Source of the DNA: Patescibacteria group bacterium
Lineage (GTDB): Bacteria > Patescibacteriota > Patescibacteriia > SG8-24
Direction of reading: 5' to 3'
Assembly (NCBI GenBank): GCA_028714475.1
Contig: JAQTNC010000001.1
Location: 22,678 to 86,677, forward strand
DNA length: 64,000 nucleotides
Shown here: in pieces, positions 1 to 64,000 of the stretch
How positions within the stretch are numbered: position 1 is the first letter of the stretch
Layout of the letters: every line of letters starts with the position of its first letter
The notes under the pieces: generated by a model
Told to the model about the DNA's origin: nothing
The model's database searches: none
What the model saw: the letters and a program-made list of their open reading frames with translations, nothing else
Program-made: the position numbers and the translations under genes

Positions 1-857
1 CGGTCGCGGAGCGCGGTTTCCATACCGATTGTTAGACGATGAGAGGAAGCACGCAGCTCGGCGGCCACGTCGCGCCGGTCCGGCACGAGCAGTTCCGCGG
101 CGTTGGTCGGCGTCGAGGCGCGCACGTCGGCGGCATAATCGGTCAGCGTCTCGTCGCGCTCGTGGCCCACGCCGACGACGACCGGCTGGCGCGAGCCAAA
201 CACCGCCCGCGCCACGTCCTCGGAATTGAATGCGGCCAAATCCTCAAGCGAACCGCCGCCGCGCACGAGCACGACGACCTCGGCCAACTCCGGATGACGG
301 TTGAAATGCTGGAAGGCCGAAACAATCTGTTCGGCCGCGTCACGGCCCTGCACCTGAACGTCAACATGATTGATGGCCAAGCCGCCCCAGCGGTTGCCGA
401 GAATGCGCAGGAAATCGCCGTAGGCCGCCGACTCGCCGGAAGCGATGAGACCGATGCGTTCAGGAAACCGCGGCAAAGGCCGCTTGCGCTCGGTCGCGAA
501 AAGGCCCTCCGCCGTGAGTTTGGCGCGCATGAGCTCGAAAGCACGGCGTAACGCGCCCTCCCCCACCGGCTCCGCCTTCTCCACGTTCAACGAAAACTTG
601 CCGCTCTTCGCGTGAACCTTCGGGTGCCCGTACGCGCGCACGCGCAAGCCGTCCTCAAGCGGCTGACGCATTTGCCAAACCGTCGAGAAGCAACTGACAA
701 CGGCCTCCTCATCCTTGAGCAGGAACCAAATCCACTTGCCCTGCGAGACGCGGTATTCCGCGACCTCACCTTCCACCCAAACGCCTTCTGGAAAAACCGC
801 CGTGGTCAAGGCGGTATTCAGGAATTCCACGAATTGCGAGACGGTGAAGGGATTCAT
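1..857 (-). CDS. xseA: exodeoxyribonuclease VII large subunit, N-terminal ~285 aa (gene runs off the window start)
   Basis: ATG on the minus strand at 857..855. Translation MNPFTVSQFVEFLNTALTTAVFPEGVWVEGEVAEYRVSQGKWIWFLLKDEE...LVRGGGSLEDLAAFNSEDVARAVFGSRQPVVVGVGHERDETLTDYAADVRASTPT matches the XseA OB-fold N-terminus and catalytic core. The frame is open to position 1. It is missing from the ORF track because it has no in-window stop. Confidence 0.8.
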   Translation of the reverse strand, partial: MNPFTVSQFVEFLNTALTTAVFPEGVWVEGEVAEYRVSQGKWIWFLLKDEEAVVSCFSTVWQMRQPLEDGLRVRAYGHPKVHAKSGKFSLNVEKAEPVGEGALRRAFELMRAKLTAEGLFATERKRPLPRFPERIGLIASGESAAYGDFLRILGNRWGGLAINHVDVQVQGRDAAEQIVSAFQHFNRHPELAEVVVLVRGGGSLEDLAAFNSEDVARAVFGSRQPVVVGVGHERDETLTDYAADVRASTPTNAAELLVPDRRDVAAELRASSHRLTIGMETALRD

Positions 858-862
858 GGGGG

Positions 863-933
863 TACGGAGAGACAGAGTGACAGAGAGACAGAGATGGGGG
901 GGTTCCGTAAATTCTTTTCTCTATGTCTCTATA
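863..933. repeat. gagacagag-word palindromic element
   Basis: gagagacagagtgacagagagacagagatggggg...ttctctatgtctctatatcac. Confidence 0.6.
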
Positions 934-2004
934 TCACTTCTTCTTAGCCTGCGTTTTCGTCTTTTCCGGCGTCGGATCAACAGGCGGCGTAGGAGGCACA
1001 AAAACGTACGTCTCCCCGTTCAGCGACCAGCCGGGTCGCGGTCCGCCACCGACTATGAATATGTAACGGTCAGCGGCGGCGGCACCTTCGGCATGAAGCG
1101 GTTGGGGCATTTCCCCGATCATGATCCATGCATGCCGAGCAACATCATAAGCGTCCACTTTGCCGGAGACGCCGGAACCGGTCAAGCCCCCGAAAACGAA
1201 CACCCGGCCGTCAAGATAAGCCATGGCAAAATCGCCTCGGCGCGAAGGCATGGGCATGGCCGCGTCCCAGGACGCTTCCACGTCATTGAACAGCTCGGCC
1301 TTGGATAGGCTTTCGACGGTCGTGCTGGCCAAGCCGCCGAAGACCAGGAAACTGTCGTCAATCGCTGCCGCCCCGCCCCGATCCCGCACGGTCAGCATCT
1401 CTTCGCCGCTCATCCAGTCGCCGCTCCCAGGATCGTAAACCCAGTGCGAGCTCAAGGCACCGGTGACGCCACGGCCGCCGAAAAGATGCATCTTGCCGTC
1501 GTGCACGGCTACGGCCGCGCCACCGATTGATTTCGGGATCGGTTTGCCTTCGGACCAGCGGTCGGTTTGCGGGTCATAGATGTAAAGGGAATCCGTCGGG
1601 CGTGACGCCCAGCCGAACAAACCGCCAGCGGCATAAAGCTTGCCGCCGATTTCGGCCAAGGCGACATGGTTTCGGGGCTGGGGCAGCGGCGCAACGATGG
1701 TCCAACGACCGGTGCGCACGTCCAGACATTCGACCGTGGCGACGGTGCGGTACCAGGCGTCCACGCCGCCGACAACACAAACGCGGCCGGCGACGGTCGC
1801 GGCCGCGACGCCAGTACGCGGAGTCGGCATGGGGTCGGCCTGGAGCCAGTAGCCTTCCGTGCGGGTGGGCGTCGGCGCGCCGAAAACGTACGGCGCTAAA
1901 CCCGGCCGCTCCGGCTCCAAGCCGAGTGGATCAAAACCGCGAACGTACCAGAGGTAGCCGTAGACTGCCGCGGCCAGCAGGAGGATGTATATGACTTTCT
2001 TCAT
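934..2004 (-). CDS. Kelch-repeat beta-propeller protein with N-terminal membrane anchor
   Basis: 356-aa ORF with ATG start. N-terminal hydrophobic helix MKKVIYILLLAAAVYGYLW. Repeated GG..(Y/F)..GG and W..(I/V)..(M/L)P motifs typical of Kelch blades (VVGGVDAWY, LYAAGGLFGW, MHLFGGRG, FLVFGG, VFVFGGL, IFIVGGG). Confidence 0.7.
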   Translation of the reverse strand: MKKVIYILLLAAAVYGYLWYVRGFDPLGLEPERPGLAPYVFGAPTPTRTEGYWLQADPMPTPRTGVAAATVAGRVCVVGGVDAWYRTVATVECLDVRTGRWTIVAPLPQPRNHVALAEIGGKLYAAGGLFGWASRPTDSLYIYDPQTDRWSEGKPIPKSIGGAAVAVHDGKMHLFGGRGVTGALSSHWVYDPGSGDWMSGEEMLTVRDRGGAAAIDDSFLVFGGLASTTVESLSKAELFNDVEASWDAAMPMPSRRGDFAMAYLDGRVFVFGGLTGSGVSGKVDAYDVARHAWIMIGEMPQPLHAEGAAAADRYIFIVGGGPRPGWSLNGETYVFVPPTPPVDPTPEKTKTQAKKK

Positions 2005-2035
2005 GATAATACTAAATAAGCGGCGGTGGACCGAA

Positions 2036-2115
2036 GAGCTGAAGATAGGGAGTTCTGAAGTGCTGGAGTCTTCAGTACTTCAGAACTTCAGCACTTCCAC
2101 GCTTCAGCACTCCAA
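2036..2115. repeat. ctgaagtgctggag-family imperfect palindromic intergenic element
   Basis: gttctgaagtgctggagtcttcagtacttcagaacttcagcacttccacgcttcagcactcc is built from ctgaag/ctggag words and their complements. Related copies lie at 11556-11621, 23062-23145 and 28966-29100. Confidence 0.7.
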
Positions 2116-2119
2116 TCTC

Positions 2120-3001
2120 CTACGGCTGCAAAACGTCCTCCGTCCGGCCGTCAATGCTGATGACGACATCACGAACCTCCGGGAACTGCTTGAGCGTCTG
2201 GATGATCTGCGACCGAATGGCAATCACGCGACAGGAACCGCCGATGCCTTTCTCCAGGCTCGGCTTGAAGTCCGCCGTCACGACGCCGCTGCCGTCCGTC
2301 GTCACGGACTCGAGCCCAGCGCCAGCCGGCAAGGAGGTGAAATAGCCCGAATTTTTTTCCGCGTCGGTCGGGCCCTTGAGCAGTTCCGTCAGGGCCTGAT
2401 GATAAATTGATCCCTTTGACGACACGACACGCTCGACCGACCGCACCACGGAACAATCCGTGCCGCCGTCAGCCGTAGTGCCGAAAAAAACGCGGATGGA
2501 CACGGTGTCCAACTGGACGAACGAGACGTGCCGCACCTCGACCGGCGACAGCTGGCCGTCATGCTCATAGGAAACCTCGACCGTGCCGTTGCCCTGAACG
2601 GTCGCGGGCAAGGCGAAGGACTGGCTGAAGCGGCCGAAGGCGGACGACTGGCTTTCGCGGATGACCGAAACGCGCGTGGCGGCGATGACGGCACCCGTCT
2701 CGTCCTTGACGGTGACAGTCAGGTCGCCGATGTCCGTTCGCGCCCGACCGGCCGCGTCAAAAGACAGGGACAGCCTTGCCCCTTCGGCCGGGGTTTCCAA
2801 AACCACCGCCGAGACCGGATCCGTCGCCCCTGAAGACGACGGCGAGGCATCCTTGGGCGGCACGGCCGGCAGGGCGGTTTGATCGTTCTTGACGCTGGAC
2901 AAGGCCGGTTCCGGCTGGATAGTCGGAGCGGTTAGGCGCCCAACAGAAAATCCGGCGACGGCCACGATGACCACGAGAAGGATGAAAACGATTTTTTTCA
3001 T
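2120..3001 (-). CDS. GerMN-domain protein, membrane anchored
   Basis: Internal ATG at 3001 begins MKKIVFILLVVIVAVAGF (signal/anchor). C-terminal region FFGTTADGGTDCSVVRSVERVV...YHQALTELLKGPT...VISIDG resembles the GerMN/Gmad2 fold. The upstream 75 codons of the track ORF are arginine-rich and lack a signal, so they are probably not translated. Confidence 0.6.
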   Translation of the reverse strand: MKKIVFILLVVIVAVAGFSVGRLTAPTIQPEPALSSVKNDQTALPAVPPKDASPSSSGATDPVSAVVLETPAEGARLSLSFDAAGRARTDIGDLTVTVKDETGAVIAATRVSVIRESQSSAFGRFSQSFALPATVQGNGTVEVSYEHDGQLSPVEVRHVSFVQLDTVSIRVFFGTTADGGTDCSVVRSVERVVSSKGSIYHQALTELLKGPTDAEKNSGYFTSLPAGAGLESVTTDGSGVVTADFKPSLEKGIGGSCRVIAIRSQIIQTLKQFPEVRDVVISIDGRTEDVLQP

Positions 3002-3119
3002 GGGTTTAACATCAAACTTCCAACGAATGGATGATACCAGATTACGGGGCGTGAGCGAAGTTCGGCCGACGTCCCTTTGACAGCAAAAGGTTATCAAAAT
3101 CCAGGGTAAAAACCCTGGT

Positions 3120-3128
3120 TGTGGATAA
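3120..3128 (-). promoter_or_regulatory. perfect DnaA-box 9-mer (TTATCCACA on the minus strand)
   Basis: TGTGGATAA, preceded by the hairpin CCAGGGtaaaaaCCCTGG. About 120 nt upstream of the GerMN gene start. Confidence 0.5.
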
Positions 3129-3155
3129 GAAACGTTAATAACAACTAGACGGACT

Positions 3156-6100
3156 CTAAACGCTCGCCTGACCACGGCGCAACACAATGGCGAGCCCGAT
3201 ACCCAAGGCGACGACCACGAGGGCAATCGCGCCGATGACGTACCAGCGCATCATCTGATTCATCGGTTCCTCCACCGCGACCACGGAAACCGGCTTGAAG
3301 TAATCCTGTTCGCTCACGGCCTGGGCTTCGGCGACGAAGAACGACAGCGGCGCGCTTTTTGCCTGAATCTTGCCGGTATCGTCGGTGACGGCGACATAGG
3401 CGGTATGTTCGCCGTCGGTGAGCGAATCCGCCAGCTCATACTCCCAGTTGCCGCTTTCGTCCGCCGTCGTCGTGAGGACGAGCGGCAGGTAGGAGTAGAT
3501 GAAGATGGTCACTGTCTCGCCGGGCCGAGCCTTGCCCTGAAAGGTCGTTTGCGGCGGCGCTTCGCCCTCTGCTGGCGTGACGTTCGCGCTCTCCACGGCC
3601 ATGTCCGCCGATTCCTCGCCCGCAACCCGCGGCTGTTCCATCGGCACGCCGGAAACGATGGCCGCGTCCACTGGCGTCACCTTGATCAGTGACTCACCCA
3701 ACTTGCCCGGACCGAGCGGGTTGTAGCCGTTCTTCACCTCGTCGCTGTCGCTGTAGCCGTCGCCATCCGTGTCGGACTTGAGCGGGTCGGCCCCCCACCG
3801 CTTCTCCACGTCATCCGGCAAGCCGTCGCCATCGGAATCAATCATGAGCACGGCGGGCACGGCTTCATGGTTCGTCGTGGCGTCCGTCCTCACCAAGGCC
3901 GGCGACGCCTGAACCTTGAAGGTGGTCTCCTTGTTCGACTGTAACGGGATGTTCTCCGCGAGAATCGTCGCGGTCGTGGCGGCCGTCGGTTTCTCGGGCG
4001 GCATTTCGGTTGGCGGGGCGGCCGGTGTTTCGCCCGGTTCGGGCTCGGCCGGCTTTTCCGGACGCTGGAACTTGATGACCGTGCCGACGAGCGGCGTTAC
4101 GGCCGTCTGCAACTCATTGAGTTTGGTAGCCGACAGGAGGCCGACGGTCTGCTGGGCCACCTGATCCGGCGTCAAATCACGGCTGACCTGACCGAGATAA
4201 GCGACGCACTCCTCCTTGGTGATGATGCCGGCTTGGCGGCACTTGTCGTTGCGGCTGCGGAATGCCAGCCATTCGTCGCACCGGTTGGCGGGGATGTTGT
4301 TCTTCACGCATTCGGCGTCCAGACGGCTGACGGCATCAGTGATCTGCGCCGAGAGCGGCGCGGTCTCGAAAGGCTTCGTCCCGGTCGGCGTTTCCTGCGC
4401 GGCGGCGCGGATGGCTTCCGGGGGGAGGACAACGACGGTCGAGAGCGGCACTGGCGGCGGAACCGGTGGGATGACGGTGCCCGGCTTCTCCTGGGTCGGC
4501 GGCAACTGGTTGGCGACCAGCGTATAGACCGGCAGGCTGCTCGCGCGCCGACTGCCGGAAACAGCCATGACGACGACGCCGTAGCGACCGTCGGCACTCA
4601 CGGTCGTGTCCCACAGGCCCACCCAACGCCTGGATTCCGGCGCGAAGATGGCGGGCTTATCCTGCTGGAAAGAGCCGTCCGTCGCCTTGATGAGGAAGGT
4701 CACGGACTCCGGCCCGCCCGTGACTTCGGCCGCGAGCAGCGCCACACCCTTGATCGTGTACGGCAAGCCCACCACCTTGGCGGCGAGCGGCGGAAGTGGG
4801 GCTTCCGGCGTTCCGGTGGGCGGCGCGGTCGACGGAATTTCGGTGGTCGGCGGCGTGGAAACCAGATTGTCTATCTTGACGTCAACCGACGCACTTTCGC
4901 CGGCAAACTGCCCATTCACCATGGCCTTGGCCCGGACGCGATACGCGCCGTTAGGCATATGGGCGGTATCCACGGTCGCGCTCCACACTCCGTCTGTCCC
5001 AGGTATGGCGGGCGTCACGAAGGGCGCTGAACTCGCGGTCGCAACCGGCTCAAGGATGAATTGCACGGAACCCGGCTGGCCCTCGACTTCCGCCCGGAAA
5101 ACGACGCTGCCGGAAAGCGTCGCCCCGTTGCCCGGAGCGCCAAGGGTGACCTTGAGCGCGGTCGGCGGCGACGCAGCCTCATTGGTCACGTAAACGCCGA
5201 TGAGTTCGCTCTCGACCCAGTCCGTGCCGAAACGCGCCCTGGCTTTCACCTGATATTGGCCATTGGCCGCGGCCAGGGTGTCCCAAACGGCGTTCCAGAC
5301 CAAACCGGCGGCATCGCTCATGGCCGGCCGCGTGAGCGGTTGCGCGTTGGCGCTGCCGGTGATCGCAAAGACAACCTCGTCAGCCTTGCGGCTCACAGTT
5401 GCGGACAGGCTGGCGGACTGTCGTAGAATCGCGCCGGAAAGCGGCATCGTCACGACCGGGGCGTTCGGCGGCGGCGTCGAGGTCGTCTCGTACCGGAATG
5501 GCCGTGGGCCAGCCGCGGCCAGACGATTGTTGTTGGCGTCGTAGGCCTCAACCGTCAAATCCAGATCCGCGGCGGTCGTGATGGACGGTGTCCATGACGC
5601 TGACCAAGTGCTGTTCGTCTTGGTGCCGTTAACGGAGAAAAGCGGGGTGGCCGTGGCGGAAGCGCCACGCGGATAGACGCGGAAGAGGAGGCGCGAAAGG
5701 CCGCTGCCGGAAGCCGTCGCGGACAGGTTGACGGGACTCACGCGCAACACGACATCGTTCGCCGGGGCAAGAATCTGCACCGTGACCGTGGTGGTTTGAC
5801 CGGGCGCGAAATTGAACGTCCGCGGCCCCTCGCTGTTCAGGCGAACGGATGCCGAATCCAAGGCGTATACATAAAGGTCAAACAAGCCCGTCGTGCCGGT
5901 CGGCGGCGTCCAGTTGGCGGTCCAAGTGTTGGCCGCGGTGGCCGCGACCGTACCGGGGATTTCGGCGAAAGGTGTGCCGGTCGGCGGAACGCCCGGCGGG
6001 AATATTCGGAACTTGACCTGGCTCACGCCGGTGCCGGTGACCGTGGCGGACATCGGCATGGTGGCCGACGAGATGGTGGCGTTCACCGCTGGCGCGCCGA

Positions 6101-8399
6101 TCACGACGGTCACGGCCTGATTGCCTGGCGGGGCATAGTTAAACCCGACCCAAGCGGACTCGGCCATGACTGCATTCGCGGAGTTCTTGGCCACGACGCT
6201 GGCCTCATAAGCGCCGGCGACCGCGTCAGCGCTGTTCCATGAGGCACTCCAGCCCCCGGTCGCGGCATCGCGCGCGGTGACGATTATTTCCGTGGCGGCC
6301 GACGCTCCGGAGCGCCGAATGCGAAAAGCCGTCTGGGTCACCTCCGCGCCCGAGGAATTCGCCGAAAGCATGAGGGGCATGGCCGTCAACGTCTGGCCGG
6401 CCGTCGGCAATGTCATCGTCACGGTCGCGGTCGAAGTGGATGGCGAAAACTTGAAACTGCGCGGCTCGCTAATCGCCAGAACCGCGCTACTGGAACTCAA
6501 GGCGTAAGCGCGAACGTCGAACCAGCCGCTGATTCCGGACGCCGGGCTCCAGGAGCCGGACCAGGCATTGGCGCTGCCGCTCCCCGTCACTTCCGTGATG
6601 GGTGCGGCCGTCGTCGGCTGCCCTTGGGTCCAGACCTTGAAGACAACCTTGTTCACGCCCGTGCCGGTCGTGTTGGCCGAGAGGCTGACCGGGCTCGCGG
6701 TATAAACCGTGCTGGCAGCCGGAGCTGTCATGGCGGCGACGACCGTCGAAGACGGCGCATAGTTGAAGCCGACCCGCGATGATTCGCTCACGATGGCGCC
6801 GCCCGCGGACGTCTTGGTCACGGCCTGCGCCTCGTAACTCCCGGCCGCCGCGGTCGAGCTGTTCCACGAGGCCTGCCAGCTCTTCCCTTGGCTGGCGGAC
6901 ACCGTCGTGCCGTCAACCGTGACGAGCGGCGTTGAGCCACCGGGCAGGTAAATCCGGAAACTGACGGCCGCGACCGTATCCGTCGTGGAGGCGGTGAGCG
7001 CTATCGGCATGGCGGTCAGGTTCAGTCCTGAAGTGGGCGTCACGATGCTCACGGAGGCCGTGGATGACGGCGTATATTGGAAACCGCGCGGCTCGGTCTG
7101 GGCGAGGACGACGCTCGTCGAACTCATGGCAAAAGCGCGGACCTCAAAGCCGCCGTTATATCCTGCCGCCGGCGTCCAATTGGCGGTCCAGACGTTGCCG
7201 CCCATCGTCCCCGTCACTTCCGCCACCGGAGCGGCCGTCACCGGCTGACCCGGTGTCCAAACCTTGAAGACGACCTGGCTCACGCCCGTGCCGGTCGTGT
7301 TGGCCGTGAAGCCAATCGGTGCCGCGGTGAAAACCGAGGCGGCCGCCGGCGCGCCGAGGCTGATTGAGACCTGTGGCGTCGGCGAATACTGGAAGGACAC
7401 CCTCGATCCTTCCTTGATGACCGCCTGGTTCTGACCGATGACGACGGCTTGCGCTTCGTACGCCCCGCCGGCGACGCCACTGGAATTCCATGTGCCACTC
7501 CAACTCATGCCCTGGCTTCCGGATATGCTCATGCCGGGAAACGAGTAAAGCGGCGTCATCCCATTGGGTTGGAAAATGCGGAAATCAACCGCGTAGGCGC
7601 TCACGGAGGTCGTGGCGGAAAGCGCGATCGGCATGGCCGTCAGGTTCAAGCCGGCCGTGGGTGTCACCAGACTGACGGAAATGTTGTTTGGCGGGTTGTA
7701 ACTGAACGGGCGCGGGCCGTCCGCCGCGAGTTGGGTGTTAACCGCGTCGGTAACGACCGCCGTGACCTGGTAGTTGCCGGCCGGGCGGGACGTCTCGTTC
7801 CAATGGGCGGTCCAGTAATTCCCGCTAAGCGCGCCGGTGATTTCGGCAATCGGCGGCTCGGTGGAAGACGCGCCCTGCGGCTGAACGCGGAAACGCACCA
7901 GGAAGCCGGCCGGGCCGGACGCGGTGGCCGAAAAGGTTATCGGCATGGCGGTAAAGGAAGTGCCGCTCGCCGGGGACGTGAGCGACACGGTCGCGTTCGT
8001 CAACGTCTGGTTATAGACGTAGAAAGGCCGCACCTCGTCGTTGGTTGACACGCGCACCCCTTCGACATAGGCGCTCGCCTGAACGGTATAAGAGCCGTTC
8101 TGGCTGGTCGTCGAATCCCAACGGCAAGTCCAGTTCGTGCCGGTCGTGCCGGCGGTGGCTGGGCAAACGACGGCCGTGCCTCCGGTCGGGACGATGTTGA
8201 AGCGCACCTCGCTGACCGCCTGATCGGTCATCGCCTCGAACGAGAAGGTGCCGCTCACGCTGGTGCCGGCCGCCGGCGTGACGAGCGCAACCGTCGGCGT
8301 CACCGCCTGCGCCATCGGAGCCATAGGCAAACCGGCCACGGCAACCAACGTTGCCGACGCCAAGGTTTTCCTGATTTTGGCCAAAACAGTCGTGCGCAT
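3156..8399 (-). CDS. giant (1748 aa) cell-surface protein: signal peptide, about 12 alternating Ig-like repeats, Cys-rich module, thrombospondin type-3 repeats, Ig-like domain, C-terminal TM anchor
   Basis: ATG at 8399 gives MRTTVLAKIRKTLASATLVAVAGLPMAPMAQA (signal peptide). Two alternating ~100-aa repeat types follow (LTAMPIALSATT...W.SSW.S...GSYEAQAV and VFKVWT.GQP.TAAP..EVTG...W.A.W.P..G..G.F.VRA.A). Then DSDGDGLPDDVEKRWGADPLKSDTDGDGYSDSDE (TSP3 repeats), and the C-terminus WYVIGAIALVVVALGIGLAIVLRRG. The upstream 88 codons of the track ORF are R-rich and unlikely to be coding. Confidence 0.75.
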   Translation of the reverse strand: MRTTVLAKIRKTLASATLVAVAGLPMAPMAQAVTPTVALVTPAAGTSVSGTFSFEAMTDQAVSEVRFNIVPTGGTAVVCPATAGTTGTNWTCRWDSTTSQNGSYTVQASAYVEGVRVSTNDEVRPFYVYNQTLTNATVSLTSPASGTSFTAMPITFSATASGPAGFLVRFRVQPQGASSTEPPIAEITGALSGNYWTAHWNETSRPAGNYQVTAVVTDAVNTQLAADGPRPFSYNPPNNISVSLVTPTAGLNLTAMPIALSATTSVSAYAVDFRIFQPNGMTPLYSFPGMSISGSQGMSWSGTWNSSGVAGGAYEAQAVVIGQNQAVIKEGSRVSFQYSPTPQVSISLGAPAAASVFTAAPIGFTANTTGTGVSQVVFKVWTPGQPVTAAPVAEVTGTMGGNVWTANWTPAAGYNGGFEVRAFAMSSTSVVLAQTEPRGFQYTPSSTASVSIVTPTSGLNLTAMPIALTASTTDTVAAVSFRIYLPGGSTPLVTVDGTTVSASQGKSWQASWNSSTAAAGSYEAQAVTKTSAGGAIVSESSRVGFNYAPSSTVVAAMTAPAASTVYTASPVSLSANTTGTGVNKVVFKVWTQGQPTTAAPITEVTGSGSANAWSGSWSPASGISGWFDVRAYALSSSSAVLAISEPRSFKFSPSTSTATVTMTLPTAGQTLTAMPLMLSANSSGAEVTQTAFRIRRSGASAATEIIVTARDAATGGWSASWNSADAVAGAYEASVVAKNSANAVMAESAWVGFNYAPPGNQAVTVVIGAPAVNATISSATMPMSATVTGTGVSQVKFRIFPPGVPPTGTPFAEIPGTVAATAANTWTANWTPPTGTTGLFDLYVYALDSASVRLNSEGPRTFNFAPGQTTTVTVQILAPANDVVLRVSPVNLSATASGSGLSRLLFRVYPRGASATATPLFSVNGTKTNSTWSASWTPSITTAADLDLTVEAYDANNNRLAAAGPRPFRYETTSTPPPNAPVVTMPLSGAILRQSASLSATVSRKADEVVFAITGSANAQPLTRPAMSDAAGLVWNAVWDTLAAANGQYQVKARARFGTDWVESELIGVYVTNEAASPPTALKVTLGAPGNGATLSGSVVFRAEVEGQPGSVQFILEPVATASSAPFVTPAIPGTDGVWSATVDTAHMPNGAYRVRAKAMVNGQFAGESASVDVKIDNLVSTPPTTEIPSTAPPTGTPEAPLPPLAAKVVGLPYTIKGVALLAAEVTGGPESVTFLIKATDGSFQQDKPAIFAPESRRWVGLWDTTVSADGRYGVVVMAVSGSRRASSLPVYTLVANQLPPTQEKPGTVIPPVPPPVPLSTVVVLPPEAIRAAAQETPTGTKPFETAPLSAQITDAVSRLDAECVKNNIPANRCDEWLAFRSRNDKCRQAGIITKEECVAYLGQVSRDLTPDQVAQQTVGLLSATKLNELQTAVTPLVGTVIKFQRPEKPAEPEPGETPAAPPTEMPPEKPTAATTATILAENIPLQSNKETTFKVQASPALVRTDATTNHEAVPAVLMIDSDGDGLPDDVEKRWGADPLKSDTDGDGYSDSDEVKNGYNPLGPGKLGESLIKVTPVDAAIVSGVPMEQPRVAGEESADMAVESANVTPAEGEAPPQTTFQGKARPGETVTIFIYSYLPLVLTTTADESGNWEYELADSLTDGEHTAYVAVTDDTGKIQAKSAPLSFFVAEAQAVSEQDYFKPVSVVAVEEPMNQMMRWYVIGAIALVVVALGIGLAIVLRRGQASV

Positions 8400-8556
8400 G
8401 CCCTTGTCCAGCCTTTTCCGAAGCGCCGATAAACGCCCTCCGGGCCGTGCCAGAAAAAATATCTTTATAGATAAATTATAGCGTTTTTTCGCTCGGCTGA
8501 CAATATATTCCAAAACGACGCCGGATTGGCGTCGCTTCTGTCCTACAAAACCGAAA

Positions 8557-9522
8557 TCACCGCCCCTCGAAGATGTCCTCCACGAAACGGATGTCCAGAC
8601 AGCGGCTGAAATAGGTAAGTAGCTGCGATCGGGCGAAGCCGATGTGCTCCTCCGGCAAATCACGCCACAGCCAGATGCGGTTGGCGCATTTCACGAGCAG
8701 GCCGACCTGCATCTCCTCAACGTCAATCGGAAAATGTTTCGCCAGTTCCTTGACGTAGGCGCGCTGCCAGTCCGGATTGCCCCACATCATGATCCAGCAT
8801 TTCATGGCCACGAACTCCCACGGATCCACGCCACCGACCCAGTCGGCGACCGCGATGCGGCCTTCCGGCAGGAGGATGAAGTTGCGCGGATAAAAATCGC
8901 CGTTCGTGAAGAGGTTGCCCTGGTAGCGTTCCGTGCCCGTGGCGGTGAAAAGCTCGTTGGCCCGCTCCACCGTTTCCGCCATGACGAGGCCTCGCGCCAC
9001 CAGCTCCTGGCTCCGCCGCCGGAATTCCTCGTGCCAGTGGTCGAAATTGAACCGGCGCACGAAAGGCGGCAGGTTTTCCACGTCCACCACGCGCAAATCG
9101 CGCAGGACATCCACGGCGTAACGCGCCACCTGCAGGCCGATGCCGCGGCCGCCGAGGACTTCCGGCTTGGACGACAGCTCCGACCATTCGAAAAGGAGCG
9201 GCATGCCCTTGATGTAGCGCGTGAGCGACCAACGCAAACCCGCGAACGTCCCGTCATTCACGTACTCCGGCAGGACCAGCCGTTCGAAATACTGCTGGTC
9301 GATCTGCGGCAAAACGTCGCGCAGGACGCGCACCTCATACTCCATGCTGGCCGCCTTCCGTTCGTCGCTGCCGTACTTGAGGATGAGGGCGGCCTCACCC
9401 TGGCCCGCCGCGACAGGACGGCAAAGCAGGACGTTCCATTTGACGGCGTCAACAATCTTCAACCCCAAGTGATCGAGGAGTTCAGGCAGGCGCGGATGAA
9501 TCGGCGGCAAGGCGGGATCCAC
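8557..9522 (-). CDS. phosphotransferase-family protein (APH/protein-kinase-like fold)
   Basis: GTG start 11 nt after the ppiase stop. Gly-rich N-lobe ...AAGQGEAALILKYG and catalytic-loop-like TNGDFYPRNFILL...VADWVGG, analogous to the HGD.H.N / D.E motifs of aminoglycoside and choline kinases. The antisense ORF 8644..9633 was rejected. Confidence 0.55.
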   Translation of the reverse strand: MDPALPPIHPRLPELLDHLGLKIVDAVKWNVLLCRPVAAGQGEAALILKYGSDERKAASMEYEVRVLRDVLPQIDQQYFERLVLPEYVNDGTFAGLRWSLTRYIKGMPLLFEWSELSSKPEVLGGRGIGLQVARYAVDVLRDLRVVDVENLPPFVRRFNFDHWHEEFRRRSQELVARGLVMAETVERANELFTATGTERYQGNLFTNGDFYPRNFILLPEGRIAVADWVGGVDPWEFVAMKCWIMMWGNPDWQRAYVKELAKHFPIDVEEMQVGLLVKCANRIWLWRDLPEEHIGFARSQLLTYFSRCLDIRFVEDIFEGR

Positions 9523-9533
9523 AATAGAAAGCG

Positions 9534-10241
9534 TTATTTGGCGGTCTCGACAGTCACCTTGGTCATGACGTCGCCGACGGAGATCCTCCGGACCACGTCC
9601 ATGCCGGACACGACCCGACCGAAGACGCTGTAGTTCTTCGGCAACGTCAGGTTGTCCTCGAGCATGATGAAGAACTGGCTGCCGTTCGTATTCGGGCCGC
9701 TGTTGGCCATGGCCACAATGCCAGCCTTGTAATCCAAGGTGACTTTATCATCCTCAAACTTGTAGCCGGGGCCGCCCGTGCCGTTGCCTTTCGGGTCGCC
9801 GCCCTGGATGACGAAGCCGGGCTCCACGCGATGGAAAGTCAGTCCGTCATAAAAGCCGCTCCTGGCCAAGGCGTAAAAATTTGACGCGGCGCGTGGCCCT
9901 TCCGCCGGCAGGAGTTCGAAAACGATGTCGCCTTTGGTGGTGGCGATGCGCACCGTCTTTCCCTTTAGCTCGGACGTCGGCAATATGCCCGGGAAGGACG
10001 TCGGGCGGGGCGGCTTGGCCGTCTCGTCGCTCGGTTCGGCTGGTGTCGACGGCGGCGTTGATGGTTCAACCACGACTTGCGGTTCGGCGGCGGCGTTGCC
10101 GTAACTCTCCGGCGGACGCGCCAAAGCGGATTCCTGATTCATATTCTGTGGGGCGATGGCCGTCTGGTTGCCTTGAGCGCAGCCAGCGCCCAAAAGAGCC
10201 AGCGCGGCCAACGAGACGGTCATGAGATGATTAATTCGCAT
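9534..10241 (-). CDS. peptidyl-prolyl cis-trans isomerase, cyclophilin type (probable lipoprotein)
   Basis: Lipobox LLGAGC. Cyclophilin motifs FHRVEPGFVIQGGDP, GIVAMANSGPNTNGSQFFI, FGRVVSGMDVV. Confidence 0.85.
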   Translation of the reverse strand: MRINHLMTVSLAALALLGAGCAQGNQTAIAPQNMNQESALARPPESYGNAAAEPQVVVEPSTPPSTPAEPSDETAKPPRPTSFPGILPTSELKGKTVRIATTKGDIVFELLPAEGPRAASNFYALARSGFYDGLTFHRVEPGFVIQGGDPKGNGTGGPGYKFEDDKVTLDYKAGIVAMANSGPNTNGSQFFIMLEDNLTLPKNYSVFGRVVSGMDVVRRISVGDVMTKVTVETAK

Positions 10242-10277
10242 ATGTTTGTTGTTAGGCTCTAGTCACTAGCCACTAGT

Positions 10278-11555
10278 TTACCGGACTGCTCGCTCTCGCT
10301 CAAGGGCACTTTCGGTATAGACGTTGGCCGCGTTCCAGAGCAGCCAGCCGCTTGCGCCTTGCTCGTCGCTCGCGCGAATCTGCAGCCGCACCTTGTTCGC
10401 GTCATACGTCGCGCCCATGTCGAAATCCTGCAGCCACGGTCGGTAAGTCGCGAGCTTCGCTTCCTCCCCTTTTGCCTCGGCTTCGGCCTTCATCGTCGCA
10501 ATCAGCTTCTGCCCGCGAATCATGTTGTCGCGGACGACCTCGTAGGGATGCTCGGCGGGATTGGCAAAACCTTGGAAACCGTCCGCGTAGTGCGACGGAT
10601 ACACCATCGGCGAGATGAAATCGAAATGCGGCAGGGCGTCGCGCAACATCTGACCAATGTTGAGGTCGTATTCATGCTGCCACATCGTGAGTCCGAAGAG
10701 ATCCACCGAAATCGGAATGCCTTGCTTCTGCCGCAGCTGCAGATCCAGATAGGCGAAGAACTCGCCCAAGACCTCGTGCTTGGGACGCTCACCGTCATAA
10801 AAGGGATACTGCAGGCCTTTCAGGTTGCCGTCGGACGGGAAACGGATGTAATCGAACTGAACCTCGTCGAAGCCGGATTCATAGGCCTCGCGGGCGATGG
10901 CGGCGTTGTATTCCCAGACCTCCTGGCTGGCCGGGTCGAGCCAGCGGATGCCGCGGTTGTCGCGCCAGACGGCGCCGCCCTGGCGGACCGCGAGCTTGGG
11001 CCGCACCGCCACGAGCGCCGAATCCTGGAAGACCGGCACGCGCGCGATGAGGTACAGGCCCTCGGCGTGGAGGCGCTTGGACAATTCGCGCAGGTCGCCA
11101 AGGGACGGCTTTTTGGCGACCGCCACGTTCAGCGCTTCGTCGCGCGGTTTGAAGGCCAACTCATACTTGGAATCCTTGAGGTCAATGACGAGCGCGTTGA
11201 TTTCCGTGCGCTTGGCGATGCCCAGGACCCGTTCAAGCACGATCTTGTTCCCGTACCCGTCGGAGGTCAGGTACAGGCCTTTCACCTTTTCCGGCAACGG
11301 CTGATGTTCGACGCCGGGGATGATGGGCGGCGGCAGACCCGGGCCGTCGTCGGTCCGCACCGCGCCCCAGTCAGGGCGGAACGATTCAAGGGCTATCTGA
11401 CGCTGATAGAACAGGGTCGCGTCAAAATACGCCATGGCCGGCAGGGCGGCCAGAAAAACGATCAGCGCTCCGTGACGCAAAATGAAATCGCGAATTTTGG
11501 CGAGTGCTGCGGCGCGGCGTTCGGCGGGCGTAGGTTCATCGTGGAAGGGCCACAT
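10278..11555 (-). CDS. putative glycoside hydrolase (TIM-barrel, DUF4015-like), N-terminal TM anchor
   Basis: 425 aa. TM helix ALIVFLAALPAMAYF. Core ...GLYLTSDGYGN...INALVIDLKD...EGLYLIARVPVFQD...FDEVQFDYIRFPSDG... resembles the putative glycosyl hydrolase family found next to polysaccharide genes. Confidence 0.55.
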   Translation of the reverse strand: MWPFHDEPTPAERRAAALAKIRDFILRHGALIVFLAALPAMAYFDATLFYQRQIALESFRPDWGAVRTDDGPGLPPPIIPGVEHQPLPEKVKGLYLTSDGYGNKIVLERVLGIAKRTEINALVIDLKDSKYELAFKPRDEALNVAVAKKPSLGDLRELSKRLHAEGLYLIARVPVFQDSALVAVRPKLAVRQGGAVWRDNRGIRWLDPASQEVWEYNAAIAREAYESGFDEVQFDYIRFPSDGNLKGLQYPFYDGERPKHEVLGEFFAYLDLQLRQKQGIPISVDLFGLTMWQHEYDLNIGQMLRDALPHFDFISPMVYPSHYADGFQGFANPAEHPYEVVRDNMIRGQKLIATMKAEAEAKGEEAKLATYRPWLQDFDMGATYDANKVRLQIRASDEQGASGWLLWNAANVYTESALERERAVR

Positions 11556-11621
11556 AGGAGTACTGGAGTACTGAAGTGCTGGAGTGCTGGAGTATCTTCA
11601 GTACTTCAGCACTTCCCAGCT
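11556..11621. repeat. ctgaagtgctggag-family imperfect palindromic intergenic element
   Basis: ggagtactggagtactgaagtgctggagtgctggagtatcttcagtacttcagcacttcccagcttcagaac. Confidence 0.7.
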
Positions 11622-12977
11622 TCAGAACTTCTCAAATCCTTTCCTCCCCAGCAACTTATACATGTGCTTCTTGCCGGCCTCCACGCCGGGTTGGTCATAG
11701 GCATTGACGTCGAGGAGTTCGCCGGCGACGGCCGTGGCGATCTGGAAGAAATTGACGAGCGCGCCGACGGCTTCGGGGCTGACGCGCGGGACGAAGACAG
11801 TGCCGTTCGGCCGGCCATTTTCGGTAAGCGCCAGACTGGTCGCCGCGCGTTCGGCGTGGAGGATTTCCCCGAGCCGATGGCCGGCCATGTAGGCCGTGCC
11901 TTCGATGTCCGGGTAGGGGTTCGGCAGGCGGAAATCCGCGTCCGGACTCTCGACCTCGATGAAGGTCAAGGTCTTGTCGAACGGCCCCTCATTATATAAC
12001 TGAACCTGTGAGTGCTGGTCGGTCGCGCCGAGCGCGGCGACCGGGGTAAAACCGTGGTTAACGACCTTGCCGTGGCGGTCGAGCCTCTTGCCGAGCGACT
12101 CGGCCCAGAGCTGACGGAACCAGGAACCGAACTCGCGGAGGCGTTCGCCGTAAGGCATGAGCACGGTGATGTGCTGACTGCGGCGGACATAGCCGTCGTG
12201 CTGAAGGCCGGCGAACATGAGCGGGCCGTTGTCCATCGTCTTGGCCGCGGCGAACTCGTCGCGCACGGCGCGACAGCCGACGACGAGGCGCCGCACGGGG
12301 ATGCCGGCGCAAGCCGCCGGAAACAGTCCGACCGGCGTGAGCACGGAGAATCGTCCGCCGATGTCAGCGGGCACCGGCAGGGTGCGGTAACCTTCGCGAT
12401 CAGCGATCTTGCGCAGCGTTCCTTTTTCCGTGTCAGTCGTGGCGATGACGTGGCGGGCGTGCCGATTCACGCCCACGGCTTTCACCAAACGGTCGCGAAG
12501 CAGAACGAACGCGCTCATCGGCTCGATGGTGTCGCCGGATTTGGAAATGACATTGATGGCCGTCTTGCGCCAATCAAGGTCGCGAAGCAGCGCGGCCATC
12601 TCGTCCGGATCAGTGTTCGCGCCGATGAAACGGATCTCCATCCCCTTCCCCGCCGGCTTCAGTGCCTTGACGAGCATCCGCGCGCCCAAGTCCGAGCCGC
12701 CGATGCCGATGACGACGAGCGTCTTGAACTCGCGCCCAACGGTCTTGGCCATCGCCTCGACGGCCTTCAAGTCAGCGGTTCGTTCCGGAATCGCCATGAA
12801 CCCGAGCTGGCCGGAGCGCCATTGCTTGATGACCGCCGCCCGGACAGGCTCCAACCGACGGGCCAAATCAATCAAGTCGGCCTTGGGCATCATCATGTTG
12901 CCGCGTTCCGCCGTCATGCGCGAATAGTCGAAGCGAACGAAAGGCTTTACTTCCGCCTTTTTCGTGGTTTTAGGCAT
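11622..12977 (-). CDS. pgi: glucose-6-phosphate isomerase (short ~450-aa type)
   Basis: Motifs VVIGIGGSDLGARM, SKSGDTIEP, GGRFSVL..VGL, and the C-terminus YDQPGVEAGKK. Confidence 0.9.
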   Translation of the reverse strand: MPKTTKKAEVKPFVRFDYSRMTAERGNMMMPKADLIDLARRLEPVRAAVIKQWRSGQLGFMAIPERTADLKAVEAMAKTVGREFKTLVVIGIGGSDLGARMLVKALKPAGKGMEIRFIGANTDPDEMAALLRDLDWRKTAINVISKSGDTIEPMSAFVLLRDRLVKAVGVNRHARHVIATTDTEKGTLRKIADREGYRTLPVPADIGGRFSVLTPVGLFPAACAGIPVRRLVVGCRAVRDEFAAAKTMDNGPLMFAGLQHDGYVRRSQHITVLMPYGERLREFGSWFRQLWAESLGKRLDRHGKVVNHGFTPVAALGATDQHSQVQLYNEGPFDKTLTFIEVESPDADFRLPNPYPDIEGTAYMAGHRLGEILHAERAATSLALTENGRPNGTVFVPRVSPEAVGALVNFFQIATAVAGELLDVNAYDQPGVEAGKKHMYKLLGRKGFEKF

Positions 12978-13114
12978 AATCCCAGATTGATTAAACGATA
13001 GGATGATTATACCTCATGCCGTAAGTAAACACATCTTTCAGCCAATCTTTCGCCGCAATCGGCTGGGCCAAAGACATCTTCGGCGGCTAACGAATCATAA
13101 TGATGATCAAAGAA

Positions 13115-13160
13115 CCCTCCGGTCCGTCCGGAGGGTTCTTGATTTTCATTTACGTCATCG
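13115..13160. terminator. terminator hairpin after the HExxH gene
   Basis: GAACCCTCCGGtccgtCCGGAGGGTTC with an 11-bp perfect stem and flanking T-runs. Confidence 0.75.
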
Positions 13161-13187
13161 GTCTGTCAGACTCGGAAAAACGAAGCA

Positions 13188-14360
13188 TCATCTTGTTTGC
13201 CCTTTGTCCGGCGGTTTGACCTCATAAGATTCCAAGAATTTCAGCAATGTCTCCGGGATGCTGGTTTCAATCTCGATGTCCTGCTGACCAAGTTCTTCTG
13301 GCTCCAGCGCGTTTTCACAATCCGATCCCAAGCCGGCATCCGCCAGCTTGGCAAAATGTTTTGCCATCAGGTCGACACCCGTTTCCTCCATGATCTGCTT
13401 AATCCAGGCATAAGCGCGATTGGAGGCGTCGGCTTCAAGTATCTGGACGACCAGATAAGCGGATTGCCTGATTTCCACCCATTGCCTGTTCTGCTCCAAC
13501 TGAAGGTTGACGAGTCTCAGGCGTTCCTGTGTATACTTGAGCATCTGCTCGCGAGTGCCGTTCTCATCGCCGCCGTCCAACAGGAGTTTGGCCCTAGCCA
13601 AGAATATCGGGAGTTCTGTTTGTACGGCCTGGATCTCTCGCTCCGTCCGTTCGGCATCCTCAATGGCCCGTAATGGCTTATCGCCAAGACTCGAAACGAC
13701 CTCCGGAAATTCCCGGTAAACCGCCTCCAAAGCCGCTTTCGCGCCGCCAAAATCAGGGAAGCGCGACGCCCTCATGTCCATGGAGGCTTTATAGTATTCC
13801 CAAAGCTTTGCCTGCTTGTCATCATGCGTCTGATCGGCGTGACCAACCTCGTGCAGAACCGTCGCCAAACGGCTGGGGTTGTCAAAACCGGAAATGAGCA
13901 CCTGATTTCGCTCCCGCAGATGGACCCACGGCTGTTCCTCCTCGCCTTCAGCCGGCATCAGAATCTCCGCGCCGTGCTTGTTAACCAGGGAGAGGACATC
14001 CATCTCCGTCGGCCAGCCGTCTTTTTCCCCGCGAATGCGGACGGCCTGGACGCGCCTCATCTTCAAATTCTTGTCATGATAGGGCACCTCGACATCTTCG
14101 GTGCCGATCTCCAATTCGAGCCGGCCCAAAAGCCTGCCTTCGCTGTCCCTATATTCATATTCGTGCACCTCGGTTTTTCTTTCCTTTCTCTCCACTCGGC
14201 TCTCCGGTGCGGCATCATCAATCTTTGCCGCTTCGTGGCCGGACGGGTCCGCTTGTTGGTCACTCATATCATTGGGATTTTCTAATGAGAGCACCGCCCT
14301 CTCCGGGCACGGCGCTTGCCAGTTGGCGAATTGATCGTTCTGACGCCTGGTTTCGGGCAT
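13188..14360 (-). CDS. hypothetical protein with HExxH zinc-metallopeptidase-like motif, on a low-GC gene
   Basis: ATG at 14360 preceded by AAGGGAAATCTT (the track GTG 24 nt upstream has no RBS). ...NPSRLATVLHEVGHADQTHDD contains HEVGH. The acidic N-terminal ~140 aa is low complexity. Local GC is about 48%, versus about 63% for the flanks. Own promoter at 14419-14447 and terminator at 13115-13160. Confidence 0.5.
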   Translation of the reverse strand: MPETRRQNDQFANWQAPCPERAVLSLENPNDMSDQQADPSGHEAAKIDDAAPESRVERKERKTEVHEYEYRDSEGRLLGRLELEIGTEDVEVPYHDKNLKMRRVQAVRIRGEKDGWPTEMDVLSLVNKHGAEILMPAEGEEEQPWVHLRERNQVLISGFDNPSRLATVLHEVGHADQTHDDKQAKLWEYYKASMDMRASRFPDFGGAKAALEAVYREFPEVVSSLGDKPLRAIEDAERTEREIQAVQTELPIFLARAKLLLDGGDENGTREQMLKYTQERLRLVNLQLEQNRQWVEIRQSAYLVVQILEADASNRAYAWIKQIMEETGVDLMAKHFAKLADAGLGSDCENALEPEELGQQDIEIETSIPETLLKFLESYEVKPPDKGQTR

Positions 14361-14418
14361 AAGATTTCCCTTAAATATCCTCACGACAAGTTCAACCTTT
14401 CTTTATGTATAATATCAA

Positions 14419-14447
14419 AATATAGCATTTTTTGGCAGTTTTGGCAA
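14419..14447 (-). promoter_or_regulatory. sigma70-like promoter TTGCCA-N17-TATATT for the low-GC HExxH gene
   Basis: Minus-strand TTGCCAaaactgccaaaaaatgcTATATTttgatattatacat in an AT-rich intergenic region. Confidence 0.5.
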
Positions 14448-14610
14448 GCCCAGCTGGCCGAGATACGGGGATTCGGAGAGGCGAAGTAAATGAGTGCTCT
14501 GAATCTTCGAATCTAAAAAAAGACGTTCGGCATAGATGGGCCGAACGCCACGAAGCTCCTGACGTTAACAAGGTGCTTCATGGCGTTACGGACCAATATT
14601 TTCCTGCCGC

Positions 14611-15504
14611 TCACGCGGCAGACTGATGGTCACCCTGACCGTCTTCCCCGAAGGCGGTCACTGTTTGGACCACGCGGAATTTCGGCGGCGCCGCGCCTAG
14701 GAATGCCGTATCTCCGCGTTGCCCGGTGACGTTTCCGGACCTGTCGGACACGTCGCCGATCAGGCCTTCGTTGCGTCCCTCAACCCCGGAGGCATCGCCC
14801 CAGCACCGCGACCAGTCGCCTGAATGCTTGCCGACGATGAAGTTCTCGAGACGGCGCGTCACCAGCCAGACCATCTGGTCGGATGGCAGGTCGCTTAGGA
14901 GGCGTGGGTTCCGACGGAAGCGCTCCGCGGTTCCCGAGAGTCCGGTTACGTCGCCGACGAACGGCGTCAGGTCACCGCGCAGCTGCGATACGTCACCCAT
15001 GACATCGGAGCAGTAGCCCGTCTTGTTGGTGAGATCGCCGCAGATCGCGGAAACGGTTCCGTACAGTCCCCGGTGAATCGTCCCCCAGACGCGGGAAACG
15101 TCGCCGTAGATGTTGTCCATCGGGCCGACCAGGCCCGTGACGTTGCCGGTGGTTCCGGGATTCACCCGGCCGGTGATGCCCCTGGCATCGCCCCACAAGC
15201 CGGACAGGTCTCCGGTCAGATTCGCGCTGACATTGTAGAGCCAGCGCTTCTCGTAACAGACCGCCGTCGAAGGCACGGCCATCAGGTAGGCCGTGAGCTT
15301 CACGAAGTACAGCCAGCGCTTCTCGAGTTCCTCCGTGGACAGTTGCCGTAATTGTTCATCATCCAGTGGCTGCGGCATCACGCCAACGTCCGACTGAACG
15401 ATATCCCAATCCAAGGCTACTTCCGGATTGACGGTTCTCTTGGCAACCTGCAGTCTCTCGTTGAAAGTCTGCGCAGCGGGAAACACCGGGGTATTATTTG
15501 CCAT
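14611..15504 (-). CDS. hypothetical protein with degenerate ~9-10-aa GD.(S/T)G repeats
   Basis: ATG at 15504 with GAGGT RBS. Repeats of the form TGDLSGLWGDARGITGR...YGDVSRVWG...CGDLTNKTGY...MGDVSQLRGDLTPFVGDVTGLSG...WGDASGVEG...IGDVSDRSGNVTGQRGD. Internal duplication EKRWLYF/EKRWLYN. Confidence 0.5.
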   Translation of the reverse strand: MANNTPVFPAAQTFNERLQVAKRTVNPEVALDWDIVQSDVGVMPQPLDDEQLRQLSTEELEKRWLYFVKLTAYLMAVPSTAVCYEKRWLYNVSANLTGDLSGLWGDARGITGRVNPGTTGNVTGLVGPMDNIYGDVSRVWGTIHRGLYGTVSAICGDLTNKTGYCSDVMGDVSQLRGDLTPFVGDVTGLSGTAERFRRNPRLLSDLPSDQMVWLVTRRLENFIVGKHSGDWSRCWGDASGVEGRNEGLIGDVSDRSGNVTGQRGDTAFLGAAPPKFRVVQTVTAFGEDGQGDHQSAA

Positions 15505-15663
15505 GATTACCTCGCTTGAGTGTAAAGGCCAAGTTCAAGCCGTAGCCGCGTCTTGTGGCACGGCAGCTCGAACACGAAGAAATAGTATAGTGTATTTGCG
15601 CGATCTTGTCAAGGGGTGAGGTTGGCGAGCTGATAGGCTGTCGGCAATGGTTGAGAAGTATTG

Positions 15664-15700
15664 AGAAACGCCGCAAAACGCCCGGCGGCAAACCAGGGCG
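15664..15700. terminator. bidirectional terminator-like hairpin after the RecB-like nuclease gene
   Basis: AACGCCCggcggcaaaccaGGGCGTT with A/T runs on both sides. Confidence 0.6.
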
Positions 15701-15723
15701 TTTTATTGTTAACTGCGGACTGT

Positions 15724-17247
15724 TCACTGTTGACTCCCAACGGACGCTTCCCGCGTGAGCCAATCCTTGAGCGCCGCCGTGGCGCGGACGTCGTCCTCGT
15801 TGTAGCGGATGACGGCGTCGAGCTTTTTCTTGTCGCCTTTCGCGAGCCAGGCCTCGTAGAACTCGACCGACTGGCTGCCGGTCGCGACTTGCTTGCCGCG
15901 CTCGAAGCCGATGTACCCGCCGATGTCCTTGAGGCCGTAGAAGTAAAGCGGAAAGACGACGTCTTCCTTGATAATCTCGTTCAGGTCGATCATCGCCTCC
16001 TGAAAACGCGCGAGCGCCGGCGAGCCGCCGTAACGCGCCTCAAGCGCCGTGAGCCGTGTCATCTCATAATCGCCGTAGTGATAGACGACGTAACGATCCG
16101 GCAGGCCGCCGAGCCAGTGCAGGAAAAGCTGCCACATTTTTCCCTCGTCCTCTGGCTTGGTCGCGACGATGTGCTCGTAACGGTCGCCGTCGGTGTCACG
16201 CAGGAGGAAACCGAACAGGTAATCCGCCTGGCGCGGCGGATCGCTCTCGATGTCGAAATGGATTTCTAATGGCAACCCTTTGACTCGCTTCGCTCGCTCA
16301 GGGAATATTTCTGTTCTGTCCCGAGCTTGCCTGCCCTCCGTAGCTTTTGCGGAGGAGGGTCGAGGGACAGAAACGAGTGATGGCGGCAATTCAGTCGGCC
16401 GGCGAAAAAAATGTCGCCGCTCGATAAGCGCCCGCGCCTGGATTTTCATCCGCTCCAGGGTCTTCCTTTTGAGCTCGCCGCCAGGCTCAACGAGCGACTC
16501 GATGTCCGCCAGCGCGAAATCATGGACGGTCGTGATGCCTCGTTCGCGCAAGGCGGCCGCGGTCTTGTAACGGAGGTTGTAGAGAAGCGCGATGTCGTCC
16601 TTGGTCTCGACGGCGGCCACGCATTCATGCAGCCACGGCGAGACGCGGCAGCCGGAATTGAGGTGCGGACCGGGTCTCTCTCCGGCAAGAATGGCCCGCA
16701 GCCGCGCCAATGCGTCCTCAAACTGCGGTGCGAACTCATCGAGATCCGTGCCGAGGCGCACGCCTTGGCCATTAACGGCGAAACCGTGACGCGGCCGCCG
16801 GCCTTGGATGTGCGAAAGCAATTCGCCGTGAAGAGCGGCCTGCAAACGATGCCCATCATTCAGCCGGTCAACGAAATTCTTGACGTCTACGGCCACGTAG
16901 TGCCAGCCGCCGAACTCCGACGGCATGCCGTCGGTGCGCTCAAGCAAATCCGGTTCAGAAATCAGGTCGCCGTACTTCAGCATACCGCCGCGAATCCGCG
17001 CCTCGCCTTTCTTCATGAGCGCGAGCGTTCTTTTTGCGCGTTCGGCGACGGTCTTGCCCTTCGGCTTCGCCCACATGCCGCCGCCGAGTGCCTCATCCTC
17101 GGCGAAGATGTCGCCGCACAAAAGCATGTCCGCGAGCTTGGTGCGCCGCTTGGCCTGGCCGCCGAACCGCTCGAAATACGGCCAGTTGGGACAGGCGTGA
17201 AATTTGTACAGGAGGGTGGGAGTGATGATGACGGAAGATTTTGTCAT
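15724..17247 (-). CDS. TM0106-family RecB-like putative nuclease (PD-(D/E)xK Cas4-like N-domain plus RNase-H-like 3'-5' exonuclease C-domain)
   Basis: ATG at 17247 begins MTKSSVIITPTLLYKFHACPNWPYFERFG. The C-terminal part IHFDIESDP...YLFGFLLRD...VVYHYGDYEMTRL is DnaQ/RNaseH-like. The 39 extra N-terminal codons of the track ORF are the translation of repeat element A and are not expected to be coding. Confidence 0.7.
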   Translation of the reverse strand: MTKSSVIITPTLLYKFHACPNWPYFERFGGQAKRRTKLADMLLCGDIFAEDEALGGGMWAKPKGKTVAERAKRTLALMKKGEARIRGGMLKYGDLISEPDLLERTDGMPSEFGGWHYVAVDVKNFVDRLNDGHRLQAALHGELLSHIQGRRPRHGFAVNGQGVRLGTDLDEFAPQFEDALARLRAILAGERPGPHLNSGCRVSPWLHECVAAVETKDDIALLYNLRYKTAAALRERGITTVHDFALADIESLVEPGGELKRKTLERMKIQARALIERRHFFRRPTELPPSLVSVPRPSSAKATEGRQARDRTEIFPERAKRVKGLPLEIHFDIESDPPRQADYLFGFLLRDTDGDRYEHIVATKPEDEGKMWQLFLHWLGGLPDRYVVYHYGDYEMTRLTALEARYGGSPALARFQEAMIDLNEIIKEDVVFPLYFYGLKDIGGYIGFERGKQVATGSQSVEFYEAWLAKGDKKKLDAVIRYNEDDVRATAALKDWLTREASVGSQQ

Positions 17248-17365
17248 AAATTGTAGCGGCGCGGTGCGGCGCGAAGACTTGGAGCGCCGCACGGGCGGTA
17301 TGGGCCGCCCGGTGTTTGCCGAGCGATTTCCTATTCTACGCGAGGCAAACCTGTCGCGCACCACC
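17248..17365. repeat. three-hairpin structured repeat element, copy A (abuts the start codon of the RecB-like nuclease)
   Basis: Sequence gtagcggcgcg GTGCGGCGC gaagacttgga GCGCCGCAC GGGCGG tatg GGCCGCCC ggt GTTTGCC gagcgatttcctattctacgcgag GGCAAAC ctgtcgcgcaccacc. About 85% identical to copy B. Stems that differ between copies carry compensatory changes. Confidence 0.7.
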
Positions 17366-17380
17366 TTGAACGAACCCTGA

Positions 17381-17412
17381 AGAAATAGGTGGGGCGAGAC
17401 AGGGTCTCGCCG
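17381..17412 (-). terminator. rho-independent terminator of the ABC permease gene
   Basis: Minus-strand GGCGAGACcctgTCTCGCC followed by CACCTATTTCTTC. Confidence 0.7.
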
Positions 17413-18669
17413 CTACTCATACCTCAAAGACGTAATCGGATCCAATGCGGCGGCTTTGCGAGCAGGTTGTAACCCGAAGACAATGCCGGTCACGGCCGCG
17501 ACGATGGCCGCACCCACGAAAGCTTCCACAGAAACTAGATACGGGACATTAAGCCCATTCAAATTCATGATGAGCACAACCACAAGCGTGAGCAGGAAGC
17601 CGATGCCGCCGCCGATGATGCCGCCAGCCGTGGTGAGCGCCACGGATTCGGCCAGGAACTGCAAGAGGATGTCGTGGTTCTTGGCGCCGAGCGCCTTGCG
17701 CAAGCCGACCTCGCGGATGCGTTCGGTGACGGAAACAAGCATGATGTTCATGATGCCGATGCCGCCGACGACGAGCGAGATGGCGGCCAGGAACGCCAGG
17801 AACCAAGTGATGACGTCGGTGATCGTGTTAAGACGGTCGGTTATGTCCTTGGCCGACATGATCAGGAAATCATCCTTGGTCGGGTCAGTTATGCGGTGCC
17901 GCTTGCGCAGAAGCCGCGTGAGCTCGTCCATCATTGGTGCCACGCTCGCCTCGTCATTGGCGCGCAAGTCTATCTCGACGAGCTTGTCATTGCCGATCAG
18001 CCGTTTCTGCATAAACCGTAGCGGCATGACGGCCATGGAATCAACATCGATGCCCATCATGCCGCCCATTGGTTTCAAGGTGCCGATGACCTCCATCGGG
18101 ACGCCCTTGACCTTGACTTTTTGGCCGATTGCTTCCGCGCCACCGAACAGCTTGTCCTTGGCCTTGCTGCCAAGCAGGATGTATGAGGACATGGACCGCT
18201 CCTCGTCATCGGTGAAATACCGGCCAGTTCCAACCGTAATCATCGGGACAATGGTGGGGTAGTCAGCCGACGTTCCGATCAACATGGTTCGGTACTCCTC
18301 GTTGCCGTAACGCACGAACTCCTGGCCGCTGACGATGCCAGCCACGGCCATGGCATGCGGCACGTTCTTCCTGTCCTTCATCGCATTCAAGTCGTCATAA
18401 GTGAGCGACATCGGCGCGGCGCCCAGCATGAGCGCATGCATCGAATTCTCCTGCGACGCTCCCGGCACGGCTGGGTTGATGGAAACGAAATCGCGGCTGG
18501 CGAAACTTTCCACGTAACCGATGATGGCCGCTTTCACGGCCACGCCGAGCGAGATGATGATGGTCACGGAAAAGACGCCGATGACGATACCAAGGAGCGA
18601 CAAGGCCGTCCGCACCTTGTTGCGGCTCAAATTCTTGAAAGCGTTCTTAGTGGCGGGGATGAGGCTCAT
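17413..18669 (-). CDS. ABC transporter permease, MacB/FtsX type
   Basis: ATG at 18669 begins MSLIPATKNAFKNLSRNKVRTALSLLGIVIGV. Four TMs and a periplasmic domain. A terminator hairpin GGCGAGACCCTGTCTCGCC plus T-run sits directly 3' of the gene. Confidence 0.85.
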   Translation of the reverse strand: MSLIPATKNAFKNLSRNKVRTALSLLGIVIGVFSVTIIISLGVAVKAAIIGYVESFASRDFVSINPAVPGASQENSMHALMLGAAPMSLTYDDLNAMKDRKNVPHAMAVAGIVSGQEFVRYGNEEYRTMLIGTSADYPTIVPMITVGTGRYFTDDEERSMSSYILLGSKAKDKLFGGAEAIGQKVKVKGVPMEVIGTLKPMGGMMGIDVDSMAVMPLRFMQKRLIGNDKLVEIDLRANDEASVAPMMDELTRLLRKRHRITDPTKDDFLIMSAKDITDRLNTITDVITWFLAFLAAISLVVGGIGIMNIMLVSVTERIREVGLRKALGAKNHDILLQFLAESVALTTAGGIIGGGIGFLLTLVVVLIMNLNGLNVPYLVSVEAFVGAAIVAAVTGIVFGLQPARKAAALDPITSLRYE

Positions 18670-18673
18670 GGGA

Positions 18674-19903
18674 TTACTCGTAACGCAACGACTCAATGGC
18701 ATCTAGCCGTGCGGCGGCCATGGCCGGACCGACGCCGAAGCCCAAGCCGATGCCGATGGAGACAAACAGGGAAACGGCGACGGCGACGCCGGAAATCATG
18801 TAGTTCCAGGCCAAACCGTAATACGCGGCGATGAATCCGACTCCGTAAGCGATGAGCGCGCCCAAAATCAGCCCGATTATTCCGCCGGTGAAGGCGATGA
18901 ACGAACTCTCGAGCAGGAACTGGATGAGGATGCGCCGCGGCTTGGCGCCAAGCGCCTTCCGGAGGCCGATCTCGCGGGTCCGTTCGCGCACGGCGACATA
19001 CATGATGTTCATGATGTTGATGCCGCCGACCAGAAGCGAGATAGCGGTCACGAGCACGAGAAAAGCGTTGATGGCGGTGGTAACGCTGCTCAAGATGCTC
19101 AAGGCCTGATTGACTGAACGCACCGAGAAGTCATCATTGCTCGCATCCTTGATGTGGTGCCGCCGCCGCAAGGTCGTCTCGATTTCCGACTTGAGCCACT
19201 CGATGTTATCGGCGGAATCAGCTTTGACGGTCGCGGCATTGATGTGATTGATGCCAAGGAGGCTCTTCTGCACCGTGGTCGAGGGAATGAACACGGCCTT
19301 GTCGAGCCCCTGACCGAGGGTGCTTCCCTTCTCGGCCAGGACGCCGATCACCTGAAAGCTGACATCCTTGATGCGCACGCTCTGTCCGATCAAACGGCTC
19401 CCGGAAGGGTTCAGGTCAGCCGCTACCTTGTAGCCGAGCACCACGACGCGAGAGTAGGATTCCACGTCGCTCACTCCGAAAAAACGACCGTCCTCCAGCT
19501 TGGCGTCCTGAAGAACGGCCATCTCCTCGCTCGTCCCATTCACGCTCGTGATGAACGATTTCTGGCCGTAGCTTATGGCAGCCGACGTCGAGACCATAGG
19601 CGAACCGGCGATGACGTGCGGCAGCTTCCGCAAGGCGCGATAATCCTTTTCCGTAAGCGTCGTCGTGATGACGCCCATGACCGAGGCCGGCGGTGCGTCT
19701 TCCGAGCTGCCACCCGGCATAACATTGATGAGGTTGGTGCCCAGCGCGGTAATCTGTCCCATGATCAGGTCCTGGGCGCTTTTTCCCACCGAAGAAACCG
19801 CCACCACCGACATGACGCCGATGATGACGCCAAGCATGGTCAAGACCGTACGGGTCTTGGCCGCCTGAAGGGTTCGCAGGGAATAAATCGCGTCCTTGAG
19901 CAT
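18674..19903 (-). CDS. ABC transporter permease, MacB/FtsX type (paralog of the downstream permease)
   Basis: Begins MLKDAIYSLRTLQAAKTRTVLTMLGVIIGV and ends with a C-terminal FtsX region. A 4-nt gap separates it from the next permease. Confidence 0.85.
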   Translation of the reverse strand: MLKDAIYSLRTLQAAKTRTVLTMLGVIIGVMSVVAVSSVGKSAQDLIMGQITALGTNLINVMPGGSSEDAPPASVMGVITTTLTEKDYRALRKLPHVIAGSPMVSTSAAISYGQKSFITSVNGTSEEMAVLQDAKLEDGRFFGVSDVESYSRVVVLGYKVAADLNPSGSRLIGQSVRIKDVSFQVIGVLAEKGSTLGQGLDKAVFIPSTTVQKSLLGINHINAATVKADSADNIEWLKSEIETTLRRRHHIKDASNDDFSVRSVNQALSILSSVTTAINAFLVLVTAISLLVGGINIMNIMYVAVRERTREIGLRKALGAKPRRILIQFLLESSFIAFTGGIIGLILGALIAYGVGFIAAYYGLAWNYMISGVAVAVSLFVSIGIGLGFGVGPAMAAARLDAIESLRYE

Positions 19904-19904
19904 C

Positions 19905-19998
19905 GGGGTGAAGGTTGATACTAGGCACTAGGCTCTAGGTTCTAGAGGTAACTAGTGCCAAGTGCCAAGTGCCTAGTGCCTAGTGTCTAGTGCCTAGT
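19905..19998. repeat. ctaggcactag / ctagtgcctag palindromic element inside the ABC efflux operon (between ATPase and permease genes)
   Basis: ctaggcactaggctctaggttctagaggtaactagtgccaagtgccaagtgcctagtgcctagtgtctagtgcctagtgtctagg. Low GC relative to the flanks. A shorter relative ctagtcactagccactag sits at 10255-10275. Confidence 0.75.
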
Positions 19999-20000
19999 GT

Positions 20001-20678
20001 CTAGGACACCACTCGCCCATCGCGTATGCGCACGATGCGCTCGGCGCGTTCGGCGACGTCCGGCTCATGCGTCACCATGACGATGGTGTTGCCGTCCTTG
20101 TGCAGGCCGCGGATGATTTCCATCACCTCGTCCGACGTCTTGGTGTCGAGATTGCCGGTCGGCTCGTCGGCCAAGATGAATGACGGGTCGTTGATGAGCG
20201 CCCGGGCGATGGCCGCGCGCTGCTGTTCGCCGCCGGACATCTGGTTCGGGTTGGCGTCGATGCGGTGGCTCAAGCCGACCTTCTCGATGAGCATGCGGGC
20301 GCGCTCGCGAATGAGTATCGGGTCAACCGCGGTGTTCGAATATTCCGTCGGCAAAAGCACATTTTCCAGCACCGAGGTGCGCGGCAGGAGGTTGTAGGCC
20401 TGGAAGATGAAGCCGAGTTTGCTGTTCCTGATGTCGGCGCGCTGGTCCTCGGTCAACTGGCTGGCGTCCTTGCCCTCGAACCAATACTTGCCGGAGGTCG
20501 GAGACAACATGAAGCCAAGCGCGTACATGAGCGTGGACTTGCCGCATCCGGACGGCCCCATGATGGCGATAAACTCCCCTTTTTTGATATCCAAATCAAT
20601 ACCCGCCAGCGCCCGCACGATACGGTCGCCCTGCGTGTATTCCTTGGTCAGCTGTTCGAGGCGGATAAGGCTGGGCAT
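20001..20678 (-). CDS. ABC transporter ATP-binding protein (MacB/LolD-like)
   Basis: ATG at 20678 begins [14 protein letters not shown]. Walker [10 protein letters not shown], signature MSGGEQQR, Walker [13 protein letters not shown]. Confidence 0.9.
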
Positions 20679-20790
20679 AGGATGAGCGGCCTTAAACGTA
20701 GCGGCGGGGCTTGCCCCCGCACCACAATAGACGAAAGGCAATCATCATAACGGATATTTCGTTTCGGTGATGGCGGGTCAAGCCCGCCCG

Positions 20791-22509
20791 CTACTTCTTA
20801 TTCGTGGCGACGACCACTTCATCGCCCTCCGCCAGACCGGACAGCAATTCGACATAATCGTTGTTCTCAAGCCCGACCTGGATATCCTTCGTGACCGGTT
20901 GGCCATTCACGAGCACCTGGACGGTCTTCTTGCCGACCGCGTCCTTGATGGCGCGGACGGGAACTCGCAGGACATTGTCACGTTGCGCGGTCGAAATGTC
21001 GAGATTCGCGGTCATGCCGGAACGCAGGCGCTCGTCATCCTTGTCGAAGACTATCTTGGTCTCGTAAAAAATGACCCCTTCCACGACCTTCTCGGCCGGC
21101 TGGATGCTGATGACCTTGCCAGTCCAGATTTCATTCACGCTGAAAGCGTCCAGGGTGATGTTGACCGGGTCGTTGACCTTGACGCGCGCGATGTCCACCT
21201 CGGAAATGTTGGCGGTGATCTCGAACCGATCCTTGGCGTTCAACGTCACGGCCACCTGGCCGGGCTGAACCGTCTCGCCGGGATTGAAAGGCAAATCGGT
21301 GACGATGGCGGTGAGCGGCGCGCGAATCGAGCGCTTGGCCAAATCCGCCTGCAGGCTCGCGAGGGTCGCTTCGGCAGATGCCACCTGGGCGCGTTGGGCG
21401 TCTATCTCTTCCGGCCGCGAGCCGGTCTTCTTGAGGTTATAGGACGCTTCCGCCTGGTTAACCGCGGCGGTCGCGCTGTCCACGGCATGGGCGGCGCTGG
21501 TCACGGCCGATTCGGCGTTGGACACGGCGATTTCCGCGGCGGTGATGTCCGTCGCGTTCAGGCGCTCCTGAAGATCCAACGCGCTCTTGTCCGCGTTCAC
21601 CTTCGTCAACATGGCGTTCAGGGACGACTGGGCGGTACTCGCGTTGATTTGATAGGTGGACAAGGTGGCGGCCGGCAAGCTCGGGGCATATTGTAAAACT
21701 TTGGCGCAGGCGTCAGCATGGCGCTTGACCGCCGTGAGCGCGTTCACCACCGCGTCGTAATTGTTCGTCATGCCGGTCGCACCACCCACGGCGCGGGCGG
21801 ATGCGGCCGCGGCAGACAAGGCCGTGAGCGCGGTCTTGGCCTCGCGCCGGGTGCTCGTGGCATCAGACTGGGATTGAGAGTCGGAAGATGAGAAGAGAAG
21901 CAGGTCGTTCAAGTCGAACATCGGGCTGGTCAGGCGATTCACGGCATCGCTCGCCGTGGTGGACGCGCTGTCGTAATCGTCCTGCAAGGCAGAAACTTTC
22001 CCTTCGTCCTGGGTCGTCGTCCTCGCCTTCACGTTCTCGTAACTGCGGCGGGCGTTCGTGAGCGCGGTCTCGGCATCGGCCTCGGCGGCTACGGCTGCCG
22101 TGTATTGTTGGCGCGCCGCTTCCACAGCGGTCTGGGAAACCAACATGTCCGCGGCCGTCGCACCGGCCTGCAGTTCCCGCAACCGGGCGCGGGCCGAAGC
22201 CACGGCGGCCTGCTGAGAAGCCACCCGGGCAGACGCGTCGCGCGTGTCCAACTGAATCAACAGGTCGCCTTCCTTGACCTCGGCGCCTTCCTTGACGGCA
22301 ATCTTGGTGATCTTGCCGCTGACCTCCGGCTGAAGGCTGATCTTGGACGAGGGGGCGATGGAGCCGGTCACCGACACTTCGGAAATGACCGTGCCGCGGG
22401 TGATTTTTTCCGTTTCGTAGGTTGTTTTAGGGCGCGTCAAACCGTAAACCGCCCCGCCGGCAACAACCACGCCGAGACCAATGAGCAGAATTTTTACAGA
22501 TTTTTTCAT
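20791..22509 (-). CDS. efflux transporter periplasmic adaptor (HlyD/MacA membrane-fusion family) with long coiled-coil
   Basis: N-terminal TM, lipoyl-like segments (GTVISEVSVTGSIAP...ISLQPEVSGKITKIAVKEGAEVKEGDLL), and a long Ala/Gln coiled coil. It is first in the operon with the ATPase and the two permeases. Confidence 0.8.
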   Translation of the reverse strand: MKKSVKILLIGLGVVVAGGAVYGLTRPKTTYETEKITRGTVISEVSVTGSIAPSSKISLQPEVSGKITKIAVKEGAEVKEGDLLIQLDTRDASARVASQQAAVASARARLRELQAGATAADMLVSQTAVEAARQQYTAAVAAEADAETALTNARRSYENVKARTTTQDEGKVSALQDDYDSASTTASDAVNRLTSPMFDLNDLLLFSSSDSQSQSDATSTRREAKTALTALSAAAASARAVGGATGMTNNYDAVVNALTAVKRHADACAKVLQYAPSLPAATLSTYQINASTAQSSLNAMLTKVNADKSALDLQERLNATDITAAEIAVSNAESAVTSAAHAVDSATAAVNQAEASYNLKKTGSRPEEIDAQRAQVASAEATLASLQADLAKRSIRAPLTAIVTDLPFNPGETVQPGQVAVTLNAKDRFEITANISEVDIARVKVNDPVNITLDAFSVNEIWTGKVISIQPAEKVVEGVIFYETKIVFDKDDERLRSGMTANLDISTAQRDNVLRVPVRAIKDAVGKKTVQVLVNGQPVTKDIQVGLENNDYVELLSGLAEGDEVVVATNKK

Positions 22510-22593
22510 AACATTAAAACAAATATACCCTGAGCGGAGCGAAGCGGAGTCGAAGGGTGTTCATATATTATTATTTTAGCAAATTTATCGGCC

Positions 22594-23058
22594 TTAATGA
22601 AGGGGGCATGAGCCGTTACGAATCGGCATCGCCTCCATCTGTTCGACAATTTTCTTCATGTATTTGGCGTAATTGGATAGCTCACTGTCATTCAGCACCG
22701 ACAGTATCTTTTCAGATAAGGCAAGCTGGTGCTTCTTCATGGCCACGAAGAACCGCCGTGCTTTGGGCGTAAGCGTGATGACGAGCGCGCGCCTGTCCGT
22801 CGAGTTTTGCTTGCGCTGGATGTAACCCTTCTTGAGCAGGCCGTCCAAGAGCTGGGTAGCGGCGCTGCTGGTCACGCCGAAAAAACCCGCGATGTCCTTG
22901 ACTCCCAGGCCTTCATGGTCGCCCAGCACCAGCAAAGCCAGGCCCTGCGGATGAGTTAGATCGTGTTTTGCGAGCAGGGCGGAAACGCACAAGATCGTCT
23001 TTCGACGAAGAATCTCGACATCTTCCCAGAATTCCTCGAGTTGTTGGCGACGGTTCAT
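22594..23058 (-). CDS. MarR family transcriptional regulator
   Basis: 154 aa. wHTH segment GLALLVLGDHEGLGVKDIAGFFGVTSSAATQLLDGLLKKGYIQRKQNSTDRRALVITLTPKARRF. Sits immediately upstream of the efflux operon. Confidence 0.85.
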   Translation of the reverse strand: MNRRQQLEEFWEDVEILRRKTILCVSALLAKHDLTHPQGLALLVLGDHEGLGVKDIAGFFGVTSSAATQLLDGLLKKGYIQRKQNSTDRRALVITLTPKARRFFVAMKKHQLALSEKILSVLNDSELSNYAKYMKKIVEQMEAMPIRNGSCPLH

Positions 23059-23061
23059 AGG

Positions 23062-23145
23062 CAGAATGCCGGAGTTCTGGAGTGCTGAAGTGCTGGAGTC
23101 TTCAGCACTCCAGCACTTCCCCGCCCCAGCACTATTACATTAGGT
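23062..23145. repeat. ctgaagtgctggag-family imperfect palindromic intergenic element
   Basis: ggagttctggagtgctgaagtgctggagtcttcagcactccagcacttcc. Confidence 0.7.
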
Positions 23146-23186
23146 TCTTAACATATTAGCTGATTATATAATTCTGTCTAGAGGGG

Positions 23187-23195
23187 TGTGGATAA
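23187..23195 (-). promoter_or_regulatory. perfect DnaA-box 9-mer
   Basis: TGTGGATAAG, about 130 nt upstream of the marR start. Confidence 0.5.
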
Positions 23196-23439
23196 GCCGT
23201 TTCAATCCCGACCTAATGAAGCCTCCCCGGGCTCACGCCCGGGGTATCTAACGCCCCATCCTGTTTCATTCACCGTAGCCCACTGCCCCCTACGCCCTCC
23301 GGGCTTCGGGGGATTCACGCGTCAGGAACCCCGGGCTGACGCCCGGGGTATTCGGCGGAGGTGAACAAAAAGCGGGGCCGGAGCGACATGGTCAGAAGAC
23401 CAAGCATCTCCAGCCCCGAGGGCTAAGGACCGAACTGCG

Positions 23440-24399
23440 TTACTGCCGGTGGAGCGGCACGGCCACGCACCCACTGCGCGTATTGCGCTCGTGGATGTTC
23501 AGGTGAGCGCAACCGTCAAAAAACGCAACGTAGGGCGAGTGTTCCCACGCACCTCCGCCATACTCATCGAGACAGTATCCTCCGACGATGGCACCCGGCA
23601 CGGTTTCGCCGTTCATGCGCGAAACCCATGTCGGATTCTGGGCGGCCGCGTAAATGACGGCGGCATGGGCGGCCCGACCATGGACGCCGCGCGCGACCAC
23701 GCCGCGCTTCGCATCCCATTTGTCAGCCAGCCCAACCACCTCAATCCGAACCGTGTTGTGGGGATGGTCGGTGGCGTTGTCGGCTAGCCTTACCCGCTTG
23801 GCGAGATCAGCACGGTAAACGGGTTGATACTGCCTGAACTTGTCGCCAAAGGCGTCCCGCATCCGGTCGCGAGCGTAGGCAAGGGTCGCCGGAACCGATT
23901 CCCGGTACACGCAAACGGCCGTGTGCAGGAATTCGTTGCGCGGCAGTTCGGCCTCGTAGCGCCCCGCCAGACCCGACTCACTGAACTCGCGCAATGCGGC
24001 GTCAATGGCGATTCCGGAAACTTCCGGGTAAGCTCGCGCCATCTCCAGCACCTCGACGAGCGGCGTGAACCACCCGTGAATCAGGCGAAATGACGGGGCG
24101 GCGCGCATTGTCGCGAACATTGCCTCAACCACCTCGGGGTGCTTGAGGAGTTTCTCGACGTCGCTTTTGGAGACGCGACCGGCAATCAAGAGCTTGTACG
24201 CCCTGACCGCCAAAGCGGCCAGCGACGGATCGCCCTCCATCGCTTCGTCCATCTCCCCCATGGTCTTGGGGTCGAGAACGGCAGCGAATCTGCCGAAGAA
24301 CGCTAACACCCTTCCGTAATACTCGCCGTTGAACAGGTTGGCCATGTGGTTACCCCATTCCTTTCCAATGCCGTCCGGTTGATCCGTCGAGGCGACCAT
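23440..24399 (-). CDS. hypothetical protein
   Basis: 319-aa ORF with ordinary composition. C-terminal Cys/His-containing region (GGYCLDEYGGGAWEHSPYVAFFDGCAHLNIHER). No family recognised. An alternative start at 24345 (MANLFNG) is possible. Confidence 0.45.
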   Translation of the reverse strand: MVASTDQPDGIGKEWGNHMANLFNGEYYGRVLAFFGRFAAVLDPKTMGEMDEAMEGDPSLAALAVRAYKLLIAGRVSKSDVEKLLKHPEVVEAMFATMRAAPSFRLIHGWFTPLVEVLEMARAYPEVSGIAIDAALREFSESGLAGRYEAELPRNEFLHTAVCVYRESVPATLAYARDRMRDAFGDKFRQYQPVYRADLAKRVRLADNATDHPHNTVRIEVVGLADKWDAKRGVVARGVHGRAAHAAVIYAAAQNPTWVSRMNGETVPGAIVGGYCLDEYGGGAWEHSPYVAFFDGCAHLNIHERNTRSGCVAVPLHRQ

Positions 24400-24598
24400 C
24401 GCCCTTCCGGACTACCCTTTGTTTTGAGGACGGCGCTTCGGGGCCGTTTTTCCGCCCAGCCCCGAGGCGCCGCCTTCAATCATTATTAAGGAACTGGTCG
24501 GACGTATTTCAGCATGATTGCGGTAGAAGGTCAAAGTTTGAGTGGATGAAAACCTCCTCCTTGACCAACAACGATAATTGCCGTATTCTTCGCTCAAT

Positions 24599-25627
24599 AT
24601 GCCCGCCATGATCCCCCTCGACTCCGCTGCGCTCCCTCCCTTCGCTGAAGCTGCGGGAGGCAGGCGCTCGGGGAATAACGGTGTTTTTTGGTTTTCCTCC
24701 CCCACCCCTCTTGTCGTGCTCGCCCCGATGGCGGACATGACGGATTCGGCGTTCGGTAGGTTGGCGCGGCGACTCGGCGCGGACGCGGTGTTCCGCGAGA
24801 TGATTTCGGCCGAAGCGCTCACGCGCGGGAATCCGGCGACTTTGGCGATGGCGGCGTTCGTGCCGGAGGAGCGGCCAATCATCCTGCAGATCTTCGGCAC
24901 TGATTCGGCAATGATGGCGGAGACGGTGCGAATATTAGATGAGCGACTTGATCCGGACGGATTCGACATCAACATGGGTTGTCCGGCGCAAAAAATCGTC
25001 GGCAACTTCAACGGCTCGGCGCTCATGCGCGAACCGGCCGTGGCGGCGGCCATCGTGCGGGCGATGAAGGCGGCGACCACCAAACCTGTTTCCGTGAAGA
25101 CGCGCCTCGGCTGGTCGCGGCCGGAAGAAATTCTGGAATTCATCCGCGTGCTTGAGGATGCCGGGGCTGACCTCGTGACGATTCATGGACGAACCAAGGA
25201 GCAAGGCTATGCTGGCACGGCGGATTGGGAGATGATTGGCCGCGCGCGGCAGGCGGTGAAAATCCCGGTCATCGCCAACGGCGACGTCATTGATGGCGCG
25301 TCAGCGCGTCGCTGTCTGGAAATCACCGGCGCAAGCGGCATTATGATCGGCCGCGGCGCGCTCGGCAACCCCTGGGTGTTCGGGGAAATTCACGCCGCCC
25401 TCGCAGACCAACCGTGGACGCCGCCGACGACTGAAGAAAAAAATGCGCTCATCCTCGAACACGCCCGGCTGTACGCCGAACGCTGGGGAGGTGACGAGCC
25501 ACTCGTCACTTTCCGCAAGCATCTCATCTATTATTTCCGCGGCACGGAAGGTGCCAAACGCTGGCGCGAGCAGGCTGTCGCGGTGAGCACAATGGAGGAT
25601 TTAAAAAATCTTTTGGACACAATTTAA
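24599..25627 (+). CDS. dus: tRNA-dihydrouridine synthase
   Basis: LVVLAPMADMTDSAFGRLARRLGAD, ILQIFG, DINMGCPAQKIV, VSVKTRLGW, TIHGRT: a Dus-family TIM barrel. The ATG at 24599 was chosen over the TTG at 24578. Confidence 0.85.
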   Translation: MPAMIPLDSAALPPFAEAAGGRRSGNNGVFWFSSPTPLVVLAPMADMTDSAFGRLARRLGADAVFREMISAEALTRGNPATLAMAAFVPEERPIILQIFGTDSAMMAETVRILDERLDPDGFDINMGCPAQKIVGNFNGSALMREPAVAAAIVRAMKAATTKPVSVKTRLGWSRPEEILEFIRVLEDAGADLVTIHGRTKEQGYAGTADWEMIGRARQAVKIPVIANGDVIDGASARRCLEITGASGIMIGRGALGNPWVFGEIHAALADQPWTPPTTEEKNALILEHARLYAERWGGDEPLVTFRKHLIYYFRGTEGAKRWREQAVAVSTMEDLKNLLDTI

Positions 25628-25705
25628 GATGGAAGGTGCAACGCGAAATTTTTTTTCGTTCCCACAAACACAAAACCGGGCGAGGGCGCCCGGCCAGGAC
25701 AAGAC

Positions 25706-26197
25706 TTACTTGTCGAACTGATGCCCGATGATGTTACCGGGGACATCGCGGTTGAAGAGAACTTCGCTGCCTACGAGAAGGTACACTTGCGCGATGCCGG
25801 CCTCTTCCATCGCCTCCCAGCATGGCTGACAGCACCACCAGTGACCCCAGAGGTAGAGGTCGGCGCCGCGCGGGTCGAGACCCTGCTCCAGGACGTCGCG
25901 GATGGCAGTCGGCTCACCGTGGTTCTTGGGACTGCAGCCTTCGCACAGATCATATCCCTCGCCACTCCGGCACTTCAGCTCCACGCGGCGGCAACCATGC
26001 TCTTTGTGGTAGTTGCTTCCGTTGGCGCCGATGCCGAGGATAGCGCCGGCCCGCACGATAACCGAAGCGTTGGGCATGGCCTTGTCGAGGGAATGTGCTT
26101 GGGCGAACGCCTTGGCAACAATCATGAACTTGTTGCCGGCCGGAACGTAGAGAATCGTTCGGCCTTCCGGCAAATACGGGTACTTGATAATGGACAC
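25706..26197 (-). CDS. dCMP / cytidine deaminase family protein
   Basis: GTG start preceded by CCAAGGAGG. Zinc motifs H(G)EPTAI ... PCWEAMEEAG (H.E / PC..C). Confidence 0.8.
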   Translation of the reverse strand: MSIIKYPYLPEGRTILYVPAGNKFMIVAKAFAQAHSLDKAMPNASVIVRAGAILGIGANGSNYHKEHGCRRVELKCRSGEGYDLCEGCSPKNHGEPTAIRDVLEQGLDPRGADLYLWGHWWCCQPCWEAMEEAGIAQVYLLVGSEVLFNRDVPGNIIGHQFDK

Positions 26198-26266
26198 GCG
26201 GGCCTCCTTGGTGGAACCTTGCCGTGAACCTTAGAAAGGTCGCCCGATAGTGTCAAACAAACGGGC

Positions 26267-26275
26267 TGTGGATAA
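26267..26275 (-). promoter_or_regulatory. perfect DnaA-box 9-mer
   Basis: TGTGGATAAT, about 70 nt upstream of the dCMP deaminase start. Confidence 0.5.
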
Positions 26276-26359
26276 TTTCGACCGATATCACCTCTTGAAT
26301 ACCCCAAAACTACAAATCGCCTGCACCAGAAGGGTACAGGCGATTGGCGAACGAAGAAC

Positions 26360-27628
26360 TCATTTGGACTCGACGAGCCATTTCACCGCGGTGTCGAGCG
26401 TACGGTCGCCGCGGAGACAATCCCGGCACGGGTCGACGGCAACCGGCACGTCTGGCTGAACGCCATTTCCGGTGACGGAAACATTCCCAGGCGTGAACCA
26501 ACGGAAGTTAGTCAGTTTCAGCCAATAGCCGCCAGAATACGGCCAAGATATCTGACCGACACCCTTGCCGAAAGTCTTCTGGCCGAACACGCGGGCCAAT
26601 CCGTAAAACTTCAAGGCTCCGGCCAGGACTTCTGCCGCGGAAGCGGTCGTCGGTCCCACCAAAACGGCGGTGCGAACTCCGGCCGCGACGGCCTCGCCGT
26701 CGCCGAACCACCCCTCGGGCTTGCCGTCTTTCTTCACGGAGAAGGCAACGACCCGACGCCCGACCCACGCGCTCGCGACCTTGGCCGTGGCCATCTCCAA
26801 GAGACCGCCGGTGTTGTTCCGCAGGTCGAGGACGATACCGTCCGGTTCCTGGGCAACCACGTTCTTCATCCGTCCGGGGAACTCGTTGCCGACGGCGTCG
26901 GTGAACGCATTGAAACTGACCAGGGCAACCTGCTTGACGCCGCTGTCCAGCCAATTGACCGAAACCACCGATTCCGAGGCTTCCGAACAGCTGACCTCGA
27001 AATCAAGGGTGTCGTTGCCGGACACGCGAACCGTCACGCTGACGGTCTGGTCCTGGAACCGGCAAAACCGTTCGCCCCTAGAGGCTACAACCTCGCTAAT
27101 CGGCTGGCCGTCGATGGCCACCACCTCGTCGTTCGATGACAGTCCGGCTCGCTTGGCCGGACCGTTCGGCAGAAGGTCGGTCACGAAGTGCCGCCCGTTG
27201 CCCGTCCGGATCTTGAAACCCGGATTGACCGGCACGGTCTTGTGGGTCGTTTCCGGCCCGGCCTTCTCCCTCTTTTTGAAGGACGAGTGCCGATCCTCGA
27301 GCGCCTCGACCATGCCTTTCCGGCAGCCATCGACGAGCTGTTCCCGCGGCACGTCACGGTAGAAATTATCCGTGATTCTTCTTTCGAAGAGAAGGTAGTC
27401 CGCGCCGGGTCCTTTCTGGTGCCAGGCATAGGCACCCGAGACGGCACCGGACGCGAAGACCAACAGCCAAACCAAGAGGAACCTGAGATTTTTCCAGTGC
27501 CGCAAAGACGCAAGGAGGCACAGAAACGCCCAGATCCACCTGCCCCACACCTTCACGATGTCCCACAAAACCCCGCCTAACCAACAGATGCCTTTCAGCA
27601 AGGCCGTGCGAAGAGACAACAAGGTCAT
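26360..27628 (-). CDS. carboxyl-terminal processing protease (S41) with PDZ domain
   Basis: N-terminal TM. PDZ-like segment GFKIRTGNGRHFVTDLLPNGPAKRAGLSSNDEVVAIDGQPI. S41 core LDLRNNTGGLL...VLVGPTTASAAEVLAGAL...GQKTFGKG. Confidence 0.85.
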   Translation of the reverse strand: MTLLSLRTALLKGICWLGGVLWDIVKVWGRWIWAFLCLLASLRHWKNLRFLLVWLLVFASGAVSGAYAWHQKGPGADYLLFERRITDNFYRDVPREQLVDGCRKGMVEALEDRHSSFKKREKAGPETTHKTVPVNPGFKIRTGNGRHFVTDLLPNGPAKRAGLSSNDEVVAIDGQPISEVVASRGERFCRFQDQTVSVTVRVSGNDTLDFEVSCSEASESVVSVNWLDSGVKQVALVSFNAFTDAVGNEFPGRMKNVVAQEPDGIVLDLRNNTGGLLEMATAKVASAWVGRRVVAFSVKKDGKPEGWFGDGEAVAAGVRTAVLVGPTTASAAEVLAGALKFYGLARVFGQKTFGKGVGQISWPYSGGYWLKLTNFRWFTPGNVSVTGNGVQPDVPVAVDPCRDCLRGDRTLDTAVKWLVESK

Positions 27629-27830
27629 GACAGAAACCTTTCCCGTAGCCTGATGGCCCGGAGTGAGATTGCTGACGCGATGTCAAAGAACCGCGCTTTA
27701 ACCATCGAAACAGTTTTTGGCTAAAAAGTCAACGTTGTATTCATGGGGTCGGGCCTTGAATGATGAAATGAGCCTCCAGAAAACCGATAATTCAAGACCT
27801 GACCCCCAGCAAGAGCAAGTGATATAATAT

Positions 27831-28949
27831 ATGAATATGGCGGACGTGACTGACACCCAACAAAAAACAGGCTGGTTCCGGCGGGTTTGGCATCGCCACC
27901 GCGCCGCTGTTTGGTCCATCTTGGGCTCGCTCGTCATCCTCGCGGTGGCCGGGGCGGCCGTGTTCATCGGACTCGGCGACGGCAACGGCAATATTCACCT
28001 GCCGGCGATGCTGACCGGGAAAAAGGCCGAGGCGCCGCCGGTCACGTCGCCCACCACGCCCACGGCTAATGATCGCGACTGGCAACGCTACGGGCACCTC
28101 GACCTCCTGCGCAAGATGTTGGCCAGCTATGAGCACGATCGGCGCGATTACCCCCAGAGCCTCGCCGACCTCGTGCCGCGTTACCTGAAACAGTTGCCCA
28201 CCGACCCGACCACCGGCCAACCCTACGCCTACGAACGCACCGCGACCGGCTACCGGCTCACGGCCGATTTCGAAGCCGGCGTCATGGCGCTCGCCGCCGG
28301 TCGGCACCATCTCTCGCCGAATGGCTTTGACCTGCCGACCGAAACCGGAGGATCCGGCGCGCCTCCTCCGGCCCCGAACGTCACGCAACCCGCCGCCCAA
28401 CCCACGAACCCCCTGCCACCGCTCCCCACCAACCTGCCCGGCGACACGGACGGCGATGGGCTCACTGACGACGTCGAAAAAATCCTTGGCACTGACCCGA
28501 ACAACCGGGACACGGACGGCGACGGATTAACGGACGGCGAGGAAAGCGTCATCACCAAGACCGACCCGCTCAACCCGGACACGGACGGCGACGGCTTTTC
28601 CGACGGTGCGGAAGTCGCTGGCGGATTCGACCCGAAAGTCAAAGGCGGACGGCTGCCGGATTCCGACAATGACGGCGTCACGGACCTGGCCGAGGAAATC
28701 AAGGGGCTGAACCCGTTCGACCCGGACACGGATCTCGACGGTTTGGCGGACGGCGACGAACTGGCCGTGTTCGGCACCGACCCGCTCAAGGCCGACACGG
28801 ATGGCGACGGCGTTTCCGACGCCACGGAAATCAGCAACGGCGACAACCCGCTCGGCACCGGCCGGCTGACGTCCGAACAGCAGGCGGACATCCAGGCCAA
28901 GTCCGCCGCCGGCCTTCACCAGCCGACCCTGAAAACGCTGGGCCGGTGA
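27831..28949 (+). CDS. membrane-anchored protein with thrombospondin type-3 (Ca-binding) repeats
   Basis: TM helix ILGSLVILAVAGAAVFIGL. About 8 D.DGDG(L/F)(T/S)D repeats. Confidence 0.7.
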   Translation: MNMADVTDTQQKTGWFRRVWHRHRAAVWSILGSLVILAVAGAAVFIGLGDGNGNIHLPAMLTGKKAEAPPVTSPTTPTANDRDWQRYGHLDLLRKMLASYEHDRRDYPQSLADLVPRYLKQLPTDPTTGQPYAYERTATGYRLTADFEAGVMALAAGRHHLSPNGFDLPTETGGSGAPPPAPNVTQPAAQPTNPLPPLPTNLPGDTDGDGLTDDVEKILGTDPNNRDTDGDGLTDGEESVITKTDPLNPDTDGDGFSDGAEVAGGFDPKVKGGRLPDSDNDGVTDLAEEIKGLNPFDPDTDLDGLADGDELAVFGTDPLKADTDGDGVSDATEISNGDNPLGTGRLTSEQQADIQAKSAAGLHQPTLKTLGR

Positions 28950-29030
28950 AGAAGTCAGTGCGGGAGCGCAGAAGTACTGAAGTGCTGAAGAGGGAAAAGC
29001 TTGACAACTGTTGAACGGCCCAACAACTTC

Positions 29031-29094
29031 TCCAGCACTCCAGCACTCCAGCACTCCAGCACTCCAGCACTCCAGCACTCCAGCACTCCAGCAC
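29031..29094. repeat. (CCAGCACT)8 perfect 8-bp tandem repeat inside a ctgaagtgctggag-family palindromic element
   Basis: Eight uninterrupted CCAGCACT units. The upstream partner agtactgaagtgctgaag lies at 28972-28991. The track ORFs 28527..29078 and 28831..29094 (VLECWSAG repeats) are translations of this repeat. Confidence 0.9.
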
Positions 29095-29174
29095 TTCCTA
29101 CTGGTTCGCCGTCGTTAGCCATGATAATCTTAGGTTAGCGGACGGTTCACGCCTTTAGAGCCGCCCCCATCCGC

Positions 29175-29540
29175 ATGGGCAACCCCCGCAACAACCGTTT
29201 CGGCCCGCTGGCTGTCGGCATGATTGCCGTAATGCTGTCTTTGGCGGCGGTTGCCGCGTGTCCGCGCGCGACTTCATCTGCGGAAACGACGACCGGCGAA
29301 TCGGCACCGACCATCACAAATGAACAGGTCGTAAATCTCGGCACCGCCTTCGTGGAATTCTGGAAGATCGCTTGGGACAAGACCATCAACGCCGCTCACG
29401 CCGTCAACCTGTTCATCCGCGAGTTGTTCGCCGAGATTCGCGTCACGTCACGGCCAGCACCATCACTGCCCGTCGTTCCCATGACCGGACGCCCTGATGC
29501 CGCGACAACCAACTCCCCGCCAACCAACGCCGCGCCTTAA
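29175..29540 (+). CDS. hypothetical small secreted protein or lipoprotein
   Basis: Signal-like N-terminus MIAVMLSLAAVAAC. No family recognised. Confidence 0.4.
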   Translation: MGNPRNNRFGPLAVGMIAVMLSLAAVAACPRATSSAETTTGESAPTITNEQVVNLGTAFVEFWKIAWDKTINAAHAVNLFIRELFAEIRVTSRPAPSLPVVPMTGRPDAATTNSPPTNAAP

Positions 29541-29552
29541 TTCTGCCTACCT

Positions 29553-30038
29553 ATGATCGAGAACGAACTTACTTTCGTGGTCAAGAACATGCCGGACCTA
29601 ACCGGCTTGGGTCACAACGACATCGAGCAACATTACCTTTCCGAAGGTGCCGAGCCGGTTCGCATCCGCAAGATCGGCCGCCGCTTTGAGCTGACGAAAA
29701 AAATGGATCTGGCCAAGTCCGACTTGAGCCGCCGCGAGGAAATCAATCTGCCGCTCACCGAGGGTGAATTCGAGCGCCTGAAGACGCTCTCACTGCGCCA
29801 CATCCAGAAGACCCGTTATTACGCGCCATTGCCGGAAGGGCTAATGGCGGAACTCGACGTCTATCACGGCGATCTCGAGGGTCTCGCGCTGGTCGAGGTG
29901 GAATTCATCGATGAGACCGTGCGTGCTTCCTTCGTGCCGCCGCCGTGGTTCGGCCGCGACATCTCGCAGGAAGCCTGGTCACGCAACCACAACCTCGCCG
30001 CCATGACGCTGGAACAGGTGAAGAAATATCTGGAGTGA
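29553..30038 (+). CDS. CYTH (triphosphate tunnel metalloenzyme) domain protein
   Basis: MIENELTFVVK ... RIRKIGRRFELTKK ... ELDVYHGDLEGLALVEVEF: the alternating acidic/basic beta-strands of the CYTH/CthTTM fold. Confidence 0.7.
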   Translation: MIENELTFVVKNMPDLTGLGHNDIEQHYLSEGAEPVRIRKIGRRFELTKKMDLAKSDLSRREEINLPLTEGEFERLKTLSLRHIQKTRYYAPLPEGLMAELDVYHGDLEGLALVEVEFIDETVRASFVPPPWFGRDISQEAWSRNHNLAAMTLEQVKKYLE

Positions 30039-30094
30039 TTTCAAGCACGTCATCAATAACGAAAAACGCTGGTTCCATGACCAGCGTTTTTAAA

Positions 30095-30185
30095 TGCCAA
30101 GTTGTGGAGTAATGGAGTCGTGGAGTAGTGAAGCGACTATGAAAAACAAAATCGACTTTTCTACTTCACGACTTTACAACTTAAC
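30095..30185. repeat. gtggagtagtgaag-word palindromic element
   Basis: gttgtggagtaatggagtcgtggagtagtgaagcgact...agtcgacttttctacttcacgactttacaac. Confidence 0.6.
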
Positions 30186-30197
30186 GACTCCAACCCC

Positions 30198-31259
30198 CTA
30201 CTCTCCCCGCAAATGCCCCAGTATCCCCGGATTCTCCACGTCCTCCTTGAATTCGCGGCGATAAATGTCGATGAGCGCGAGGGCCACGGAAACGGTCAGC
30301 GGGCCGAGGATAAAACCGGCGAAGCCGTAAAACTCGATGCCGCCCACGATGGAGAGAAGCACCAACAGAGGATGGATGTCCGTGCGCCGCTGAACGAGCT
30401 TGGGCTGAAGGAAATTGTCGATCGCGCCGATGATGGCCACGGAGATGACGGTCAAAACCACGGCCGCCCCCAACTGTCCGCTCACGACCAGGTAAACGAT
30501 GGCGGGCACGGTCACGATCGAGGTCCCGACGACCGGCAACAGGCTGGAAACGCCCGTCATGGCGCCCCAGAAAATCGGTGCCGGCACGCCGGTCGCCCAA
30601 AAGGCCACGGCGGCAATGATGCCCTTGATGATGCCGACCACGATGGTGCCGTTCAGGACGGCGGCCACCGACTGCACCAGGCGCTGGAAGATCATCTCGT
30701 CGTTCTCGTCGCTCAAGGGCGAGAGGAACAACAACTCCTTCTTGATGCGGGTGCCGTCCTTGAGCAGGTAATAGGCAGAGAACATCATGACGACGGCGTT
30801 CAGGAATACGTCCATGGCATTCGAGAAGAACCCGATGATGTCCGCCGACAGCTTTTCCAGGACGGTCGTCAATATCTTCAGCAGTTCGCCGGAAATAGCC
30901 GGGATCTGCGCATGCCACGAAACCGGCAAGACCCGCCGCAGGGCTTCCATCAGGTTATTGATGTCAAGAAGATGGCCGGCGTTGCCGAGATACGCGCCAA
31001 TCTCGTTGACGAAGGCGGCCAGGAAAAAGATGGTCGGCGACAGGAAAGCCGCCATCACCAGGATGATGGTCAGGAACGCGGCCGCCACCTCGGATTTAAG
31101 ATAGCGGTAGATGAACTTAAAGATTGGCCTCGTCACGATGGCGATGACGCCGCCGAAAGCCAAGGCCACCAGGTAAGAACGGAAAACCAGCACGGTGAGC
31201 GCGATGCTGCCGGCCAAGCAGGACAGGAAGAAATAGGTCTGGAATTTCTTGTAGTTCAT
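30198..31259 (-). CDS. AI-2E family transporter (PerM/YdiK-like)
   Basis: 353 aa with 8 TMs. Characteristic segments FFLSCLAGSIAL, MFSAYYLLKDG, GLFFGAMTGVSSLLPVVGT. Confidence 0.85.
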   Translation of the reverse strand: MNYKKFQTYFFLSCLAGSIALTVLVFRSYLVALAFGGVIAIVTRPIFKFIYRYLKSEVAAAFLTIILVMAAFLSPTIFFLAAFVNEIGAYLGNAGHLLDINNLMEALRRVLPVSWHAQIPAISGELLKILTTVLEKLSADIIGFFSNAMDVFLNAVVMMFSAYYLLKDGTRIKKELLFLSPLSDENDEMIFQRLVQSVAAVLNGTIVVGIIKGIIAAVAFWATGVPAPIFWGAMTGVSSLLPVVGTSIVTVPAIVYLVVSGQLGAAVVLTVISVAIIGAIDNFLQPKLVQRRTDIHPLLVLLSIVGGIEFYGFAGFILGPLTVSVALALIDIYRREFKEDVENPGILGHLRGE

Positions 31260-31351
31260 GCCTTAATTATACGGCTTTTTTCGGCGGGAATCAAACCCGG
31301 CTCCGTTTCGGGCGCCCACGGCGCTTGGCCGACGGGCCCAAACACAAAAGC

Positions 31352-31380
31352 CGGCGAACCGGCTTTAGCGAGAGTGGCGT
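31352..31380. terminator. bidirectional terminator hairpin
   Basis: AAAAGCCGGcgaaCCGGCTTT. Confidence 0.7.
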
Positions 31381-31392
31381 CCCGAAAAGGAA

Positions 31393-32118
31393 TCAGGAGG
31401 CCAGATAAACCTGACAGCGGACGGTCACGACGCGGCCGATGACCATGAGGTCGTCGGCACAGCTGGCCGCCATGACCTTGGCCACGGTATAGACCTGCCG
31501 CAGGGCGGCGGGATTCGATGCCGCCAGGTTGTCCAGATTTAGGAACGCGGTCAGGTCACCGTGCTGCAGGAACCCCTGACGTTCGCCGTCCGCATCCATA
31601 AAGAACTTATGGCCATTACAGCGGCACTGGTTGGTGAAGCGGTTGTGCTCGAGAACCGCCACGATCAGGCGGCCCAGCTCCTCCGCCGCCTGGGCAACCG
31701 CGTTCGCCAAGGGAAAGGCGGAAGAAACGACGATCTCCGCCTCGCTGTCCTCGTCATCGCCGTCCGTTCGCCTGGCCAACTCCGCATGAACACAGCCGAT
31801 GAAATCCTCGCCGCACTTTTGGACGACGGCCACGCAGCCGCCGTACTCCATCAGGCGATTGAACGACGGGCTTCTTCGGCACAACCACCCCTCCAGGAGC
31901 TCCTGACGGCGGTCGTCGCTCTCGGCGGCAGTGAGCGCGGTCGACAGCTTCTTCGGCAATGCCTGACGCTGGGTCCTTCGCTTGGCCGGCCGGGCCGCGA
32001 CCGAAGAGCGGCTTCGAGAGCATTTTCCGGCCGATCGACGACTCGCGGATTGATGACGTTTTTTCACGACAAGCCTCCTTGGCAAAAGAGCGTTGCGGAA
32101 CGCGGGGTTCTTCCCCAT
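31393..32118 (-). CDS. hypothetical protein with a highly basic ~85-aa N-terminal tail and a Cys/His C-terminal domain
   Basis: Promoter TTGACT-N17-TAAGGT, then 12 nt to the ATG (very short leader). The tail KKRHQSASRRSAGKCSRSRSSVAARPAKRRTQRQALPKK may be DNA/RNA binding. The C-domain ...CVHAELARR...TNQCRCNGHKF is weakly deaminase-like (H.E...C..C). The start could instead be the internal ATG at 31851. Confidence 0.45.
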   Translation of the reverse strand: MGKNPAFRNALLPRRLVVKKRHQSASRRSAGKCSRSRSSVAARPAKRRTQRQALPKKLSTALTAAESDDRRQELLEGWLCRRSPSFNRLMEYGGCVAVVQKCGEDFIGCVHAELARRTDGDDEDSEAEIVVSSAFPLANAVAQAAEELGRLIVAVLEHNRFTNQCRCNGHKFFMDADGERQGFLQHGDLTAFLNLDNLAASNPAALRQVYTVAKVMAASCADDLMVIGRVVTVRCQVYLAS

Positions 32119-32130
32119 GCTGACAGCCAG

Positions 32131-32159
32131 ACCTTAACAACCGCTTTCGACAAAGTCAA
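32131..32159 (-). promoter_or_regulatory. sigma70-like promoter TTGACT-N17-TAAGGT with a very short leader
   Basis: Minus-strand TTGACTttgtcgaaagcggttgtTAAGGT ctggctgtcagc ATG. Confidence 0.55.
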
Positions 32160-32264
32160 CCATATGGAGCTCTCCCGAGATTACGCCGGAGCTTCGGCAG
32201 CCGCTGGACGGGATGCCCCGCCATTCGGCGGGACTCCCTCGTCTTATTGCATCAATGTGGGTCG

Positions 32265-32370
32265 CAATATGCCCGGCTGGGTGAATCGCGAGCTGGCGAG
32301 CGATTCACGGGCAGCACGGGCTGCCCGGGGTTTGGCGAGCAATCACCGATTCTTTGCGAGCCAAACGAGC
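32265..32370. repeat. three-hairpin structured repeat element, divergent copy C
   Basis: Sequence GTGAATCGC gagctggcgag GCGATTCAC GGGCAGC acg GCTGCCC gggGTTTGGCgagcaatcaccgattctttgcgagGCCAAAC. The architecture matches A/B, with different stem-1 and stem-2 sequences that still pair. Hairpin 3 is nearly identical to copy B. Confidence 0.6.
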
Positions 32371-32501
32371 GGAGCCGTGAGGCGCACTTAATGTTGCGCC
32401 GGAACGGTCCGCGAGCGAAGCCGAGTGCAGTGCGCCCGGACCAGCGGCTGCCTGAAAAAGAAGGGCCGGTGACACCGGCCGTTGATAATCAAGTTGCCGT
32501 T

Positions 32502-33149
32502 TCAACCCGGTCGCCCTTGCCGTTCCGGAAGTTGCCGGTCAAGAATGCCCTGCACATTGCCGATGACGATGACGAAATGCTCGAAAGGGTACCAGGCCGT
32601 CGGCCGCCCCACTTCGCGCACCTCGAAATCATAACCTGACACCGCGAGAAAGCGCCGCCAACCGGCGGCATCGCGGTTGTAACCGCCGGGCAGTCCGCCA
32701 TAATGCACGAAATTGATGACGCGCTCCAGCAGGCCGGACGTCCGGCTGGGCTTGTCCTCGAAGGCGAAAACGCGGCGGCCAACGCGCAAGGCGCGGTCAA
32801 TGAGATCCATCTGGCTAGGAAAATGATGAAGCACATCGTTCAGGAGCACGGCGTCAAAGGAACCCGGCGCGAAAGGCAGTTCGCCGTAGGGCGTCACGGC
32901 CGTGAACGGGATGTCCGTCACCAAGGCCTGACGCACGTCCGCGCCGACGAAATCCAGCCTGAAACGGTCGCAAATGATGGCGGACACCACGCCGTTGCCG
33001 CAACCCAAGTCCAGCACGCGCGAACCCGGCGTGATGAGCGACGCGAGGCAATCAGCAATGAACTGCCCGCGGATTTCGGTGAGCCGTCGGAACCGGAGGG
33101 AATTCAGGCGACAGGCCAATAAGCCGTTCGTTTTTGTTCTTGACTTCAT
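32502..33149 (-). CDS. class I SAM-dependent methyltransferase
   Basis: ATG at 33149 begins MKSRTKTNG. Motif I VLDLGCGNGV, motif post-I DFVGADV, motif II FDAVLLNDVLHH. The upstream 69 codons of the track ORF are R/G junk. Confidence 0.8.
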   Translation of the reverse strand: MKSRTKTNGLLACRLNSLRFRRLTEIRGQFIADCLASLITPGSRVLDLGCGNGVVSAIICDRFRLDFVGADVRQALVTDIPFTAVTPYGELPFAPGSFDAVLLNDVLHHFPSQMDLIDRALRVGRRVFAFEDKPSRTSGLLERVINFVHYGGLPGGYNRDAAGWRRFLAVSGYDFEVREVGRPTAWYPFEHFVIVIGNVQGILDRQLPERQGRPG

Positions 33150-33187
33150 GACACTTGACTCAAGACGGCGGCGCTGACAGCCAGGCG

Positions 33188-34864
33188 TCAGGCCCGTCCG
33201 GCTTCCGCGTGTTCCAAGGCACGGGAGGCAATCACCCAGTAAGCGGCCACGATGCCGACCGTCACGACGAGCAGGCCGAACAGGGCCACGGCGTCGAAGC
33301 GGCCGTCCATCAAGTACGCGAGCGTCATCATCCGCACGTATCGGGTCACGACCCAAACGTAACCGACGCCGATGGCCGTGGCCGCCAAACCGGCCGGCGA
33401 GGTCGAAAGCTCGTCCGGATCGCGATCCCGGAAATCAGGATAAAGGCATCCCTGACCAAGCGTCACGACCACCATGGCCGCGACCGTGCAGGCCGCCGCC
33501 GTCAAGAAACCGATCGCCAACGGCCACGGCACGCCGAACAGCCGAATCGTCACGAGTGCCGCGCCGATGATGGGGACGGCAATGACCGCGCACCAGAAGA
33601 AATACTTCCACGAGAAAAGCTCGTGACGATGCATCGGGCTGGACCAGATGACCCAGGCGCAGCGGCCGTCCTGGGAGAGCGCGGGGAAGGCGAAACGCAG
33701 GCCGAGCGCCAAGGCGAAATACCCGATGGCGGCAAAACTGGCCGCCACCGCCTTGGACTGCATGACCGGCTCATCCAAGCCGCCCAGTTTGGCGACGGCG
33801 CGCAAGGCGAACAGGCAGAAGAAAAGGAGCAGCATCAGGAAGCCGGCGCGCGCCAGCTGGTCGGGGTTGCGGGTGAAATTCAGCCATTCCTTCTCGAAGA
33901 TGTAACCGTGACCCAATCGCCAAAGCCTCGGAAACGGTGGCTGTTTCGCCGCGCCATCCGCACCGCGATAACCGGCCACGAAGGAGATTTCCTCGAAACG
34001 CTGGCGCAGGGCGATATACCATCGTCCGGCGAACAACGTCATCAGGACCAAGGCCACGGCGATTGCCAGCGCGTTCCAGGCCAAGGCGGCCGGCTGACCG
34101 CTCGGTTGGGTGAAGGCAAGCGTCGCCTGGGCCAGCGGATGCGTCGGGAACCAGCCGAAAATCGCGTCGAGACGCTGGGAGGACGCCTCGATGGCCGCCG
34201 CGCCGTTCACGTCAAAAATCCGATAGAGCGCGTGCGGCACGATTTGGCGCATGAACAGGAACAGCATTGCCACGAACAAGACCCCATCGGCCAGACGCAG
34301 CCACGAGCGCGGCAAGAGCGCCGCGAGCCACGCGAAGACAAACGACAACAGGCCGCCGGTCAAGGCCACGGTGAGCGACAGGAGGAGAAGCGCCACGGCC
34401 GCGAACGCGTAATAAGGAGCCGGCGCGTGCACGGCTACGCCCAACGCCGCTAGCGCCGGTACGCCGACCACGAGCACCGGCCAAACGGACAGCGAGGCGG
34501 CCAACAGGAAACGGTGCATGAACAGGGCCGACGGCTCAACCGGCAAGGCCGCGAGCAGGCGCACTTCGCCGTTCGCGTAAATGAGGGGGATGGAGGACGC
34601 GACAAAACTGGCGACGCCAAGGAAAAGCACCGTCGCGAAAGAGGCCTCGAGAACGTATTTCACGATGAGCGGGGCCGGGCCTTCGGTGGCTCCCGCGATC
34701 TCCACGAAGAACGCGCGGAAGAGTAGAAACACGCCCGCCGCAATGACGACACCGACGACGATAAATGCCGCCGCCACGGCCATCCGCGCCCAATTGGCCT
34801 CGCGCCAGGCGCGGCGAGCGGCCAAGCGGCGGACATCAGCCAACTGAACCACCTCCTTGAACAT
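33188..34864 (-). CDS. ABC-2 type exporter permease (polytopic)
   Basis: 558 aa, about 12 predicted TM helices. Directly downstream of an ABC ATPase. Confidence 0.65.
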   Translation of the reverse strand: MFKEVVQLADVRRLAARRAWREANWARMAVAAAFIVVGVVIAAGVFLLFRAFFVEIAGATEGPAPLIVKYVLEASFATVLFLGVASFVASSIPLIYANGEVRLLAALPVEPSALFMHRFLLAASLSVWPVLVVGVPALAALGVAVHAPAPYYAFAAVALLLLSLTVALTGGLLSFVFAWLAALLPRSWLRLADGVLFVAMLFLFMRQIVPHALYRIFDVNGAAAIEASSQRLDAIFGWFPTHPLAQATLAFTQPSGQPAALAWNALAIAVALVLMTLFAGRWYIALRQRFEEISFVAGYRGADGAAKQPPFPRLWRLGHGYIFEKEWLNFTRNPDQLARAGFLMLLLFFCLFALRAVAKLGGLDEPVMQSKAVAASFAAIGYFALALGLRFAFPALSQDGRCAWVIWSSPMHRHELFSWKYFFWCAVIAVPIIGAALVTIRLFGVPWPLAIGFLTAAACTVAAMVVVTLGQGCLYPDFRDRDPDELSTSPAGLAATAIGVGYVWVVTRYVRMMTLAYLMDGRFDAVALFGLLVVTVGIVAAYWVIASRALEHAEAGRA

Positions 34865-34867
34865 ACG

Positions 34868-35599
34868 TCAGGCGGTCAGGGCCAGGTAATAATCCTCGAG
34901 CGAACCGTGTCCCACGTTGGCGCGCCGGCCGAGCTCGGCCACTGTCCCCTCCTCGATGAGCTGACCTTCCTTGAGGATGCCCAGGCGACCGCACAGCTCC
35001 TCGGCGACGGCCAAGGTGTGCGTCGAAAGCAGGATGGCCCCGCCGGCCGACGCGAACTCACGGAGCATTTCCTTGGTGATGCGAGCGCTCTGCGGATCCA
35101 GGCCGATCATCGGCTCGTCGATGAGCAGGAGTTTCGGTTCATGCAGGAGCGCCGCGAGAATCGAGATCTTCTGGCGGTTGCCGCGCGAATACTGGCCGAA
35201 GGCGCCCTCGGCGACATCCTTCAAGCCGTAGCGATCAAGCAGCATCGCCACGCGCTCGTCGCGCCGTCCGCGCTCCATGCCGAAAATCTGGCCGACGAAC
35301 TCCAGGAACTCGCGACCGGAAAGGCGGTCGTACGCCTGCGGGTCGTCCGGTATGTAACCGAGGCCGCGCTTGGATCGCGTCGGGTGACGGATGACGTCGA
35401 GGCCGTTCACCTCGATTGTCCCCTTGGTCTGCCGGTAAAGGCCGGCGATGGTCTTGATGGTCGTGGTCTTGCCCGACCCGTTCGGACCGATAAGGCCGTA
35501 TATCTCACCGGGCATGATTTCTAGCGACAAATCCCGCACGGCCGTGACCGTCCGGAATTTCTTGGTGACTTTTTTGAGCAATAATGCTGGTTCCGACAT
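34868..35599 (-). CDS. ABC transporter ATP-binding protein
   Basis: Walker A GPNGSGKTT, signature YSRGNRQK, Walker B LLLIDEPMIGLD. Confidence 0.9.
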   Translation of the reverse strand: MSEPALLLKKVTKKFRTVTAVRDLSLEIMPGEIYGLIGPNGSGKTTTIKTIAGLYRQTKGTIEVNGLDVIRHPTRSKRGLGYIPDDPQAYDRLSGREFLEFVGQIFGMERGRRDERVAMLLDRYGLKDVAEGAFGQYSRGNRQKISILAALLHEPKLLLIDEPMIGLDPQSARITKEMLREFASAGGAILLSTHTLAVAEELCGRLGILKEGQLIEEGTVAELGRRANVGHGSLEDYYLALTA

Positions 35600-35798
35600 A
35601 GGGCATCATTATAGCACAAAACTCAAACCTTGCGCGAGGCCATTTTTCGGCTCCGCTTGGCGCAAAATTTGACAGCCTAGACGGGCATGGTCTACGCTCG
35701 AAATAGAGAGAGTACCTACTAAATCCGTAGCGGCGACAGGGCGTTTTCACCCCGTTGAAAGCGCCGGTCACCACCTGGCAGAAAGGAGGAAGGCCCTT

Positions 35799-36260
35799 AT
35801 GCTCAAGGCGGTAAAAATCGCTCTCGGAATTCTCTGCGCGGCGCAGGTCGTCGTCTTTTGTCGCGAGCCGATCAGCCATGTTTTTCGACAGCTGGTCGGA
35901 CACGGCGAAGCAACCACGCACCCCTCGGTCGTGGTGGACTTGCGTGATGTCCTCAAGCGAGCGTTCAGGCCATTCACCGTCCTGGCGGAACAACTGATGC
36001 CAGCCGCGCCCATCGCGGCTGAATTAGCGTCGCCGAACGGCCCTCGCCACCCCAACCATCCGACGGAAAAATCCCCGGTTCTGACGCGTCGCGAGCGTCG
36101 CCACGCCAATTTCATCACCAGCTACCTGATTCGTAATCTTGCGCCCGATCTTTTGAAACAGCCTTCCCCTGCCGCTCGCCAACCTTGGCGGCAATTGCCT
36201 CTCACCGGTTGTCGCCGGTGCTGTGCCTTGGCGTCAAACGGCGTCCAGACATCTGCTTAA
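35799..36260 (+). CDS. hypothetical protein
   Basis: Strong RBS AAAGGAGGAAGG 8 nt before the ATG. A rho-independent terminator (GCCCCCGCCGcaaacaCGGCGGGGG + T-run) lies 40 nt past the stop. The protein has an N-terminal hydrophobic segment and no recognised family. Confidence 0.4.
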   Translation: MLKAVKIALGILCAAQVVVFCREPISHVFRQLVGHGEATTHPSVVVDLRDVLKRAFRPFTVLAEQLMPAAPIAAELASPNGPRHPNHPTEKSPVLTRRERRHANFITSYLIRNLAPDLLKQPSPAARQPWRQLPLTGCRRCCALASNGVQTSA

Positions 36261-36302
36261 CGGCGAGCCTGGCCGGGCGAACACAAAAACCAAACCAAAC
36301 AA

Positions 36303-36345
36303 AAAGCCCCCGCCGCAAACACGGCGGGGGTTAAAAATTAGTTTG
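36303..36345 (+). terminator. rho-independent terminator
   Basis: AAAAGCCCCCGCCGcaaacaCGGCGGGGGTTAAAAATTAGTTT. Confidence 0.8.
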
Positions 36346-36420
36346 AAGTTTTTAGTTGGTAGTTTGTAGTTGCCGGCCAGTTTGTCCTAAAACTACAGAC
36401 CGCAAACTACCAACTAAAAC
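36340..36420. repeat. tagttggtagtttg / caaactaccaacta palindromic element
   Basis: The 17-bp perfect arms ttttagttggtagtttg ... caaactaccaactaaaa flank a 24-nt loop. Sits directly after a canonical terminator. Confidence 0.75.
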
Positions 36421-36532
36421 CATCCGTCCGCCTTGACCATATTGCCTTTAGCTGATTAGATTCCCGCAACGGCCTTTACAATTTGCCGCCAAACTCAAAC
36501 CCCAACGTCAGCCCCAACCAAGGAGCTACGCC

Positions 36533-38356
36533 ATGTGGAAACATGTTCTCGGCTATTTCCGGCAGTTCGCCGTGCTCAAGGGCATGCGGCGCGAGTACTG
36601 GGGCGTCCAGTCCATCAACTTCCTGGATTGCCTCTATGGCTTCGCCTTCGGGACCGTCTCCACCATCTTCATGTCGCAGACCCTCGGATTCAGCGACATC
36701 GGGGCGGGTGCGGCCCTGTCGTGGCTCGGCATCTTCACCAGCGTCTTCCTCTTCGCCTCGGGCCCCATCGTGGACCACTTCGGCCTCAAGAAGTCGCTGT
36801 TCCTGTCGATCTTCTTCGTCATCCTGATGCGCGGCGGCATGGCCCTGTGCGCCTTCTGGCCGCTCCTGCCACATCACGAAGATATCTACGCGTGGTTCGC
36901 GGGAATCGCCGGCCTGACCGGCGACGGCAGCTGGTTCCATCACGTCGCCTGGCGACCGTACAGCTACCTCGCCTTCCTGGCCCTCGGCGGCCTGCCCGTC
37001 TCGGTGAAGAACACGGCCTACCACATCGGGAACAAGCGGTTCACCACCGCCGCATCCCAGTCCGCGGGCTTCAACCTGTGGTACATCATCATGAACGTCT
37101 CCGCGGTCGTCGCGGGCCTCGTGGTCGACCTGTTCCGCACGGATTGGCACCTGCACTACGGCTGGTTCATCGTCCTCGGCGTCGGCACGGCCGTCCTCTC
37201 GCTCCTCTCGACTTGGTTGCTCATCAAAGACGAGCGCCCGGCCGAAGAGCGAGACAGACCGCAGACAAAAAATGCGCTGCCGCCCCCGTCAGAAAATGAA
37301 GCTGGTTCGCCCGACCTAGGGAAGGTCACGGTATGGCTGAAACTGTTGAGGTTGCTCCCAGTTTGGAGCCTCGTTCTGCTAACGATGACTTGGCTCGGCC
37401 TAGTCGTTGCCAGCGGTTACGTTTGGCGTCATACCCCGCGCTTCATCCAAGTGCCGCTCCTGTACGTCTGGCGCAAGCTGGTCGTCGTGGCGCGCTACAC
37501 GCGAAAAGTCTGCCGAGAACCGTCCTTCTGGCGAATGATGGCGACTGTCAGCAGTTACGTTTGGCGTCACACCCCGCGCTTCATCCGCGTGCCGCTCCTG
37601 TTCGTCTGGCGAAAACTGGTCATCGTTTGGCGCTACACGCGAAAAGTCTGCCGAGAGCCATCCTTCTGGCGAATGATGGCAGCCGTCACCCTGAATCTCG
37701 GGGTCAGCTCGGTCTTCATCTACTGGTCGATGATCTCGCCCAAGTACTGGGACCGCACCATCGGGCCGGACGCGGCCATCGGCAAGCTGTCGGCCATCAA
37801 CCCGGTCATCATCGTCGTCGGTCTCGTCCTGCTGGTGCCGATCATCAACAAGTTCAAGACCTTCACGATGCTGACCTGGGGCTCGTTCATCTCGGCCGGG
37901 AGCCTCATCCCGCTCGTCATCCCGTGGTACTGGGTCAGCTCCGATCCGCGGACGGCCTACTACGCGACGAGCATCGTCTCGATGGTGGTGTTCTCGTTCG
38001 GCGAGATGATGTTCTCCCCGCGCCTCTCGCAGTACATCCTCGCCGTGGCCCCGGTCGGTCAGGAGGGAATCTATTCCTCCTTCGCCGCCCTGCCGTCGTT
38101 CGTGAGATCGACGATCGTCGGGTTCACGTCCGGCGTGATGCTCACGAGGTGGTGTCCGGAAACGCGGGTGCTCCACGGCGTCGAGAAACCTCTCCGCGAG
38201 GTCATCGCCGCTCGGATCCTGCCCTACTGGGACACGCCCGAGGCGATGTGGCTCATCCTGACGGTAGCCGCCATCGTCGGACCCATCCTCATGGTGGTCC
38301 TGCACAAGTGGTTCGTGAGCGGGATGCGTCACGACACGACGGTCGCGGCAAATTGA
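36533..38356 (+). CDS. MFS transporter with a 47-aa tandem duplication in the central loop
   Basis: 12-TM MFS topology. The duplicated segment is SGYVWRHTPRFIQVPLLYVWRKLVVVARYTRKVCREPSFWRMMATV / SSYVWRHTPRFIRVPLLFVWRKLVIVWRYTRKVCREPSFWRMMAAV (37412-37552 / 37553-37693). Confidence 0.8.
   Translation: MWKHVLGYFRQFAVLKGMRREYWGVQSINFLDCLYGFAFGTVSTIFMSQTLGFSDIGAGAALSWLGIFTSVFLFASGPIVDHFGLKKSLFLSIFFVILMRGGMALCAFWPLLPHHEDIYAWFAGIAGLTGDGSWFHHVAWRPYSYLAFLALGGLPVSVKNTAYHIGNKRFTTAASQSAGFNLWYIIMNVSAVVAGLVVDLFRTDWHLHYGWFIVLGVGTAVLSLLSTWLLIKDERPAEERDRPQTKNALPPPSENEAGSPDLGKVTVWLKLLRLLPVWSLVLLTMTWLGLVVASGYVWRHTPRFIQVPLLYVWRKLVVVARYTRKVCREPSFWRMMATVSSYVWRHTPRFIRVPLLFVWRKLVIVWRYTRKVCREPSFWRMMAAVTLNLGVSSVFIYWSMISPKYWDRTIGPDAAIGKLSAINPVIIVVGLVLLVPIINKFKTFTMLTWGSFISAGSLIPLVIPWYWVSSDPRTAYYATSIVSMVVFSFGEMMFSPRLSQYILAVAPVGQEGIYSSFAALPSFVRSTIVGFTSGVMLTRWCPETRVLHGVEKPLREVIAARILPYWDTPEAMWLILTVAAIVGPILMVVLHKWFVSGMRHDTTVAAN
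37412..37693 (+). repeat. 141-bp x2 in-frame tandem duplication within the MFS transporter gene
   Basis: 37412-37552 and 37553-37693 are about 90% identical at nucleotide level and encode 47-aa duplicated loop segments. Confidence 0.85.
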
Positions 38357-38459
38357 GTCGTTAGTTCAGCCGGCACTTCGAGCTTGCTGCCCGGTTCTCC
38401 TCTTAACGGAGAGCCGGTTTTTTGTGTTTAGTCATAAATTTCAACGGTGCCTGTCCCCC

Positions 38460-38468
38460 TTATCCACA
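38460..38468 (+). promoter_or_regulatory. perfect DnaA-box 9-mer in a hairpin loop, plus an adjacent degenerate box
   Basis: CTGTCCCCcTTATCCACAgttttttcGGGGACAG. A reverse-orientation GGGGATAAC follows 25 nt downstream. Confidence 0.45.
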
Positions 38469-38599
38469 GTTTTTTCGGGGACAGTCCCCTGAAAATCTGG
38501 GGATAACCTGGCACGTATACAAAAACCGATCCAGCAAGCGGGTGCTGAATCGGCGGTGAGGTGCGGCGGGCAACGAAGAGAAGGGGCTGCGAGCTAACT

Positions 38600-39181
38600 C
38601 TATTCCTGCCTCGCCACCAAACGGTTGAGGCATCGGGAAACGGCCGCCAGCAGACGCAGACAGATGACCGGGCACGGCTGGTCCAGGAGCGCCTCGGCTT
38701 CGACGAGACGTCTCGCGTGCCGTTCCAAATCCGTGATTCTGGCATCGATGAGTTCGCCTCTGCTCGCCGCCGCTTCGAGTTGCTGTCGGGCGACATCCAT
38801 TTGCGCGCGGACAACGGCCAGCGTTTCTCGGGCGACCACCGTCACGCGTCCGATGAGCGGCAGGGTGTGCCTTTCAATGGCGTGCATTCCGCCTTCGGCC
38901 CAACCTAGGTTGCACTCGGCCTGCCAGACATCCACTTCAGCCAACGGGTAGCGGCCAGCCGCAAGGTGCTGTTCGGCCACCCGAAGGTGCTCTTCAGCGA
39001 CTGTCAGGCGCCCGGAGGCTTCCTGAAGGAACTCTCTCGGCGCCCGACAGGTCCAAGCTCCCTGGCCCTTCCTGGCTGTCGCCCTTTCCCGAAACAGACG
39101 CAGACGACGCCTTCCTTCCGTCACTCGATTCGATATCCGAACCTTCCATTCCTGGTAGCCGGGACAATCAGTTGCTAACAT
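38600..39181 (-). CDS. hypothetical coiled-coil protein
   Basis: A sigma70-like promoter TTGACT-N17-TTAAAT lies about 55 nt upstream (39264..39236). 193 aa, largely helical (EEHLRVAEQHLAAGRYPLAEVDVWQAECNLGWAEG...). No family recognised. Confidence 0.45.
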   Translation of the reverse strand: MLATDCPGYQEWKVRISNRVTEGRRRLRLFRERATARKGQGAWTCRAPREFLQEASGRLTVAEEHLRVAEQHLAAGRYPLAEVDVWQAECNLGWAEGGMHAIERHTLPLIGRVTVVARETLAVVRAQMDVARQQLEAAASRGELIDARITDLERHARRLVEAEALLDQPCPVICLRLLAAVSRCLNRLVARQE

Positions 39182-39235
39182 GTTCTTCTCTTTCTCGCGT
39201 TGTCCGTGAAAAGACCGCGGCTAAAACTTGGCCTG

Positions 39236-39264
39236 ATTTAATCGCATTAACAAAGAAAAGTCAA
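39236..39264 (-). promoter_or_regulatory. sigma70-like promoter TTGACT-N17-TTAAAT
   Basis: Minus-strand TTGACTtttctttgttaatgcgaTTAAAT, about 55 nt upstream of the ATG at 39181. Confidence 0.6.
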
Positions 39265-39333
39265 GCCGTGACCATCAGAAAAGCCGACTGTCCACGCGGA
39301 CGGCCGGCTTCGCAAGCCGCGACTCGATTTCGG

Positions 39334-39738
39334 CTACCAGACGCTATCGTCGCCTTGCTGCTGAAGCAGCGACAACATTTCGCTGGCCGCCTGACGCGAC
39401 TTACGGTTCCAATCGAAGAGACAACCAATAGCCCTGGCAACATCTTCCGACGAACTGGTCTCGCTGGCCAGGACGGCCAACGCCTCATCCGCCGGTTCCA
39501 TCTCGACGTCGAGCAGTACGGTCGATCGGCCAGCCCGGACGCCTTCGCTAGTATGGTCGCGGAAACCCTTGAAAAGAGCGGTGATTTCGGCCACTTCGGC
39601 CTGGCGAGCCTGGTAATCCGCGCCTCGACAGCGCCCTAGACAACCAGCGGCCGTTATTGAAGACGCGACCAGCAACGCCATTCTTCCCTCTTCGGACCAA
39701 AAAGACTCGGACTGACCCAATGCCTCTGCTTTCTCCAT
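39334..39738 (-). CDS. hypothetical protein
   Basis: ATG preceded by GAAAGGG. 134 aa (MEKAEALGQSESFWSEEGRMALLVASSITAAGCLGRCRG...). Co-oriented with the gene at 38600. The plus-strand ORF 39172..39639 overlaps and is the alternative reading. Confidence 0.35.
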   Translation of the reverse strand: MEKAEALGQSESFWSEEGRMALLVASSITAAGCLGRCRGADYQARQAEVAEITALFKGFRDHTSEGVRAGRSTVLLDVEMEPADEALAVLASETSSSEDVARAIGCLFDWNRKSRQAASEMLSLLQQQGDDSVW

Positions 39739-39921
39739 CACTGACCCTTTCCGGCTTTCGCCAATTCTAAACGCCAATGAACAAGAGAATTGAAATTAGC
39801 ACAGGCGCGGCCAAACGTCAATCTCCGCCGCCGCACCCCAAGCAACTTGACGGGGGACGAAAATTTTGCTAAGGTCGGGTCAACCCTTGCTATCCTAGCC
39901 AGGCCGAAAGCGAGAAACAAG

Positions 39922-40299
39922 ATGTCGCAAGCGACTTTCCAGAAACTGCTCTTTGCCTGCCTGACCGCCGGCGCCCTCGATGTCGCCATCATGTTCCAGT
40001 GGTTTGCCCCACACCAAGAGGCGCTGACAGCGGTCTTCATGCTCTTCGTTGGCGGGATAATCACGCTCGGCGGCTTCAGCGCCTTCGCGAACGCCTGCGC
40101 CATCGTATTAACCACCACTGTCGTGGCCGGCATCGTCGGCTGGCAATACACCTACCCATCCGTGATGGCGTCTGACTGGCCCGCCCTGTCACCCAACATG
40201 GCATTTCTGGCCTTTCTGGGTGCGGAACTGCTGGGGCTGGTCCTGGTGGTCAAGGCCTTGCGGCCGGCTCTCGAACGACTCGGCAAATGGCCGTGGTGA
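39922..40299 (+). CDS. small membrane protein (4 TM)
   Basis: Begins MSQATFQKLLFACLTAGALDVAIMF. A terminator hairpin GGCGGCC...GGCCGCC plus T-run directly follows. Confidence 0.5.
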   Translation: MSQATFQKLLFACLTAGALDVAIMFQWFAPHQEALTAVFMLFVGGIITLGGFSAFANACAIVLTTTVVAGIVGWQYTYPSVMASDWPALSPNMAFLAFLGAELLGLVLVVKALRPALERLGKWPW

Positions 40300-40317
40300 A
40301 ATCGAGCCACAACTTGT

Positions 40318-40374
40318 CGTCTACCCGTGCCGCTGGCGGCCCCTCACCCTTGAGGCGGCCGCCACTGTTTTTAC
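40318..40374 (+). terminator. terminator of the small membrane-protein gene, immediately preceding repeat D1
   Basis: GGCGGCCcctcacccttgaGGCGGCCGCC + ACTGTTTTTA. Confidence 0.6.
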
Positions 40375-40745
40375 GGAATATATTGTGCGAAGCACACTTT
40401 GCGGACAAGATGACTTCATCTCGCGAGGCCACCCTGTACCGTAATGGTACAGGGTTCCGCAGGCCGAGCGCATACTATATATAGGTTGGTGGGACGAAGC
40501 CGCGGGTGACGCGGAGCGGGGCGACCGACGGGCGGACCCGGTTCCGGAGACAATCGCTCGCGCAATTACGCATCCAGCGCGAGCGCTGTCGACGGAAGCG
40601 GGCCCGACCGGCGGGAGCACGGGTTGGTGACTTGCATGTGGAATCGCGGCAGGACCCGCGGCCGGTTGTTTCTGAGCCTCTGCCTTCACGAGAACGACAT
40701 AATCAATAAACCCAGGCACAAAGCCCGGGCTTGTTGTTTATATAT
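40375..40745. repeat. ~370-bp structured repeat D1 (between a plus-gene terminator and the metK stop)
   Basis: Blocks shared with D2: attgtgcgaagcacactttgcgga; gcaggccgagcgcatac; gccgcgggtgacgcggagcgggg ... gcggcaggacccgcggc (a long-range pair GCCGCGGG/CCCGCGGC). The variable inserts are perfect hairpins (CCCTGTACCgtaatGGTACAGGG). Confidence 0.6.
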
Positions 40746-40757
40746 GGAATGTCGCCG

Positions 40758-41795
40758 TCAGTTCAGCACGATATGCTCCCACGGGAAACCGTCGCGGCCG
40801 AAATGCCCGTAGGCGGCCGTCTGGCGGTAAATGGGTCGGCGCAGGCCGAGTCGCTCGATGATGGCGCGCGGCCGGAAATCAAATTGATCCTTCAAATATC
40901 CAGTCAGGTCGCGCCCGTCGCCGCCGACCGCGCGGAGCATTACCGGCTCTTCCTTGCCGATGACGTAAGCGACGGAAACGAGACAGTTCTTGGCGTGGCC
41001 GTTTGCGACGATGTTCTTCGCGGCGAAGCGCGCCATATATGCGCCCGAGCGATCCACCTTGGTCGGATCCTTGCCGGAGAACGCGCCGCCGCCGTGCGGG
41101 ATGAGTCCGCCGTAGGTATCCACCATCAGCTTGCGGCCGGTGAGCCCGGTGTCCGCGCGGAATCCGCCGTCCACGAACGAGCCGGTCGGGTTCACGTAGA
41201 TGCGCGTCGCGCCCGGGTCGCCGAGGAGCGGATCAACGAGATGCTTGAGCAGGAGCTTCTTGATTTCCGCGACGCCGATGTCATCACTGTGTTGGGCCGA
41301 GACGACGATCGCGTCAACGCGACCGTGGTCAACGGTCACCTGCGACTTGCCGTCCGGCTTGAGCCAGGTGAACTCCGGATGATTGCGGCGCAGGTCCGCG
41401 AGGCCCCAAGTCAAACGGTTCGCGAGCACGACCGGTTCCGGCAGGAATTCCGACGTCTCGCACGTGGCGTAGCCGTACATGATGCCCTGGTCGCCGGCGC
41501 CGCCCACGTCCACGCCGCGCGCGATGTCACGCGACTGTTCCTCCACGTTGGTGAAGACCTCGAGTTCGTCGTCGTAGCCTATGTCGCGATAGACGCGCTC
41601 TGCCACCTGGGCCAAATCAATTTCCGCCTGCGAAGTGACTTCGCCGCCGATCATGAGCGCGCCGTGAGAGCCGAAAACCTCCACCGCCACGCGGCTCGCT
41701 GGGTCACGGCTCAAGTAGGCGTCCAGAATGGCGTCAGCGATTTGGTCGCAGACCTTGTCCGGGTGGCCTTCGGTGACGGATTCGACGGTTTTCAT
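40758..41795 (-). CDS. metK: S-adenosylmethionine synthetase (short 345-aa form)
   Basis: ESVTEGHPDKVCDQIAD, GGGAFSGKDPTKVDRSGAYMAR, FVDGGFRADTGLTGRKLMVDTYGG. Confidence 0.9.
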   Translation of the reverse strand: MKTVESVTEGHPDKVCDQIADAILDAYLSRDPASRVAVEVFGSHGALMIGGEVTSQAEIDLAQVAERVYRDIGYDDELEVFTNVEEQSRDIARGVDVGGAGDQGIMYGYATCETSEFLPEPVVLANRLTWGLADLRRNHPEFTWLKPDGKSQVTVDHGRVDAIVVSAQHSDDIGVAEIKKLLLKHLVDPLLGDPGATRIYVNPTGSFVDGGFRADTGLTGRKLMVDTYGGLIPHGGGAFSGKDPTKVDRSGAYMARFAAKNIVANGHAKNCLVSVAYVIGKEEPVMLRAVGGDGRDLTGYLKDQFDFRPRAIIERLGLRRPIYRQTAAYGHFGRDGFPWEHIVLN

Positions 41796-41798
41796 GAC

Positions 41799-41807
41799 TG
41801 TGGATAA
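41799..41807 (-). promoter_or_regulatory. perfect DnaA-box 9-mer immediately 5' of the metK start codon
   Basis: Minus-strand TTTATCCACAgtcATG. It sits in the divergent region shared with the metallophosphoesterase gene. Confidence 0.5.
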
Positions 41808-42026
41808 ATGTTTCCCGGCCGACTCCTCGGCCTGACGATATGAAGTCAGGATACGTCAAAATAGCACAAAAGCCAGTATTTGTCCAGACCCCCGCCAAGG
41901 CTTGATACTTTCGTTTAATCATGCGGACGCCGATGTTACGATTGAGTTAACGCAGGTGGTATGGTCCATCTGCGTTGAGCGAAAGCTCATTGTCAATTCA
42001 CGAGAGGGAATAGAAGGAGAGCCATC

Positions 42027-44141
42027 ATGGCAAACCGGAAACCAGCCCGTCCGACTGCTACCGAAGAGACCGAGTGCCGCATCCTCGTGGCCTCCCAGCT
42101 GATGTACCCGAGCCACGATCACCGCGTGGGATTCCTGAAGCTCATGGCGCAAGTCGCCAAGGAGCGGGACGCCCACTACGTCGTCATGGCCGGAGGACTG
42201 GTCAGCGAAAAGGGCGTGAAAGACACGCGCCGAGGCCTCGAGCGACGGCTGAAGAAGCTCGACAAGGAGCAGCAGGCCCTCGAGGAGAAGCACGAGAAAA
42301 CGACCAACCCGCGGACTCGGCGCGCCCAAGAGCGCCGACTGGCAACCATCGCGAAGAAGCAGCAGCGGTTCACCCGCTTCCTGCATCACCTGGAGCCGTC
42401 GGCCATCGCCAGGCAGTTGGCACAAGCGATTCCGAGTTTCGTGAACGCGGCCGGGGATCCCATCAAGATGTATGTGTTCCCGTCCCCGCAACTCGACGGC
42501 GTCATCGGCAACCAAGTCGCCGACATCCTGTCGGCCAGGCTGCGCAAGGGCGAAGTGTTTTCCTACCCGCAGGACAATCCGACCCTGCTGGCCACCCAGG
42601 CCGGCAAGAGGGTCGAGGTCCTGGTGCCGATGCACGGCAGTTTCCGCGGTGAGTACTCGTCGACGCCGATCCAGCGCCGTTTGCTCGAGCGCATGAAGCT
42701 GCCGAGGCGGCGTTTGCCGGATCTCTTCATCGTCGGCGGTCACGGCGTCACCTGGTTCAAGCCGATCGGGAATTACCCGGTGCCCATCGTCGGCGTGCCG
42801 ATGATGAACGGCTCGTCCGCGGTACAGGTCGCGGAAAACCAGGTCGGTGTGACGCTCATCACGTTGCGGCGCGGCGACCCCGAGCCGACCGTGGAGGTCA
42901 TCCCGCTCCAGGACGCCCTGCTCACCGAGCTCATGCACATCCGGATGCCCAAGAAGGTCAAGCCGCGCCAGAGGCAGCTGCTCGAGATCCTTCAGCGAGA
43001 AGGCGAGCAGACCATCGGCGTAATGGCGGACAAGACCGGCCTCGACAGGGAACAGATCGACGCGGCCCTGCGCCCGTTCGTCGGTGACGGCACCGTCAAC
43101 AGGCAATGGGACCTGAAGTGGCACGAGGACTCGGGGCGCTGGGGTTGGAACCCGTATTGGGTACGCAAGTACCTGGAGTACCCGCCCATGGCGGCCGCCC
43201 AAGCCACGGACACGATCACCGCGTTCGGTTGCCTGCATGCGGCCTCCGTGTGCAACGACCCGGAACTGTTCCTGGAGACCCTGCCTCGATCCATGATCGA
43301 GAACGGCTCCAACCTGCTCATCGGCGCCGGCGACTTCACGAACGGCGACAAGCACCCTGGGCTGGTTCAGGAAACGGTCTTCCGGATCAAGGCCGGCGAA
43401 CAGGAGCTTCTGGCCGGAGAGATGGTCGCCAAGGCCATGCTCAAGGTGTTCTACCACCGGTTTGCCGCCGCCGTGGCGACGAATCGGCCGACCACCCCCG
43501 TGCAAGGCCTCGCGCTGGTCAATGCCTGCCTGCCGGATTTCCGCTACATCCTCGGCAACCACGACTTGTGGGTCGGGGATCGCGGTATGATCCCGCTCGA
43601 CGGGTTCCGGCGCATGGCGGTCGATGTCCTGTTCGACGCCATCGAAGCGGCACTCGGCGAACTGGATCTGACGGTTCGCGGCCTCAAGCGTGCCATCGAG
43701 GGCAAGGTGAAGCTGGTGGGAGAGGAAGAGAACGAGCGCCTGACGCTGCCGTCCGGGCTCCGCGTTGGTCTCACGCACCCGCACATGGGCCGGACGAAGA
43801 CGGAAAGCATTCGCACCCAGGAGGCCTTGGCCTTCATGCGCGACTGCCACATCGTCTTCGTGGCCAACTTCCATGTCGGTTCCGTGACGGCCATCTATGA
43901 CTCGGAACTGGGCCAGCGTTTCGGCGTCCAGCTCGGCACGATCCTGCAGGGTTCCGGCTTCGAGCGTCACCGCATGAAGGAAGTCGACAACCACATCGCG
44001 GTCTGCCATGTCGGCTCCACGAACGGCCGCATCGTTTGGCACCGGCACACCTATCGCGACGGCGTCCGCTGGACGAAGCCGCGGTTCGCACCGGATCACG
44101 CCTACCAAGCGGCCCGCAAGGCCGTTGGGTTGGTCGCCTAA
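42027..44141 (+). CDS. protein with two calcineurin-like metallophosphoesterase domains (the first degenerate) and a coiled-coil insert
   Basis: RBS GAAGGAGAG. Domain 2 has GCLHAAS, LLIGAGDFTNGDKH and ILGNHDLW (GD/GNHD motifs). Domain 1 has RILVASQ..SHDH, VVMAGGLVS and FIVGGHG. The overlapping antisense ORF 41919..44108 was rejected on composition. Confidence 0.65.
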   Translation: MANRKPARPTATEETECRILVASQLMYPSHDHRVGFLKLMAQVAKERDAHYVVMAGGLVSEKGVKDTRRGLERRLKKLDKEQQALEEKHEKTTNPRTRRAQERRLATIAKKQQRFTRFLHHLEPSAIARQLAQAIPSFVNAAGDPIKMYVFPSPQLDGVIGNQVADILSARLRKGEVFSYPQDNPTLLATQAGKRVEVLVPMHGSFRGEYSSTPIQRRLLERMKLPRRRLPDLFIVGGHGVTWFKPIGNYPVPIVGVPMMNGSSAVQVAENQVGVTLITLRRGDPEPTVEVIPLQDALLTELMHIRMPKKVKPRQRQLLEILQREGEQTIGVMADKTGLDREQIDAALRPFVGDGTVNRQWDLKWHEDSGRWGWNPYWVRKYLEYPPMAAAQATDTITAFGCLHAASVCNDPELFLETLPRSMIENGSNLLIGAGDFTNGDKHPGLVQETVFRIKAGEQELLAGEMVAKAMLKVFYHRFAAAVATNRPTTPVQGLALVNACLPDFRYILGNHDLWVGDRGMIPLDGFRRMAVDVLFDAIEAALGELDLTVRGLKRAIEGKVKLVGEEENERLTLPSGLRVGLTHPHMGRTKTESIRTQEALAFMRDCHIVFVANFHVGSVTAIYDSELGQRFGVQLGTILQGSGFERHRMKEVDNHIAVCHVGSTNGRIVWHRHTYRDGVRWTKPRFAPDHAYQAARKAVGLVA

Positions 44142-44223
44142 CGAACCCCTCTCGACGAGCGCATCAGCCTGACGGAGCTTTCCGGCAGGCTGATTTTAGT
44201 ATTTTCGCCAGGTCTAGCCTATT

Positions 44224-44291
44224 CAAATCTACCCGGCAGATTTGACGCGAAAACTGCCGGGTAGATTTGGAGTCAAAACTGCCGGGTAGAT
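44224..44291. promoter_or_regulatory. three-box repeat array (one 15-bp box inverted relative to two direct copies), candidate operator or attenuator
   Basis: AAATCTACCCGGCAG atttgacgcgaaaa CTGCCGGGTAGATTT ggagtcaaaa CTGCCGGGTAGATT. Box 1 is the exact reverse complement of boxes 2 and 3. It lies 77 nt upstream of the gene at 44368. Confidence 0.55.
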
Positions 44292-44367
44292 TCCGACCGT
44301 CGCAGACCGCTTGACGTCCTCCCCCGCCCTGCTACGGTAAAAATTACCCCCACCCAAGGAGGTCATC

Positions 44368-44697
44368 ATGTCGCGCTGGCCTCTTCTGGCCCTTGTCGCT
44401 CTCGCCGCCGTTCTTGCCCTGCCGCTCGTCCGGGGGCCGCTCTGGCTGTCCATCACCTGTACTGCCTTCCTGACCGGTGTGGCCGGCCTCGCGCTCACGC
44501 GCGTGCGGTCCGCCCTGCTCGCGCTCCTTCTCGTTTTTGGCGCCGCTCTCGCCGCCCTGCAGTTCCTGTGGCGCGTGTATCGGCCCGGCGCCTACCCGCC
44601 AATCGTGGCGCTCTACAGCGTCCAATGCGGACTGGTGTTCGTCGCCATCGCCGCCGTCACGATTGTCATCCTTGTCCGCCGCCGCTGGCGAAAATGA
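44368..44697 (+). CDS. small membrane protein (3 TM)
   Basis: RBS AAGGAGG. Begins MSRWPLLALVALAAVLALPLV. Preceded by an inverted/direct repeat array. Confidence 0.55.
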   Translation: MSRWPLLALVALAAVLALPLVRGPLWLSITCTAFLTGVAGLALTRVRSALLALLLVFGAALAALQFLWRVYRPGAYPPIVALYSVQCGLVFVAIAAVTIVILVRRRWRK

Positions 44698-44829
44698 CCC
44701 CATGCCAAGCGTGGGGTCATTATATTATCGAAAATTTGCCGGACGCGACCCTTGACAGAATCTGCCGTCCCCGCTAATTTATCGTCAGCCGTAGCTCCTT
44801 TCAGGCTAACGGAGATTGGAGAGGAATCC

Positions 44830-45630
44830 GTGACGAACAAACCTTCCGACCCCATTGGGCTGTTCATCTTAAGTGCGCTCGCCTACCCGATTGTGTGCCT
44901 GCTGACCAAGGCCCTGCCGTTCCTGCCAGCCGAGTCGCCGGTCTACGCCGTCGCCGCCATCGCCTTCATCACGACCATGGTGAACAACGACCGGTCGGAA
45001 GGCATGGCGAAGAGGCTCTGGCGCGGCCGCACCATACCGCTCTGGCTCGGCGCGCTCCTCGGCCTTGCTCTCGTGCTCACGCCCCTCTGGGCCAAGATGT
45101 GGCACGAGGGCGGCGAGAACAAGGACTTGTTGTTCGTCATCCTGTCGGCCTTCAAGGTGACCGGCTGGGTCATGGGCACGTCCGTCGCGGCCATCGTCCT
45201 TTCGGCCGTCATGTCCATGGACGTCAAGGGTGCCTTCAAGCTGGGCTGGGTATTTTCCCTAGTCTCTTCCCTGGTCATGGGCTTGTCATGCATGGCGGTT
45301 TCAAATTGCATGCTATGCCTGAACTGGACGGACAGTGACTCCGGCTTAACCTTGGCCTTGGTCGCCTTGCTCCTCACCGCCACCATAGGCGGCGACGCTT
45401 CCGACAGCGACATTCAAGCCAAGCCGTGGCGGTTCATCGGGAGTCAATTGTCCGGCTTGACCGTTTGGCTGTTGCTGTCGGCTGTGGTCGCGACCGTTTT
45501 CTTCAACAGCGTGGCCCTTTTCGCCAATCTGCCCAGTCCGCTGGCTTTTGGCCTCTGGGTTGCCCTCGGCTCGGCCGCCGCCATCGCCATGCGCGTAAAA
45601 TCCGCTCTCGAAGAAGAGCCGGCCGACTGA
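44830..45630 (+). CDS. polytopic membrane protein
   Basis: GTG at 44830 after GGAGAGG. About 8 TMs. A terminator hairpin CGCCCATCGTC...GACGATGGGCG plus T-run follows. Confidence 0.5.
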   Translation: MTNKPSDPIGLFILSALAYPIVCLLTKALPFLPAESPVYAVAAIAFITTMVNNDRSEGMAKRLWRGRTIPLWLGALLGLALVLTPLWAKMWHEGGENKDLLFVILSAFKVTGWVMGTSVAAIVLSAVMSMDVKGAFKLGWVFSLVSSLVMGLSCMAVSNCMLCLNWTDSDSGLTLALVALLLTATIGGDASDSDIQAKPWRFIGSQLSGLTVWLLLSAVVATVFFNSVALFANLPSPLAFGLWVALGSAAAIAMRVKSALEEEPAD

Positions 45631-45631
45631 C

Positions 45632-45682
45632 GCCGCCCGCTTCGAACCCGCCCATCGTCTCCGCGACGATGGGCGTTGTGTA
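45632..45682 (+). terminator. terminator of the membrane-protein gene, immediately preceding repeat D2
   Basis: CGCCCATCGTCtccgcGACGATGGGCG + TTGTGTAATAAATT. Confidence 0.7.
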
Positions 45683-46025
45683 ATAAATTGTGCGAAGCAC
45701 ACTTTGCGGAATAGACGACTTCCTTTCGCTCGGCCAGGCGACGCTTTGCGTCGCCCCGCAGGCCGAGCGCATACACATATTTGTTGGTAGAACGAGGCCG
45801 CGGGTGACGCGGAGCGGGGACCCCGATGGCGCGCATCCCTCACCATTTCCGCTCCGTTTTTTCACCGACGGAAATGGTGAGGGAGAGCACCAGCGGGGTG
45901 CGGAGCGGCAGGACCCGCGGCACGTCAGGCCTGGTTTGTCGCTTTCGTGGGAATGACAACAAAGGAATGCCCTTCGACAAGCCGTGCACCATGACGGTGC
46001 GCGGCAAGCTCAGGGCATATTTATT
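45683..46025. repeat. ~340-bp structured repeat D2 (between a plus-gene terminator and the helicase stop)
   Basis: Same conserved blocks as D1. The inserts at equivalent positions are different perfect hairpins (GGCGACGCtttgCGTCGCC; CCCTCACCATTTCCG...CGGAAATGGTGAGGG). Confidence 0.6.
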
Positions 46026-46039
46026 TATTGTTGCTCAAA

Positions 46040-48130
46040 CTAATAATCCCCCAAAAAGCTTTTCTTCTTCCAATCCTTCTTGACCTGCTGCATGCGGTTC
46101 TTCACGCCCTGCATGGCGCTCGTTGGCTCGCCGTCCGCGCCAATCTCCACCGCCTCGTCATCATAATCATCGTCGCCAGAAAACTCACTGAACCCGCACT
46201 TTCGTCCGGTCGGGTCGCTCACGCAGTTCGGCGAAATTTCGTCGAGGAACATCGAGCGCTCCTCAAACTCGATGGAACCGCGCCCGACCGAGGCCGGATG
46301 CGACAGGTAAAGTCGATCCTTGGCGCGAGTGACGGCGACGTAGAAAAGCCGCCGCTCCTCTTCCACGCCGCCCTGTTCCTCAAGCGCGCGACGGTTCGGG
46401 AAACTCGACGCCGTAAGATGAATGACAAAAACAATCGGCCACTCCAACCCTTTGGCTTGATGAACGGTCGAAAGCACGACCTGGTTCGCGCCCTTGACGT
46501 GTCCGCCAGTCGCCCGCGCCTCGTCAAGCGTCACCTCCGCGAGGAAATCGTCGAGCTTGACGTAGGGCTCGGCAAAACGCGCCATCTGCTCAAGATCCTC
46601 CAGCCGCTCGCGGAAATTCGGAAATTCAGCTTCGAGAAAATCCGCGTACGGCGACTTGATGACGCTACGAATGAGCGCGGCGGGCACATCGCCAGCCGCC
46701 ACGACCTCCTCAAGCGTCGCGTGCAAATCGCGCCAACCGACCGCGCCGCGATTACCGACGATGCTTTCGCCATCGAGCAGCGGTATCCGTTCCAGCGAAC
46801 CGCCCTGCCGAAAGGTCATGAGCAGACGCCCCGCGGCCACCTCGCCGATGCCGGTCCAATGGTTTTCGAGAACGCGTCGCCACGCCGCCTCGTCGGCGAA
46901 ATTCTGGCGCACGCGCAGGAAGGCCAACGTGTCCTTGACGTGGGCGCGGTCGAAGAAGCGCAAGCCGCCGCGATAGTCGTAAGGAATGCCGCGCCGCGTC
47001 AACTCGAACTCCAACGCCTGCGAATGGCTGGCGGCCCGAAACAGCACGGCGATATCTACCGGTCGCGTGCCGGTTCGCAAAAGCTTCTCAATGGAGTTGG
47101 CGACAAACTCCGCCTCGCGCGAGGCCGACGGCGAGGGCACAATGGCCGGTTTCTCCTGCCCGCCGCGTACGGCCGCGAGCTCCTTAGGGAACTGCTCGAC
47201 ATTCTTGGCGATGATGTCGTTGGCCAAGCCGAGGATTTCCGGCGTCGAGCGGTAATTCGTCTCCAGCTTGAAGACGCGCGCCTCCGGATAATGCTTAGGG
47301 AAATCCAGGATGTTGCGCACGTCCGCGGCGCGAAAGGAGTAGATGCTCTGGGCGTCGTCGCCGACCACGAGCAGGTTGTGTTTCGGCCCGGCGAGCCGAC
47401 GGATAAGGGCGTTCTGCAAGGCGTTCGTGTCCTGATACTCGTCAACCAAAATGTACTTGAACTGGCTCGACAGCCGCTCGCGCACGAGCGGGTCATCCTC
47501 CAAGAGCCGCGCTAGGCGCACCAACAGGTCGTCGAAATCCATGGCATTGGCCGCGAGCTTCTTTTTTTCATAAAGGTCCGCCACGGCCTGTAATTCCGCC
47601 ATGATGCCGAGGAAATGCGGGTGCAACTTCATGAGTGCCGCCTCAAAAGACATCTGCGCGTTGCGCCGATAAGAGACGACATCCTGAACGACGGCCGGCG
47701 AGGGAAAACGCCGCCCGGCCTTGTCGTGTCCGAGCTCCTTGATGCTCGCCTTATAGAGAGAGCGCGAGTCGTCCTGATCCAGAATGGTGAACGACGGCGT
47801 ACAGCCTACGCGGTCGGCATAGACGCGCAAAAGCCGGTTGGCAACCGAATGGAACGTCCCGCCCCAGAGTCCGAGCGGCCGCCGCGAACCAGCCGCACCC
47901 AGCAGCTCGCCAATGCGCGTCATCATCTCGTTGGCAGCCTTGTTGGTGAAAGTGAGCAGGAGGATGTTCTCCGGCGCGATGCCGTGCTCGATGAGCCAGG
48001 CGACGCGATAGACGATGGTGCGCGTCTTGCCCGAACCGGCGCCGGCCAAAACCAAACACGGCCCGTCACCCTCACGGACGACGGCCAGCTGTTCGGCATT
48101 CAGTTCGTTTTCGTAATCAAGACGAGACAT
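46040..48130 (-). CDS. ATP-dependent DNA helicase, UvrD/PcrA/Rep family
   Basis: LNAEQLAVV, AGAGSGKTRT (Walker A), LLTFTNKAANEM, ILVDEYQDTN, VVGDDAQSIYSFRAA, QNYRS, TVHQAKGLEW. The C-terminal ~60-aa acidic tail is extra. Confidence 0.9.
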   Translation of the reverse strand: MSRLDYENELNAEQLAVVREGDGPCLVLAGAGSGKTRTIVYRVAWLIEHGIAPENILLLTFTNKAANEMMTRIGELLGAAGSRRPLGLWGGTFHSVANRLLRVYADRVGCTPSFTILDQDDSRSLYKASIKELGHDKAGRRFPSPAVVQDVVSYRRNAQMSFEAALMKLHPHFLGIMAELQAVADLYEKKKLAANAMDFDDLLVRLARLLEDDPLVRERLSSQFKYILVDEYQDTNALQNALIRRLAGPKHNLLVVGDDAQSIYSFRAADVRNILDFPKHYPEARVFKLETNYRSTPEILGLANDIIAKNVEQFPKELAAVRGGQEKPAIVPSPSASREAEFVANSIEKLLRTGTRPVDIAVLFRAASHSQALEFELTRRGIPYDYRGGLRFFDRAHVKDTLAFLRVRQNFADEAAWRRVLENHWTGIGEVAAGRLLMTFRQGGSLERIPLLDGESIVGNRGAVGWRDLHATLEEVVAAGDVPAALIRSVIKSPYADFLEAEFPNFRERLEDLEQMARFAEPYVKLDDFLAEVTLDEARATGGHVKGANQVVLSTVHQAKGLEWPIVFVIHLTASSFPNRRALEEQGGVEEERRLFYVAVTRAKDRLYLSHPASVGRGSIEFEERSMFLDEISPNCVSDPTGRKCGFSEFSGDDDYDDEAVEIGADGEPTSAMQGVKNRMQQVKKDWKKKSFLGDY

Positions 48131-48215
48131 GGGGAGTGGCAGAGTGGCAAAGAAAATTGTGCTTTGCGACCCTGCGACTTTGCAACTATGCCACTATGCA
48201 ACTTTTTTATTATCC
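48125..48215. repeat. gtggcagagtggcaaag / ctttgcaactatgccac palindromic element
   Basis: ggggagtggcagagtggcaaagaaaattgtgctttgcgaccctgcgactttgcaactatgccactatgcaac. Confidence 0.6.
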
Positions 48216-48643
48216 TCCATCCACCTCCGCAAAATCTCCAACGCGGCTGGATTGATGAAGTTCGCCGGCAACTCGTCAGGCGTGAGCCAAAACCATTCGG
48301 AGAATTTCTGCGGCTCCATGAGGCTCGGCTCCTGCAAGGTCCGGCCAACGAACAACGGGACAACATCCCCTTCCTTGGCACCAGCTACGTCCTCAAGGTA
48401 AGCGATGATTTCCAAATCAGTGATGCCGATCTCTTCCTCGGTTTCGCGCCGCACGGCCGCTTCAAGAGTTTCACCCTCCTCGCAGCGTCCACCTGGAATC
48501 GTCCAAACGCTGACTGGCTTCCAGACATCCTTCGAATAATGCCGCTCGGCGGTCACGAACTTCCCGTCACGCACGATGAAAACGCCCGGGCATAGCAGCC
48601 GGTGGCCAGGGCGTTTCAGCTGTTCATCCAATGGGCCCGACAT
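48194..48643 (-). CDS. NUDIX hydrolase
   Basis: Nudix box GGRCEEGETLEAAVRRETEEEIGI. ATG at 48643 begins MSGPLDEQLKRPG. The upstream R/S/W-rich codons of the track ORF were discarded. Confidence 0.8.
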   Translation of the reverse strand: MSGPLDEQLKRPGHRLLCPGVFIVRDGKFVTAERHYSKDVWKPVSVWTIPGGRCEEGETLEAAVRRETEEEIGITDLEIIAYLEDVAGAKEGDVVPLFVGRTLQEPSLMEPQKFSEWFWLTPDELPANFINPAALEILRRWMEDNKKVA

Positions 48644-48656
48644 GTTTTCCCAAACA

Positions 48657-48989
48657 TCAACGCGCGACAAGCATGATGAGCATGAGCGCCAGGAGGGCCA
48701 AGACCATGAAGCCGGTCGTGTAGCCAAGCAGTTTCAGCGCCTCCGTGCGCTTGCCTTGCGTGAACAGCCAGACCGGCTGACCGAGCACCAGGATGCTCTC
48801 GATAAGTGCTGACACGACGAAGAGCGTCAGCATGAACGCGCCGATGAGCATTTCAACTGGCGGCGTGCCGAAAATCCGGTTGGCGTTGGACATGAAAAAA
48901 ACTACCAGCACGACATACAACACGGCGCTGGCGGCATTGCGCAGGGCTTTCAGAACCAGTTTCGATTCATCATTTTTTTGGCCAAACAT
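48657..48989 (-). CDS. small membrane protein (3-4 TM)
   Basis: Begins MFGQKNDESK... with hydrophobic helices. 14 nt upstream of the nudix start, so probably co-transcribed. Confidence 0.5.
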   Translation of the reverse strand: MFGQKNDESKLVLKALRNAASAVLYVVLVVFFMSNANRIFGTPPVEMLIGAFMLTLFVVSALIESILVLGQPVWLFTQGKRTEALKLLGYTTGFMVLALLALMLIMLVAR

Positions 48990-49156
48990 AGATAGATTAT
49001 GAATATATATTAATCATTACGCGGCAGGGCCTTACTGGAGCGTTCCCGTCCTGCGAAGTATAGCTGGCCAGCTTAGTCCCGACAAGACTCGGCCGTCAAG
49101 CAACAAACAGAAAGCGGGAACCCAGTTGGGCTCCCGCCAAGCGTCTCGACAACGAC

Positions 49157-50379
49157 CTACCGCAGCGTCTCCCGCCGTTCGAACTCGGGCGGATTACCTT
49201 CGCGGTGGTAGCGACTGACCACAACCATGTTCAAGGCGACGGTCATCCCCGGGTTAAGACGTAGCCAGGCCCGAACCTGGTTTCGCCTTTCGGCGAAGTA
49301 GTCGTGATGTTTGTCAAAATCCGTGGACGCCGGACCGTTGCGGAGGAACCCGATATCCACGACCACGCCGTTGAGGGATTCGAACCTGACCGTCACCGGC
49401 GCTTCGAGGCCGCCGAAACCGAAGGTGTCCGAACGACTCTTGAGGGCGGCGACCAACTCCTTGAGCGCGGGCAACCGTTCCATCAAGGCCTTGGCGTGAC
49501 ACCCTTGGAACTCCGCGGCCGCCTGAAGGAGGGGGTCGTCTAAGCGACCCCATCGCGCCGAACTATCCGTCAGGAACGGAGCGACCGCCGCGACGGCGTA
49601 ACGCATGATGCCATCGCCGCCCGCTCGGACAAAAGCCGAAGCCAATGCCGACGACAGGATCGTTCGTTCCCGGGACTGTTGGGAACCCTTCTTCGCGGCA
49701 ACCAAGAGGTAGTACCGGGCCAGGCGCGCGGGCGGAAATGACTGGTCGGTCGTCACGCGCGCCACAGCCTCGAACATCTGGTGTTCGGGGTCGAACCGGA
49801 AGTTCCGATCGGCCAGAAACGCGAAGAGCCGATCCGCCTCCGCCTCATCCTGGGTTTGCCGACACCGCCGCCCAATCTCGATGAGCAGGGCGGCCTTGGT
49901 CTGGAGCAAGGAGGGAAAATTGATTGAGACCGGCTTGGTCTCATCCTGGGCCACGAATTCGCGCGCCGTGCCCGGCTGGCCAATCGGCAATTCCGTCCAC
50001 AGTTCAACGGCAGCCTTGGCCCGGGCGGACGCGGCCTCATCGATGGCCCTGGTCCCTGGTTCACCGAACGGCACGAACATTTTCGAGTCAACGATACCCA
50101 AGAGGGCCGTGTCGGTGATGGCCAGGAAAAGGGCGTCGAGAAAACGCAGCGCCTGAACGTCATCATGATGATGGGCGGCCATTCGCAGCCGAACCAGGAT
50201 TTCCTGTTCCCTTTCCCGGCCGGCTATATCCGCGATGCTGGCCAGGGTTGACCAGTCGCCGCTTGTCTCCAGCATGGCTCTAAGCGGCTTGTACGGTCCG
50301 TCCTGCTGGCTTGTGGAGCCGTAACAACGGGCGGTCTGGTCGAGTCTCTGCTTCACCCAATCTCTCATCTTGTCGGACA
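49157..50379 (-). CDS. hypothetical protein (408 aa)
   Basis: ATG at 50379 begins MSDKMRDWVKQRL. The upstream 34 codons of the track ORF are GRP-rich junk. No family recognised. The 5' region carries several perfect hairpins. Confidence 0.5.
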
Positions 50380-50614
50380 TGTTTCCCTGTCTTTCTCTCG
50401 GCGGTCGCGACCGCCTTGGTCCCTTCCCGCGGGAAGGGTTGCCTCGCCTTCCCCGTAGGGTCGGTCCGGCGGTTGTTGTCAACGAACGGCGGATGCCATC
50501 CGCCCGCCGACCTTACCCCAACGTCTGATTTCCGTCAATAAGGTCAATCCGAAAATGCCTAGTGCCAAAAGTGTCCGACATTTTTTTGTGTCGAACACTT
50601 TCCTGAAAAAATTT

Positions 50615-51015
50615 TCAGCCGAGCAGGCGGCGGTGTTCGCGCATCATGCAATCGTCAACGACCGCGACGAGACCCGCCGCTTCGGCGCGCTTGGCCGCGT
50701 CGGGGTTACCGGCACCGTCCTGCATCCAGACGACCTTGGCCCCTCGGCGGATGGCCGCCTCGACGATTTCCGGCACCGCTTCGGAACGACGAAAAATCTG
50801 GACGATTTCCACCGGCTCCGGCACGGATTCCAAATCCGGATATGCCTTCTCACCCAGCACCTCCGTCTCATTCGGATTCACCGGAATGACGCGATAGCCT
50901 TTTTCCTTTAAATACGACGCCACGCCAAAACTCGGCCGGTCGGGCTTGGACGACAAACCAACCGAGGCGATGGTTCGGTAATTCGTCAGGATGTCACGGA
51001 TCTGTTCGTCGGACA
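50615..51015 (-). CDS. CoA-binding domain protein (YccU-like)
   Basis: Begins MSDEQIRDILTNYRTIASVGLSSKPDRPS, then GYRVIPVNP and KVVWMQDG. The upstream R-rich codons of the track ORF are the antisense of the poly-Gly tail of the preceding gene. Confidence 0.8.
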
Positions 51016-51018
51016 TAT

Positions 51019-52767
51019 TTACCACGACCCTCCCCCGCCTCCGCCTCCGCCGCCGCCAGAGAAACCGCCTCCGCCGAAACCGCTGCCCGAACCCGAACGG
51101 CTTGGGCTCGACAGCACGGCCGAATTCATGGACGTATTGATGGAATTGAAGGCCGACTCGAACATCGCGGCGTTGAAGACGCCGGCGCTGAAGGCCTGGC
51201 CGTGATACCAATCAGGCTGCGGCAAGGTCATGCCCTCAAAGGCCTTGGCCCATTTGCCGACGACGCCGAAAACCATGGCATACGGTAGGAACTTCTCGAA
51301 GATGTTCTCCTTTTCCTGCCACTGCAGACGGTATTTTTCCGCCGTTTTCAGGTATTCGCGGAAGCCTTCCGCATGCTCGTGGGCGATCACGCCCTTTTCC
51401 GTTTTGCGCGGCATGAACCAGCCGAAGACGAAGACGATGATACAGGTTCCGTACCACGCGACAGCGGCGTGAGCCATGTTTCCATTCAAGAGAGCCAGGA
51501 TGCTGACGCCGATGAACCATCCTAAAGCCGCGGCGCCAACCGCCCCGCCGATGAAGCCCTTGCGCACCGCTTCCGGGTTCGCGGTGAAATACCCGTCCGT
51601 GACGGTTGACTCGTACATCTGCTTGGTGATGACGGGCAGAGCCGTGCTGAAGGCATAACGCTCCTTCAGCTGGGAAACCGGCACCTTGTCGCCCAACCCG
51701 AAAATCGTCTTCAGTATCTCTCGCTCGTAATTACGCAAGCTGCCGTCCGCTTGCCAGTCCTTCACCCGCTCGAACTCATAATCCTTGCTCGTCAGGATGA
51801 GCCCGTGGGATTCGGTCTCGTTGATGCGCAGGTAACCCCGCACGGCCAAATCCACGATGGTGGCGGTCACTTCCTTTACGTTGGCGGTATCGTCAATGAG
51901 CGTCCCGACCGCGGCCGGCGGCAGCTTGTCCGGCGGCTCGTACTGGACGACGAGCGTCTGGCGGCCGATCGGATCACGGCCGTTCTTGCGCCACAGCGCG
52001 TACATGACAGTCAAAACCGCGAGTGGCAGCAGATAGACGAGATACGGTCGCCATGGATTTGGGTATTCGGGGTAAATCTTGGCGATGAGGCCCGGCGCCC
52101 AACCCACGACTATGGTCAACCCTTCGCCCGGGCCAAAGCCGTCCGACGCGAAGTTGGCTACCGTGCCTTGAGTGGCCGCCACGCAATCGGAGCGCGTGGA
52201 GCCGCTGACGCCGGTATAACATTTTGTCGTCATGCTCGCGGACGGCACCGCTTCCGGCAAGCGAACTACCGCGGAAACGCGGCTGATGGGGACCTCCCAG
52301 CCGTTGCCGGTCACGTTCCAGTAAAGCTCGTCGTGGTCAGCGAAATACCGGAGCGCACCGCGCAATTCATATGTGATGACGTAATACCGGGTGCCGGAAA
52401 TCGTCTGGTTCGGATCGCCGATGCGCACGCGCAATCCGGAACGGCCGTTTTCGATCTCGTACGGCCAAGCCGTGCCTTGCTCATCAACGACGCCGGTGAC
52501 CGTCACCGGAATGCGATAGGTTCGTCCGCGGTCGTCGCGGTATTCCACCGGGATGTCGCGGTAGATGCCGTGCCGCTCGGTCGGGAAGAAATACTCGATA
52601 TGTTCCGTCACGGCGAGAACGCCGTCTTCGCGCACCTCGAGGTCAACGGCAAAGGAACGAATCTCCTCCGCCGTTTGCGCCGCCACAGGCTGCGTCGGCC
52701 AAGCCAAAACGGCGGCGACCAACGCGAGTGATGTTGCCGCCATGACGAACAGCCCGCGCGCTGACAT
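51019..52767 (-). CDS. DUF2207-family membrane protein with poly-glycine C-terminus
   Basis: Begins MSARGLFVMAATSLALVAAVLA (signal), then a large extracellular domain and 3 TMs, ending SGSGFGGGGFSGGGGGGGGGGSW. Confidence 0.7.
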   Translation of the reverse strand: MSARGLFVMAATSLALVAAVLAWPTQPVAAQTAEEIRSFAVDLEVREDGVLAVTEHIEYFFPTERHGIYRDIPVEYRDDRGRTYRIPVTVTGVVDEQGTAWPYEIENGRSGLRVRIGDPNQTISGTRYYVITYELRGALRYFADHDELYWNVTGNGWEVPISRVSAVVRLPEAVPSASMTTKCYTGVSGSTRSDCVAATQGTVANFASDGFGPGEGLTIVVGWAPGLIAKIYPEYPNPWRPYLVYLLPLAVLTVMYALWRKNGRDPIGRQTLVVQYEPPDKLPPAAVGTLIDDTANVKEVTATIVDLAVRGYLRINETESHGLILTSKDYEFERVKDWQADGSLRNYEREILKTIFGLGDKVPVSQLKERYAFSTALPVITKQMYESTVTDGYFTANPEAVRKGFIGGAVGAAALGWFIGVSILALLNGNMAHAAVAWYGTCIIVFVFGWFMPRKTEKGVIAHEHAEGFREYLKTAEKYRLQWQEKENIFEKFLPYAMVFGVVGKWAKAFEGMTLPQPDWYHGQAFSAGVFNAAMFESAFNSINTSMNSAVLSSPSRSGSGSGFGGGGFSGGGGGGGGGGSW

Positions 52768-52799
52768 CGGATAGGACCGGGTTGACGTTGGCATAAGAA

Positions 52800-53837
52800 T
52801 CAATGGTTAAGGTACTTCGCCTTGTTGGCGGCGTGTTCCTCGTTCGTTTTGGCGTAATGAACCTGACCGGAGCTGTCCGTCAGGAAATACCACCAATCGT
52901 TGGCCTCGGGCGACGTCGCATCCCAAAGCGCGGCGAGGCCGGGATTGTCGATGGGTCCTGGCGGCAGGCCGGGATAGACATACGTGTTATATCGCGAATC
53001 CACGGCCAGCTCTGCCGCGCCGACGGCCGGCTTATTGCTGCCCGCCACGTAATTGACCGTCGAATCGGCCTGAAGCGGCATGCCCTCGGCCAAACGCCGC
53101 CAGAAGATGTCGGCGACCAAGCGCCGGTCCTTCTCAGTTCGAACCTCCTTCTCGATTACGCTCGCCATGGTCACAATCTCATGCAACGAATGGCCAGAGG
53201 CGGCGACTTGTCCGGCCAAATCCCTTTTCAGCTTGCGGCCGAAATTGACCAGCAGGCGCCGCACTATGTCCTCCGGCGGCGCAGCCCGCGGCAAACGATA
53301 AGTGTCAGGAAAAAGATACCCTTCCAAACTGACGCAGTCCGGCTTGTCCTTGAGGAAGGCAAATTCGCCGGAAAAATCACGCGGCTGTTTCCCGGAGCGG
53401 CAATCGGCGGCCGGTTCGCCGGTGACATCATACAGCTGGTCGGCCCCACCATAACCGGCGCGCTTCAGGCTCTCCTGAAGGTCGCGCAAATCCTCACCCT
53501 CCTTGATGAGCAGGACAAACTCGGTGGCGGAAATGCCGCCCTTCGTCAGCCGCTCGGCCAGCTCGCGCAAGGTGGCGGCACCGCCCAAATCATATGACCC
53601 CGGCTGGATCACCTTGTCGAATCCGCTGGTCGTGAGGACAAAACGAAACAGCGTCGCGCTGTGGACGAAACCTGACTGCTTCAGCCGATCAGCGACGGCC
53701 GCGGCGGATTCGCCCGGTCGCACCTCGAAATTCGCGCTGGTTGGCCGACCCGGCGTCGCGAAAAAAACGGCAGCCCAGGCGGTAGCGGCCAAGACGAAAA
53801 AAGCAGCAACGGTAATAATGGAGAATTTCCTGTTCAC
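52800..53837 (-). CDS. mltG: endolytic murein transglycosylase MltG/YceG-like
   Basis: GTG start. N-terminal TM. YceG signature ...EGYLFPDTY...MASVIEKE...NTYVYPGLPPGPI. Confidence 0.8.
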   Translation of the reverse strand: MNRKFSIITVAAFFVLAATAWAAVFFATPGRPTSANFEVRPGESAAAVADRLKQSGFVHSATLFRFVLTTSGFDKVIQPGSYDLGGAATLRELAERLTKGGISATEFVLLIKEGEDLRDLQESLKRAGYGGADQLYDVTGEPAADCRSGKQPRDFSGEFAFLKDKPDCVSLEGYLFPDTYRLPRAAPPEDIVRRLLVNFGRKLKRDLAGQVAASGHSLHEIVTMASVIEKEVRTEKDRRLVADIFWRRLAEGMPLQADSTVNYVAGSNKPAVGAAELAVDSRYNTYVYPGLPPGPIDNPGLAALWDATSPEANDWWYFLTDSSGQVHYAKTNEEHAANKAKYLNH

Positions 53838-53844
53838 ATGTTCA

Positions 53845-53925
53845 GGGTGAGTTGTTGAGTTGTTTGGTTGTTGAGGATACGCCTCTCACCAACCAAACAA
53901 CCCAATCACTTAACCACCCAATAAC
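53845..53925. repeat. gttgttgagttgtttgg / ccaaacaacccaa palindromic element
   Basis: gggtgagttgttgagttgtttggttgttgagg...ctcaccaaccaaacaacccaatcac. Confidence 0.6.
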
Positions 53926-53928
53926 CCA

Positions 53929-55014
53929 CTAAAGATATTTCTTCATCCGCGGGTCTTTCTTCATCTCCGCCACAACCCTCCTCACGTCCTGCGCCCGGCC
54001 CTTGGGGCAGACGAGTAGGGCATCACCGGTATCCACGACCACCATGTCATTCACGCCGATAAGGGCGACAATCTTGCCTTTGGGCTGGCGCACCAGGTTG
54101 CCGACGGAATCAATGTTCACAATCGGCCCATCCGTCTTGACCTGACTTTGCGACTCCGTGGCTTCGGCCACCGCGCGCCAATGCCCGATGTCCATCCAGT
54201 CAAAAGTGGCCGGCAGGACCAAACCTTCTTTCATGTGTTCCATCAAGCCAAAATCGATGCTGATGGAAACCAATTGCTCATAGAGCGCGGCGATCTTATT
54301 GGCCGTGCCGGGCCGGTCGATGAGCGGCAATATCTTCTCGTAGATGGCGTAGTGCTCCGGCATGTGGATCTTAAACTCTTTTAGGAAGTGTCTGACCGTG
54401 CCGGCGAAGAGCGAGGGGTTCCAGAGATAATCACCAGAAGCAAGATAGGACTCGGCCGTCTTGAAGTCCGGCTTTTCGACGAAGCGGATGAACTGACGGA
54501 TTGAGTAACGGCCCTCGCGGTCGGCACTGCCGGCTGGCGCGCCCATCTTGATGTAGCCGTAGCCAGTTTCCGGGTAGCGCGGCGGGATGCCGACAAAAAT
54601 CATCTTGTTCGGATTTGCCTCGATGGTCTTCTCCACCGCTTTCAGCATGCGGATGTACTCGCGCTCGTTCTTGACGTAGGCGTCGGAATTAATCATGACG
54701 AATGATTCGTCCGGTTCGCGCGCGAACAGGTGCAGGAGCGCGAAGGCAAGAGCGTTCGACGAGTCCTTCCGATAAGGGTCAGCGATGAGATTGCGAGCCG
54801 GCAACCCCGGCAAGTCGCGCCGCGCCGGTCCGAGCATCGCGGCGCCGGTGACGACAAGAATGTCCTTCGGGGCAAAGCCGCGCCGCAGGCGGTCGTAGGT
54901 GACGCGGAGCATCGAGCGGTCGCCGATGACCGGTCGAAGTTGTTTAGGAAACTTATTGCGTGAGGCCGGCCACAGGCGGGTGCCGCCGCCGCCGGCAAGG
55001 ATGATGGCTTTCAT
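53929..55014 (-). CDS. mannose-1-phosphate guanylyltransferase (GDP-mannose pyrophosphorylase)
   Basis: MKAIILAGGGGTRLWPASR..KFPKQL, LVVTG, FVMINSDAY. Confidence 0.85.
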   Translation of the reverse strand: MKAIILAGGGGTRLWPASRNKFPKQLRPVIGDRSMLRVTYDRLRRGFAPKDILVVTGAAMLGPARRDLPGLPARNLIADPYRKDSSNALAFALLHLFAREPDESFVMINSDAYVKNEREYIRMLKAVEKTIEANPNKMIFVGIPPRYPETGYGYIKMGAPAGSADREGRYSIRQFIRFVEKPDFKTAESYLASGDYLWNPSLFAGTVRHFLKEFKIHMPEHYAIYEKILPLIDRPGTANKIAALYEQLVSISIDFGLMEHMKEGLVLPATFDWMDIGHWRAVAEATESQSQVKTDGPIVNIDSVGNLVRQPKGKIVALIGVNDMVVVDTGDALLVCPKGRAQDVRRVVAEMKKDPRMKKYL

Positions 55015-55045
55015 ATGATAGGTGAAGACGTAAAAGCTCCGCCGC

Positions 55046-55936
55046 TTACTGCCGCGGGCGCAATAAATTCCTCTCTAGCCGTGCGGCGAGCCACGCCGCA
55101 AACATGCCGACCGCCGCGCCTGCGACGATGTCGCTCGGGTAATGCACCCCGACAAAGACGCGGCCCAGGGCCACGAGCACGGCCGCGGCCAGGAGCGCCG
55201 CGCCAAATCGCGGCCAGGTCCGGCAAGCGGCAAAGGCCATGGCGAAAGCGATGGCGGCGTGATCGGACGGGAAGGATTTCTCGAGCGGCGACTTGTCAAT
55301 CAGCTGATGGACGTCGTAGAGCGTCACGAACGGCCGCGGACGGAACCAGATGAAGCCGATAATAGCGTTCGCGACATACGCCAAGGCAGCGGCTACGGTA
55401 CCGCGGACGACGGCGACGAACACCCGTTCGGAATCCGCGTCCGGCGAACGGCGCTGCAGGAACCGCCGCAGCCGATCGCGCCACCCCAAATGACGTTCAC
55501 GCCAAACCACGATTCCGGCGGCGACAAGAATGGCGCCAGCCATCAGGAAGATCAGGTATTCGGATGCGAAGAGAAAAATCGCGTCCAACCATGACTGACG
55601 GCCAGCCAAATTGTTCATCGCGCGGAACAGTTCGACATCGGGACGGAACATATTGGGGTGAGTTGAGTAATTGCGCCAAAGGTTGATGCTGGCGGCGGCT
55701 AGGGCAACCAACGCCCAGACAATATTGGCAACCGCCGGCTGATACGCGTGCTTGCGCCACGAGACGACCACGATGCCGGTGGCGCCGCTCACGTTAAGGA
55801 AAACGTTGAGCGCCGACGACGGATCGACGACGCGCAGGCTCACGAGGGCATAGGCCGTGAGCAGGGCGGCGGCACCGTACCAACCGACGGCTTCGGCCAA
55901 CCGACCAGCCGGTCGCGTCTTGAGCCCAATCATCAT
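55046..55936 (-). CDS. PAP2-family phosphatase (membrane)
   Basis: PAP2 motifs RPRPF, FPSDHAA, GVHYPSDIVAG. Polytopic. Confidence 0.75.
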   Translation of the reverse strand: MMIGLKTRPAGRLAEAVGWYGAAALLTAYALVSLRVVDPSSALNVFLNVSGATGIVVVSWRKHAYQPAVANIVWALVALAAASINLWRNYSTHPNMFRPDVELFRAMNNLAGRQSWLDAIFLFASEYLIFLMAGAILVAAGIVVWRERHLGWRDRLRRFLQRRSPDADSERVFVAVVRGTVAAALAYVANAIIGFIWFRPRPFVTLYDVHQLIDKSPLEKSFPSDHAAIAFAMAFAACRTWPRFGAALLAAAVLVALGRVFVGVHYPSDIVAGAAVGMFAAWLAARLERNLLRPRQ

Positions 55937-57966
55937 AGCCGGTCAACAAAACCCTGGCGAGGCGGTTCAGGCGGCGGGGATGGCGGTTGTTGCGCCGCAG
56001 GCGACGGCATTTCCACAGCCGGCGGCGGGGGCGGTTCAACGGGAGCCGCAGCCGGGACTTCCCCCTCGCTTACCGGCACGACCTCTTCCTTGACCGCCAC
56101 CGGAACGACCGGTTCGACCGACTGTTCCGTCGGAGCCGATGACTGAACGGCGTCTTTTCCCTTATACCCTTCAGCCAGCTGGTCAATCGCGGACATGGCC
56201 GGAGTCGGCGCGGCCAGCGGCCCAGCCGCAGGCACAACGGATGCCGATGGCTTGCCTTCCGCCACCGCCACGGGTGCGGTCGTCTCCGCCCTTAACCCCG
56301 GCTCCGGCCTTCCGGCCTTGAGGCTCTCCGGCTCTTCCTTATATGTAGCGCTGCGCCGCAAAGGGATGTCGGCGGCGATGAACGTCGGCTCGGTCGCGGC
56401 GGAAAAATCCACCGGATCGGTTTCCGTCTTGAGATAATTCTTCTTGGTGACCGTCAGGTAATATTTGCCGGTGCCGACGCGGAAATTATACCGGCCGAAC
56501 GTGTCGGTCACGCGCGACTCGAGCAGCTTGTGATACGGCAGGGCGAAGATGCGCACGACGGCGTTCAGCACCGGCCGATCTGACTCGTCGTCGTAAACCA
56601 CGCCCCAATTCTTGGGTCGGATCGGCATGGCGAACCGCCGGAAGAAGAAATACAGAGCGACCTGCAGAAGGAAAAGCAGGGCCGTGAGCACCGACGGCTT
56701 GATGACGATTGACGCGCCCCCCAGGACCGGGCCGACAAGAGCGAACCGCCGCTGGAAACGCCGCCAACGATCCTGACGGACGAGCGTCCGGTCATCGGCC
56801 TGCTCCTCGCCGACTGGATCAATCGGCACGTTCGGCGTCAGCACCGCCCCTTCGCCGCCGACCGGAATTTCCTCGCCGTGGTAAAGGTCAACGAACTGAC
56901 CTTGCTCGTGGAAACCCTTGGTCACCTGGCTGGGGAACTGAAACCGCAGTTTGCTCACTTCAAGGAGATAGCGCCCTTCAGGAGCGATGAAAGAAAAACG
57001 CCCGTCCTTGTCAGTAACCTCGCTCTTCAAGATCCGGTTGGTGCTGGCCTGGCGCAGGCGGATGATGGCCAAGTCTTCCGGCAGGTTCGACAGCGAATTA
57101 TAGATGGTGCCCCAATGCTTGCGGCGACGACGCTTAATGGCCAAGATCGGCTGGGTCAGGAAAAACAGGATGTACTGGAAAGATCCGGCAGCCGTCGTGG
57201 CTTGGGCGGCAGCCGCGGCGTTCACGGCTGCGGCAGCGGCGATGGCCGGCGCCACCCCTTTTTCCGTGACGGCCTGCACGTCATCGCGCTGAACGAACGC
57301 CGTCGTTTCCGCGACCGTCGTCTCGGCAAAACCGACAAAAGCTTCCGGCAGGTTCTCCAGACCGTAAATCAGGCCGCCCGCGCCGGTCACGCCAGGCGGC
57401 GCCGAGCCGCCTTCCGCACCGACCAACCCTTGCGTCGTGAGCGCGTGCGGTCCGGCCAACCAATCGCCAGCCCCTTTCTCCAGAGTGAACAGGATGGCAT
57501 AGGAGTCGCATTTCGGGGCGCTGCAGTCCCGACCGTCAGCCGTCAGTGAGCGGTAAGTATATGGTGTTCCGCCGGGAAAGGGGTTTTTCGGGATGCGCTG
57601 AAGATACACCGATCCTTCCGCGCTGTCGCTGAAACCGCCGTCCGACAAAACGGTGGCGCCCGGTTCGCCGAGCACGGTGCCGCCCTGACCGGGGTCGCTG
57701 TCCGGCGGATAGGCGCCGTTGGTCTCGAAATACATCTCCACCCCCTCACGGAGGGCCTTCACATCGGAGACGCGCTTGGTGTCCCGCGAGCTGCGACGGG
57801 CGCTTTCGTAGGAAACCGTGCCGATGGTGGAAAGCAAGCCGATGATGGCCACCACGGTCATGATTTCAATTAAGGTAAATCCGGCGCGCCGGAAGGCCGA
57901 AGCGATGGAAGCCGCATTCCTCAAGGATCCCGTCCGCCAAAGGTGTATTCTGATTTTTTGTCGCAT
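55933..57966 (-). CDS. type IV pilin-like protein (prepilin N-terminal methylation site) fused to two TM-preceded carboxypeptidase-regulatory-like domains and a Pro/Ala-rich tail
   Basis: ATG at 57966 preceded by AGAAAGG gives leader MRQKIRIHLWRTGSLRNAASIASAFRRAG|FTLIEIMTVVAIIGLLSTIG (the G|FTLIE prepilin site). Two DKDGRFSF...YLL / DTFGRYNF...YYL beta-sandwich modules follow. The C-terminal 130 aa is P/A/E/V rich. It overlaps the PAP2 gene start by 4 nt. Confidence 0.7.
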   Translation of the reverse strand: MRQKIRIHLWRTGSLRNAASIASAFRRAGFTLIEIMTVVAIIGLLSTIGTVSYESARRSSRDTKRVSDVKALREGVEMYFETNGAYPPDSDPGQGGTVLGEPGATVLSDGGFSDSAEGSVYLQRIPKNPFPGGTPYTYRSLTADGRDCSAPKCDSYAILFTLEKGAGDWLAGPHALTTQGLVGAEGGSAPPGVTGAGGLIYGLENLPEAFVGFAETTVAETTAFVQRDDVQAVTEKGVAPAIAAAAAVNAAAAAQATTAAGSFQYILFFLTQPILAIKRRRRKHWGTIYNSLSNLPEDLAIIRLRQASTNRILKSEVTDKDGRFSFIAPEGRYLLEVSKLRFQFPSQVTKGFHEQGQFVDLYHGEEIPVGGEGAVLTPNVPIDPVGEEQADDRTLVRQDRWRRFQRRFALVGPVLGGASIVIKPSVLTALLFLLQVALYFFFRRFAMPIRPKNWGVVYDDESDRPVLNAVVRIFALPYHKLLESRVTDTFGRYNFRVGTGKYYLTVTKKNYLKTETDPVDFSAATEPTFIAADIPLRRSATYKEEPESLKAGRPEPGLRAETTAPVAVAEGKPSASVVPAAGPLAAPTPAMSAIDQLAEGYKGKDAVQSSAPTEQSVEPVVPVAVKEEVVPVSEGEVPAAAPVEPPPPPAVEMPSPAAQQPPSPPPEPPRQGFVDRL

Positions 57967-58166
57967 AACCTTTCTTGGTCGTGTAAGCTGTAACATTTAG
58001 ATAAGTATAGCACGCTGAACCGGCTATCGCCTGTAAAAATCGACCGCGGTGGGTTGACGATAAGTTAAAAACCTGCTAAAGTCTGCGCAATCCGTCATCC
58101 GCCGCCGATTCGGCCAGCGGAAAACGACGGGCAACGCGAGTCGTCCTTTACACAGAAAGGGGCCAA

Positions 58167-58979
58167 ATGGCCGGAAATCGCCGATTCTCGTTTGTTTGGG
58201 ATCTCGGTAAAGTGACTTTTTCCTGGCCAGCTGAGCAAGACTGGCCAGACTGTTGGTTAACCGTGCCGCGCGTTGCGGAGACACTCCGCGCCGCGATTGC
58301 CGACAAGGGCAAAGACGCCGTCGCCAGAACCCTGCGCCGCGTCCAAAATGATTTCGAGTGCGGAGGTCACGCGACGATTGACGCGTTCCGCTTGGACATT
58401 TCTCGGGCGCTGGGTCTGACCGAACCGCTCACCTGGCAGGAATTCGCGCATGGCTACCTCGTGGCGCCGATCCTGATGAAAAACACGGGGCTGGCCGAAA
58501 TCCAGCAATGGCTTACGCGCGCCGGCTACCCGCAAGGTATCCTCTCCAACCTCTGTCCGATCTGGCAACGGATGTGGCAGAAGCGCGGACTCATGGATTT
58601 CGCCGAAGGTCGCGCCGTATACTCGTGCTTCGCCGGCGCCGTGAAGCCTTCCGAGGCGCTGGTCAGGCAATCAATCAGGATGATGTGCCGCGAACCGAAG
58701 AACATCTTCTTCATTGACGACAACCCTGACAACATCAGGATGGTCGAAAAAGCCGGTGCGACAGGTTGTCTCTACGAAAACAACCTTCAGCTGCACGACT
58801 GGCTTCTGGCGGTCGGCATGCCGCCAGACTTGCTGGCACCCCTGCTTTCGACCGAACCGCTGGTCCCAATCGTCGTCACGGACAGGGAAGCCATCGACTT
58901 CCTGATTGCCGAATTCGGCGTCGTGCTTCCTGCGGAGCCTGCCGAAGAACCGGACGAGAAGACCGCCCCAATGTCGTAA
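58167..58979 (+). CDS. HAD-like hydrolase family protein (degenerate motif I), hypothetical
   Basis: Promoter TTGACG-N17-TAAAGT about 70 nt upstream. RBS GAAAGGGG. FVWDLGKV (motif-I-like) and IFFIDDNPDNI...KAGATG (motif-IV-like). Confidence 0.45.
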   Translation: MAGNRRFSFVWDLGKVTFSWPAEQDWPDCWLTVPRVAETLRAAIADKGKDAVARTLRRVQNDFECGGHATIDAFRLDISRALGLTEPLTWQEFAHGYLVAPILMKNTGLAEIQQWLTRAGYPQGILSNLCPIWQRMWQKRGLMDFAEGRAVYSCFAGAVKPSEALVRQSIRMMCREPKNIFFIDDNPDNIRMVEKAGATGCLYENNLQLHDWLLAVGMPPDLLAPLLSTEPLVPIVVTDREAIDFLIAEFGVVLPAEPAEEPDEKTAPMS

Positions 58980-59040
58980 GCCCTTTCGGCGAGTTTCGAC
59001 GCCGCTCATGCGACAAAGCCCGGACACCTCGGTGCCGGGC

Positions 59041-59133
59041 TTTTGTAGTTAGTAGCTAGTTGCAAGTAGCTAGTAGTCGTAAGCAATTGTTTAAGTAACT
59101 ACTCACTACTTGCTACTAGCTACTCACTAATCG
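59041..59133. repeat. agtagctagt-word palindromic element between convergent genes
   Basis: gtagttagtagctagttgcaagtagctagtag ... ctactcactacttgctactagctactcac. Confidence 0.65.
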
Positions 59134-59958
59134 CTATCTCTGGCACTTCGGGCAATACACCGTGCCGCGGCCAGCAAGACGGATTTTCTTGAGCGGCGTG
59201 CCGCAACGCGGACAGGGCTCGCCTTCGCGGCCGTAGGCGTTCAGGTAGCGCACGTTAGTCCCCTCTTTCCCGTAGAGATCAAAATAATTGTCCGCCGAGG
59301 TGCCGCGCCGCCGGATGGAATTCTTGAGGCTCGTGACCACAGCCTCGCGCAGACGCGCGAATTCTCTTTCCTTGACGCTCTTGACCTGACGTGTCGGCGC
59401 AATCTTCGCCGTCCAAAGCGATTCGTCGGCGTAGATGTTGCCGACGCCGGCGACGCACCGCTGGTCCATGAGCGCCTGCTTGACCTTGAGCTTCGGGTGG
59501 CGCAGAAGGCAGGCTTCGAGCTTTTCGGCGGTGAAATTTTTCTCGAGCGGCTCCGGCCCGAAACCTTCCTTTTCCAGATGAGCCGCCACATCCTTCGTGG
59601 GTATGAGTTTCAGGTAGCCGAACTTTCGGAAATCGCTGAAAAAAAGATCGTGCGCCCCGGAGAGGCGGAAGACGACATGGTCGTGCTTGCCCGGCACCGC
59701 CCCTTTCGGCATCAGCCGGAAGCCGCCCGTCAGCTTGAGGTGAACCAACACGGACTGGCCGTTCGAGAAACCGAGAACCAGCAGCTTGGCCCGCCGGCCG
59801 ATGGACTTGAACGCAGTGCCTTTCAGCGCGTCGGCAAATCGCTTGGCCGGCACGTTCAGCCGCCCGGCAAAACCAATATTGACCACCTCGACGCGGCGGC
59901 CAATGACTTCCTTCTCCAATTGGCGACGAATGGTTTCGACTTCTGGCAATTCAGGCAT
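59134..59958 (-). CDS. mutM: formamidopyrimidine-DNA glycosylase
   Basis: ATG at 59958 begins MPELPEVETIRRQL. H2TH and a C-terminal zinc finger CPRCGTPL...YCPKCQ. The upstream 41 codons of the track ORF are the translation of repeat element B. Confidence 0.9.
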   Translation of the reverse strand: MPELPEVETIRRQLEKEVIGRRVEVVNIGFAGRLNVPAKRFADALKGTAFKSIGRRAKLLVLGFSNGQSVLVHLKLTGGFRLMPKGAVPGKHDHVVFRLSGAHDLFFSDFRKFGYLKLIPTKDVAAHLEKEGFGPEPLEKNFTAEKLEACLLRHPKLKVKQALMDQRCVAGVGNIYADESLWTAKIAPTRQVKSVKEREFARLREAVVTSLKNSIRRRGTSADNYFDLYGKEGTNVRYLNAYGREGEPCPRCGTPLKKIRLAGRGTVYCPKCQR

Positions 59959-60079
59959 AAAAAATCGTAGCGGCGGGGTGTGGCGCGAAGACTTGGAGCG
60001 CCACACGGGCGGCATGGGCCGCCCCGGGTTTGGCGAGCAATTTCCGATTATATGCGAGCCAAACTGTCCCCGCACCACC
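59959..60079. repeat. three-hairpin structured repeat element, copy B (abuts the fpg start codon)
   Basis: Sequence gtagcggcggg GTGTGGCGC gaagacttgga GCGCCACAC GGGCGG catg GGCCGCCC cgg GTTTGGC gagcaatttccgattatatgcgag GCCAAAC tgtccccgcaccacc. Relative to copy A, the C>T in stem 1 is matched by G>A on the other arm, and CC>GC in stem 3 is matched by GG>GC. Confidence 0.7.
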
Positions 60080-60126
60080 ATAATACATTTCGGTGGTGGA
60101 GGGGTAAACCCTCCCGCTACAATCTG

Positions 60127-61716
60127 TTAAATCAACGGACAGCCCGTCATCTCGGCCGGCTGGGGCACGCCGAGGAGCTTAAGCACCGTCGGCGCGGTGT
60201 CGGCAAGCATGCCGACCGGCGGCATGATGGAAAGGTCGCCGCCGACCGTTTCTCCCGAAGGCGAAGCCTGCCCCTGGAACTCCCGCCCAACCACCAGGAA
60301 CGGCACCGGGTTCGTGCTGTGTTCCTTGTCAATTTCGCCGGTCTGCAGGTTCAGCACCTCTTCGCCGTTGCCATGATCGGCCGTCATGACCATCACTCCG
60401 CCCGCCTCCAGAAGCGCCGGGACGAGGCGGCCGAGGCACTGGTCAATCACCTCCACGCCCTGTTTGGTCGGCTCGAACTTGCCGGTGTGACCGACCATGT
60501 CGGCGTTGGCAAAATTGCAGATGATGAGGTCGAATTTCTGGTCCTGGATTTCCTTGATGATGCGGTCGGTGAGTTTCGGCGTGGACATGGCTGGCGCCTG
60601 GTCGTAGGAGGAAACGCGCGGCGACGGGATGATGACGCGTTCCTCGCCGGGAAGCGGCTCCTCGCGCATGCCGTTCATGAAGAAGGTGACGTGCGCATAT
60701 TTTTCCGTCTCGGCGATATGCAGCTGCTTCAGCCCGGCGTCGGACACGACCTTGGCCAGGCAGGTCTCGACCATCTCCGGCGGATAGGCGACGTGCGCCG
60801 GCGTCCCTTTCTCGTACTGCATCATCGTGGCGAAATACAGGTCCTTGATCGGCTCGCGCGCGAACTTGCTGAAATCCGGCACGCAGAAGGCCTGGGCGAT
60901 CTGGCGCGCGCGATCCGGCCGGAAGTTGGCGAAGATGAGGGCGTCGCCGTCTCGCACCGGCGCCACCGGCTGGCCGCCGGCCGTGATGATGGTCGGCACA
61001 AATTCCTCGTCATAGACCTTGTTCGCGTATGACTCCTCGATGGCCTTGACCGGATCCTCATGCGTCTTGTCCGCGCCCTTGCCGGTGATGGCGTTATACG
61101 CCTTTTCGACGCGATCCCAGCGGTTGTCGCGATCCATCGCCCAAAAGCGGCCGGACAGGTCGGCGATGCGGCCACTGCCCAACTGCTCCATCCGACTCTG
61201 CAGATTACGGACGAACTCGATGCCGCTGTTGAAAATGCTGTCGCGGCCGTCCAGGAAAGCGTGCACGGCAATTTTCTTGATGCCGTTCTGGGCCGCCAGC
61301 TGGACCAGCGAGTAGATGTGCTCGTCCGAGCCGTGAACGCCGCCGGGACTGACGATGCCCATGACGTGGAAGGTCGAGTCGTTCTTCTTGCATTGTTCGA
61401 CCGCGCCCAAAAAAACCTCGTTCTTGAAAAACGAGCCGGTCTGGATGGCCATGTTGATGCGAGGCAGGGACTGGTAGAAGATCTTGCCGGCGCCGATGGT
61501 CAGGTGACCAACTTCCGAATTGCCCATCTCGCCCCAAGAGAGGCCGACGGCCTCGCCGGAAGCGCGCACCGTCACGGTCGGATAGGTGCGGATGAGCTCG
61601 TCGAAAACCGGCGTGTTCGCGGCCTCGACCGGATTGCCCTCGCCCGGCGGGGCGACGCCCCAACCGTCACAAATGAGGAGCAGGACCGGCTTCGGTTTTC
61701 CCCGAACAGGCATCAT
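60127..61716 (-). CDS. gpmI: 2,3-bisphosphoglycerate-independent phosphoglycerate mutase
   Basis: LLICDGWG, EVGHLTIGAGKI, ADMVGHTG, MVMTADHGN. Confidence 0.9.
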   Translation of the reverse strand: MMPVRGKPKPVLLLICDGWGVAPPGEGNPVEAANTPVFDELIRTYPTVTVRASGEAVGLSWGEMGNSEVGHLTIGAGKIFYQSLPRINMAIQTGSFFKNEVFLGAVEQCKKNDSTFHVMGIVSPGGVHGSDEHIYSLVQLAAQNGIKKIAVHAFLDGRDSIFNSGIEFVRNLQSRMEQLGSGRIADLSGRFWAMDRDNRWDRVEKAYNAITGKGADKTHEDPVKAIEESYANKVYDEEFVPTIITAGGQPVAPVRDGDALIFANFRPDRARQIAQAFCVPDFSKFAREPIKDLYFATMMQYEKGTPAHVAYPPEMVETCLAKVVSDAGLKQLHIAETEKYAHVTFFMNGMREEPLPGEERVIIPSPRVSSYDQAPAMSTPKLTDRIIKEIQDQKFDLIICNFANADMVGHTGKFEPTKQGVEVIDQCLGRLVPALLEAGGVMVMTADHGNGEEVLNLQTGEIDKEHSTNPVPFLVVGREFQGQASPSGETVGGDLSIMPPVGMLADTAPTVLKLLGVPQPAEMTGCPLI

Positions 61717-61720
61717 AGCG

Positions 61721-63301
61721 TCAGCTGCGCAGGAGGGAGAAACCGGTCATTTCCACCGGCTTTGGCAATTCCATGATATCGAGAATGGTCGGGGCGATGT
61801 CGGCCAGCATGCCGTCGCCAAGACGGGCGCGGCGGAACTTCTCGCTGGCCAGGATGAACGGCACGGGATTGGTCGTGTGTTCGGTCATGACTTCTCCCGT
61901 CTGCGGGTTGACCTTGCACTCGGCGTTGCCGTGGTCGGCCGTGATGACAAGATGCCCCTTGGCTTCCTTCACGGCCTCATGAATCTGTCCCAAGCAGACA
62001 TCCACCGACTCCATTGCCTTGACCGTGGCCGCCAGGTTGCCGGTATGGCCGACCATGTCAAGGTTGGCGAAATTCAGGCAGATGAAATCATGTTGTCCGT
62101 TCTTGATGCGGCGCACGACCTCGGAGGCGATGGTCGGGGCGCGCATCTCCGGCTTGTCGTCGTAATGGGCGATGAACGGGGACGGGATGCGCATGCGCTC
62201 CTCGCCGGCTCGCGTGTCGGCGAAACCGCCGTTGAAGAAGTAGGTGACGTGGGCGTACTTCTCCGATTCGGCGATGTAGAACTGGCGGAGCGGTGCCATC
62301 ACCTCGGTCATGCCGAGCTGGATGTCGCGACTCGGGAAGGCGGTGAAAACGTGGGGCAGGTCAGGGCCGAAGTCGGTCATGGCGGCGAAGCGGGTGTTCT
62401 TCGGCACGCGCTTGCGCTTGAAGGCGTTCTCGTTGTGCAGCTCGAAATCCTTCTGCACGAAGCACTTGGTCAGCTCACGGGCGCGGTCAGACCGCAAGTT
62501 GAAGTAGATGAAGACGTCGTTGTCCCCGACCGCGCCCAGCGGCCGGTGTTCATCGTCGGTGATGACCGTCGGCAGGAGATACTCGTCACTCTCGCCGCGG
62601 TTGTAACCGTGCAGGATGGCCGCGTGCGCGCTTGGGGCGACCAGACCCTCGCCGTTCACGATGGCGTTGTAAGCCATCTCGATGCGATTCCAACGCTTGT
62701 TGCGGTCCATGGCGTAGAACCGGCCCATGATGGTGGCGATGGCTTGGTTCGGATAAAGCTTGGGCTCCAGGTCATGCAGGAGCCGCGTGGCCGAGAACGG
62801 CGGCGAGTCGCGGCCGTCAGTGAAGAGATGAAGCCGCACCTTGTCCATGCCCTCCTCGTGGCACAGCTTGAGCATGGCGTAGAGATGATCCGGGCAGGAA
62901 TGGGCGCTGTTGCCGTTGGACATGAGGCCCAAGAGATGGACTTTGGTGCCGTATTTCTGGGCGTGCTTAAAGACCTCCTTGAACGCCATGTTCTTGAAGA
63001 AGGTGCGGTCCTTGATGGCTTCGGAAACGTAAACGATATCCTGCCGCACGATGCGGCCGGCGCCGATGTTCATGTGACCGGCTTCGGAGTTTCCCTCCTG
63101 ATCCGGCAGGAGGCCGACGTAACGGCCATGCGCCATGAGCTGGGTGTGCGGATAGCGGGCGCGGATGGCGTCGAGCACCGGCGTTTTAGCGAGGGTGACG
63201 GCGTTGCTGTTGGCCGGCGGAGCGATGCCCCAGCCGTCCAATACAGCCAAAACGACCGGCGCCGGACGGGCAGGTTTTGAGGCCTTTTTTGGCATATTCA
63301 T
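61721..63301 (-). CDS. gpmI: 2,3-bisphosphoglycerate-independent phosphoglycerate mutase, second tandem paralog
   Basis: VLAVLDGWG, EAGHMNIGAGRI, LDMVGHTG, LVITADHGN. Less than 50% identical to the upstream copy by eye. Confidence 0.9.
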   Translation of the reverse strand: MNMPKKASKPARPAPVVLAVLDGWGIAPPANSNAVTLAKTPVLDAIRARYPHTQLMAHGRYVGLLPDQEGNSEAGHMNIGAGRIVRQDIVYVSEAIKDRTFFKNMAFKEVFKHAQKYGTKVHLLGLMSNGNSAHSCPDHLYAMLKLCHEEGMDKVRLHLFTDGRDSPPFSATRLLHDLEPKLYPNQAIATIMGRFYAMDRNKRWNRIEMAYNAIVNGEGLVAPSAHAAILHGYNRGESDEYLLPTVITDDEHRPLGAVGDNDVFIYFNLRSDRARELTKCFVQKDFELHNENAFKRKRVPKNTRFAAMTDFGPDLPHVFTAFPSRDIQLGMTEVMAPLRQFYIAESEKYAHVTYFFNGGFADTRAGEERMRIPSPFIAHYDDKPEMRAPTIASEVVRRIKNGQHDFICLNFANLDMVGHTGNLAATVKAMESVDVCLGQIHEAVKEAKGHLVITADHGNAECKVNPQTGEVMTEHTTNPVPFILASEKFRRARLGDGMLADIAPTILDIMELPKPVEMTGFSLLRS

Positions 63302-63498
63302 TACCTTTATATTATAGCGCGTTTTAAGGCGGGATTAAAGGAGCTTCCGCAGCGGCGGAGAAATGGTCGGTTTTATGGAAAAAACAGCAAGGGAAAAACA
63401 AAAGATCGGCCTGTTTGTTGTGTGGGGATCCGGCAAATTAGGCTCAGGCGAATCTCGGTTGAAGACCGTCCACCCCGGGCTGGACAAATAGGCACTCA

Positions 63499-63948
63499 AT
63501 GGCTAGGATATCGACAGTCGCTTTGCGCCGGAGGAATACCGTGAGTTCAACTAGCAAGTATATAGTGTCGCTCCTTAGGCCGTCCGCCATCCTGCCGACG
63601 ATGGTCATGGCGTGCTGTGCCGTTGGTCAGTACATGATATTCAACCGGCCGGAACTGTACCTCCCGTGGGAACGCGTATGCCTTCCGCTGGCGGTGCTCG
63701 TGGTCAGCGCCGCCATTGCGAGACACAGACACGGCGCGCACGGCTTGGTTGCGGGCATCGTGGTCTGTATCGCCTCGGCCTACACGACGGCCTTTACGTC
63801 AACGACTGTCGCCGCCAACACCTGGCGAAGCCTGATGACGCACGGGTGGGTGCTGCTGGCCATGATACTCGTTTGTTTTGTCTCATCCTTAGCGCTCTTC
63901 GCAAGCATCGCGCTCTGGGGTCAGCCCTCAAACCGCTCGTTCCGCTAA
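63499..63948 (+). CDS. hypothetical membrane protein
   Basis: 149-aa ORF with 3-4 hydrophobic helices. No RBS or family evidence. Confidence 0.35.
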   Translation: MARISTVALRRRNTVSSTSKYIVSLLRPSAILPTMVMACCAVGQYMIFNRPELYLPWERVCLPLAVLVVSAAIARHRHGAHGLVAGIVVCIASAYTTAFTSTTVAANTWRSLMTHGWVLLAMILVCFVSSLALFASIALWGQPSNRSFR

Positions 63949-64000
63949 CCGAACGCCATCTCTCGACCAAAACCCCGTGCTGCATTCGCTTGCGGCACGG

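Follow-up and report, generated by a model that had tools for sequence, protein, structure and literature searches.

Patescibacteria possess tiny, compact genomes that are thought to carry little repeat DNA. In the 64,000-nt stretch analysed here (the window), which derives from a MAG deposited at NCBI as 'Patescibacteria group bacterium', a structured sequence recurs three times between genes, and in two of these places it fills the gap from one gene almost exactly to the start of the next. The question raised by this locus is what such an element is: a regulatory RNA, a structured spacer between cistrons, or DNA that spreads as a repeat. A previous sequence-only reading had described three copies of a three-hairpin element and had proposed a shared control of DNA-repair genes. 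As discussed below, we consider it on balance probable that the elements belong to a family of nested palindromic DNA repeats, REP-like in kind and restricted to one lineage, that is carried by a Patescibacteria (CPR) genome.

The three copies, named A, B and C, lie where that reading had placed them, all on the + strand, and each contains a module of 86-87 nt composed of three hairpins. In module A (17264-17350), hairpin 1 (H1, 17264-17292) has a 9-bp stem and an 11-nt loop, hairpin 2 (H2, 17293-17310) has a 7-bp stem, and hairpin 3 (H3, 17314-17350) is formed by 7 bp, a GA/GA internal loop and then 3 bp; a closing stem pairs positions 17259-17263 with 17355-17359. Module B extends from 59978 to 60064 (H1 59978-60006, H2 60007-60024, H3 60028-60064) and module C from 32281 to 32366 (H1 32281-32308, H2 32309-32326, H3 32330-32366), the latter being enclosed by a stem in which CCGGCT (32273-32278) faces AGCCG (32373-32377). 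A covariance model built from A, B, C and one copy found outside the window (model R1) scores the three modules at 119.9, 121.5 and 107.7 bits, respectively, and in a scan of the 64-kb window it detects nothing else above 20 bits. A repeat search of the window grouped the same copies as families D9 and D10. Folding of each copy recovers the hairpins that had been described from the letters and adds the closing stem to them, that is, the predicted structure is a four-way junction, with z-scores of -2.5 to -4.2 against shuffles on either strand.

Sequence changes among the copies follow the predicted pairing closely. Across the four sequences, 97.5% of the pair cells are paired; both sides have changed in 8 of the 31 stem pairs, a level that none of 500 shuffles reaches, and pairing falls to 31-49% in slid-register controls. 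All variable pairs of the hairpins switch from Watson-Crick to Watson-Crick, save a single G·T, and unpaired cells are confined to the closing stem. In other words, the earlier observation that the stems change and yet keep pairing is borne out, and A, B and C are a real family whose hairpins are kept via matched changes on both arms.

The kind of pairing that is kept bears on the kind of molecule involved. Strand-specific G·U pairs are typically abundant in structured RNAs. Among the 120 pair cells of the module there are 116 Watson-Crick pairs and a single G·T, and A and B reach nearly equal fold energies on either strand, C being somewhat more stable as the + strand. This near-pure Watson-Crick switching is the pattern shown by palindromic DNA repeats, and the sequence-only reading had been right to keep its interpretation broad (RNA, or single-stranded or cruciform DNA). 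Moreover, matched changes in quasi-palindromes can arise without selection, via intrastrand templated correction.

The same strand symmetry weighs against the main alternative, a minority possibility that we nevertheless take seriously, in which the elements would be selected structured RNAs located between cistrons and read in the polycistronic mRNA. In one form, such an RNA might be an RNase III-like processing site, leaving a protective 3' hairpin on the upstream message and a near-leaderless mRNA downstream; in another, it might bring stop and start codons together for re-initiation. What keeps this RNA reading standing is that, on the gene-sense strand, G·U pairs lengthen the closing and outer stems. 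H2 and H3 are near-identical in two distant genomes, which suggests a sequence-level constraint beyond simple pairing.

In A and B the module is nested within a second type of palindrome. The basic unit of this frame is 29 nt long and comprises an unpaired GTAGCGG tag, a G+C stem-loop of 6-8 bp and an (A)CCACC tail. Six such units are arranged in the window as three inverted pairs (A, B and D), all six beginning with GTAGCGG and having their GTAG outward; the units of a pair are spaced by 20-50 nt, and either each unit can form its own hairpin or the whole pair can fold into one long hairpin. The window contains 14 occurrences of GTAGCGG where 5.9 are expected, and none of 100 shuffles has as many.

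Specifically, element A (17253-17416) is an inverted REP-like pair with ends GTAGCGGCG...CGCCGCTAC, located between the stop codon of an FtsX permease and the ATG of a nuclease at 17247, and its unit A1 (17388-17416, minus strand) reads GTAGCGGCGAGACCCTGTCTCGCCCCACC. Element B (59967-60120), which runs from GTAGCGG to CCGCTAC, lies between the stop codon of an iPGM gene (60129-60127) and the fpg ATG at 59958; its unit B1 (60092-60120, minus strand) reads GTAGCGGGAGGGTTTACCCCTCCACCACC, and its unit B2 reads GTAGCGGCGGG / CCCCGCACCACC with module B in the loop. The two inverted pairs are 154-164 nt long. In both, the unit nearest the downstream gene hosts the module, A2 and B2 being 29-nt units that hold the 87-nt module inside their loop with the unit's stem kept. 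The tail GCACCACC, which had been described as conserved in all three copies, is accordingly a feature of A and B, as it is the 3' tag of A2 and B2 and belongs to the frame rather than to the module; it is not found in C, where the GTAG frame is absent.

Recognition of the frame also changes the reading of the flanks. The hairpins upstream of A and B had been taken for the terminator of the preceding gene. They are the partner units A1 and B1, and an intrinsic-terminator identity was rejected, as a terminator scan gives no call at either unit and neither has a T-run. Furthermore, three copies are not the whole family, since a related fourth element, D (20698-20794), had been missed. D is an inverted pair without module, placed between the HlyD stop codon and the ABC ATPase ATG at 20678, and is made up of unit D2 (20698-20726, + strand, GTAGCGGCGGGGCTTGCCCCCGCACCACA) and unit D1 (20766-20794, minus strand, GTAGCGGGCGGGCTTGACCCGCCATCACC). 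It represents an empty frame: on the minus strand it carries the same GTGGTGCGGGG ... CCCCGCCGCTAC as B, with a 5-nt loop in place of the three hairpins. Its predicted fold is a single long hairpin with a z-score of about -4 on both strands, and outer-stem pairing is seen in A and B as well. The sole terminator-like site called near D points against the direction of the genes.

The occurrence of the module outside the frame, in copy C and in a further MAG, leads to a second alternative, namely that the module is a piece or miniature of another mobile element, secondarily inserted into REP loops. It could be a MITE derived from IS200/IS605-like ends, or one arm of a tRNA-gene-targeting integrative element. 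The boundaries of the module are constant, from a GTG start after GG to a CAAAC end, as would suit a discrete insert. Divergence between A and B is much higher in the frame than in the module, units A1 and B1 agreeing at 17 of 34 positions while identity over the wider copies of A and B is 85%. Units B1 and D1 agree at 27 of 34 positions. We regard this origin as quite improbable, since neither transposase nor integrase is found in the window or on the 12-kb contig that carries the outside copy, and target duplication is absent in the window. The three pairs show no consistent target-site duplication, as A is flanked by TATGA and AATTT, B by CAGATT and GATTTT, and D by AAGAA and GTTTA. The lack of a mobilising enzyme extends to RAYT proteins, none of the three enzyme types being present among about 50 window ORFs, and no empty/filled polymorphism of a site was seen; look-ups with exact proteins returned only identical short contigs ending inside modules. 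The sequence-only reading had stated that identity with the end of a known IS or MITE would downgrade its regulatory-RNA interpretation. The embedding of A and B in GTAG-tagged, REP-like inverted pairs comes near to that outcome.

The genes flanking A, B and C are on the minus strand throughout. On this 154-kb contig, A has as neighbours an FtsX/MacB permease and a TM0106 RecB-like nuclease (MDD5251030.1), B an iPGM and Fpg (MDD5251068.1), and C a methyltransferase and a 241-aa gene without assigned function, while D is found within a MarR-HlyD-ABC ATPase-FtsX-FtsX gene string, that is, a MacAB-type transporter operon. Each of the pairs A, B and D has same-direction genes on its two sides and starts 0-6 nt after the stop codon. 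In A, the gene at 17413-18702 takes its stop codon from the right-hand GTAG, whose TAG occupies 17415-17413 (minus strand), and in D the TAG of a GTAG tag likewise serves as stop codon of the upstream gene. On the other side, the elements had been said to end 3-6 nt before an ATG; they are indeed close to the starts, at slightly different distances, A ending 5 nt before the nuclease ATG and B 8 nt before that of fpg. These starts are the true ones, as the nuclease has 507 aa in the NCBI annotation and Fpg needs its N-terminal MPEL, and the longer ORFs running through A and B had correctly been called spurious. A practical consequence is that the elements make gene callers over-extend the nuclease and fpg ORFs; they also break short-read assemblies.

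Such an arrangement, almost exactly from stop to start, in one orientation, with a stop codon inside the GTAG of A and D and with D inside an operon, is what a selected intercistronic RNA would be expected to show. In fact, all four elements of the window have the same orientation relative to genes, and the fixed orientation, together with the gene-proximal position of the module in A and B, could be due to an RNA-level function. Copy C behaves differently. In the minus-strand sense it is located downstream of an intrinsic-terminator-like site (32480-32464) of canonical type and 162 nt upstream of the next start, ATG 32118, a position that fits poorly with an RNA joining two cistrons. The promoter that had been placed about 120 nt from C was not detected by a promoter scan. 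The same scan flagged a promoter in the spacer of B and none at A or D. It should also be considered that intergenic gaps in this compact genome are often only 3-36 nt, and that an element placed in gaps as short as these adjoins both the stop and the start codon for this reason.

The translation signals of the downstream genes have also been considered in this context. The fpg, nuclease and ABC ATPase genes, which follow hairpin elements, have no Shine-Dalgarno sequence; other genes possess AGGAGG, or a TATAAT 6-9 nt before the ATG. The latter motif is found before several genes (window 31259-31275, and upstream of 6719 and 12831 in L036, a contig of a related genome) and looks like a sign of leaderless transcription, judging by its position. 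The difference between the two groups of genes counts in favour of an intercistronic RNA; against it, fpg is devoid of a Shine-Dalgarno sequence in all relatives, whichever filler occupies the gap. A leaderless -10 box within CGCTACAAT / CGCTACGAT was also considered and rejected, the spacing to the ATG being inconsistent by eye (2, 5 and 19 nt) and no promoter being found at A or D.

Long hairpins unrelated to the module or the units are also present in stop-to-start gaps. In particular, tandem arrays of 8-nt units, each with an inverted complement behind it, fold into long hairpins that take up such gaps, also inside the ABC transporter operon. Arrays of CTTCAGCA/CTCCAGCA are found at 2026-2117, 11550-11627, 23056-23139, 28956-29101 and 30099-30190, and one of CACTAGGC at 19904-20000; the same array design with other units occurs in relatives (L093 1-100, L095 about 9900-9995). 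That the genome of the window and those of its relatives fill these gaps with unrelated long hairpins counts in favour of a function between cistrons, and may inform how operon genes are expressed in this lineage.

Further information comes from the orthologous sites. The iPGM-iPGM-fpg gene order is found in five relatives (L036, L093, L095, L096 and L097), whose Fpg proteins are 62-84% identical. Scanning about 82 kb of DNA from these relatives with R1 gave no match, and the element is missing upstream of their fpg genes. Each relative has a different palindrome in the iPGM/fpg spacer (L036 9876-10000, L093 1-111, L095 9604-10000, L096 5957-6027, L097 4093-4225), the spacer measuring 71-397 nt where complete, as that of L093 ends at the contig end; in L095 it holds a hairpin of about 210 nt. 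The L036 spacer hairpin and hairpin 3 of B share GAGCAATTTCCG, in opposite orientation relative to fpg. This comparison suggests that intergenic hairpins may turn over fast in this clade, and the lack of conservation at orthologous sites speaks against an RNA selected to stay between these cistrons. As a side observation, the tandem iPGM genes (cofactor-independent phosphoglycerate mutase), which in the window occupy 60127-61716 and 61721-63301 and are 4 nt apart, are duplicated likewise in L036, L095, L096 and L097, the four relatives with contig sequence on that side.

The orthologous sites also bear on the proposal from which the analysis started, that is, a cis-regulatory RNA shared by DNA-repair genes and possibly responsive to damage. 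Two of the four window elements directly precede repair genes, A the TM0106 RecB-like nuclease and B fpg. D sits between HlyD and the ABC ATPase, C precedes the 241-aa gene, the UvrD gene of the window (46040-48130) has no element, and five relatives do without it upstream of fpg. In addition, the sense in which the module is defined is antisense to the genes, its pairing is strand-symmetric, and no Rfam family is matched. The repair-gene link is weak, and a shared regulatory RNA of this type is extremely improbable.

Beyond the window and its relatives, the module is very rare. A scan of 185,579 species genomes for the exact pattern of hairpin 3 returned 35 loci, with one true relative among them (L014/L108, GCA_021824285.1), which scores 95 bits with R1 as L014 and is also scored by R1 as L108. 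The same exact pattern gave 51 loci in metagenome contigs, none of them real, and three patterns scanned against viral contigs gave none either; blastn against plasmids and phages found nothing relevant. The peptide that results from spurious translation of the element (motif SPNPGRPMPPV) had no match among 5.8 billion proteins. Two further hairpin families came up in these scans and are unrelated to the module. A different conserved hairpin, CTTGAGTTTGNCGAGCNNGTCCTCAGACNNGCGAGNCAAACTCTCC, is shared by L001 (4714-4749) and L030 (1527-1562), which are unrelated MAGs (Eisenbacteria, Chloroflexi), and hairpins of the type gagGTTTGGCGAGCC...GGCGAGACAAACctc occur in seven soil/sediment metagenome contigs (L044, L060, L070, L075, L079, L085 and L087) with compensatory inner-stem changes and similar flanks.

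The outside copy is probably from a Patescibacteria MAG; the best named relative of its HMG-CoA reductase is from Patescibacteria, at 43% identity. In L014, the tRNA-Pro gene (3109-3183) has its 3' end in triplicate (3149-3196, 3255-3302 and 3488-3535), a 97-nt direct repeat occupies 3167-3263 and 3506-3602, and the whole region 3109-3602 corresponds to about 8650-9150 of L108; these repeats resemble leftover attachment sites of integrated elements. The module is found in this repeat-rich spacer, between the second and third copies of the tRNA-Pro 3' end. For an origin as a fragment of another mobile element, this provides a third context, a duplicated tRNA-Pro 3' end, besides the REP loop of A and B and the unrelated stem of C; the phage, plasmid and viral collections, on the other side, hold nothing similar. 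For an intercistronic RNA the outside copy is unfavourable, as its direction is that of its upstream gene, opposite to the copies of the window; among the five elements known, it is the only one with this orientation.

One more hint on copy number is given by assemblies. Short-read assemblies often break at repeats. Two Logan contigs of SRR22315509, identical to the window, stop within modules, L110 in hairpin 3 of B (2132-2228) and L111 in hairpin 1 of C (1-20), which is a weak hint of more copies elsewhere in the genome, and to the same extent a weak hint for the REP-like reading.

Taken together, what argues for REP-like repeat DNA is the presence of GTAG units, the empty frame D, the agreement with the layout published for REPs (PMC3733652), the Watson-Crick pairing and the covariation, and moreover the lack of conservation at iPGM/fpg, the rarity of the module, and the repeat-rich spacer and opposite orientation of the outside copy. 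Against it stand the absence of a candidate enzyme among the window ORFs, the small numbers (only three pairs and four modules), the lack of site polymorphism and of a consistent target duplication, the uniform orientation, the sense-strand G·U pairs and the near-identity of H2 and H3.

If the elements are REP-like DNA, the following course of events can be envisaged. The units would spread as non-autonomous DNA, being recognised as single-strand hairpins, and the precedent for the mobilising enzyme would be the REP-associated, RAYT-type tyrosine transposase. They would land in very short gaps between same-direction genes and in this way come to touch both stop and start codon. Pairing might then be kept in either of two ways: the hairpin shape itself could be the recognised feature, or intrastrand templated repair could carry a change in one arm over to the other. 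After placement, the elements would be co-transcribed and would probably act like other REPs, that is, by protecting mRNA 3' ends or by attenuating read-through. An unlikely variant would give the leading role to the module, either as a self-contained, structure-targeting miniature mobile element of a new kind that homes to hairpin loops or tRNA-like ends and is shared by distant Patescibacteria, or as an RNA whose four-way junction serves as a mark of intercistronic processing sites in these genomes, which are poor in Shine-Dalgarno sequences and prone to leaderless messages; in this variant the REP frame would be only its usual landing site.

At the gathering threshold, Rfam has no match in the window. 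Two structural candidates were discarded: integron attC sites, whose R-box consensus by eye does not fit GTTTGSC/GSCAAAC, and a tRNA-like cloverleaf, as ARAGORN gives no tRNA in the window. By score, the nearest Rfam family is the sbcD motif (RF01757), which in a local search matched copy A (17221-17406, + strand) over the whole 155-position model at 32.0 bits, below the gathering threshold of 40, with an E-value of about 1e-4. Kinship with this motif would make the elements RNAs or ssDNA acting near repair genes, for instance by mimicking DNA or by signalling single-strand initiation. The likeness is one of G+C-rich hairpins of similar length in the same order, namely hairpins of 9 bp and 7 bp, then one with the GA/GA internal loop, then one of 17 bp starting with CCUGU, together with the vicinity of repair genes; sbcD itself precedes operons that contain repair genes, and an ssDNA role was weighed in the original description (PMC2864571, Weinberg et al. 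2010). The resemblance does not extend to the rest of the family, as B, C and the outside copy have no match to sbcD at E<=10. The whole-window Rfam search leaves the match unlisted, and unrelated families reach 25-29 bits on other hairpins. Part of the match, the '17-bp hairpin', is the pairing of two REP units. Moreover, the known sbcD members are limited to 8 syntenic Burkholderiales sequences, for the most part on plasmids; they are single-copy loci in the sense orientation of a 5' UTR and are followed by a terminator, whereas the elements described here are multi-copy and the match, on the + strand, runs antisense to the neighbouring genes. Membership in sbcD was rejected on these grounds, and a more distant relationship is very doubtful.

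MITEs and palindrome-associated IS200/IS605 miniatures are likewise small, non-coding, intergenic and multi-copy; they possess subterminal hairpins or inverted repeats at their termini, and may be nested inside other repeats. The terminal inverted repeats of the pairs, that is, the two ends of A and GTAGCGG/CCGCTAC in B and D, recall such elements. Unlike MITEs, the pairs have neither a target-site duplication nor a parent IS that could be found, and the ends of the module are not inverted repeats of each other.

The closest resemblance is to REPs tagged by GTAG. RAYT tyrosine transposases are regarded as the enzymes that mobilise them, and classical REPs are present in tens to hundreds of copies per genome; in the 64 kb of the window, six units were counted and no RAYT gene was found among about 50 ORFs. 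In the survey of Di Nocera et al. 2013 (PMC3733652), GTAG-tagged REPs are described as having an unpaired GTAG at one end and stems of 6-13 bp, with complementary stem variants. Two units may form an inverted dimer, spaced by 20-100 bp, from which a single large stem-loop can arise. They are found mostly downstream of coding regions, between same-direction or convergent ORFs, some of their loops hold self-complementary inserts of up to 27 bp, and they are known to act at the RNA level, a property that an intercistronic RNA would share (PMC3733652). Units A1, B1, D1 and D2, with their 29 nt and stems of 6-8 bp, correspond to the GTAG-tagged type, and A, B and D, with their outward GTAG, inverted arrangement and folding into one stem-loop, to the head-to-head, BIME/REPIN-like dimers. 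Likewise, a short conserved motif is found at the other end of the unit, stem variants are complementary between copies, the location is just after coding regions between same-direction genes, and the families are often species-specific. The host differs, in that Patescibacteria are not named among the phyla in the portion of the survey consulted. If confirmed, a REP-like family with a nested four-way-junction insert in Patescibacteria would extend the reach of GTAG-tagged palindromes and would give a simple system to study how hairpin repeats spread and stay paired. What is new with respect to the REPs described in that survey is the large structured insert carried in the loop of one unit, which at 87 nt and three hairpins is far above 27 bp, and the fact that this insert also occurs independently of the frame.

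Follow-up and report, generated by a model that had tools for sequence, protein, structure and literature searches.

Two copies of an intergenic repeat, D1 and D2, lie about 5.3 kb apart in the window, by which we mean the whole 64-kb stretch of DNA that was analysed. Each occupies a convergent 3'-3' gap. To the left, the plus-strand hydrophobic ORFs 39790–40299 and 44752–45630 each end in a hairpin and T-run just upstream of the element (40334–40372 and 45649–45682, both on the plus strand, the latter with 11/11 pairs). To the right, the minus-strand genes for MetK (40758–41795) and a UvrD-type helicase (46040–48130) end 13–15 nt past the right borders which the original prediction had given to the repeats, and its account of both flanks is correct. 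It had described a pair of ~350-bp repeats. The two are indeed homologous copies, and the only ones in the window, but their right ends were overstated: the final 40–65 nt (40708–40745 and 45960–46025) are non-homologous and represent the minus-strand terminator hairpins of metK (40708–40732) and the helicase gene (45960–46018). All four flanking hairpins thus lie outside the repeat. They fit the hairpin plus U-run of an intrinsic terminator and the conserved core does not. Hairpins with U-rich tails are present downstream on the plus strand of D1 and D2, and the metK hairpin, being U-rich on both strands, could also stop a plus-strand transcript. The two upstream membrane ORFs, compared directly, are not paralogs of each other, so D1 and D2 are not a segmental duplication. 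No transposase, integrase or reverse transcriptase was found among the scanned ORFs of the window.

D2 is the sole strong blastn match to D1 within the window (77% identity over 145 nt, E 3e-25), no further match having an E value below 0.006. A covariance model of the 5' domain (R1) gave 99 bits on D1 and 103 bits on D2, the next-best match in the window reaching just 11 bits. On the plus strand the core elements extend from 40383 to 40665 (D1, homologous to D2 and to the third member described below) and from 45688 to 45921 (D2), and comprise 5' domains (40383–40478 and 45688–45777) and 3' domains (40479–40665 and up to 45921). Strong homology ends at 40662 and 45921, respectively, weak homology continuing to about 40700 and 45958. 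Within these limits four plus-strand blocks are identical in the two copies: block 1 (TTGTGCGAAGCACACTTTGCGGA, 23 nt, 40383–40405 and 45688–45710), block 2 (CCGCAGGCCGAGCGCATAC, 19 nt, 40457–40475 and 45756–45774), block 3 (GCCGCGGGTGACGCGGAGCGGGG, 23 nt, 40499–40521 and 45797–45819) and block 4 (GCGGCAGGACCCGCGGC, 17 nt, 40646–40662 and 45905–45921). The intervening sequence is unalignable. That conserved blocks alternate with different perfect hairpins in the same slots had been predicted, and holds. Such a pattern suggests purifying selection on the blocks with turnover of the sequence between them, a point which we count in favour of the explanation preferred below; judged by their sequences, the two are old, diverged copies and not near-identical recent insertions.

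Block 1 contains the 5-3-5 palindrome TGTGC-GAA-GCACA, which occurs in the window in D1 and D2 only (0.05 occurrences expected), and can alternatively fold as a GCGAAG/CUUUGC hairpin. Of terminator-like structures the core has only a weak 5-bp hairpin with AUAUAUU, at block 1 on the minus strand, which had been proposed as the end of a transcript of that strand.

A scan of metagenome contigs with GTGCGAAGCACACTTTGCGG recovered one true homolog, M1 (L102:2802–3062), in another Patescibacterium; the other match, on L101, is a chance one inside a 612-aa ORF. M1 retains 21/21 nt of the invariant part of block 1 (GTGCGAAGCACACTTTGCGGA, the same in D1, D2 and M1), together with TCTCGCGAGGCCA, AGGCCGAGCGCA, ACGCGG, TTCCGGAGAC...GTCGACG and GGACCC at matching offsets, and has two further hairpins capped by C-GAA-G. 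Its gene context is unlike that of D1 and D2, the neighbouring genes being unrelated. It follows a strong canonical terminator (8-pair stem, seven U) and precedes a promoter, while its right side adjoins the terminator hairpin of a minus-strand 168-aa ORF. With this homolog present in a second organism, a purely local duplication is ruled out.

Syntenic and nearby DNA from nine relatives, amounting to about 230 kb, was searched by blastn, nhmmer and the covariance model with filters off, and none of it carries the element. The loci were six metK-homolog loci (L001–L003, L124–L126) and seven loci from three relatives (L103–L109) homologous to the ABC-F gene neighbouring M1; relatives span the same gene junctions in 115–220 nt. 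The element is therefore not a housekeeping RNA. Among 185,579 species genomes one 19-mer, CGCGGGTGACGCGGAGCGG, gave 97 matches, all of them chance matches in GC-rich Actinomycetes and similar organisms, this GC-rich query being in hindsight a poor choice. Viral contigs yielded no homolog, only chance matches in coding DNA. The D family is so far known from two GC-rich, Uhrbacteria-like Patescibacteria only, as elements of ~240–290 nt.

One might suppose that these are decaying duplications or neutral GC-rich spacers with chance hairpins and no function, there being three members only, no covariation among them, and relatives which lack the element. We disfavour this and consider it improbable. 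Perfectly conserved blocks stand beside unalignable sequence, hairpins have been re-created in the same slots, the genes upstream of the two copies are not paralogs, and M1, from a different organism and gene context, carries the identical 21-mer and, at corresponding offsets, several shorter blocks. CPR genomes are moreover generally compact, so two neutral spacers of ~300 nt would be unlikely to persist.

Long ORFs do cross both copies (40321–40719, 45346–45846, 45444–45836 and 45503–45865, all on the minus strand), and an AUG followed by (T/S)SSREA is common to the plus strands of D1 and M1, either of which might be read as a small protein gene. This reading is effectively refuted, and the original prediction had rightly dismissed the overlapping ORFs. 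The indels between copies have lengths not divisible by three and break every frame, stop codons occur, and the frame of the conserved blocks changes from copy to copy; where D1 and M1 have the AUG, D2 has ACG with a stop codon before it. No Pfam match was found, nor did a six-frame pseudo-protein query match any predicted protein at E <= 10 among 5.8 billion sequences.

Both copies fold far better than shuffled sequence (z of -5.6 for D1 and -8 to -10 for D2), and an inverted-repeat scan of D1, D2 and M1 found internal hairpins only. The hairpins named in the original prediction are present: ACCCTGTACC/GGTACAGGGT with 10/10 pairs, TCCCTCACCATTTCCG/CGGAAATGGTGAGGGA with 16/16 pairs and, from the inverted-repeat scan, GGCGACGC/GCGTCGCC; its pairing of GCCGCGGGT with ACCCGCGGC is found with 9/9 pairs in both D1 and D2. 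In the 5' domain of D1 a plus-strand helix, P3 (CGC-GA-GGCC / GGCC-GA-GCG, 40422–40470), is interrupted by an internal loop of tandem G·A. The inverted-repeat scan gives 10/10 pairs here, and 7 pairs of the helix are invariant. It is capped by a variable hairpin (40431–40455, z = -6.9). Its counterpart in D2 (CGCUCGGCC / GGCCGAGCG, 45727–45769, plus strand) has UC in place of the 5' GA, giving nine pairs, all Watson-Crick, and a different cap, GGCGACGC-UUU-GCGUCGCC (z = -4.8). The cap slot is filled by an unrelated hairpin in M1 also (z = -2.0).

In the 3' domain lies block 3 (40499–40521 in D1), predicted to be either the 5' strand of a long-range helix or a local CCGCG-GGUGA-CGCGG hairpin. 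There follows on the plus strand a long irregular hairpin, again filled by unrelated sequences in the three members. That of D1 (40522–40620, z = -5.1) bears a second tandem G·A motif, UUCCG-GA-GAC (40542–40551) / GUC-GA-CGGAA (40588–40597), common to M1 at an equal offset, and an apical 9-bp stem (40555–40563 / 40577–40585). That of D2 (45820–45900, z = -7.7) contains a perfect 16-bp stem (45836–45851 / 45869–45884), and UC replaces the 5' GA of the D1/M1 motif and pairs with the retained 3' GA. The corresponding value for M1 is z = -4.0. Block 4 would supply the 3' strand of the long-range helix, with a pair probability of about 1.0 in D1 (40646–40662) and 0.53 in D2 (45905–45921).

The long-range GCCGCGGG/CCCGCGGC helix of the original prediction is thus predicted in D1 and D2 but is not retained as such in M1, the substitutions of which are accommodated at least as well by the local CCGCG-N5-CGCGG hairpin. 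Thermodynamic prediction for M1 gave a probability of 0 for both the long-range helix and P3, so the global fold is not conserved there. Covariation was not seen, 13/13 modelled pairs of the two conserved helices being invariant across D1, D2 and M1, although three sequences cannot give statistics; the structural support lies solely in the unrelated hairpins at equivalent positions. In D1 and D2 the variable stems contain 41 or more Watson-Crick pairs and no G·U, a feature seen more often in DNA palindromes or in hairpins of recent origin than in ancient RNA stems.

As to strand, the minimum free energy of D1 is -144.0 kcal/mol on the plus strand vs -128.0 kcal/mol on the minus strand, a difference of 16 kcal/mol which is matched by 14 kcal/mol in the same direction in M1; D2 folds equally well on both strands. 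On the plus strand G exceeds C and A exceeds T in all three members (GA:TC 69:32; GGA:TCC 26:12), and a C-to-U change in block 3 and a U·G in the cap hairpin of M1 permit pairing on this strand only. For these reasons, namely the better folding of D1 and M1, the purine/GA richness and the U·G pairs of M1, the plus strand appears the favoured functional strand. The purine/GA asymmetry implies that one strand matters and does not separate ssDNA from RNA. It had been proposed that the element forms a long minus-strand 3' extension of metK and of the helicase gene. We disfavour this, since M1 sits between a terminator and a promoter among unrelated genes and since composition and folding point to the plus strand.

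Promoter searches and inspection revealed no sigma-70-type promoter beside any copy on either strand, and canonical promoters were recognized at neighbouring genes (metK, TGGACA-17-TATTTT; the M1 neighbour, TTGCCA-17-TATTAT). Terminators of flanking genes bracket each copy, so read-through would be limited. This bears upon the suggestion that the repeats act in cis as a stack of hairpins met by read-through, insulating transcription units or shielding mRNA 3' ends from exonucleases, as has been proposed for REP, BOX and ERIC. The position of the copies would suit such a role: the right side of every one adjoins the terminator of a minus-strand gene (metK, the helicase gene, the 168-aa ORF), D1 and D2 fill convergent gaps, and stems made of Watson-Crick pairs alone fold on both strands, in D2 equally well. 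Invariant blocks of 17–23 nt and tandem G·A loops are however unnecessary for insulation or a 3' end block, and the asymmetry between the strands of D1 and M1 points to a single functional one. Little read-through is expected where M1 lies, and the same junctions in relatives work in 115–220 nt without the element. A cis-acting module therefore strikes us as rather improbable, if less so than a neutral spacer.

A more serious competitor, and the main one, sees in the D elements a structured repeat, selfish and non-autonomous or acting at the level of DNA, such as REP/BIME, MITE or PATE, or else a site of single-strand initiation or recombination. Its hairpins would form in ssDNA, and block 1 would bind a recombinase, transposase or primase whose gene lies in another part of the genome. 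Made of DNA, the GCGAAGC mini-hairpin is very stable, far more so than its RNA counterpart, and hairpins of this type have been described at ssDNA priming sites and at the hairpin promoters of phage N4 (PMC13037366). Block 1 holds just such a hairpin, with a 5-bp stem and a GAA triloop. The patchy spread (two copies 5.3 kb apart, one in another genome, none in nine relatives), the location of the copies in intergenic gaps beside terminators and without relation to the neighbouring genes, the lack of a visible promoter, the perfect Watson-Crick stems of D1 and D2, and the existence of other intergenic palindromic repeat families in the genome are all consistent with it. On the other hand D1 and D2 are old and diverged with blocks apparently under selection, and they display neither terminal inverted repeats nor a target-site duplication, nor similar hairpins at their ends as an IS200/IS605-type element would need. 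The window encodes no transposase or integrase, and GCGAAGC is not enriched in it (21 observed vs 23 expected). The purine/GA asymmetry may be set against it as well, though it is compatible with ssDNA or RNA. We rate this explanation as unlikely but worth keeping in mind.

A second repeat family, E, is also present in the window and is more widespread than the D family. Its member E1 (17221–17406) aligns from end to end with the model of sbcD RNA in Rfam, scoring 32 bits (E 9e-5), below the gathering score of 40 bits for sbcD RNA (RF01757), and is likely an RNA in the source genome. E1, D1 and M1 have in common a helix, GCCGAGCG/CGCGAGGC, with tandem G·A, the flanks of which covary in other E copies. 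The D family itself is not sbcD RNA: D1, D2 and M1 gave no match to that model even at E <= 10, and the tandem-G·A helix alone is shared.

The original prediction had read D1 and D2 as a large structured ncRNA. The elements are conserved, strongly structured and non-coding and match no Rfam family, which leaves this a plausible hypothesis but not a demonstrated one, given the lack of covariation, the lack of a promoter and the absence of the element in relatives. The reading that we prefer, tentatively but with nearly even confidence, is that the D family is a lineage-restricted structured RNA whose tandem G·A loops may bind protein. Besides the conserved blocks, we count for it the third member in another organism and gene context, the unrelated hairpins of the two slots, the strand asymmetry, the lack of coding capacity, the helix in common with E1 and the absence of mobile-element genes from the window. 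We count against it the invariant helices, the missing promoter, the bracketing terminators, the Watson-Crick-only stems, the DNA-type mini-hairpin, the fold lost in M1 and the relatives without the element.

Transcription of the D elements, the ends of the transcript, its binding partner and its function are matters that we infer. The elements would act as single-stranded molecules read from the plus strand of the window, in their most likely form as an ncRNA of about 300–360 nt running from just upstream of block 1 as far as the hairpin common to it and the convergent gene. Its well conserved 5' domain of about 95 nt would consist of the invariant 21-nt block with its small hairpin and of the CGC-GA-GGCC / GGCC-GA-GCG helix with a sequence-free cap. 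An A/U-rich linker would join this to a fast-evolving 3' domain, a GC-rich junction bearing the long irregular hairpin and the second tandem G·A loop. Recognition by a protein, or by some other nucleic acid, would take place at the invariant block and the tandem G·A loops, the replaceable hairpins presumably serving for scaffold and stability only. Such an RNA would act in trans or as an autonomous unit, rather than regulate its neighbours. One may go further, and suppose that the family is an undescribed ~300-nt RNA class of a CPR subgroup, in which a CPR protein binds to a platform made of the 21-nt block and the tandem-G·A loops, a platform that the sbcD-like E RNAs would have in common with it, and the CCGCG junction, pairing with a local or a distal CGCGG, is a conformational switch. 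This bolder proposal is possible but doubtful.

Patescibacteria have small genomes, and in the literature on their non-coding functions (CPR/Patescibacteria) we found only rRNA/tRNA introns and guide-RNA arrays. If the D family is a conserved structured RNA of ~300 nt, with two copies within 5 kb, it would give a lead on RNA biology peculiar to the lineage of these episymbionts, and the tandem-G·A helix shared with the more widespread sbcD-like repeat would be a second such lead. If instead it is a selfish repeat acting at the ssDNA level, it would add a class of structured, mobile DNA to genomes commonly considered to have little of the kind. In either case the family, known as it is from three sequences, is a candidate and not a discovery.

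Comparison with established RNA classes gave no gathering-level match to Rfam 15 anywhere in the window, be it to 6S RNA, group I or II introns, HEARO or riboswitches. At E <= 10 the sequences of D1, D2 and M1 returned hairpin-type noise only (miRNA precursors and similar), and ARAGORN found neither tRNA nor tmRNA. The Rfam search for which the original prediction had called thus matched no family, and its failure to recognize RNase P RNA, tmRNA or SRP RNA is borne out by Rfam, and for tmRNA by ARAGORN also. Kink-turns do not apply, both G·A sites (CGC-GA-GGCC/GGCC-GA-GCG and CCG-GA-GAC/GUC-GA-CGG) being symmetric 2x2 loops with no bulge.

Among repeat and mobile classes, a MITE would not account for the elements: no inverted copy of the left end, TTGTGCGAAGCAC..., is present at the right end of D1, D2 or M1, the flanks share no direct repeat as a target-site duplication, and the two copies within the 64 kb agree at only 77% of the alignable 145 nt. 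As regards PATEs (IS200/IS605-derived), nothing near the right end corresponds to the hairpin of block 1, and the window has no transposase. REP/BIME was rejected on a unit of about 280 nt with several unrelated hairpins, two copies and no RAYT-like gene among the scanned ORFs of the window. The template and variable repeats (TR/VR) of a diversity-generating retroelement are not indicated, as there are indels, whole hairpins are replaced, neither copy lies within a gene and the window has no reverse transcriptase. The D elements are too long for integron attC sites and not in an array, and the repeats flank core syntenic genes, which does not suit the att sites of an island.

Of known systems, the phage G4 origin, ssiA and the promoters of the N4 virion RNA polymerase resemble block 1 in having a 5-bp stem and GAA triloop around GCGAAGC, but these signals measure 20–100 nt and lie in phage or plasmid replicons beside their cognate enzymes, none of which occur at the D elements. 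The sbcD RNA motif (RF01757) is a multi-hairpin, GC-rich, intergenic candidate RNA, function unknown, reported from Burkholderiales (Weinberg et al. 2010, PMC2864571). Its helix, like that of the D family, is interrupted by a symmetric GA/GA 2x2 loop, but the D-family helix is oriented oppositely relative to the hairpin loop, and the lengths, remaining blocks and host phylum differ. With raiA, ROOL, GOLLD, HEARO and OLE the D family shares a length of a few hundred nucleotides, conserved junctions, variable peripheral stems, restriction to lineages and a function which is unknown. It matches none of them in sequence or structure (Rfam 15), and those classes comprise many sequences with strong covariation, whereas the D family comprises three with none. 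The likeness to REP/BIME, BOX and ERIC lies in the intergenic location, often at gene 3' ends, the modular hairpins, the patchy phylogeny and the lack of any tie to the function of neighbouring genes. In those families, however, similar copies number in the tens to hundreds per genome, with units of 20–150 nt, as against two diverged copies of ~280 nt in 64 kb. Neither the GTAG-type head of REP nor a RAYT gene was seen, and unlike all three it is built of invariant blocks separated by hairpins of unrelated sequence.

When D1 (core 40383–40665) was compared with the whole window by blastn, D2 (core 45688–45921) was the sole match (77% identity over 145 nt, E 3e-25), and the identical 17-mer of block 4 was also recovered. 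Pairwise alignment reveals four identical blocks of 23, 19, 23 and 17 nt, separated by segments of unequal length which cannot be aligned. On either strand, each copy is predicted to fold much more stably than its dinucleotide shuffles (z −5.6 to −10.5). The original prediction of a genuine repeat in both intergenic intervals is thus borne out, and all the hairpins it quoted were found with perfect stems. Its limits were too wide: the repeat lies inside them, but the final 40–65 nt of each interval are terminator-like hairpins of metK or the helicase gene.

The flanking genes are also as described, with MetK and a UvrD-type helicase on the minus strand and two hydrophobic plus-strand ORFs upstream. 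The latter (39790–40299 and 44752–45630, just upstream of D1 and D2, respectively) are not paralogs of one another, have no Pfam match and find no counterpart by tblastn in the syntenic loci of relatives, so each D copy comes after a lineage-specific membrane-protein gene. That the copies are cis elements concerned with read-through seems unlikely. ORFs which cross the element were rejected as genes, being spurious, and we give a coding role almost no credence.

A third member, M1 (L102:2802–3062), was the one true homolog recovered with the block 1 20-mer from the JGI metagenomes; another hit, L101, was rejected as a chance match within an ORF. Block 1 of M1 has 21 of 21 nt in common with D1 and D2, and further identities occur at matching offsets (TCTCGCGAGGCCA, AGGCCGAGCGCA, ACGCGG, TTCCGGAGAC...GTCGACG and GGACCC). 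From the neighbouring ABC-F gene its host is judged to be another Uhrbacteria-like Patescibacterium. M1 is bounded on one side by a terminator, that of a 168-aa ORF, and on the other by the ABC-F gene's promoter, TTGCCA-17-TATTAT; the two genes are on the strand opposite to M1. Since this canonical promoter stops only ~8 nt before the ATG (region L102 2750–2803), a leaderless or near-leaderless ABC-F mRNA is suggested.

By its MetK the window host belongs to the Patescibacteria, the best named relatives being Uhrbacteria or Parcubacteria; the nearest non-identical MetK shows only 82% identity. The order helicase/700-aa protein/metK is retained in two loci, L002 and L003 (MetK 79–81% identical), of the three examined in relatives, and the element is absent from all three, L001–L003 (79–82%). 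Nor was it found in three further MetK relatives, in three relatives of M1's host or in viral contigs. The block 3 19-mer gave only chance matches, in GC-rich genomes, among 185,579 species genomes; these scans of large collections were exact-word searches, and homologs with an altered seed will have been missed. With its filters off, a search of the window and ~230 kb of related DNA by a 5'-domain covariance model returned D1, D2 and M1 only. This is a real, unclassified family of structured non-coding elements; three members are known, from two Patescibacteria.

On the plus strand block 1 can take either of two folds, UGUGC-GAA-GCACA or GCGAAG-CACA-CUUUGC, and is followed by a variable spacer (16 nt) and by P3, the tandem-G·A helix (CGC-GA-GGCC / GGCC-GA-GCG). 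The P3 cap hairpins are unrelated in sequence, with 10, 8 and 5 pairs in D1, D2 and M1 (z −6.9, −4.8 and −2.0). An A/U-rich linker leads to block 3, for whose GCCGCGGGU a long-range helix with the distal ACCCGCGGC had been proposed. This pairing is possible in D1 and D2 (probability ~1.0 and 0.53), but in M1 the helix has shrunk to at most 6 pairs, and thermodynamic prediction there recovers neither it nor P3. The substitutions of M1 map to the loop of a local hairpin, CCGCG-N5-CGCGG, and convert one C-G pair to U·G, so this hairpin is at least as well supported. The long hairpin is again unrelated in sequence among members (z −5.1, −7.7 and −4.0 in D1, D2 and M1). In D1 and M1 it includes another tandem G·A loop, also symmetric (CCG-GA-GAC / GUC-GA-CGG). 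In D2 this loop and that of P3 have both turned Watson-Crick, the 5' GA becoming UC and the 3' GA being retained. The conserved helices are uninformative on covariation because 13/13 pairs are invariant in the three members.

D2 contains the octamer CGGAGCGG twice, and close to the apex of its 16-bp hairpin stands CCGCTCCG, the complement of both copies (45810–45817, 45849–45856, 45901–45908); D2, unlike D1, could therefore form alternative or pseudoknot pairings. In M1, CGCGAGG (L102 2841–2847), which makes up the 5' strand of P3, also has its complement CCTCGCG near the 3' end (3035–3041), so that this member alone might use another long-range pairing.

The plus strand folds better by 16 kcal/mol in D1 and 14 kcal/mol in M1, the two strands of D2 folding equally well. 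It has G>C and A>T in all three members (GA:TC 69:32, GGA:TCC 26:12), the surplus purines being located in loops and G·A mismatches, and the U·G pairs of M1 exist on this strand only. Therefore one strand matters, and it is not that of metK and the helicase, which argues against the proposed minus-strand 3' extension of these genes. The asymmetry is compatible with RNA and single-stranded DNA alike and does not separate them.

Intergenic DNA of the window also holds arrays of an 8-nt unit (CTCCAGCA / CTTCAGCA, complement TGCTGGAG) at 2040–2117, 11549–11627, 23063–23139, 28955–29101 and 30098–30134, with both orientations giving long palindromes at some sites. The first and third adjoin gene starts, and nine perfect CTCCAGCA units form one run (29030–29101). 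The coding-region direct repeats at 28239–28832 are explained by two proteins, an 1835-aa surface-type protein (3156–8663, minus strand) with Big_7, Big_13 and bacterial TSP3 repeats, and a second (27831–28949, plus strand) rich in TSP3 repeats.

The second intergenic repeat family comprises E1 (17221–17415), E2 (~32271–32440) and E3 (~59962–60122), and an E-like element occurs on the minus strand of L103 (~1000–1340), from another Patescibacterium. The third hairpin of E1, GUUUGCC-GA-GCG...CGC-GA-GGCAAAC, has exactly the strands GCCGAGCG/CGCGAGGC of P3 in D1 and M1, with the loop at the opposite end. The flanking pairs covary in E2, E3 and the E-like element (GGCGAGCA/UGCGAGCC; GGCCGAGGC/GCCGAGGCC), the CGAG/CGAG core being unchanged. 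The same helix in two unrelated elements suggests a common recognition motif.

As the most likely reading we tentatively favour a plus-strand structured RNA with putative protein-recognition motifs. The D family has one helix in common with the E family, a likely RNA; its copies have long been diverging around blocks under selection, transposon hallmarks were not found in the element, and no mobile-element genes were found within the window. The latter points speak against a selfish or ssDNA-level repeat, a possible though rather doubtful alternative towards which other features lean. Not one G·U pair occurs in the variable stems of the two D copies, which favours DNA or young hairpins, and neither strand shows a sigma-70 promoter. 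Furthermore, the block 1 hairpin is the GCGAAGC mini-hairpin, which is exceptionally stable as DNA, much less so as RNA, and occurs at ssDNA priming sites and N4 hairpin promoters (PMC13037366). That the family has no function at all we regard as very unlikely.

As an orphan structured intergenic element or candidate ncRNA, the D family is of a kind already known; its appeal lies in the host group and in the G·A helix shared with E. E1 resembles sbcD RNA, matching the Rfam model (RF01757) over its full length, but at 32 bits (E 9e-5) it does not reach the gathering score of 40. The sbcD motif has reportedly been described only from Burkholderiales, and the E family may be its CPR branch.

Follow-up and report, generated by a model that had tools for sequence, protein, structure and literature searches.

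The locus considered here raises a simple question: what are the two similar GC-rich elements, D1 and D2, that stand about 5 kb apart in a 64,000-nt stretch of DNA (hereafter, the window)? They had been described as a pair of imperfect direct repeats around a block of genes, and either a duplication or recombination boundary or a pair of non-coding RNA genes had been proposed. The window itself is part of a GC-rich (~60%) chromosome of the CPR (Patescibacteria). It carries the housekeeping genes PGI, two iPGM genes, YceG and Fpg as well as MacB-type transporters, and the nearest relatives of its helicase are labelled Patescibacteria, Uhrbacteria or Parcubacteria at NCBI. A phage or plasmid origin was rejected on account of these housekeeping genes and of the synteny with CPR relatives.

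D1 (40377 to ~40705) and D2 (45682 to ~45965, plus a terminal hairpin reaching 46018) start 5305 nt apart. Their description as imperfect direct repeats in the same orientation around a ~5-kb block was borne out by pairwise alignment, which gave 75% identity over 467 columns with both copies on the plus strand. Conservation is strongly block-wise, the invariant blocks being separated by stretches that cannot be aligned. Four such blocks, 17-23 nt in length, are common to both copies: TTGTGCGAAGCACACTTTGCGGA (at 40383 and 45688), GCCGCGGGTGACGCGGAGCGGGG (40499 and 45797) and GCGGCAGGACCCGCGGC (40646 and 45905), each of which occurs exactly twice in the 64 kb and both times on the plus strand, and CCGCAGGCCGAGCGCATAC (40457 and 45756). 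With 0.00-0.09 matches to the first three expected by chance in dinucleotide shuffles, the similarity is real and chance matching is excluded. Homology between the copies stops near 45965, so that the range first assigned to D2 (45683-46025) holds for the repeat as far as ~45965 but not beyond it, the hairpin at 45967-46018 being absent from D1. The entire D2 folds with a z-score of -9.2 against shuffles and its main arm by itself with -7.3, and the hairpin tips of both copies are perfect palindromes, paired throughout in Watson-Crick fashion and with zero wobble pairs. No tRNA or tmRNA was found.

Followed along the plus strand, D2 is limited on its left by a terminator-like hairpin read from the sequence (GCCCATCGTC/GACGATGGGC, 45650-45674), which belongs to the upstream membrane-protein gene (44752-45630), lies outside the repeat and is unshared with D1. 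Block A (AATAAATTGTGCGAAGCACACTTTGCGGA, 45682-45710) contains the palindrome TGTGC-GAA-GCACA and the motif CACTTTGCGRA, the latter also present in both D-type units of a CPR contig, L044, to which we return below. Hairpin 2 (45727-45769) has the base CGCTCGGCC/GGCCGAGCG and a perfect 8-bp tip, GGCGACGC-TTT-GCGTCGCC; at the same place D1 bears an unrelated, perfect 9-bp tip. The main arm (45789-45928) was assigned by cmsearch to a family of GC-rich hairpin elements (model R1). It contains the family 5' block GCGGGTGACGCGGAGCGGGG (45800-45819), identical in D1, D2 and the copies from Omnitrophota, and the family 3' block GCGGCAGGACCCGCGGC (45905-45921), of which ACCCGCGGC closes helix P1 with GCCGCGGGT (45797-45805). 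Within the variable apical module of the family lies a 15-bp perfect hairpin (45837-45883), in which CCCTCACCATTTCCG (45837-45851) pairs with CGGAAATGGTGAGGG (45869-45883) across a 17-nt loop. The original prediction had taken this hairpin for an insert; it is present as described, but the insertion did not hold up. Since the apical module varies across the family, and differs even between the orthologous copies L016 and L061, whose flanks are ~95% identical, the hairpin is a swapped tip and no insertion into an otherwise fixed sequence. The tail motif GCTTTCGTGGGAATGACAACAAAGG (45941-45965) is common to D1 (~40683-40705), and its part GAATGACAACAAA also adjoins unit X of L044. Beyond it, a long unstranded hairpin (ATGCCCTTCGACAAGCCG...CGGCAAGCTCAGGGCAT, 45967-46035) shows T-rich runs on both strands and no homology to D1; it probably acts as a bidirectional terminator for the helicase, whose minus-strand gene has its stop codon at 46040-46042, and was missed by the terminator scan because its loop exceeds 8 nt.

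D1 is built in the same way on the plus strand, with block A at 40377-40405, hairpin 2 at 40422-40470 (base CGCGAGGCC/GGCCGAGCG, with a tandem G.A/A.G mismatch, and tip CCCTGTACC-GTAAT-GGTACAGGG) and a main arm at 40499-40662 that has the 5' and 3' family blocks as in D2 and a longer, different interior. Its outer stem uses G.U pairs that are possible on the plus strand only. The right limit of D1 is the metK terminator, a hairpin with a T-run detected by the terminator scan on the minus strand (40708-40732), just beyond the metK stop (40758).

Each of the two elements thus occupies a convergent spacer, after a terminator-like hairpin of a plus-strand gene and before a minus-strand stop. As metK (40758-41795) is on the minus strand, D1 lies just beyond its stop, in the same way as D2 ends just beyond the stop codon of the UvrD-type helicase (ORF 46040-48130, minus strand, identified with Pfam), for which the predicted placement was correct. 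Between the two elements there are also a 704-aa ORF (42027-44141, plus strand) and, between this ORF and D2, two membrane ORFs on the plus strand. The 704-aa ORF had been called a two-domain metallophosphoesterase, for which Pfam gave no support, only a GNHD motif being visible.

A cis-regulatory RNA (riboswitch, attenuator or thermometer) for metK, the helicase or the membrane genes would be in line with the position of D1 next to metK and with the strong conservation of the arm interior. We find this hardly credible, as metK and the helicase are encoded by the other strand, with D beyond their stop codons, the fold is a rod-like hairpin and not a multi-helix junction, the family adjoins unrelated genes in every orientation, and no SAM riboswitch or other Rfam match was obtained, even at E up to 10. 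The comparison was made with Rfam 15, which includes SAM riboswitches, Y RNA, 6S, SRP and ribozymes: the window had zero matches at the gathering threshold and only chance matches to eukaryotic miRNAs and snoRNAs at E up to 10, and nothing overlapped the copies across 15 copy-bearing loci. A SAM or other riboswitch upstream of metK was likewise rejected, given the strand of metK, the location of D1 beyond its stop and the negative Rfam result.

The idea that D1 and D2 are the edges of an ancient segmental duplication, or of a 5-kb block mobilised or recombined between repeat copies, was confronted with the gene order of relatives. Three loci (L135, L136 and L137), with helicases 59-63% identical, keep the long-range order of the window: iPGM, Fpg, PAP2, YceG, DUF2207, helicase, a convergent 720-aa homologue of the 704-aa ORF, and metK; in a fourth locus, L133, metK adjoins the 704-aa homologue. 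No family member was detected in these four loci with filters off (best E 0.026, inside a gene), and the two homologous spacers of L135 contain ordinary hairpins only. With the gene order kept in relatives that are free of D, the block represents the ancestral state, to which D1 and D2 were added later. Besides, the interior of the block shows no duplication, its GC content is similar to that of the surroundings, and D-type units as well as the core are found at many unrelated loci. The block boundary finds some favour in the direct repeats that bracket 5.3 kb, in the break of synteny with L043 and L044 (69% identity) exactly at the helicase 3' end, in the absence from L135 of the two membrane-protein genes beside D2, and in the ability of homologous MITEs to mobilise the DNA between them (PMC10969869). 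Altogether, we consider it very improbable: the two observations that the original prediction had named beforehand as speaking against it, a conserved gene order without D (L135-L137) and D at unrelated places (L044 and ~100 copies of the core), were both made.

The main arm of D2 also occurs far beyond the window. When the 20-mer GCGGGTGACGCGGAGCGGGG was scanned against 185,579 species genomes, 42 loci were retrieved, ~25 of which are true copies with a common architecture, nearly all of them from groundwater MAGs of Candidatus Omnitrophota (at least 10 copies, on 9 contigs, in MAG JACPTX and 4 copies in MAG JACQRB). A further 85 loci came from metagenomes scanned with two blocks, bringing the total to 98 distinct copies. 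Their density reaches 2 copies per 5 kb, several are located at contig ends, and identical 20-nt and 14-nt strands occur in Omnitrophota and in at least two CPR lineages. The covariance model R1, built from 14 Omnitrophota copies only, matched D2 over its full length (positions 1-122) with 65 bits and an E value of 1.1e-10. In D1 both blocks are exact, and the match to the main arm is split into pieces because the interior is longer and different; no third copy was detected by R1 in the 64-kb window. Membership in the family is defined by P1, the 5' strand GUGACGCGGAGCGGGG, a covarying P3 and the 3' strand GCGGCAGGACCCGC, all of which D2 possesses. As D2 has its main arm in a dispersed mobile family, it is an inserted repeat and not the edge of a duplicated block. 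The family, which is absent from Rfam 15 and of which we found no description in the searchable literature, was previously uncatalogued.

The R1 alignment of 99 copies shows pairing in 86.6% of cells, as compared with 66.8% after shuffling and 31-44% when the partner strand was slid, and double changes in 28 of the 35 pairs, figures obtained from an alignment fitted to the model, which favours pairing. The helices of the family covary, with compensatory changes across copies. The fold is a rod made up of the outer helix P1, an imperfect helix of the near-invariant strands GUGACGCGGAGCGGGG and GCGCAGCGGCAGGAC, the covarying P3 and an exchangeable apical hairpin. By eye, the asymmetry of the arms, the contexts and the geometry of the motifs did not fit a REPIN/RAYT, an integron attC site, a bulge-helix-bulge intron, a DGR target hairpin, a CsrA sponge (GGA motifs) or a k-turn. 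Wobble counts and energies were indecisive as to the strand of the element: wobbles of the outer stem are symmetric (16 G.T versus 16 A.C), the difference in minimum free energy between strands is small (mean -0.95 kcal/mol), and the 26 G.U versus 3 A.C cells of the plus strand of P3 go back to a few inherited variants and are not independent events. The flanks of the element, which differ between copies of identical interior, are also complementary: Watson-Crick runs average 5.1, and 1.3 when the partners are shuffled. That copies had inserted into palindromes or terminators already present was largely given up as an explanation of this outer-stem complementarity, the flanks being inverted repeats with target duplications outside them.

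These ends bear the marks of transposition. Full-length copies have terminal inverted repeats of the form GGTRGTG-(6-8 variable, mutually complementary nt)-KTTTG, with the consensus GGTRGTGGKCAAGTTTG at both ends of the Omnitrophota copies, and outside them target-site duplications of 6-9 bp, mostly 8 bp: CGGCTAAC in L051, GACCCAAG in L060, GCTCGCTGA in L107, and further ones in L048, L054, L117, L096, L053 and L003. The consensus resembles the ends of E. coli K-12 IS1A (GGTAATGACTCCAACTT and GGTGATGCTGCCAACTT); in direct comparison, the family ends read GGT[AG][AG]TG and those of IS1A GGTAATG and GGTGATG. Members of the IS1 family have GGnnnTG ends and produce 8-9-bp duplications. The same inverted repeats bound a different, AT-rich element with another interior in L106, where the target duplication is CGTGAAAT. 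In addition, the copies are oriented at random with respect to the genes beside them (11 sense-tandem, 10 antisense-tandem, 9 divergent and 7 convergent), and an all-against-all comparison of ORFs from 25 loci gave no recurrent neighbouring gene. L021 and L012 share syntenic pdxJ-acpS-dehydratase operons but have the element in different spacers: at the site that is filled in L021, the homologous spacer of L012 is empty, and L012 carries a 5' half-element fused to the pdxJ end. No transposase was detected in the fetched loci, either by tblastn with IS1 InsA/InsB over ~0.9 Mb or in the ORF comparison, and candidates for a long autonomous version, orphan 5' and 3' blocks up to kilobases apart, turned out to be chance matches in coding DNA.

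Whereas the full-length form of the family behaves as a MITE in its dispersed copies, inverted repeats and target duplications, D2 is tied to it by the covariance model only. Neither D1 nor D2 has recognisable terminal inverted repeats, only a GGTAG/GGTGG-like 5' remnant without a matching 3' end, and no target-site duplication could be recognised at D1, at D2 or at unit Y of L044. Moreover, the interior strands of the family are conserved far better than its inverted repeats, across phyla. This is the reverse of what purely transposase-driven spread would predict, and suggests some sequence-specific function. A selfish reading accounts neither for the conservation of the interior nor for the persistent complementarity of the variable middles of the inverted repeats. 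In D1 and D2, blocks 100% identical stand beside fully replaced tips, which is also compatible with purifying selection acting on an RNA.

Copies also occur in low-GC CPR genomes, in one case inside a protein-coding gene. Four metagenome copies are in contigs of 37-51% GC, and in L094 and L118 the element lies within a 449-aa ORF for a FAD-dependent oxidoreductase (104-1453 in L094, reading through the element), where it is translated in frame as RGVTRSGGPPSSTRSKLSFARTSDGGTERQDPE. The closest homologues of this enzyme are labelled Candidatus Levybacteria. Among 12 aligned orthologues, 7 have an insert at this site and 5 a short loop only; the insert, 33 residues long in the oxidoreductase, is conserved at its two ends (..GVTR.GG.. 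and ..RQDPE..) and variable between them. It is shown by the alignment of orthologues, as PDB matches of the Levybacteria enzyme cover the N-terminal FAD motif only.

The longer unit in which the hairpin is embedded in the window recurs in L044, the CPR contig whose helicase is 69% identical. With filters off, R1 gave two matches in this contig (36.6 and 35.8 bits, E ~3e-6), and both units, X and Y, have the entire D architecture: CACTTTGCGAA, then TCGCGAGGCC..hairpin..CGCAGGC(C)GAGCG, then the arm. In place of the near-invariant strands these units have GGCGCGGTTTC and GAAACCGCGAC, which form a perfect helix (CGCGGTTTC/GAAACCGCG); this region is thus a helix with bulges rather than a large loop, in support of the rod model. 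Both units are upstream of the helicase, at loci non-homologous to the D1 and D2 sites, and both are absent from L043, which shares the local order of L044 (DUF1059, 103-aa gene, helicase). All four D-type units (D1, D2, X and Y) point toward the 3' end of a convergent gene and abut its terminator, as would be expected of independent transcription units.

These units could also be read as paralogous genes for structured sRNAs of ~300 nt, with a promoter in or near block A and an end at the shared bidirectional terminator, in which the family hairpin would be a functional domain (e.g. a protein-binding rod), either exapted from the mobile element or itself the source of that element. Several observations fit: conservation is block-wise and both hairpin tips have been replaced with preservation of structure; the units start after the upstream hairpin and span from terminator to terminator, the plus-strand 3' ends being a hairpin with a T-rich run (40708-40745 in D1 and 45967-46035 in D2), hairpins that also serve the convergent genes; the same architecture (CACTTTGCGRA, hairpin 2, arm) is kept where the helicase is only 69% identical; 4 of the 4 units are convergent with the neighbouring gene; the G.U pairs of the D1 outer stem exist on the plus strand only; and MITE-derived sRNAs are known in Coxiella (PMC10969869). 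On the other hand, no sigma-70-like promoter was found on the plus strand between 40000 and 46400, a weak negative given that CPR promoters are poorly known, no common -35/-10 could be derived from the four units, and TATATT/TAAATT at the 5' edge has no -35 partner. The units are missing in four syntenic relatives (L043 and L135-L137), there are only two copies per 64 kb and neither is at a conserved position, the perfect-palindrome tips favour an origin at the DNA level, and the family is randomly oriented with respect to transcription. An sRNA gene pair is, in our opinion, possible but unlikely. Somewhat further from our expectation stands a lineage-specific structured RNA of Patescibacteria, in which the near-invariant imperfect GUGACGCGGAGCGGGG/GCGCAGCGGCAGGAC helix would be a putative platform for the sequence-specific binding of a protein or another RNA, and the same module would also be carried by an IS1-like MITE of Omnitrophota and, read in frame, by proteins of Levybacteria. 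If that were true, the cross-phylum identity would reflect selection on the module together with recent DNA exchange among groundwater ultra-small bacteria, and not the youth of a selfish repeat.

Taken together, these results favour, with a probability of about 70%, the reading of D2 and D1 as an inserted, non-coding and non-autonomous GC-rich multi-hairpin repeat of ~300 nt residing in convergent spacers. In Omnitrophota, the hairpin forms the body of a classical MITE with inverted repeats and target duplications, and such ends and duplications would be the signature of an IS1-type DDE transposase acting in trans, the putative mobilising enzyme. In the lineage of the window, the hairpin lies within a longer unit, made up of block A, hairpin 2, the main arm and the tail, which is itself repeated and has been gained or lost between related genomes. 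Because neither D1 nor D2 itself has inverted repeats or target duplications, this D-type unit may have spread by duplication or recombination rather than by cut-and-paste, and D2 is an embedded and probably immobile copy. Its present role is most likely passive, that of a copy lodged where insertion is harmless; at most, it might add a very stable hairpin beside the bidirectional terminators of convergent genes, in the manner of ERIC, REP and Correia elements.

For the annotation of the window, this means that the D elements are to be regarded as inserted repeats, neither as scars of a block duplication nor as regulators of metK or the helicase. By itself D2 is an ordinary inserted repeat, whereas the family, with its cross-phylum reach, its ultra-conserved interior and its in-frame residence in an enzyme, merits a survey. 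Given the identical strands in Omnitrophota and at least two CPR lineages, it is a possible marker of the horizontal exchange of DNA between ultra-small bacteria of groundwater. In addition, the element breaks assemblies where contigs end, which is relevant to the quality of MAGs.

Several known classes of repeat resemble this family in part. Nearest to it are MITEs of the IS1 type, Rickettsia palindromic elements, ERIC and REP/BIME elements. As in MITEs of the IS1 type, the family elements are ~110-190 bp long and without ORF, occur in many dispersed intergenic copies per genome, have inverted repeats starting with GGTRGTG and 6-9-bp direct duplications, fold as a whole into a long hairpin, and are found at orthologous sites that are filled or empty. 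Unlike in such MITEs, conservation across phyla is far stronger in the interior than in the inverted repeats, the middles of the inverted repeats vary from copy to copy yet remain complementary to each other, the fetched loci showed no parent insertion sequence or transposase, and D1 and D2, which lack inverted repeats and duplications, are embedded in a longer repeated unit. ERIC/IRU elements of Enterobacteria are likewise imperfect palindromes (~127 bp), conserved across genera while their flanking DNA is not, with variants that have internal insertions at fixed sites, either orientation with respect to transcription and possible effects on mRNA stability. The family differs from them in sequence and hosts, is much more GC-rich and has a target duplication of 8 bp; that of ERIC is TA. 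With REP, BIME and REPIN sequences it shares the character of GC-rich extragenic palindromes, often between convergent genes, and the mosaics of several palindromic units in BIMEs resemble the multi-hairpin D unit. REP and REPIN palindromes are ~35 nt long, start with GTAG, are paired as inverted duplicates and go with a RAYT gene. The family has no GTAG head, target duplications are present, no RAYT gene was seen, and the arms carry the 9-mer GCGSAGCGG in direct orientation and not as inverted duplicates. The CbsR RNAs of Coxiella, small RNAs derived from QMITE (cited in PMC10969869), would be comparable only if D1 and D2 were transcribed, as sRNAs with a MITE hairpin for their body. Finally, Rickettsia palindromic elements are palindromic repeats found between genes and in frame within protein-coding genes (PMC10969869). 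They differ from the present family in that no sequence relatedness is evident, the hosts are Omnitrophota and CPR rather than Rickettsia, the full-length form has inverted repeats and target duplications, and D2 is intergenic. The likeness lies in a ~100-150-bp palindromic repeat that is both intergenic and in frame, translated as a peptide insert in the Levybacteria oxidoreductase, and its residence within a conserved enzyme through Levybacteria speciation parallels the Rickettsia elements in a different lineage of reduced genomes.

The block of the window that ends at D2, the copy of the hairpin repeat adjoining the helicase stop, includes two membrane-protein ORFs (window 44368-45630) lying between the 704-aa ORF (42027-44141, plus strand) and D2. 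These two ORFs have no counterpart in the CPR relative L135 (compared interval 12064-12205), in which the helicase is faced directly by the 720-aa homologue of the 704-aa gene; both are an insertion in, or beside, the spacer that now holds D2. The spacer separating the 704-aa ORF from the first membrane-protein ORF (window 44221-44297) contains the arm AATCTACCCGGCAG and, after it, the complementary sequence AAAACTGCCGGGTAGATT twice in direct orientation; this array is located about 70 nt upstream of the AAGGAGG-ATG at 44368. The arrangement would permit two mutually exclusive hairpins or, alternatively, would provide three half-sites for a putative DNA-binding protein. An Rfam match to mir-8 at the same coordinates (E 0.005) was rejected as a chance hairpin match.

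The position of the tail motif differs among D-type units. The tail motif GAATGACAACAAA is found 3' of the arm in both D1, the copy next to the metK stop, and D2, whereas in the CPR relative L044 it lies on the 5' side of unit X, at a distance of about 60 nt (1213-1240, minus strand). This difference in position hints that D-type units were formerly tandem or that their modules have been permuted. Furthermore, the small palindrome CCTGCCTGCCGGCAGGCAGG occurs as an inserted module inside the element copies of loci L051, L069, L104, L119, L120, L126 and L035, and a close variant of it is free-standing in L135 (12075-12110), directly past the helicase stop. The palindrome may thus represent a REP-like unit in its own right, common to the two phyla, Omnitrophota and CPR. 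Outside these repeats, we observed two full-length, adjacent genes for cofactor-independent phosphoglycerate mutase in the window (60127-61716 and 61721-63301), a tandem pair that L135 also has.

Apparently partial copies and one possible distant relative of the GC-rich element were also detected. At L012:2124-2155, pdxJ is fused at its 3' end to a 5' half-element (GCGGGTGACGCGGAGCGGGGGCCCCTGCCGCC), which provides the last ~15 codons of the gene; the orthologue in L021 has a different end. The copy at L014:1-68, situated at a contig end, has the same flanks as L001:10-152 but lacks the entire interior, its 5' block directly abutting TCGCGCAGCGGCAGG; the loss reflects either a genuine deletion within the element or a collapse of the assembly at the hairpin. 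In the CPR relative L133, a GC-rich nested hairpin (GTTCGCCGCGG...CCGCGGCGAAC; 3480-3600) past the terminator of the 705-aa gene carries GGGGTGACAC, CAGGACC and AGCAGCGGCAGCCGG, strings reminiscent of the conserved strands of the family. This hairpin gave no match to the Omnitrophota-derived covariance model R1, and it may be a distant relative of the family.

A second, AT-rich miniature element is present at L106:6623-6735, with an interior wholly unlike that of the family. Its terminal inverted repeats, GGATAGTGTCTTAATTTG and CAAATTAAGACAGTACC, are those of the hairpin element, and it is flanked by an 8-bp target duplication (CGTGAAAT). Several cargo types are probably moved by a single transposase. 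Elsewhere, the Omnitrophota-type metagenome contig L067 gave a c-di-GMP-I riboswitch match (1213-1409, minus strand; 38.1 bits, gathering score 35), with a copy of the hairpin element about 150 nt away.

Finally, one copy (L094:681-795, minus strand) resides in frame within an ORF (104-1453) encoding a Levybacteria FAD-dependent oxidoreductase, on a contig of 38% GC, and codes for a 33-residue insert; the same embedded sequence is held by L118. In an alignment of 12 orthologues, 7 have an insert at this site, the ends of the inserts being conserved and their middle variable. Such in-frame residence in a protein gene matches that described for the Rickettsia palindromic elements.

Follow-up and report, generated by a model that had tools for sequence, protein, structure and literature searches.

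BOX, Correia/NEMIS and RPE elements are modular structured intergenic repeats of about 100–150 bp, which are transcribed with their neighbours, sometimes make promoters or processing sites, and can be read through by ORFs. GTAG REPs have stems of 5–13 bp and loops of typically 2–4 nt, usually number more than 100 per genome, and flank the gene of their cognate RAYT (Y1 HUH transposase). GTAG REPs form head-to-head heterodimers with short spacers, in which units with loops of different length are combined (Di Nocera et al. 2013, PMC3733652). They reside between genes of the same direction, close to where the upstream ORF ends, and the tag may supply the TAG stop codon of that ORF; the largest loops described are 27 bp in length (PMC3733652). 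In Pseudomonas putida, ssr9 of ISPpu9 (IS110 family) is a small non-coding structured module with stand-alone copies inside REPs, and it has been read as a selfish hitch-hiker on a REP-targeting transposase (PMC12288879). No description of REPs in CPR/Patescibacteria was found in the literature searched. In this study, I analysed a 64,000-nt stretch of a Patescibacteria genome (hereafter, the window) with a structured element, copy B, at the start of an fpg gene. It seems somewhat probable that copy B is a lineage-specific, non-coding mosaic REP/BIME-like repeat with a nested three-hairpin module and that its position at fpg is incidental.

The 121-nt string at positions 59959–60079 (minus strand) was confirmed and lies directly upstream of the fpg ATG (59958–59956). 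The fpg gene is a minus-strand ORF ending at 59134, in which the Fapy_DNA_glyco, H2TH and Fpg zinc finger domains are present (Pfam), and its start was set at this ATG because the N-terminus is MPELPEVE. The upstream neighbour is a 2,3-bisphosphoglycerate-independent phosphoglycerate mutase (iPGM) gene whose stop codon TAA is at 60129–60127 (minus strand). Along the minus strand, this TAA is followed by a partner hairpin, a 12-nt AT-rich spacer, GGTGGTG-CGGGG-ACA, the three hairpins H1, H2 and H3, CCCG-C-CGCTAC (to 59967), and finally GAT-TTTTT-ATG. The partner (60092–60120, minus strand; sequence and GTAG-tagged hairpin scan) is the left, upstream REP-like unit of a dimer, GTAGCG-GGAGGG-TTTAC-CCCTCC-ACCACC, and begins 6 nt past the iPGM stop codon. 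The first-pass annotation had taken this unit for a terminator hairpin. Its hairpin GGAGGG-TTTAC-CCCTCC was indeed found at 60098–60114, but it is followed by ACCACCGAAATG without any U/T run and the terminator scan was silent; it is the inverted partner REP unit. The AT-rich spacer GAAATGTATTAT (60080–60091, minus strand; sequence and promoter scan) separates the two inverted units and holds TATTAT (60085–60080). Copy B itself (59967–60079, minus strand; fold, consensus fold and a CM score of 151.6 bits) is the right, downstream REP-like unit GGTGGTG-CGGGG...CCCG-C-CGCTAC, in which the three-hairpin module replaces the loop.

Within the module, H1 (60028–60064, minus strand; fold) has the stem GTTTGGCTCGC / GCTCGCCAAAC with a 2×2 internal loop and a 15-nt loop containing TATAAT (60052–60047). 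H2 (60007–60024, minus strand; fold) is GGGCGGC-CCAT-GCCGCCC, and one of its G-C pairs is replaced by A-U in a compensatory manner in copy C, described below. H3 (59978–60006, minus strand; fold) is GTGTGGCGC-TCCAAGTCTTC-GCGCCACAC, and its three middle pairs (87/109, 88/108 and 89/107) covary across all four copies of the module known so far. An outer stem formed by 60068–60079 with 59967–59977 encloses the three hairpins, resulting in a four-way junction. The RNA fold of 136 nt around copy B has an MFE of −61.3 kcal/mol (z = −3.7), which none of 200 shuffles equalled, and the plus-strand fold of the region is nearly as stable as the minus-strand fold. The three-hairpin element reported in the first-pass annotation is therefore real and strongly structured; its three hairpins were described correctly, while the closing outer stem had been missed.

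As had been reported, the element is repeated in the window. Copy A (17253–17365, minus strand; similarity and CM) consists of GGTGGTG-CGCG...CGCG-C-CGCTAC with three hairpins and lies 5 nt upstream of ATG 17247 of a TM0106-type RecB-like nuclease gene, with a TACAAT 2 nt from this ATG. Copy C (32274–32377, minus strand; similarity and CM) is the three-hairpin module with an outer stem CGGCT/AGCCG but neither a GGTGGTG nor a CGCTAC tag; about 155 nt separate it from the next ORF downstream, and a larger palindrome encloses it. Identity between copies A and B is 85% across 118 nt, and copy C shares a 69-nt core with them; no match is expected by chance. All three copies in the 64 kb are on one strand, the minus strand. 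The palindrome around copy C is a 257-nt structure (32196–32452, minus strand) with a perfect 12-bp inverted repeat, GGCAGCCGCTGG (32441–32452) and CCAGCGGCTGCC (32196–32207), and it holds two further hairpins; the non-coding 385 nt around it (32118–32502) have a fold of −176 kcal/mol. A short-read Logan contig that comes from this organism (L001) breaks off within H1 of copy B, and another Logan contig (L041) stops at the repeats of the other MAG that carries the module, described below as the L008 locus. Assembly breaks of such kind are typical of multi-copy repeats.

The fold is backed by covariation. The consensus fold of copies A, B and C has 31 pairs, eight of which show compensatory double changes. 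In the four-copy alignment including the L008 copy, 97.5% of the cells are paired, the covariation score was reached by none of 500 column shuffles, and pairing drops to 33–46% in the slid controls. The stems are 81–88% identical between the window copies and L008, the unpaired positions 54–71%; H1 is the best-conserved part of the module, its stem being identical in copy C and L008. All eight covarying pairs change from Watson-Crick to Watson-Crick and no G.U occurs in the 117 paired cells; therefore, the structure holds equally on both strands. In riboswitches and ribozymes, it is usually the loops and junctions that are conserved. As judged from the alignment, conserved stems with variable loops and no G.U appear to be the pattern of palindromic DNA repeats and not of riboswitches or ribozymes. 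On the other hand, all four modules share one orientation relative to local transcription, and the outer-stem extension GUGGUG/CGCUAC pairs on the sense strand only, via two G.U pairs. Because of these two features an RNA-level role is possible, and the strong covariation and the uniform orientation would also fit a functional RNA. With Rfam 15, no match was found in the whole window at the gathering threshold, and at E<=10 the copy B locus gave only a spurious 14.8-bit match to TLS-PK6, on the partner hairpin. ARAGORN found no tRNA or tmRNA in the window.

Is the outer stem a repeat in its own right? In copies A and B, it is a GTAG-tagged REP-like hairpin (GGTGGTG-stem...stem-CGCTAC). An 'empty' outer hairpin without the three hairpins, GTGGTG-CGGGG-GCAAG-CCCCG-C-CGCTAC, was found at 20698–20725 (minus strand; sequence, and a CM match via its flanks only at 20685–20736). 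This unit is copy B's outer stem closed by a loop of 5 nt, and the ATG (20678) of an ABC ATPase gene follows 19 nt downstream of it. Its partner, GTAGCG-GGCGGG-CTTGA-CCCGCC-ATCACC (20766–20794, minus strand; hairpin scan and sequence), supplies with its TAG the stop codon of the upstream HlyD-like gene. Similarly, the partner of copy A, GTAGC-GGCGAGAC-CCT-GTCTCGCC-CCACC (17388–17416, minus strand; hairpin scan and sequence), supplies the TAG stop of the upstream FtsX/MacB permease gene. A further single unit, GGTGGTG...CGCCGCTAC (35727–35774, minus strand; sequence), has a different small hairpin of about 30 nt in its loop. In total, seven units in the 64-kb window have GTAGCG and (A)CCACC flanks around differing, internally complementary GC stems of 4–8 bp. 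The flanks are conserved, but the stems vary among units (GGAGGG, GGCGGG, GCGAGAC, CGGGG and CGCG), always with their complementarity kept. An inverted partner precedes each of the three GGTGGTG...CGCTAC units, namely those of copies A and B and the empty hairpin, and therefore the GTAG tags face outwards. The three inverted dimers have spacers of 12, 22 and 40 nt and all lie between co-directional genes, and the tag provides the stop codon of the upstream gene in two of the three.

These units thus share with GTAG REPs and BIMEs (PMC3733652; Nunvar et al. 2010, PMC2817692) a short GC-rich stem with a terminal GTAG tag, complementary stem changes, inverted dimers in which the spacers are short and the tags outermost, the pairing of a short-loop with a long-loop unit, and an extragenic position between co-directional genes near the 3′ end of the upstream ORF with TAG stops from the tag. 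The distribution is also species-specific as in GTAG REPs, the units being absent from a relative whose Fpg is 84% identical. The small loop of REPs is seen in the empty unit at 20698–20725 but not in copies A and B, where about 95 nt with three hairpins lie between the arms; unlike any GTAG REP described in PMC3733652, the loop here is a branched module far beyond 27 bp that also exists without the REP tag. Like ssr9, it is a small non-coding structured module that sits inside REP sequences. Unlike in the ssr9/ISPpu9 case, the window showed neither a transposase of the IS110 (DEDD) type nor A/B boxes nor a full-length parent IS, and the sequences are unrelated; ssr9 also differs in having its own promoter and a known antisense partner. 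A composite intergenic repeat built of hairpin modules is also reminiscent of BOX, Correia/NEMIS and RPE, but these are unrelated in sequence, have defined terminal repeats or module orders and occur in hundreds of copies, whereas seven REP-like units and four modules are known here.

The ~95-nt three-hairpin module is a separable repeat, since copy C and the L008 copy have no REP tags. A scan of 185,579 species genomes with the H1 pattern gave 13 matches, of which one was a true copy by CM: L008 3416–3506 (77 bits), from the MAG WY5.bin104. The HMG-CoA reductase of this MAG has its nearest named relatives in Patescibacteria/Parcubacteria, at about 43–44% identity. All 20 matches of an H1-arm and H2 pattern in metagenome contigs were due to chance, and so was the one match in a scan of viral contigs. 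The L008 module is located between a tRNA-Pro gene and an intrinsic terminator, facing a convergent gene. The 3′ end of the neighbouring tRNA-Pro gene is partially duplicated here, and the module splits this duplicate within the former T-loop: GCAGGTTC, the module, and CCCGTCGCCCCGACCA, where the two flanks together copy the T-arm and the 3′ end of the acceptor of tRNA-Pro. ARAGORN called the genuine tRNA-Pro alone on L008. A module common to two CPR lineages that are not close needs horizontal spread or selection. Around the four copies, the features of a MITE were looked for by eye; the module ends match partly (9/13) in copy B only, no flanking direct repeats were seen, and neither target-site duplications nor terminal inverted repeats could be recognised. 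The surroundings of the L008 copy (3096–3650, equal to about 8600–9160 of L040) are themselves unusual; the tRNA-Pro(CGG) is in a 20-bp extended stem formed with its own flanks, behind it its 3′ end and trailer recur as partial copies in tandem, and the trailer hairpin GGCGCGAGACGTCGAGCGCC is similar to the H3 of the window copies in reverse complement.

Is the element conserved at the fpg locus of relatives? The named Fpg relatives belong to Candidatus Uhrbacteria or Patescibacteria, indicating an Uhrbacteria-like host. The closest relative with sequence, L035 (also L036), has an Fpg 84% identical and keeps the iPGM-iPGM-fpg order. Its iPGM-fpg spacer of 125 nt contains a different palindrome without a CM match. 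In L038, whose Fpg is 68% identical, a palindromic (GAAGACA)n array is found at the fpg spacer, again without a CM match. Since the element is absent from the orthologous spacers of L035 and L038, it is not a conserved fpg regulator. The fpg genes of L035 and L038 also lack an SD; thus, the missing SD of fpg is a clade trait that is not tied to the element. Hairpin units with GTAGCG and (A)CCACC were absent from L035, L036 and L038, in which the scan gave a few unrelated matches. For copy A, a spacer comparison would need closer homologs of the nuclease than were found, the nearest being only about 50% identical; a protein search with the 507-aa nuclease found no identical or near-identical match (the best was 50% identical). 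As for the gene order, the two iPGM (gpmI) genes directly upstream of fpg (60127–61716 and 61721–63301, minus strand) are tandem paralogs, and both are kept in the 84%-identity relative (L035 6719–9875).

In the leaderless promoters of Actinobacteria and Deinococcus, the −10 box lies 6–7 nt upstream of the AUG. At copy B, TACGAT (59964–59969, minus strand; sequence) is a −10-like hexamer which fits TAnnnT, and it is separated from the fpg ATG by five T residues (59963–59959), that is, by 5 nt and not by the 6 nt first assigned. The sequence before this ATG has no Shine-Dalgarno motif, as had been stated. Many window genes have TATAAT-like boxes 5–9 nt before their start codons (TATAAT+6, +8 and +9; TATACT+7) and few have SDs, several combining a box at 6–9 nt with the lack of an SD. 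Because such boxes are common and SDs few, a leaderless or very-short-leader fpg mRNA is plausible. Furthermore, four of the five non-coding REP tails are TAC+nnT, and the repeat tail may generally carry a −10-like end. However, TACGAT is half a REP tag, its first three bases being the conserved end TAC of CGCTAC. The distance from the tag+nnT hexamer to the next ATG is 5 nt at copy B, 2 nt at copy A and 16 nt at 20.7 kb; since it varies, the TACGAT layout is not a consistent leaderless promoter design, and the 2 nt at copy A are too close for a leaderless start at the nuclease ATG, which was confirmed by a residue-1-to-residue-1 homolog alignment. No −35 partner for TACGAT, expected 16–18 nt upstream in a sigma-70-type promoter, reached the threshold of the promoter scan, which left the site uncalled, and no extended −10 is present. 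The relatives' fpg genes lack both the element and the SD. Nothing links the element to oxidative or alkylation damage, and its association with repair genes rests on two of the four copies. Taken together, I consider it rather unlikely that TACGAT is a functional −10 for a leaderless or very-short-leader fpg mRNA with the hairpins shaping or regulating the promoter, possibly in response to DNA damage. What stands of the first-pass annotation is the lack of an SD and the −10-like hexamer near the ATG. Such a promoter is compatible with the repeat explanation, not an alternative to it, and is a possible side effect for copy B alone.

Other rivals take the module as an RNA. The sole promoter-like site called is TTTACC-17-TATTAT (60108–60080) upstream of copy B, ending 1 nt before it; other −10-like boxes at copy B are this TATTAT of the spacer and the TATAAT of the H1 loop. 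Transcription from the spacer TATTAT would, as read from its position, make the whole element a 5′ UTR. The four-way junction might be a cis-acting RNA, riboswitch-like or a protein-binding leader, for the translation or stability of fpg and the RecB-like nuclease; it is on the sense strand immediately before the starts of two nucleic-acid repair genes, its fold covaries strongly, and the nucleotides right before the AUG would be sequestered in its outer stem. This is very unlikely, given that the element is absent before orthologous fpg genes, that copy C has its next ORF about 155 nt away, that the L008 copy comes after a tRNA gene and faces a convergent one, that stems rather than loops and junctions are conserved without any G.U, and that the module is nested in REP-like hairpins which also exist empty, with no Rfam match. 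The same TATTAT might drive a small stable RNA, trans-acting or tRNA-like and released by tRNA-type processing; the L008 module between tRNA-Pro and the terminator, with its T-arm/acceptor-like flanks ending in ACCA, and the same orientation in four of four copies agree with this. I regard it as highly improbable, as copies A and C have no comparable promoter, ARAGORN and Rfam are silent, and the conservation pattern is like that of a DNA palindrome. Moreover, the acceptor-like flank ending in ACCA is on opposite strands in the window and in L008. For this reason, the tRNA-like reading of the CCCCGC-ACCA flanks is inconsistent between the loci, and it was rejected. A bridge/seek RNA of IS110 was set aside since the hairpins have no large internal guide loops and the window has no transposase, and a retron msr/msd was rejected since no reverse transcriptase is nearby. 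A broader reading is that the module is a miniature element or structured RNA of a new kind that occupies the loops of pre-existing GC-rich hairpins, REP loops here and the copy of a tRNA T-loop in the other CPR bacterium, and that it works as a sense-strand four-way-junction RNA. It is a distinctly unlikely one; one possible role of such an RNA would be a processing/stability signal or a translation-start organiser for SD-less Patescibacteria genes.

The mosaic REP/BIME-like repeat is the best explanation, and it may be pictured as follows. Two GTAG-tagged GC-rich hairpins are arranged as an inverted, head-to-head dimer with the tags outside, between co-directional genes, and the unit beside the downstream gene has the ~95-nt three-hairpin module in place of its loop. 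The units may be kept and spread at the DNA level as hairpin-forming palindromes. The mobiliser would be encoded elsewhere, either as a HUH transposase of the RAYT/IS200 type that works on the GTAG tag or as a REP-targeting IS with the module hitch-hiking; no RAYT, IS200/IS605, IS110, integrase or other transposase domain was found among the 41 window ORFs scanned. The sense-strand element is probably co-transcribed with the iPGM-iPGM-fpg unit. As RNA, it would fold into a highly stable four-way junction, and such a junction could buffer the preceding message at its 3′ end and block access to positions −6 to −17 of fpg. The A/T-rich tail TACGAT-TTTTT-ATG may act as a weak −10, from which fpg would be transcribed as a short or leaderless RNA. 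Any effect on fpg would be incidental, and the element is probably not a dedicated fpg regulator.

Palindromes of another kind were also noticed. Long intergenic hairpins whose arms are tandem arrays of 7–8-nt units lie at 857–934, 2026–2130, 11550–11648, 19903–20001, 23056–23141, 28956–29098, 30099–30190, 53837–53929 and 59040–59134, as well as at L038 1–100 and L035 9880–9960. The array units differ by site, for example (ACTTCAGC)n, (CTAGTGC)n, (AGAGACA)n and (TAGCTAGT)n, and they differ in relatives at matching loci, as in the (GAAGACA)n upstream of the L038 fpg. These hairpins look like a clade-wide style of intergenic palindrome and are possibly terminators. The RecB-like nuclease gene (15724–17247) has an in-frame insertion of about 35 aa relative to its homolog P0242, at about 16257–16392 (minus strand); the inserted DNA is a nested palindrome, TTCTGTCCC...GGGACAGAA with CCTCCG...CGGAGG inside, and resembles intragenic REP/RPE palindromic insertions. 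The non-coding stretches 23058–23440, which includes two copies of the hairpin CCCCGGGCGTNAGCCCGGGG, and 45630–46040 have folds of −185 and −210 kcal/mol, respectively, without an Rfam match. A 398-aa ORF (13188–14384, minus strand) has a third-position GC of 0.65 vs about 0.78 in its neighbours, no Pfam match and an AT-rich upstream region, and it may be a foreign gene.

Two stop-free ORFs (59134–60081 and 15724–17364, minus strand) run through copies B and A in frame with fpg and the nuclease, giving the similar peptides GRPMPPVWRSKSSRHTPPL and GRPIPPVRRSKSSRRTAPL. A coding function of copies A and B was rejected since Fpg cannot do without its N-terminal Pro and a homolog confirms the start of the nuclease. 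These ORFs are a warning for annotation: as they cross the repeats in frame, start codons may be mis-called. A false lead is also removed, as no evidence points to a damage-responsive regulator dedicated to fpg. For biologists of mobile DNA and RNA, the points of interest are the movement of the module, its occurrence in hairpin loops, and the possible action of the tag tail as a −10 for leaderless genes. If the mosaic-repeat explanation is true, REP/BIME-type selfish palindromes, nested composites included, colonise the small genomes of CPR/Patescibacteria.
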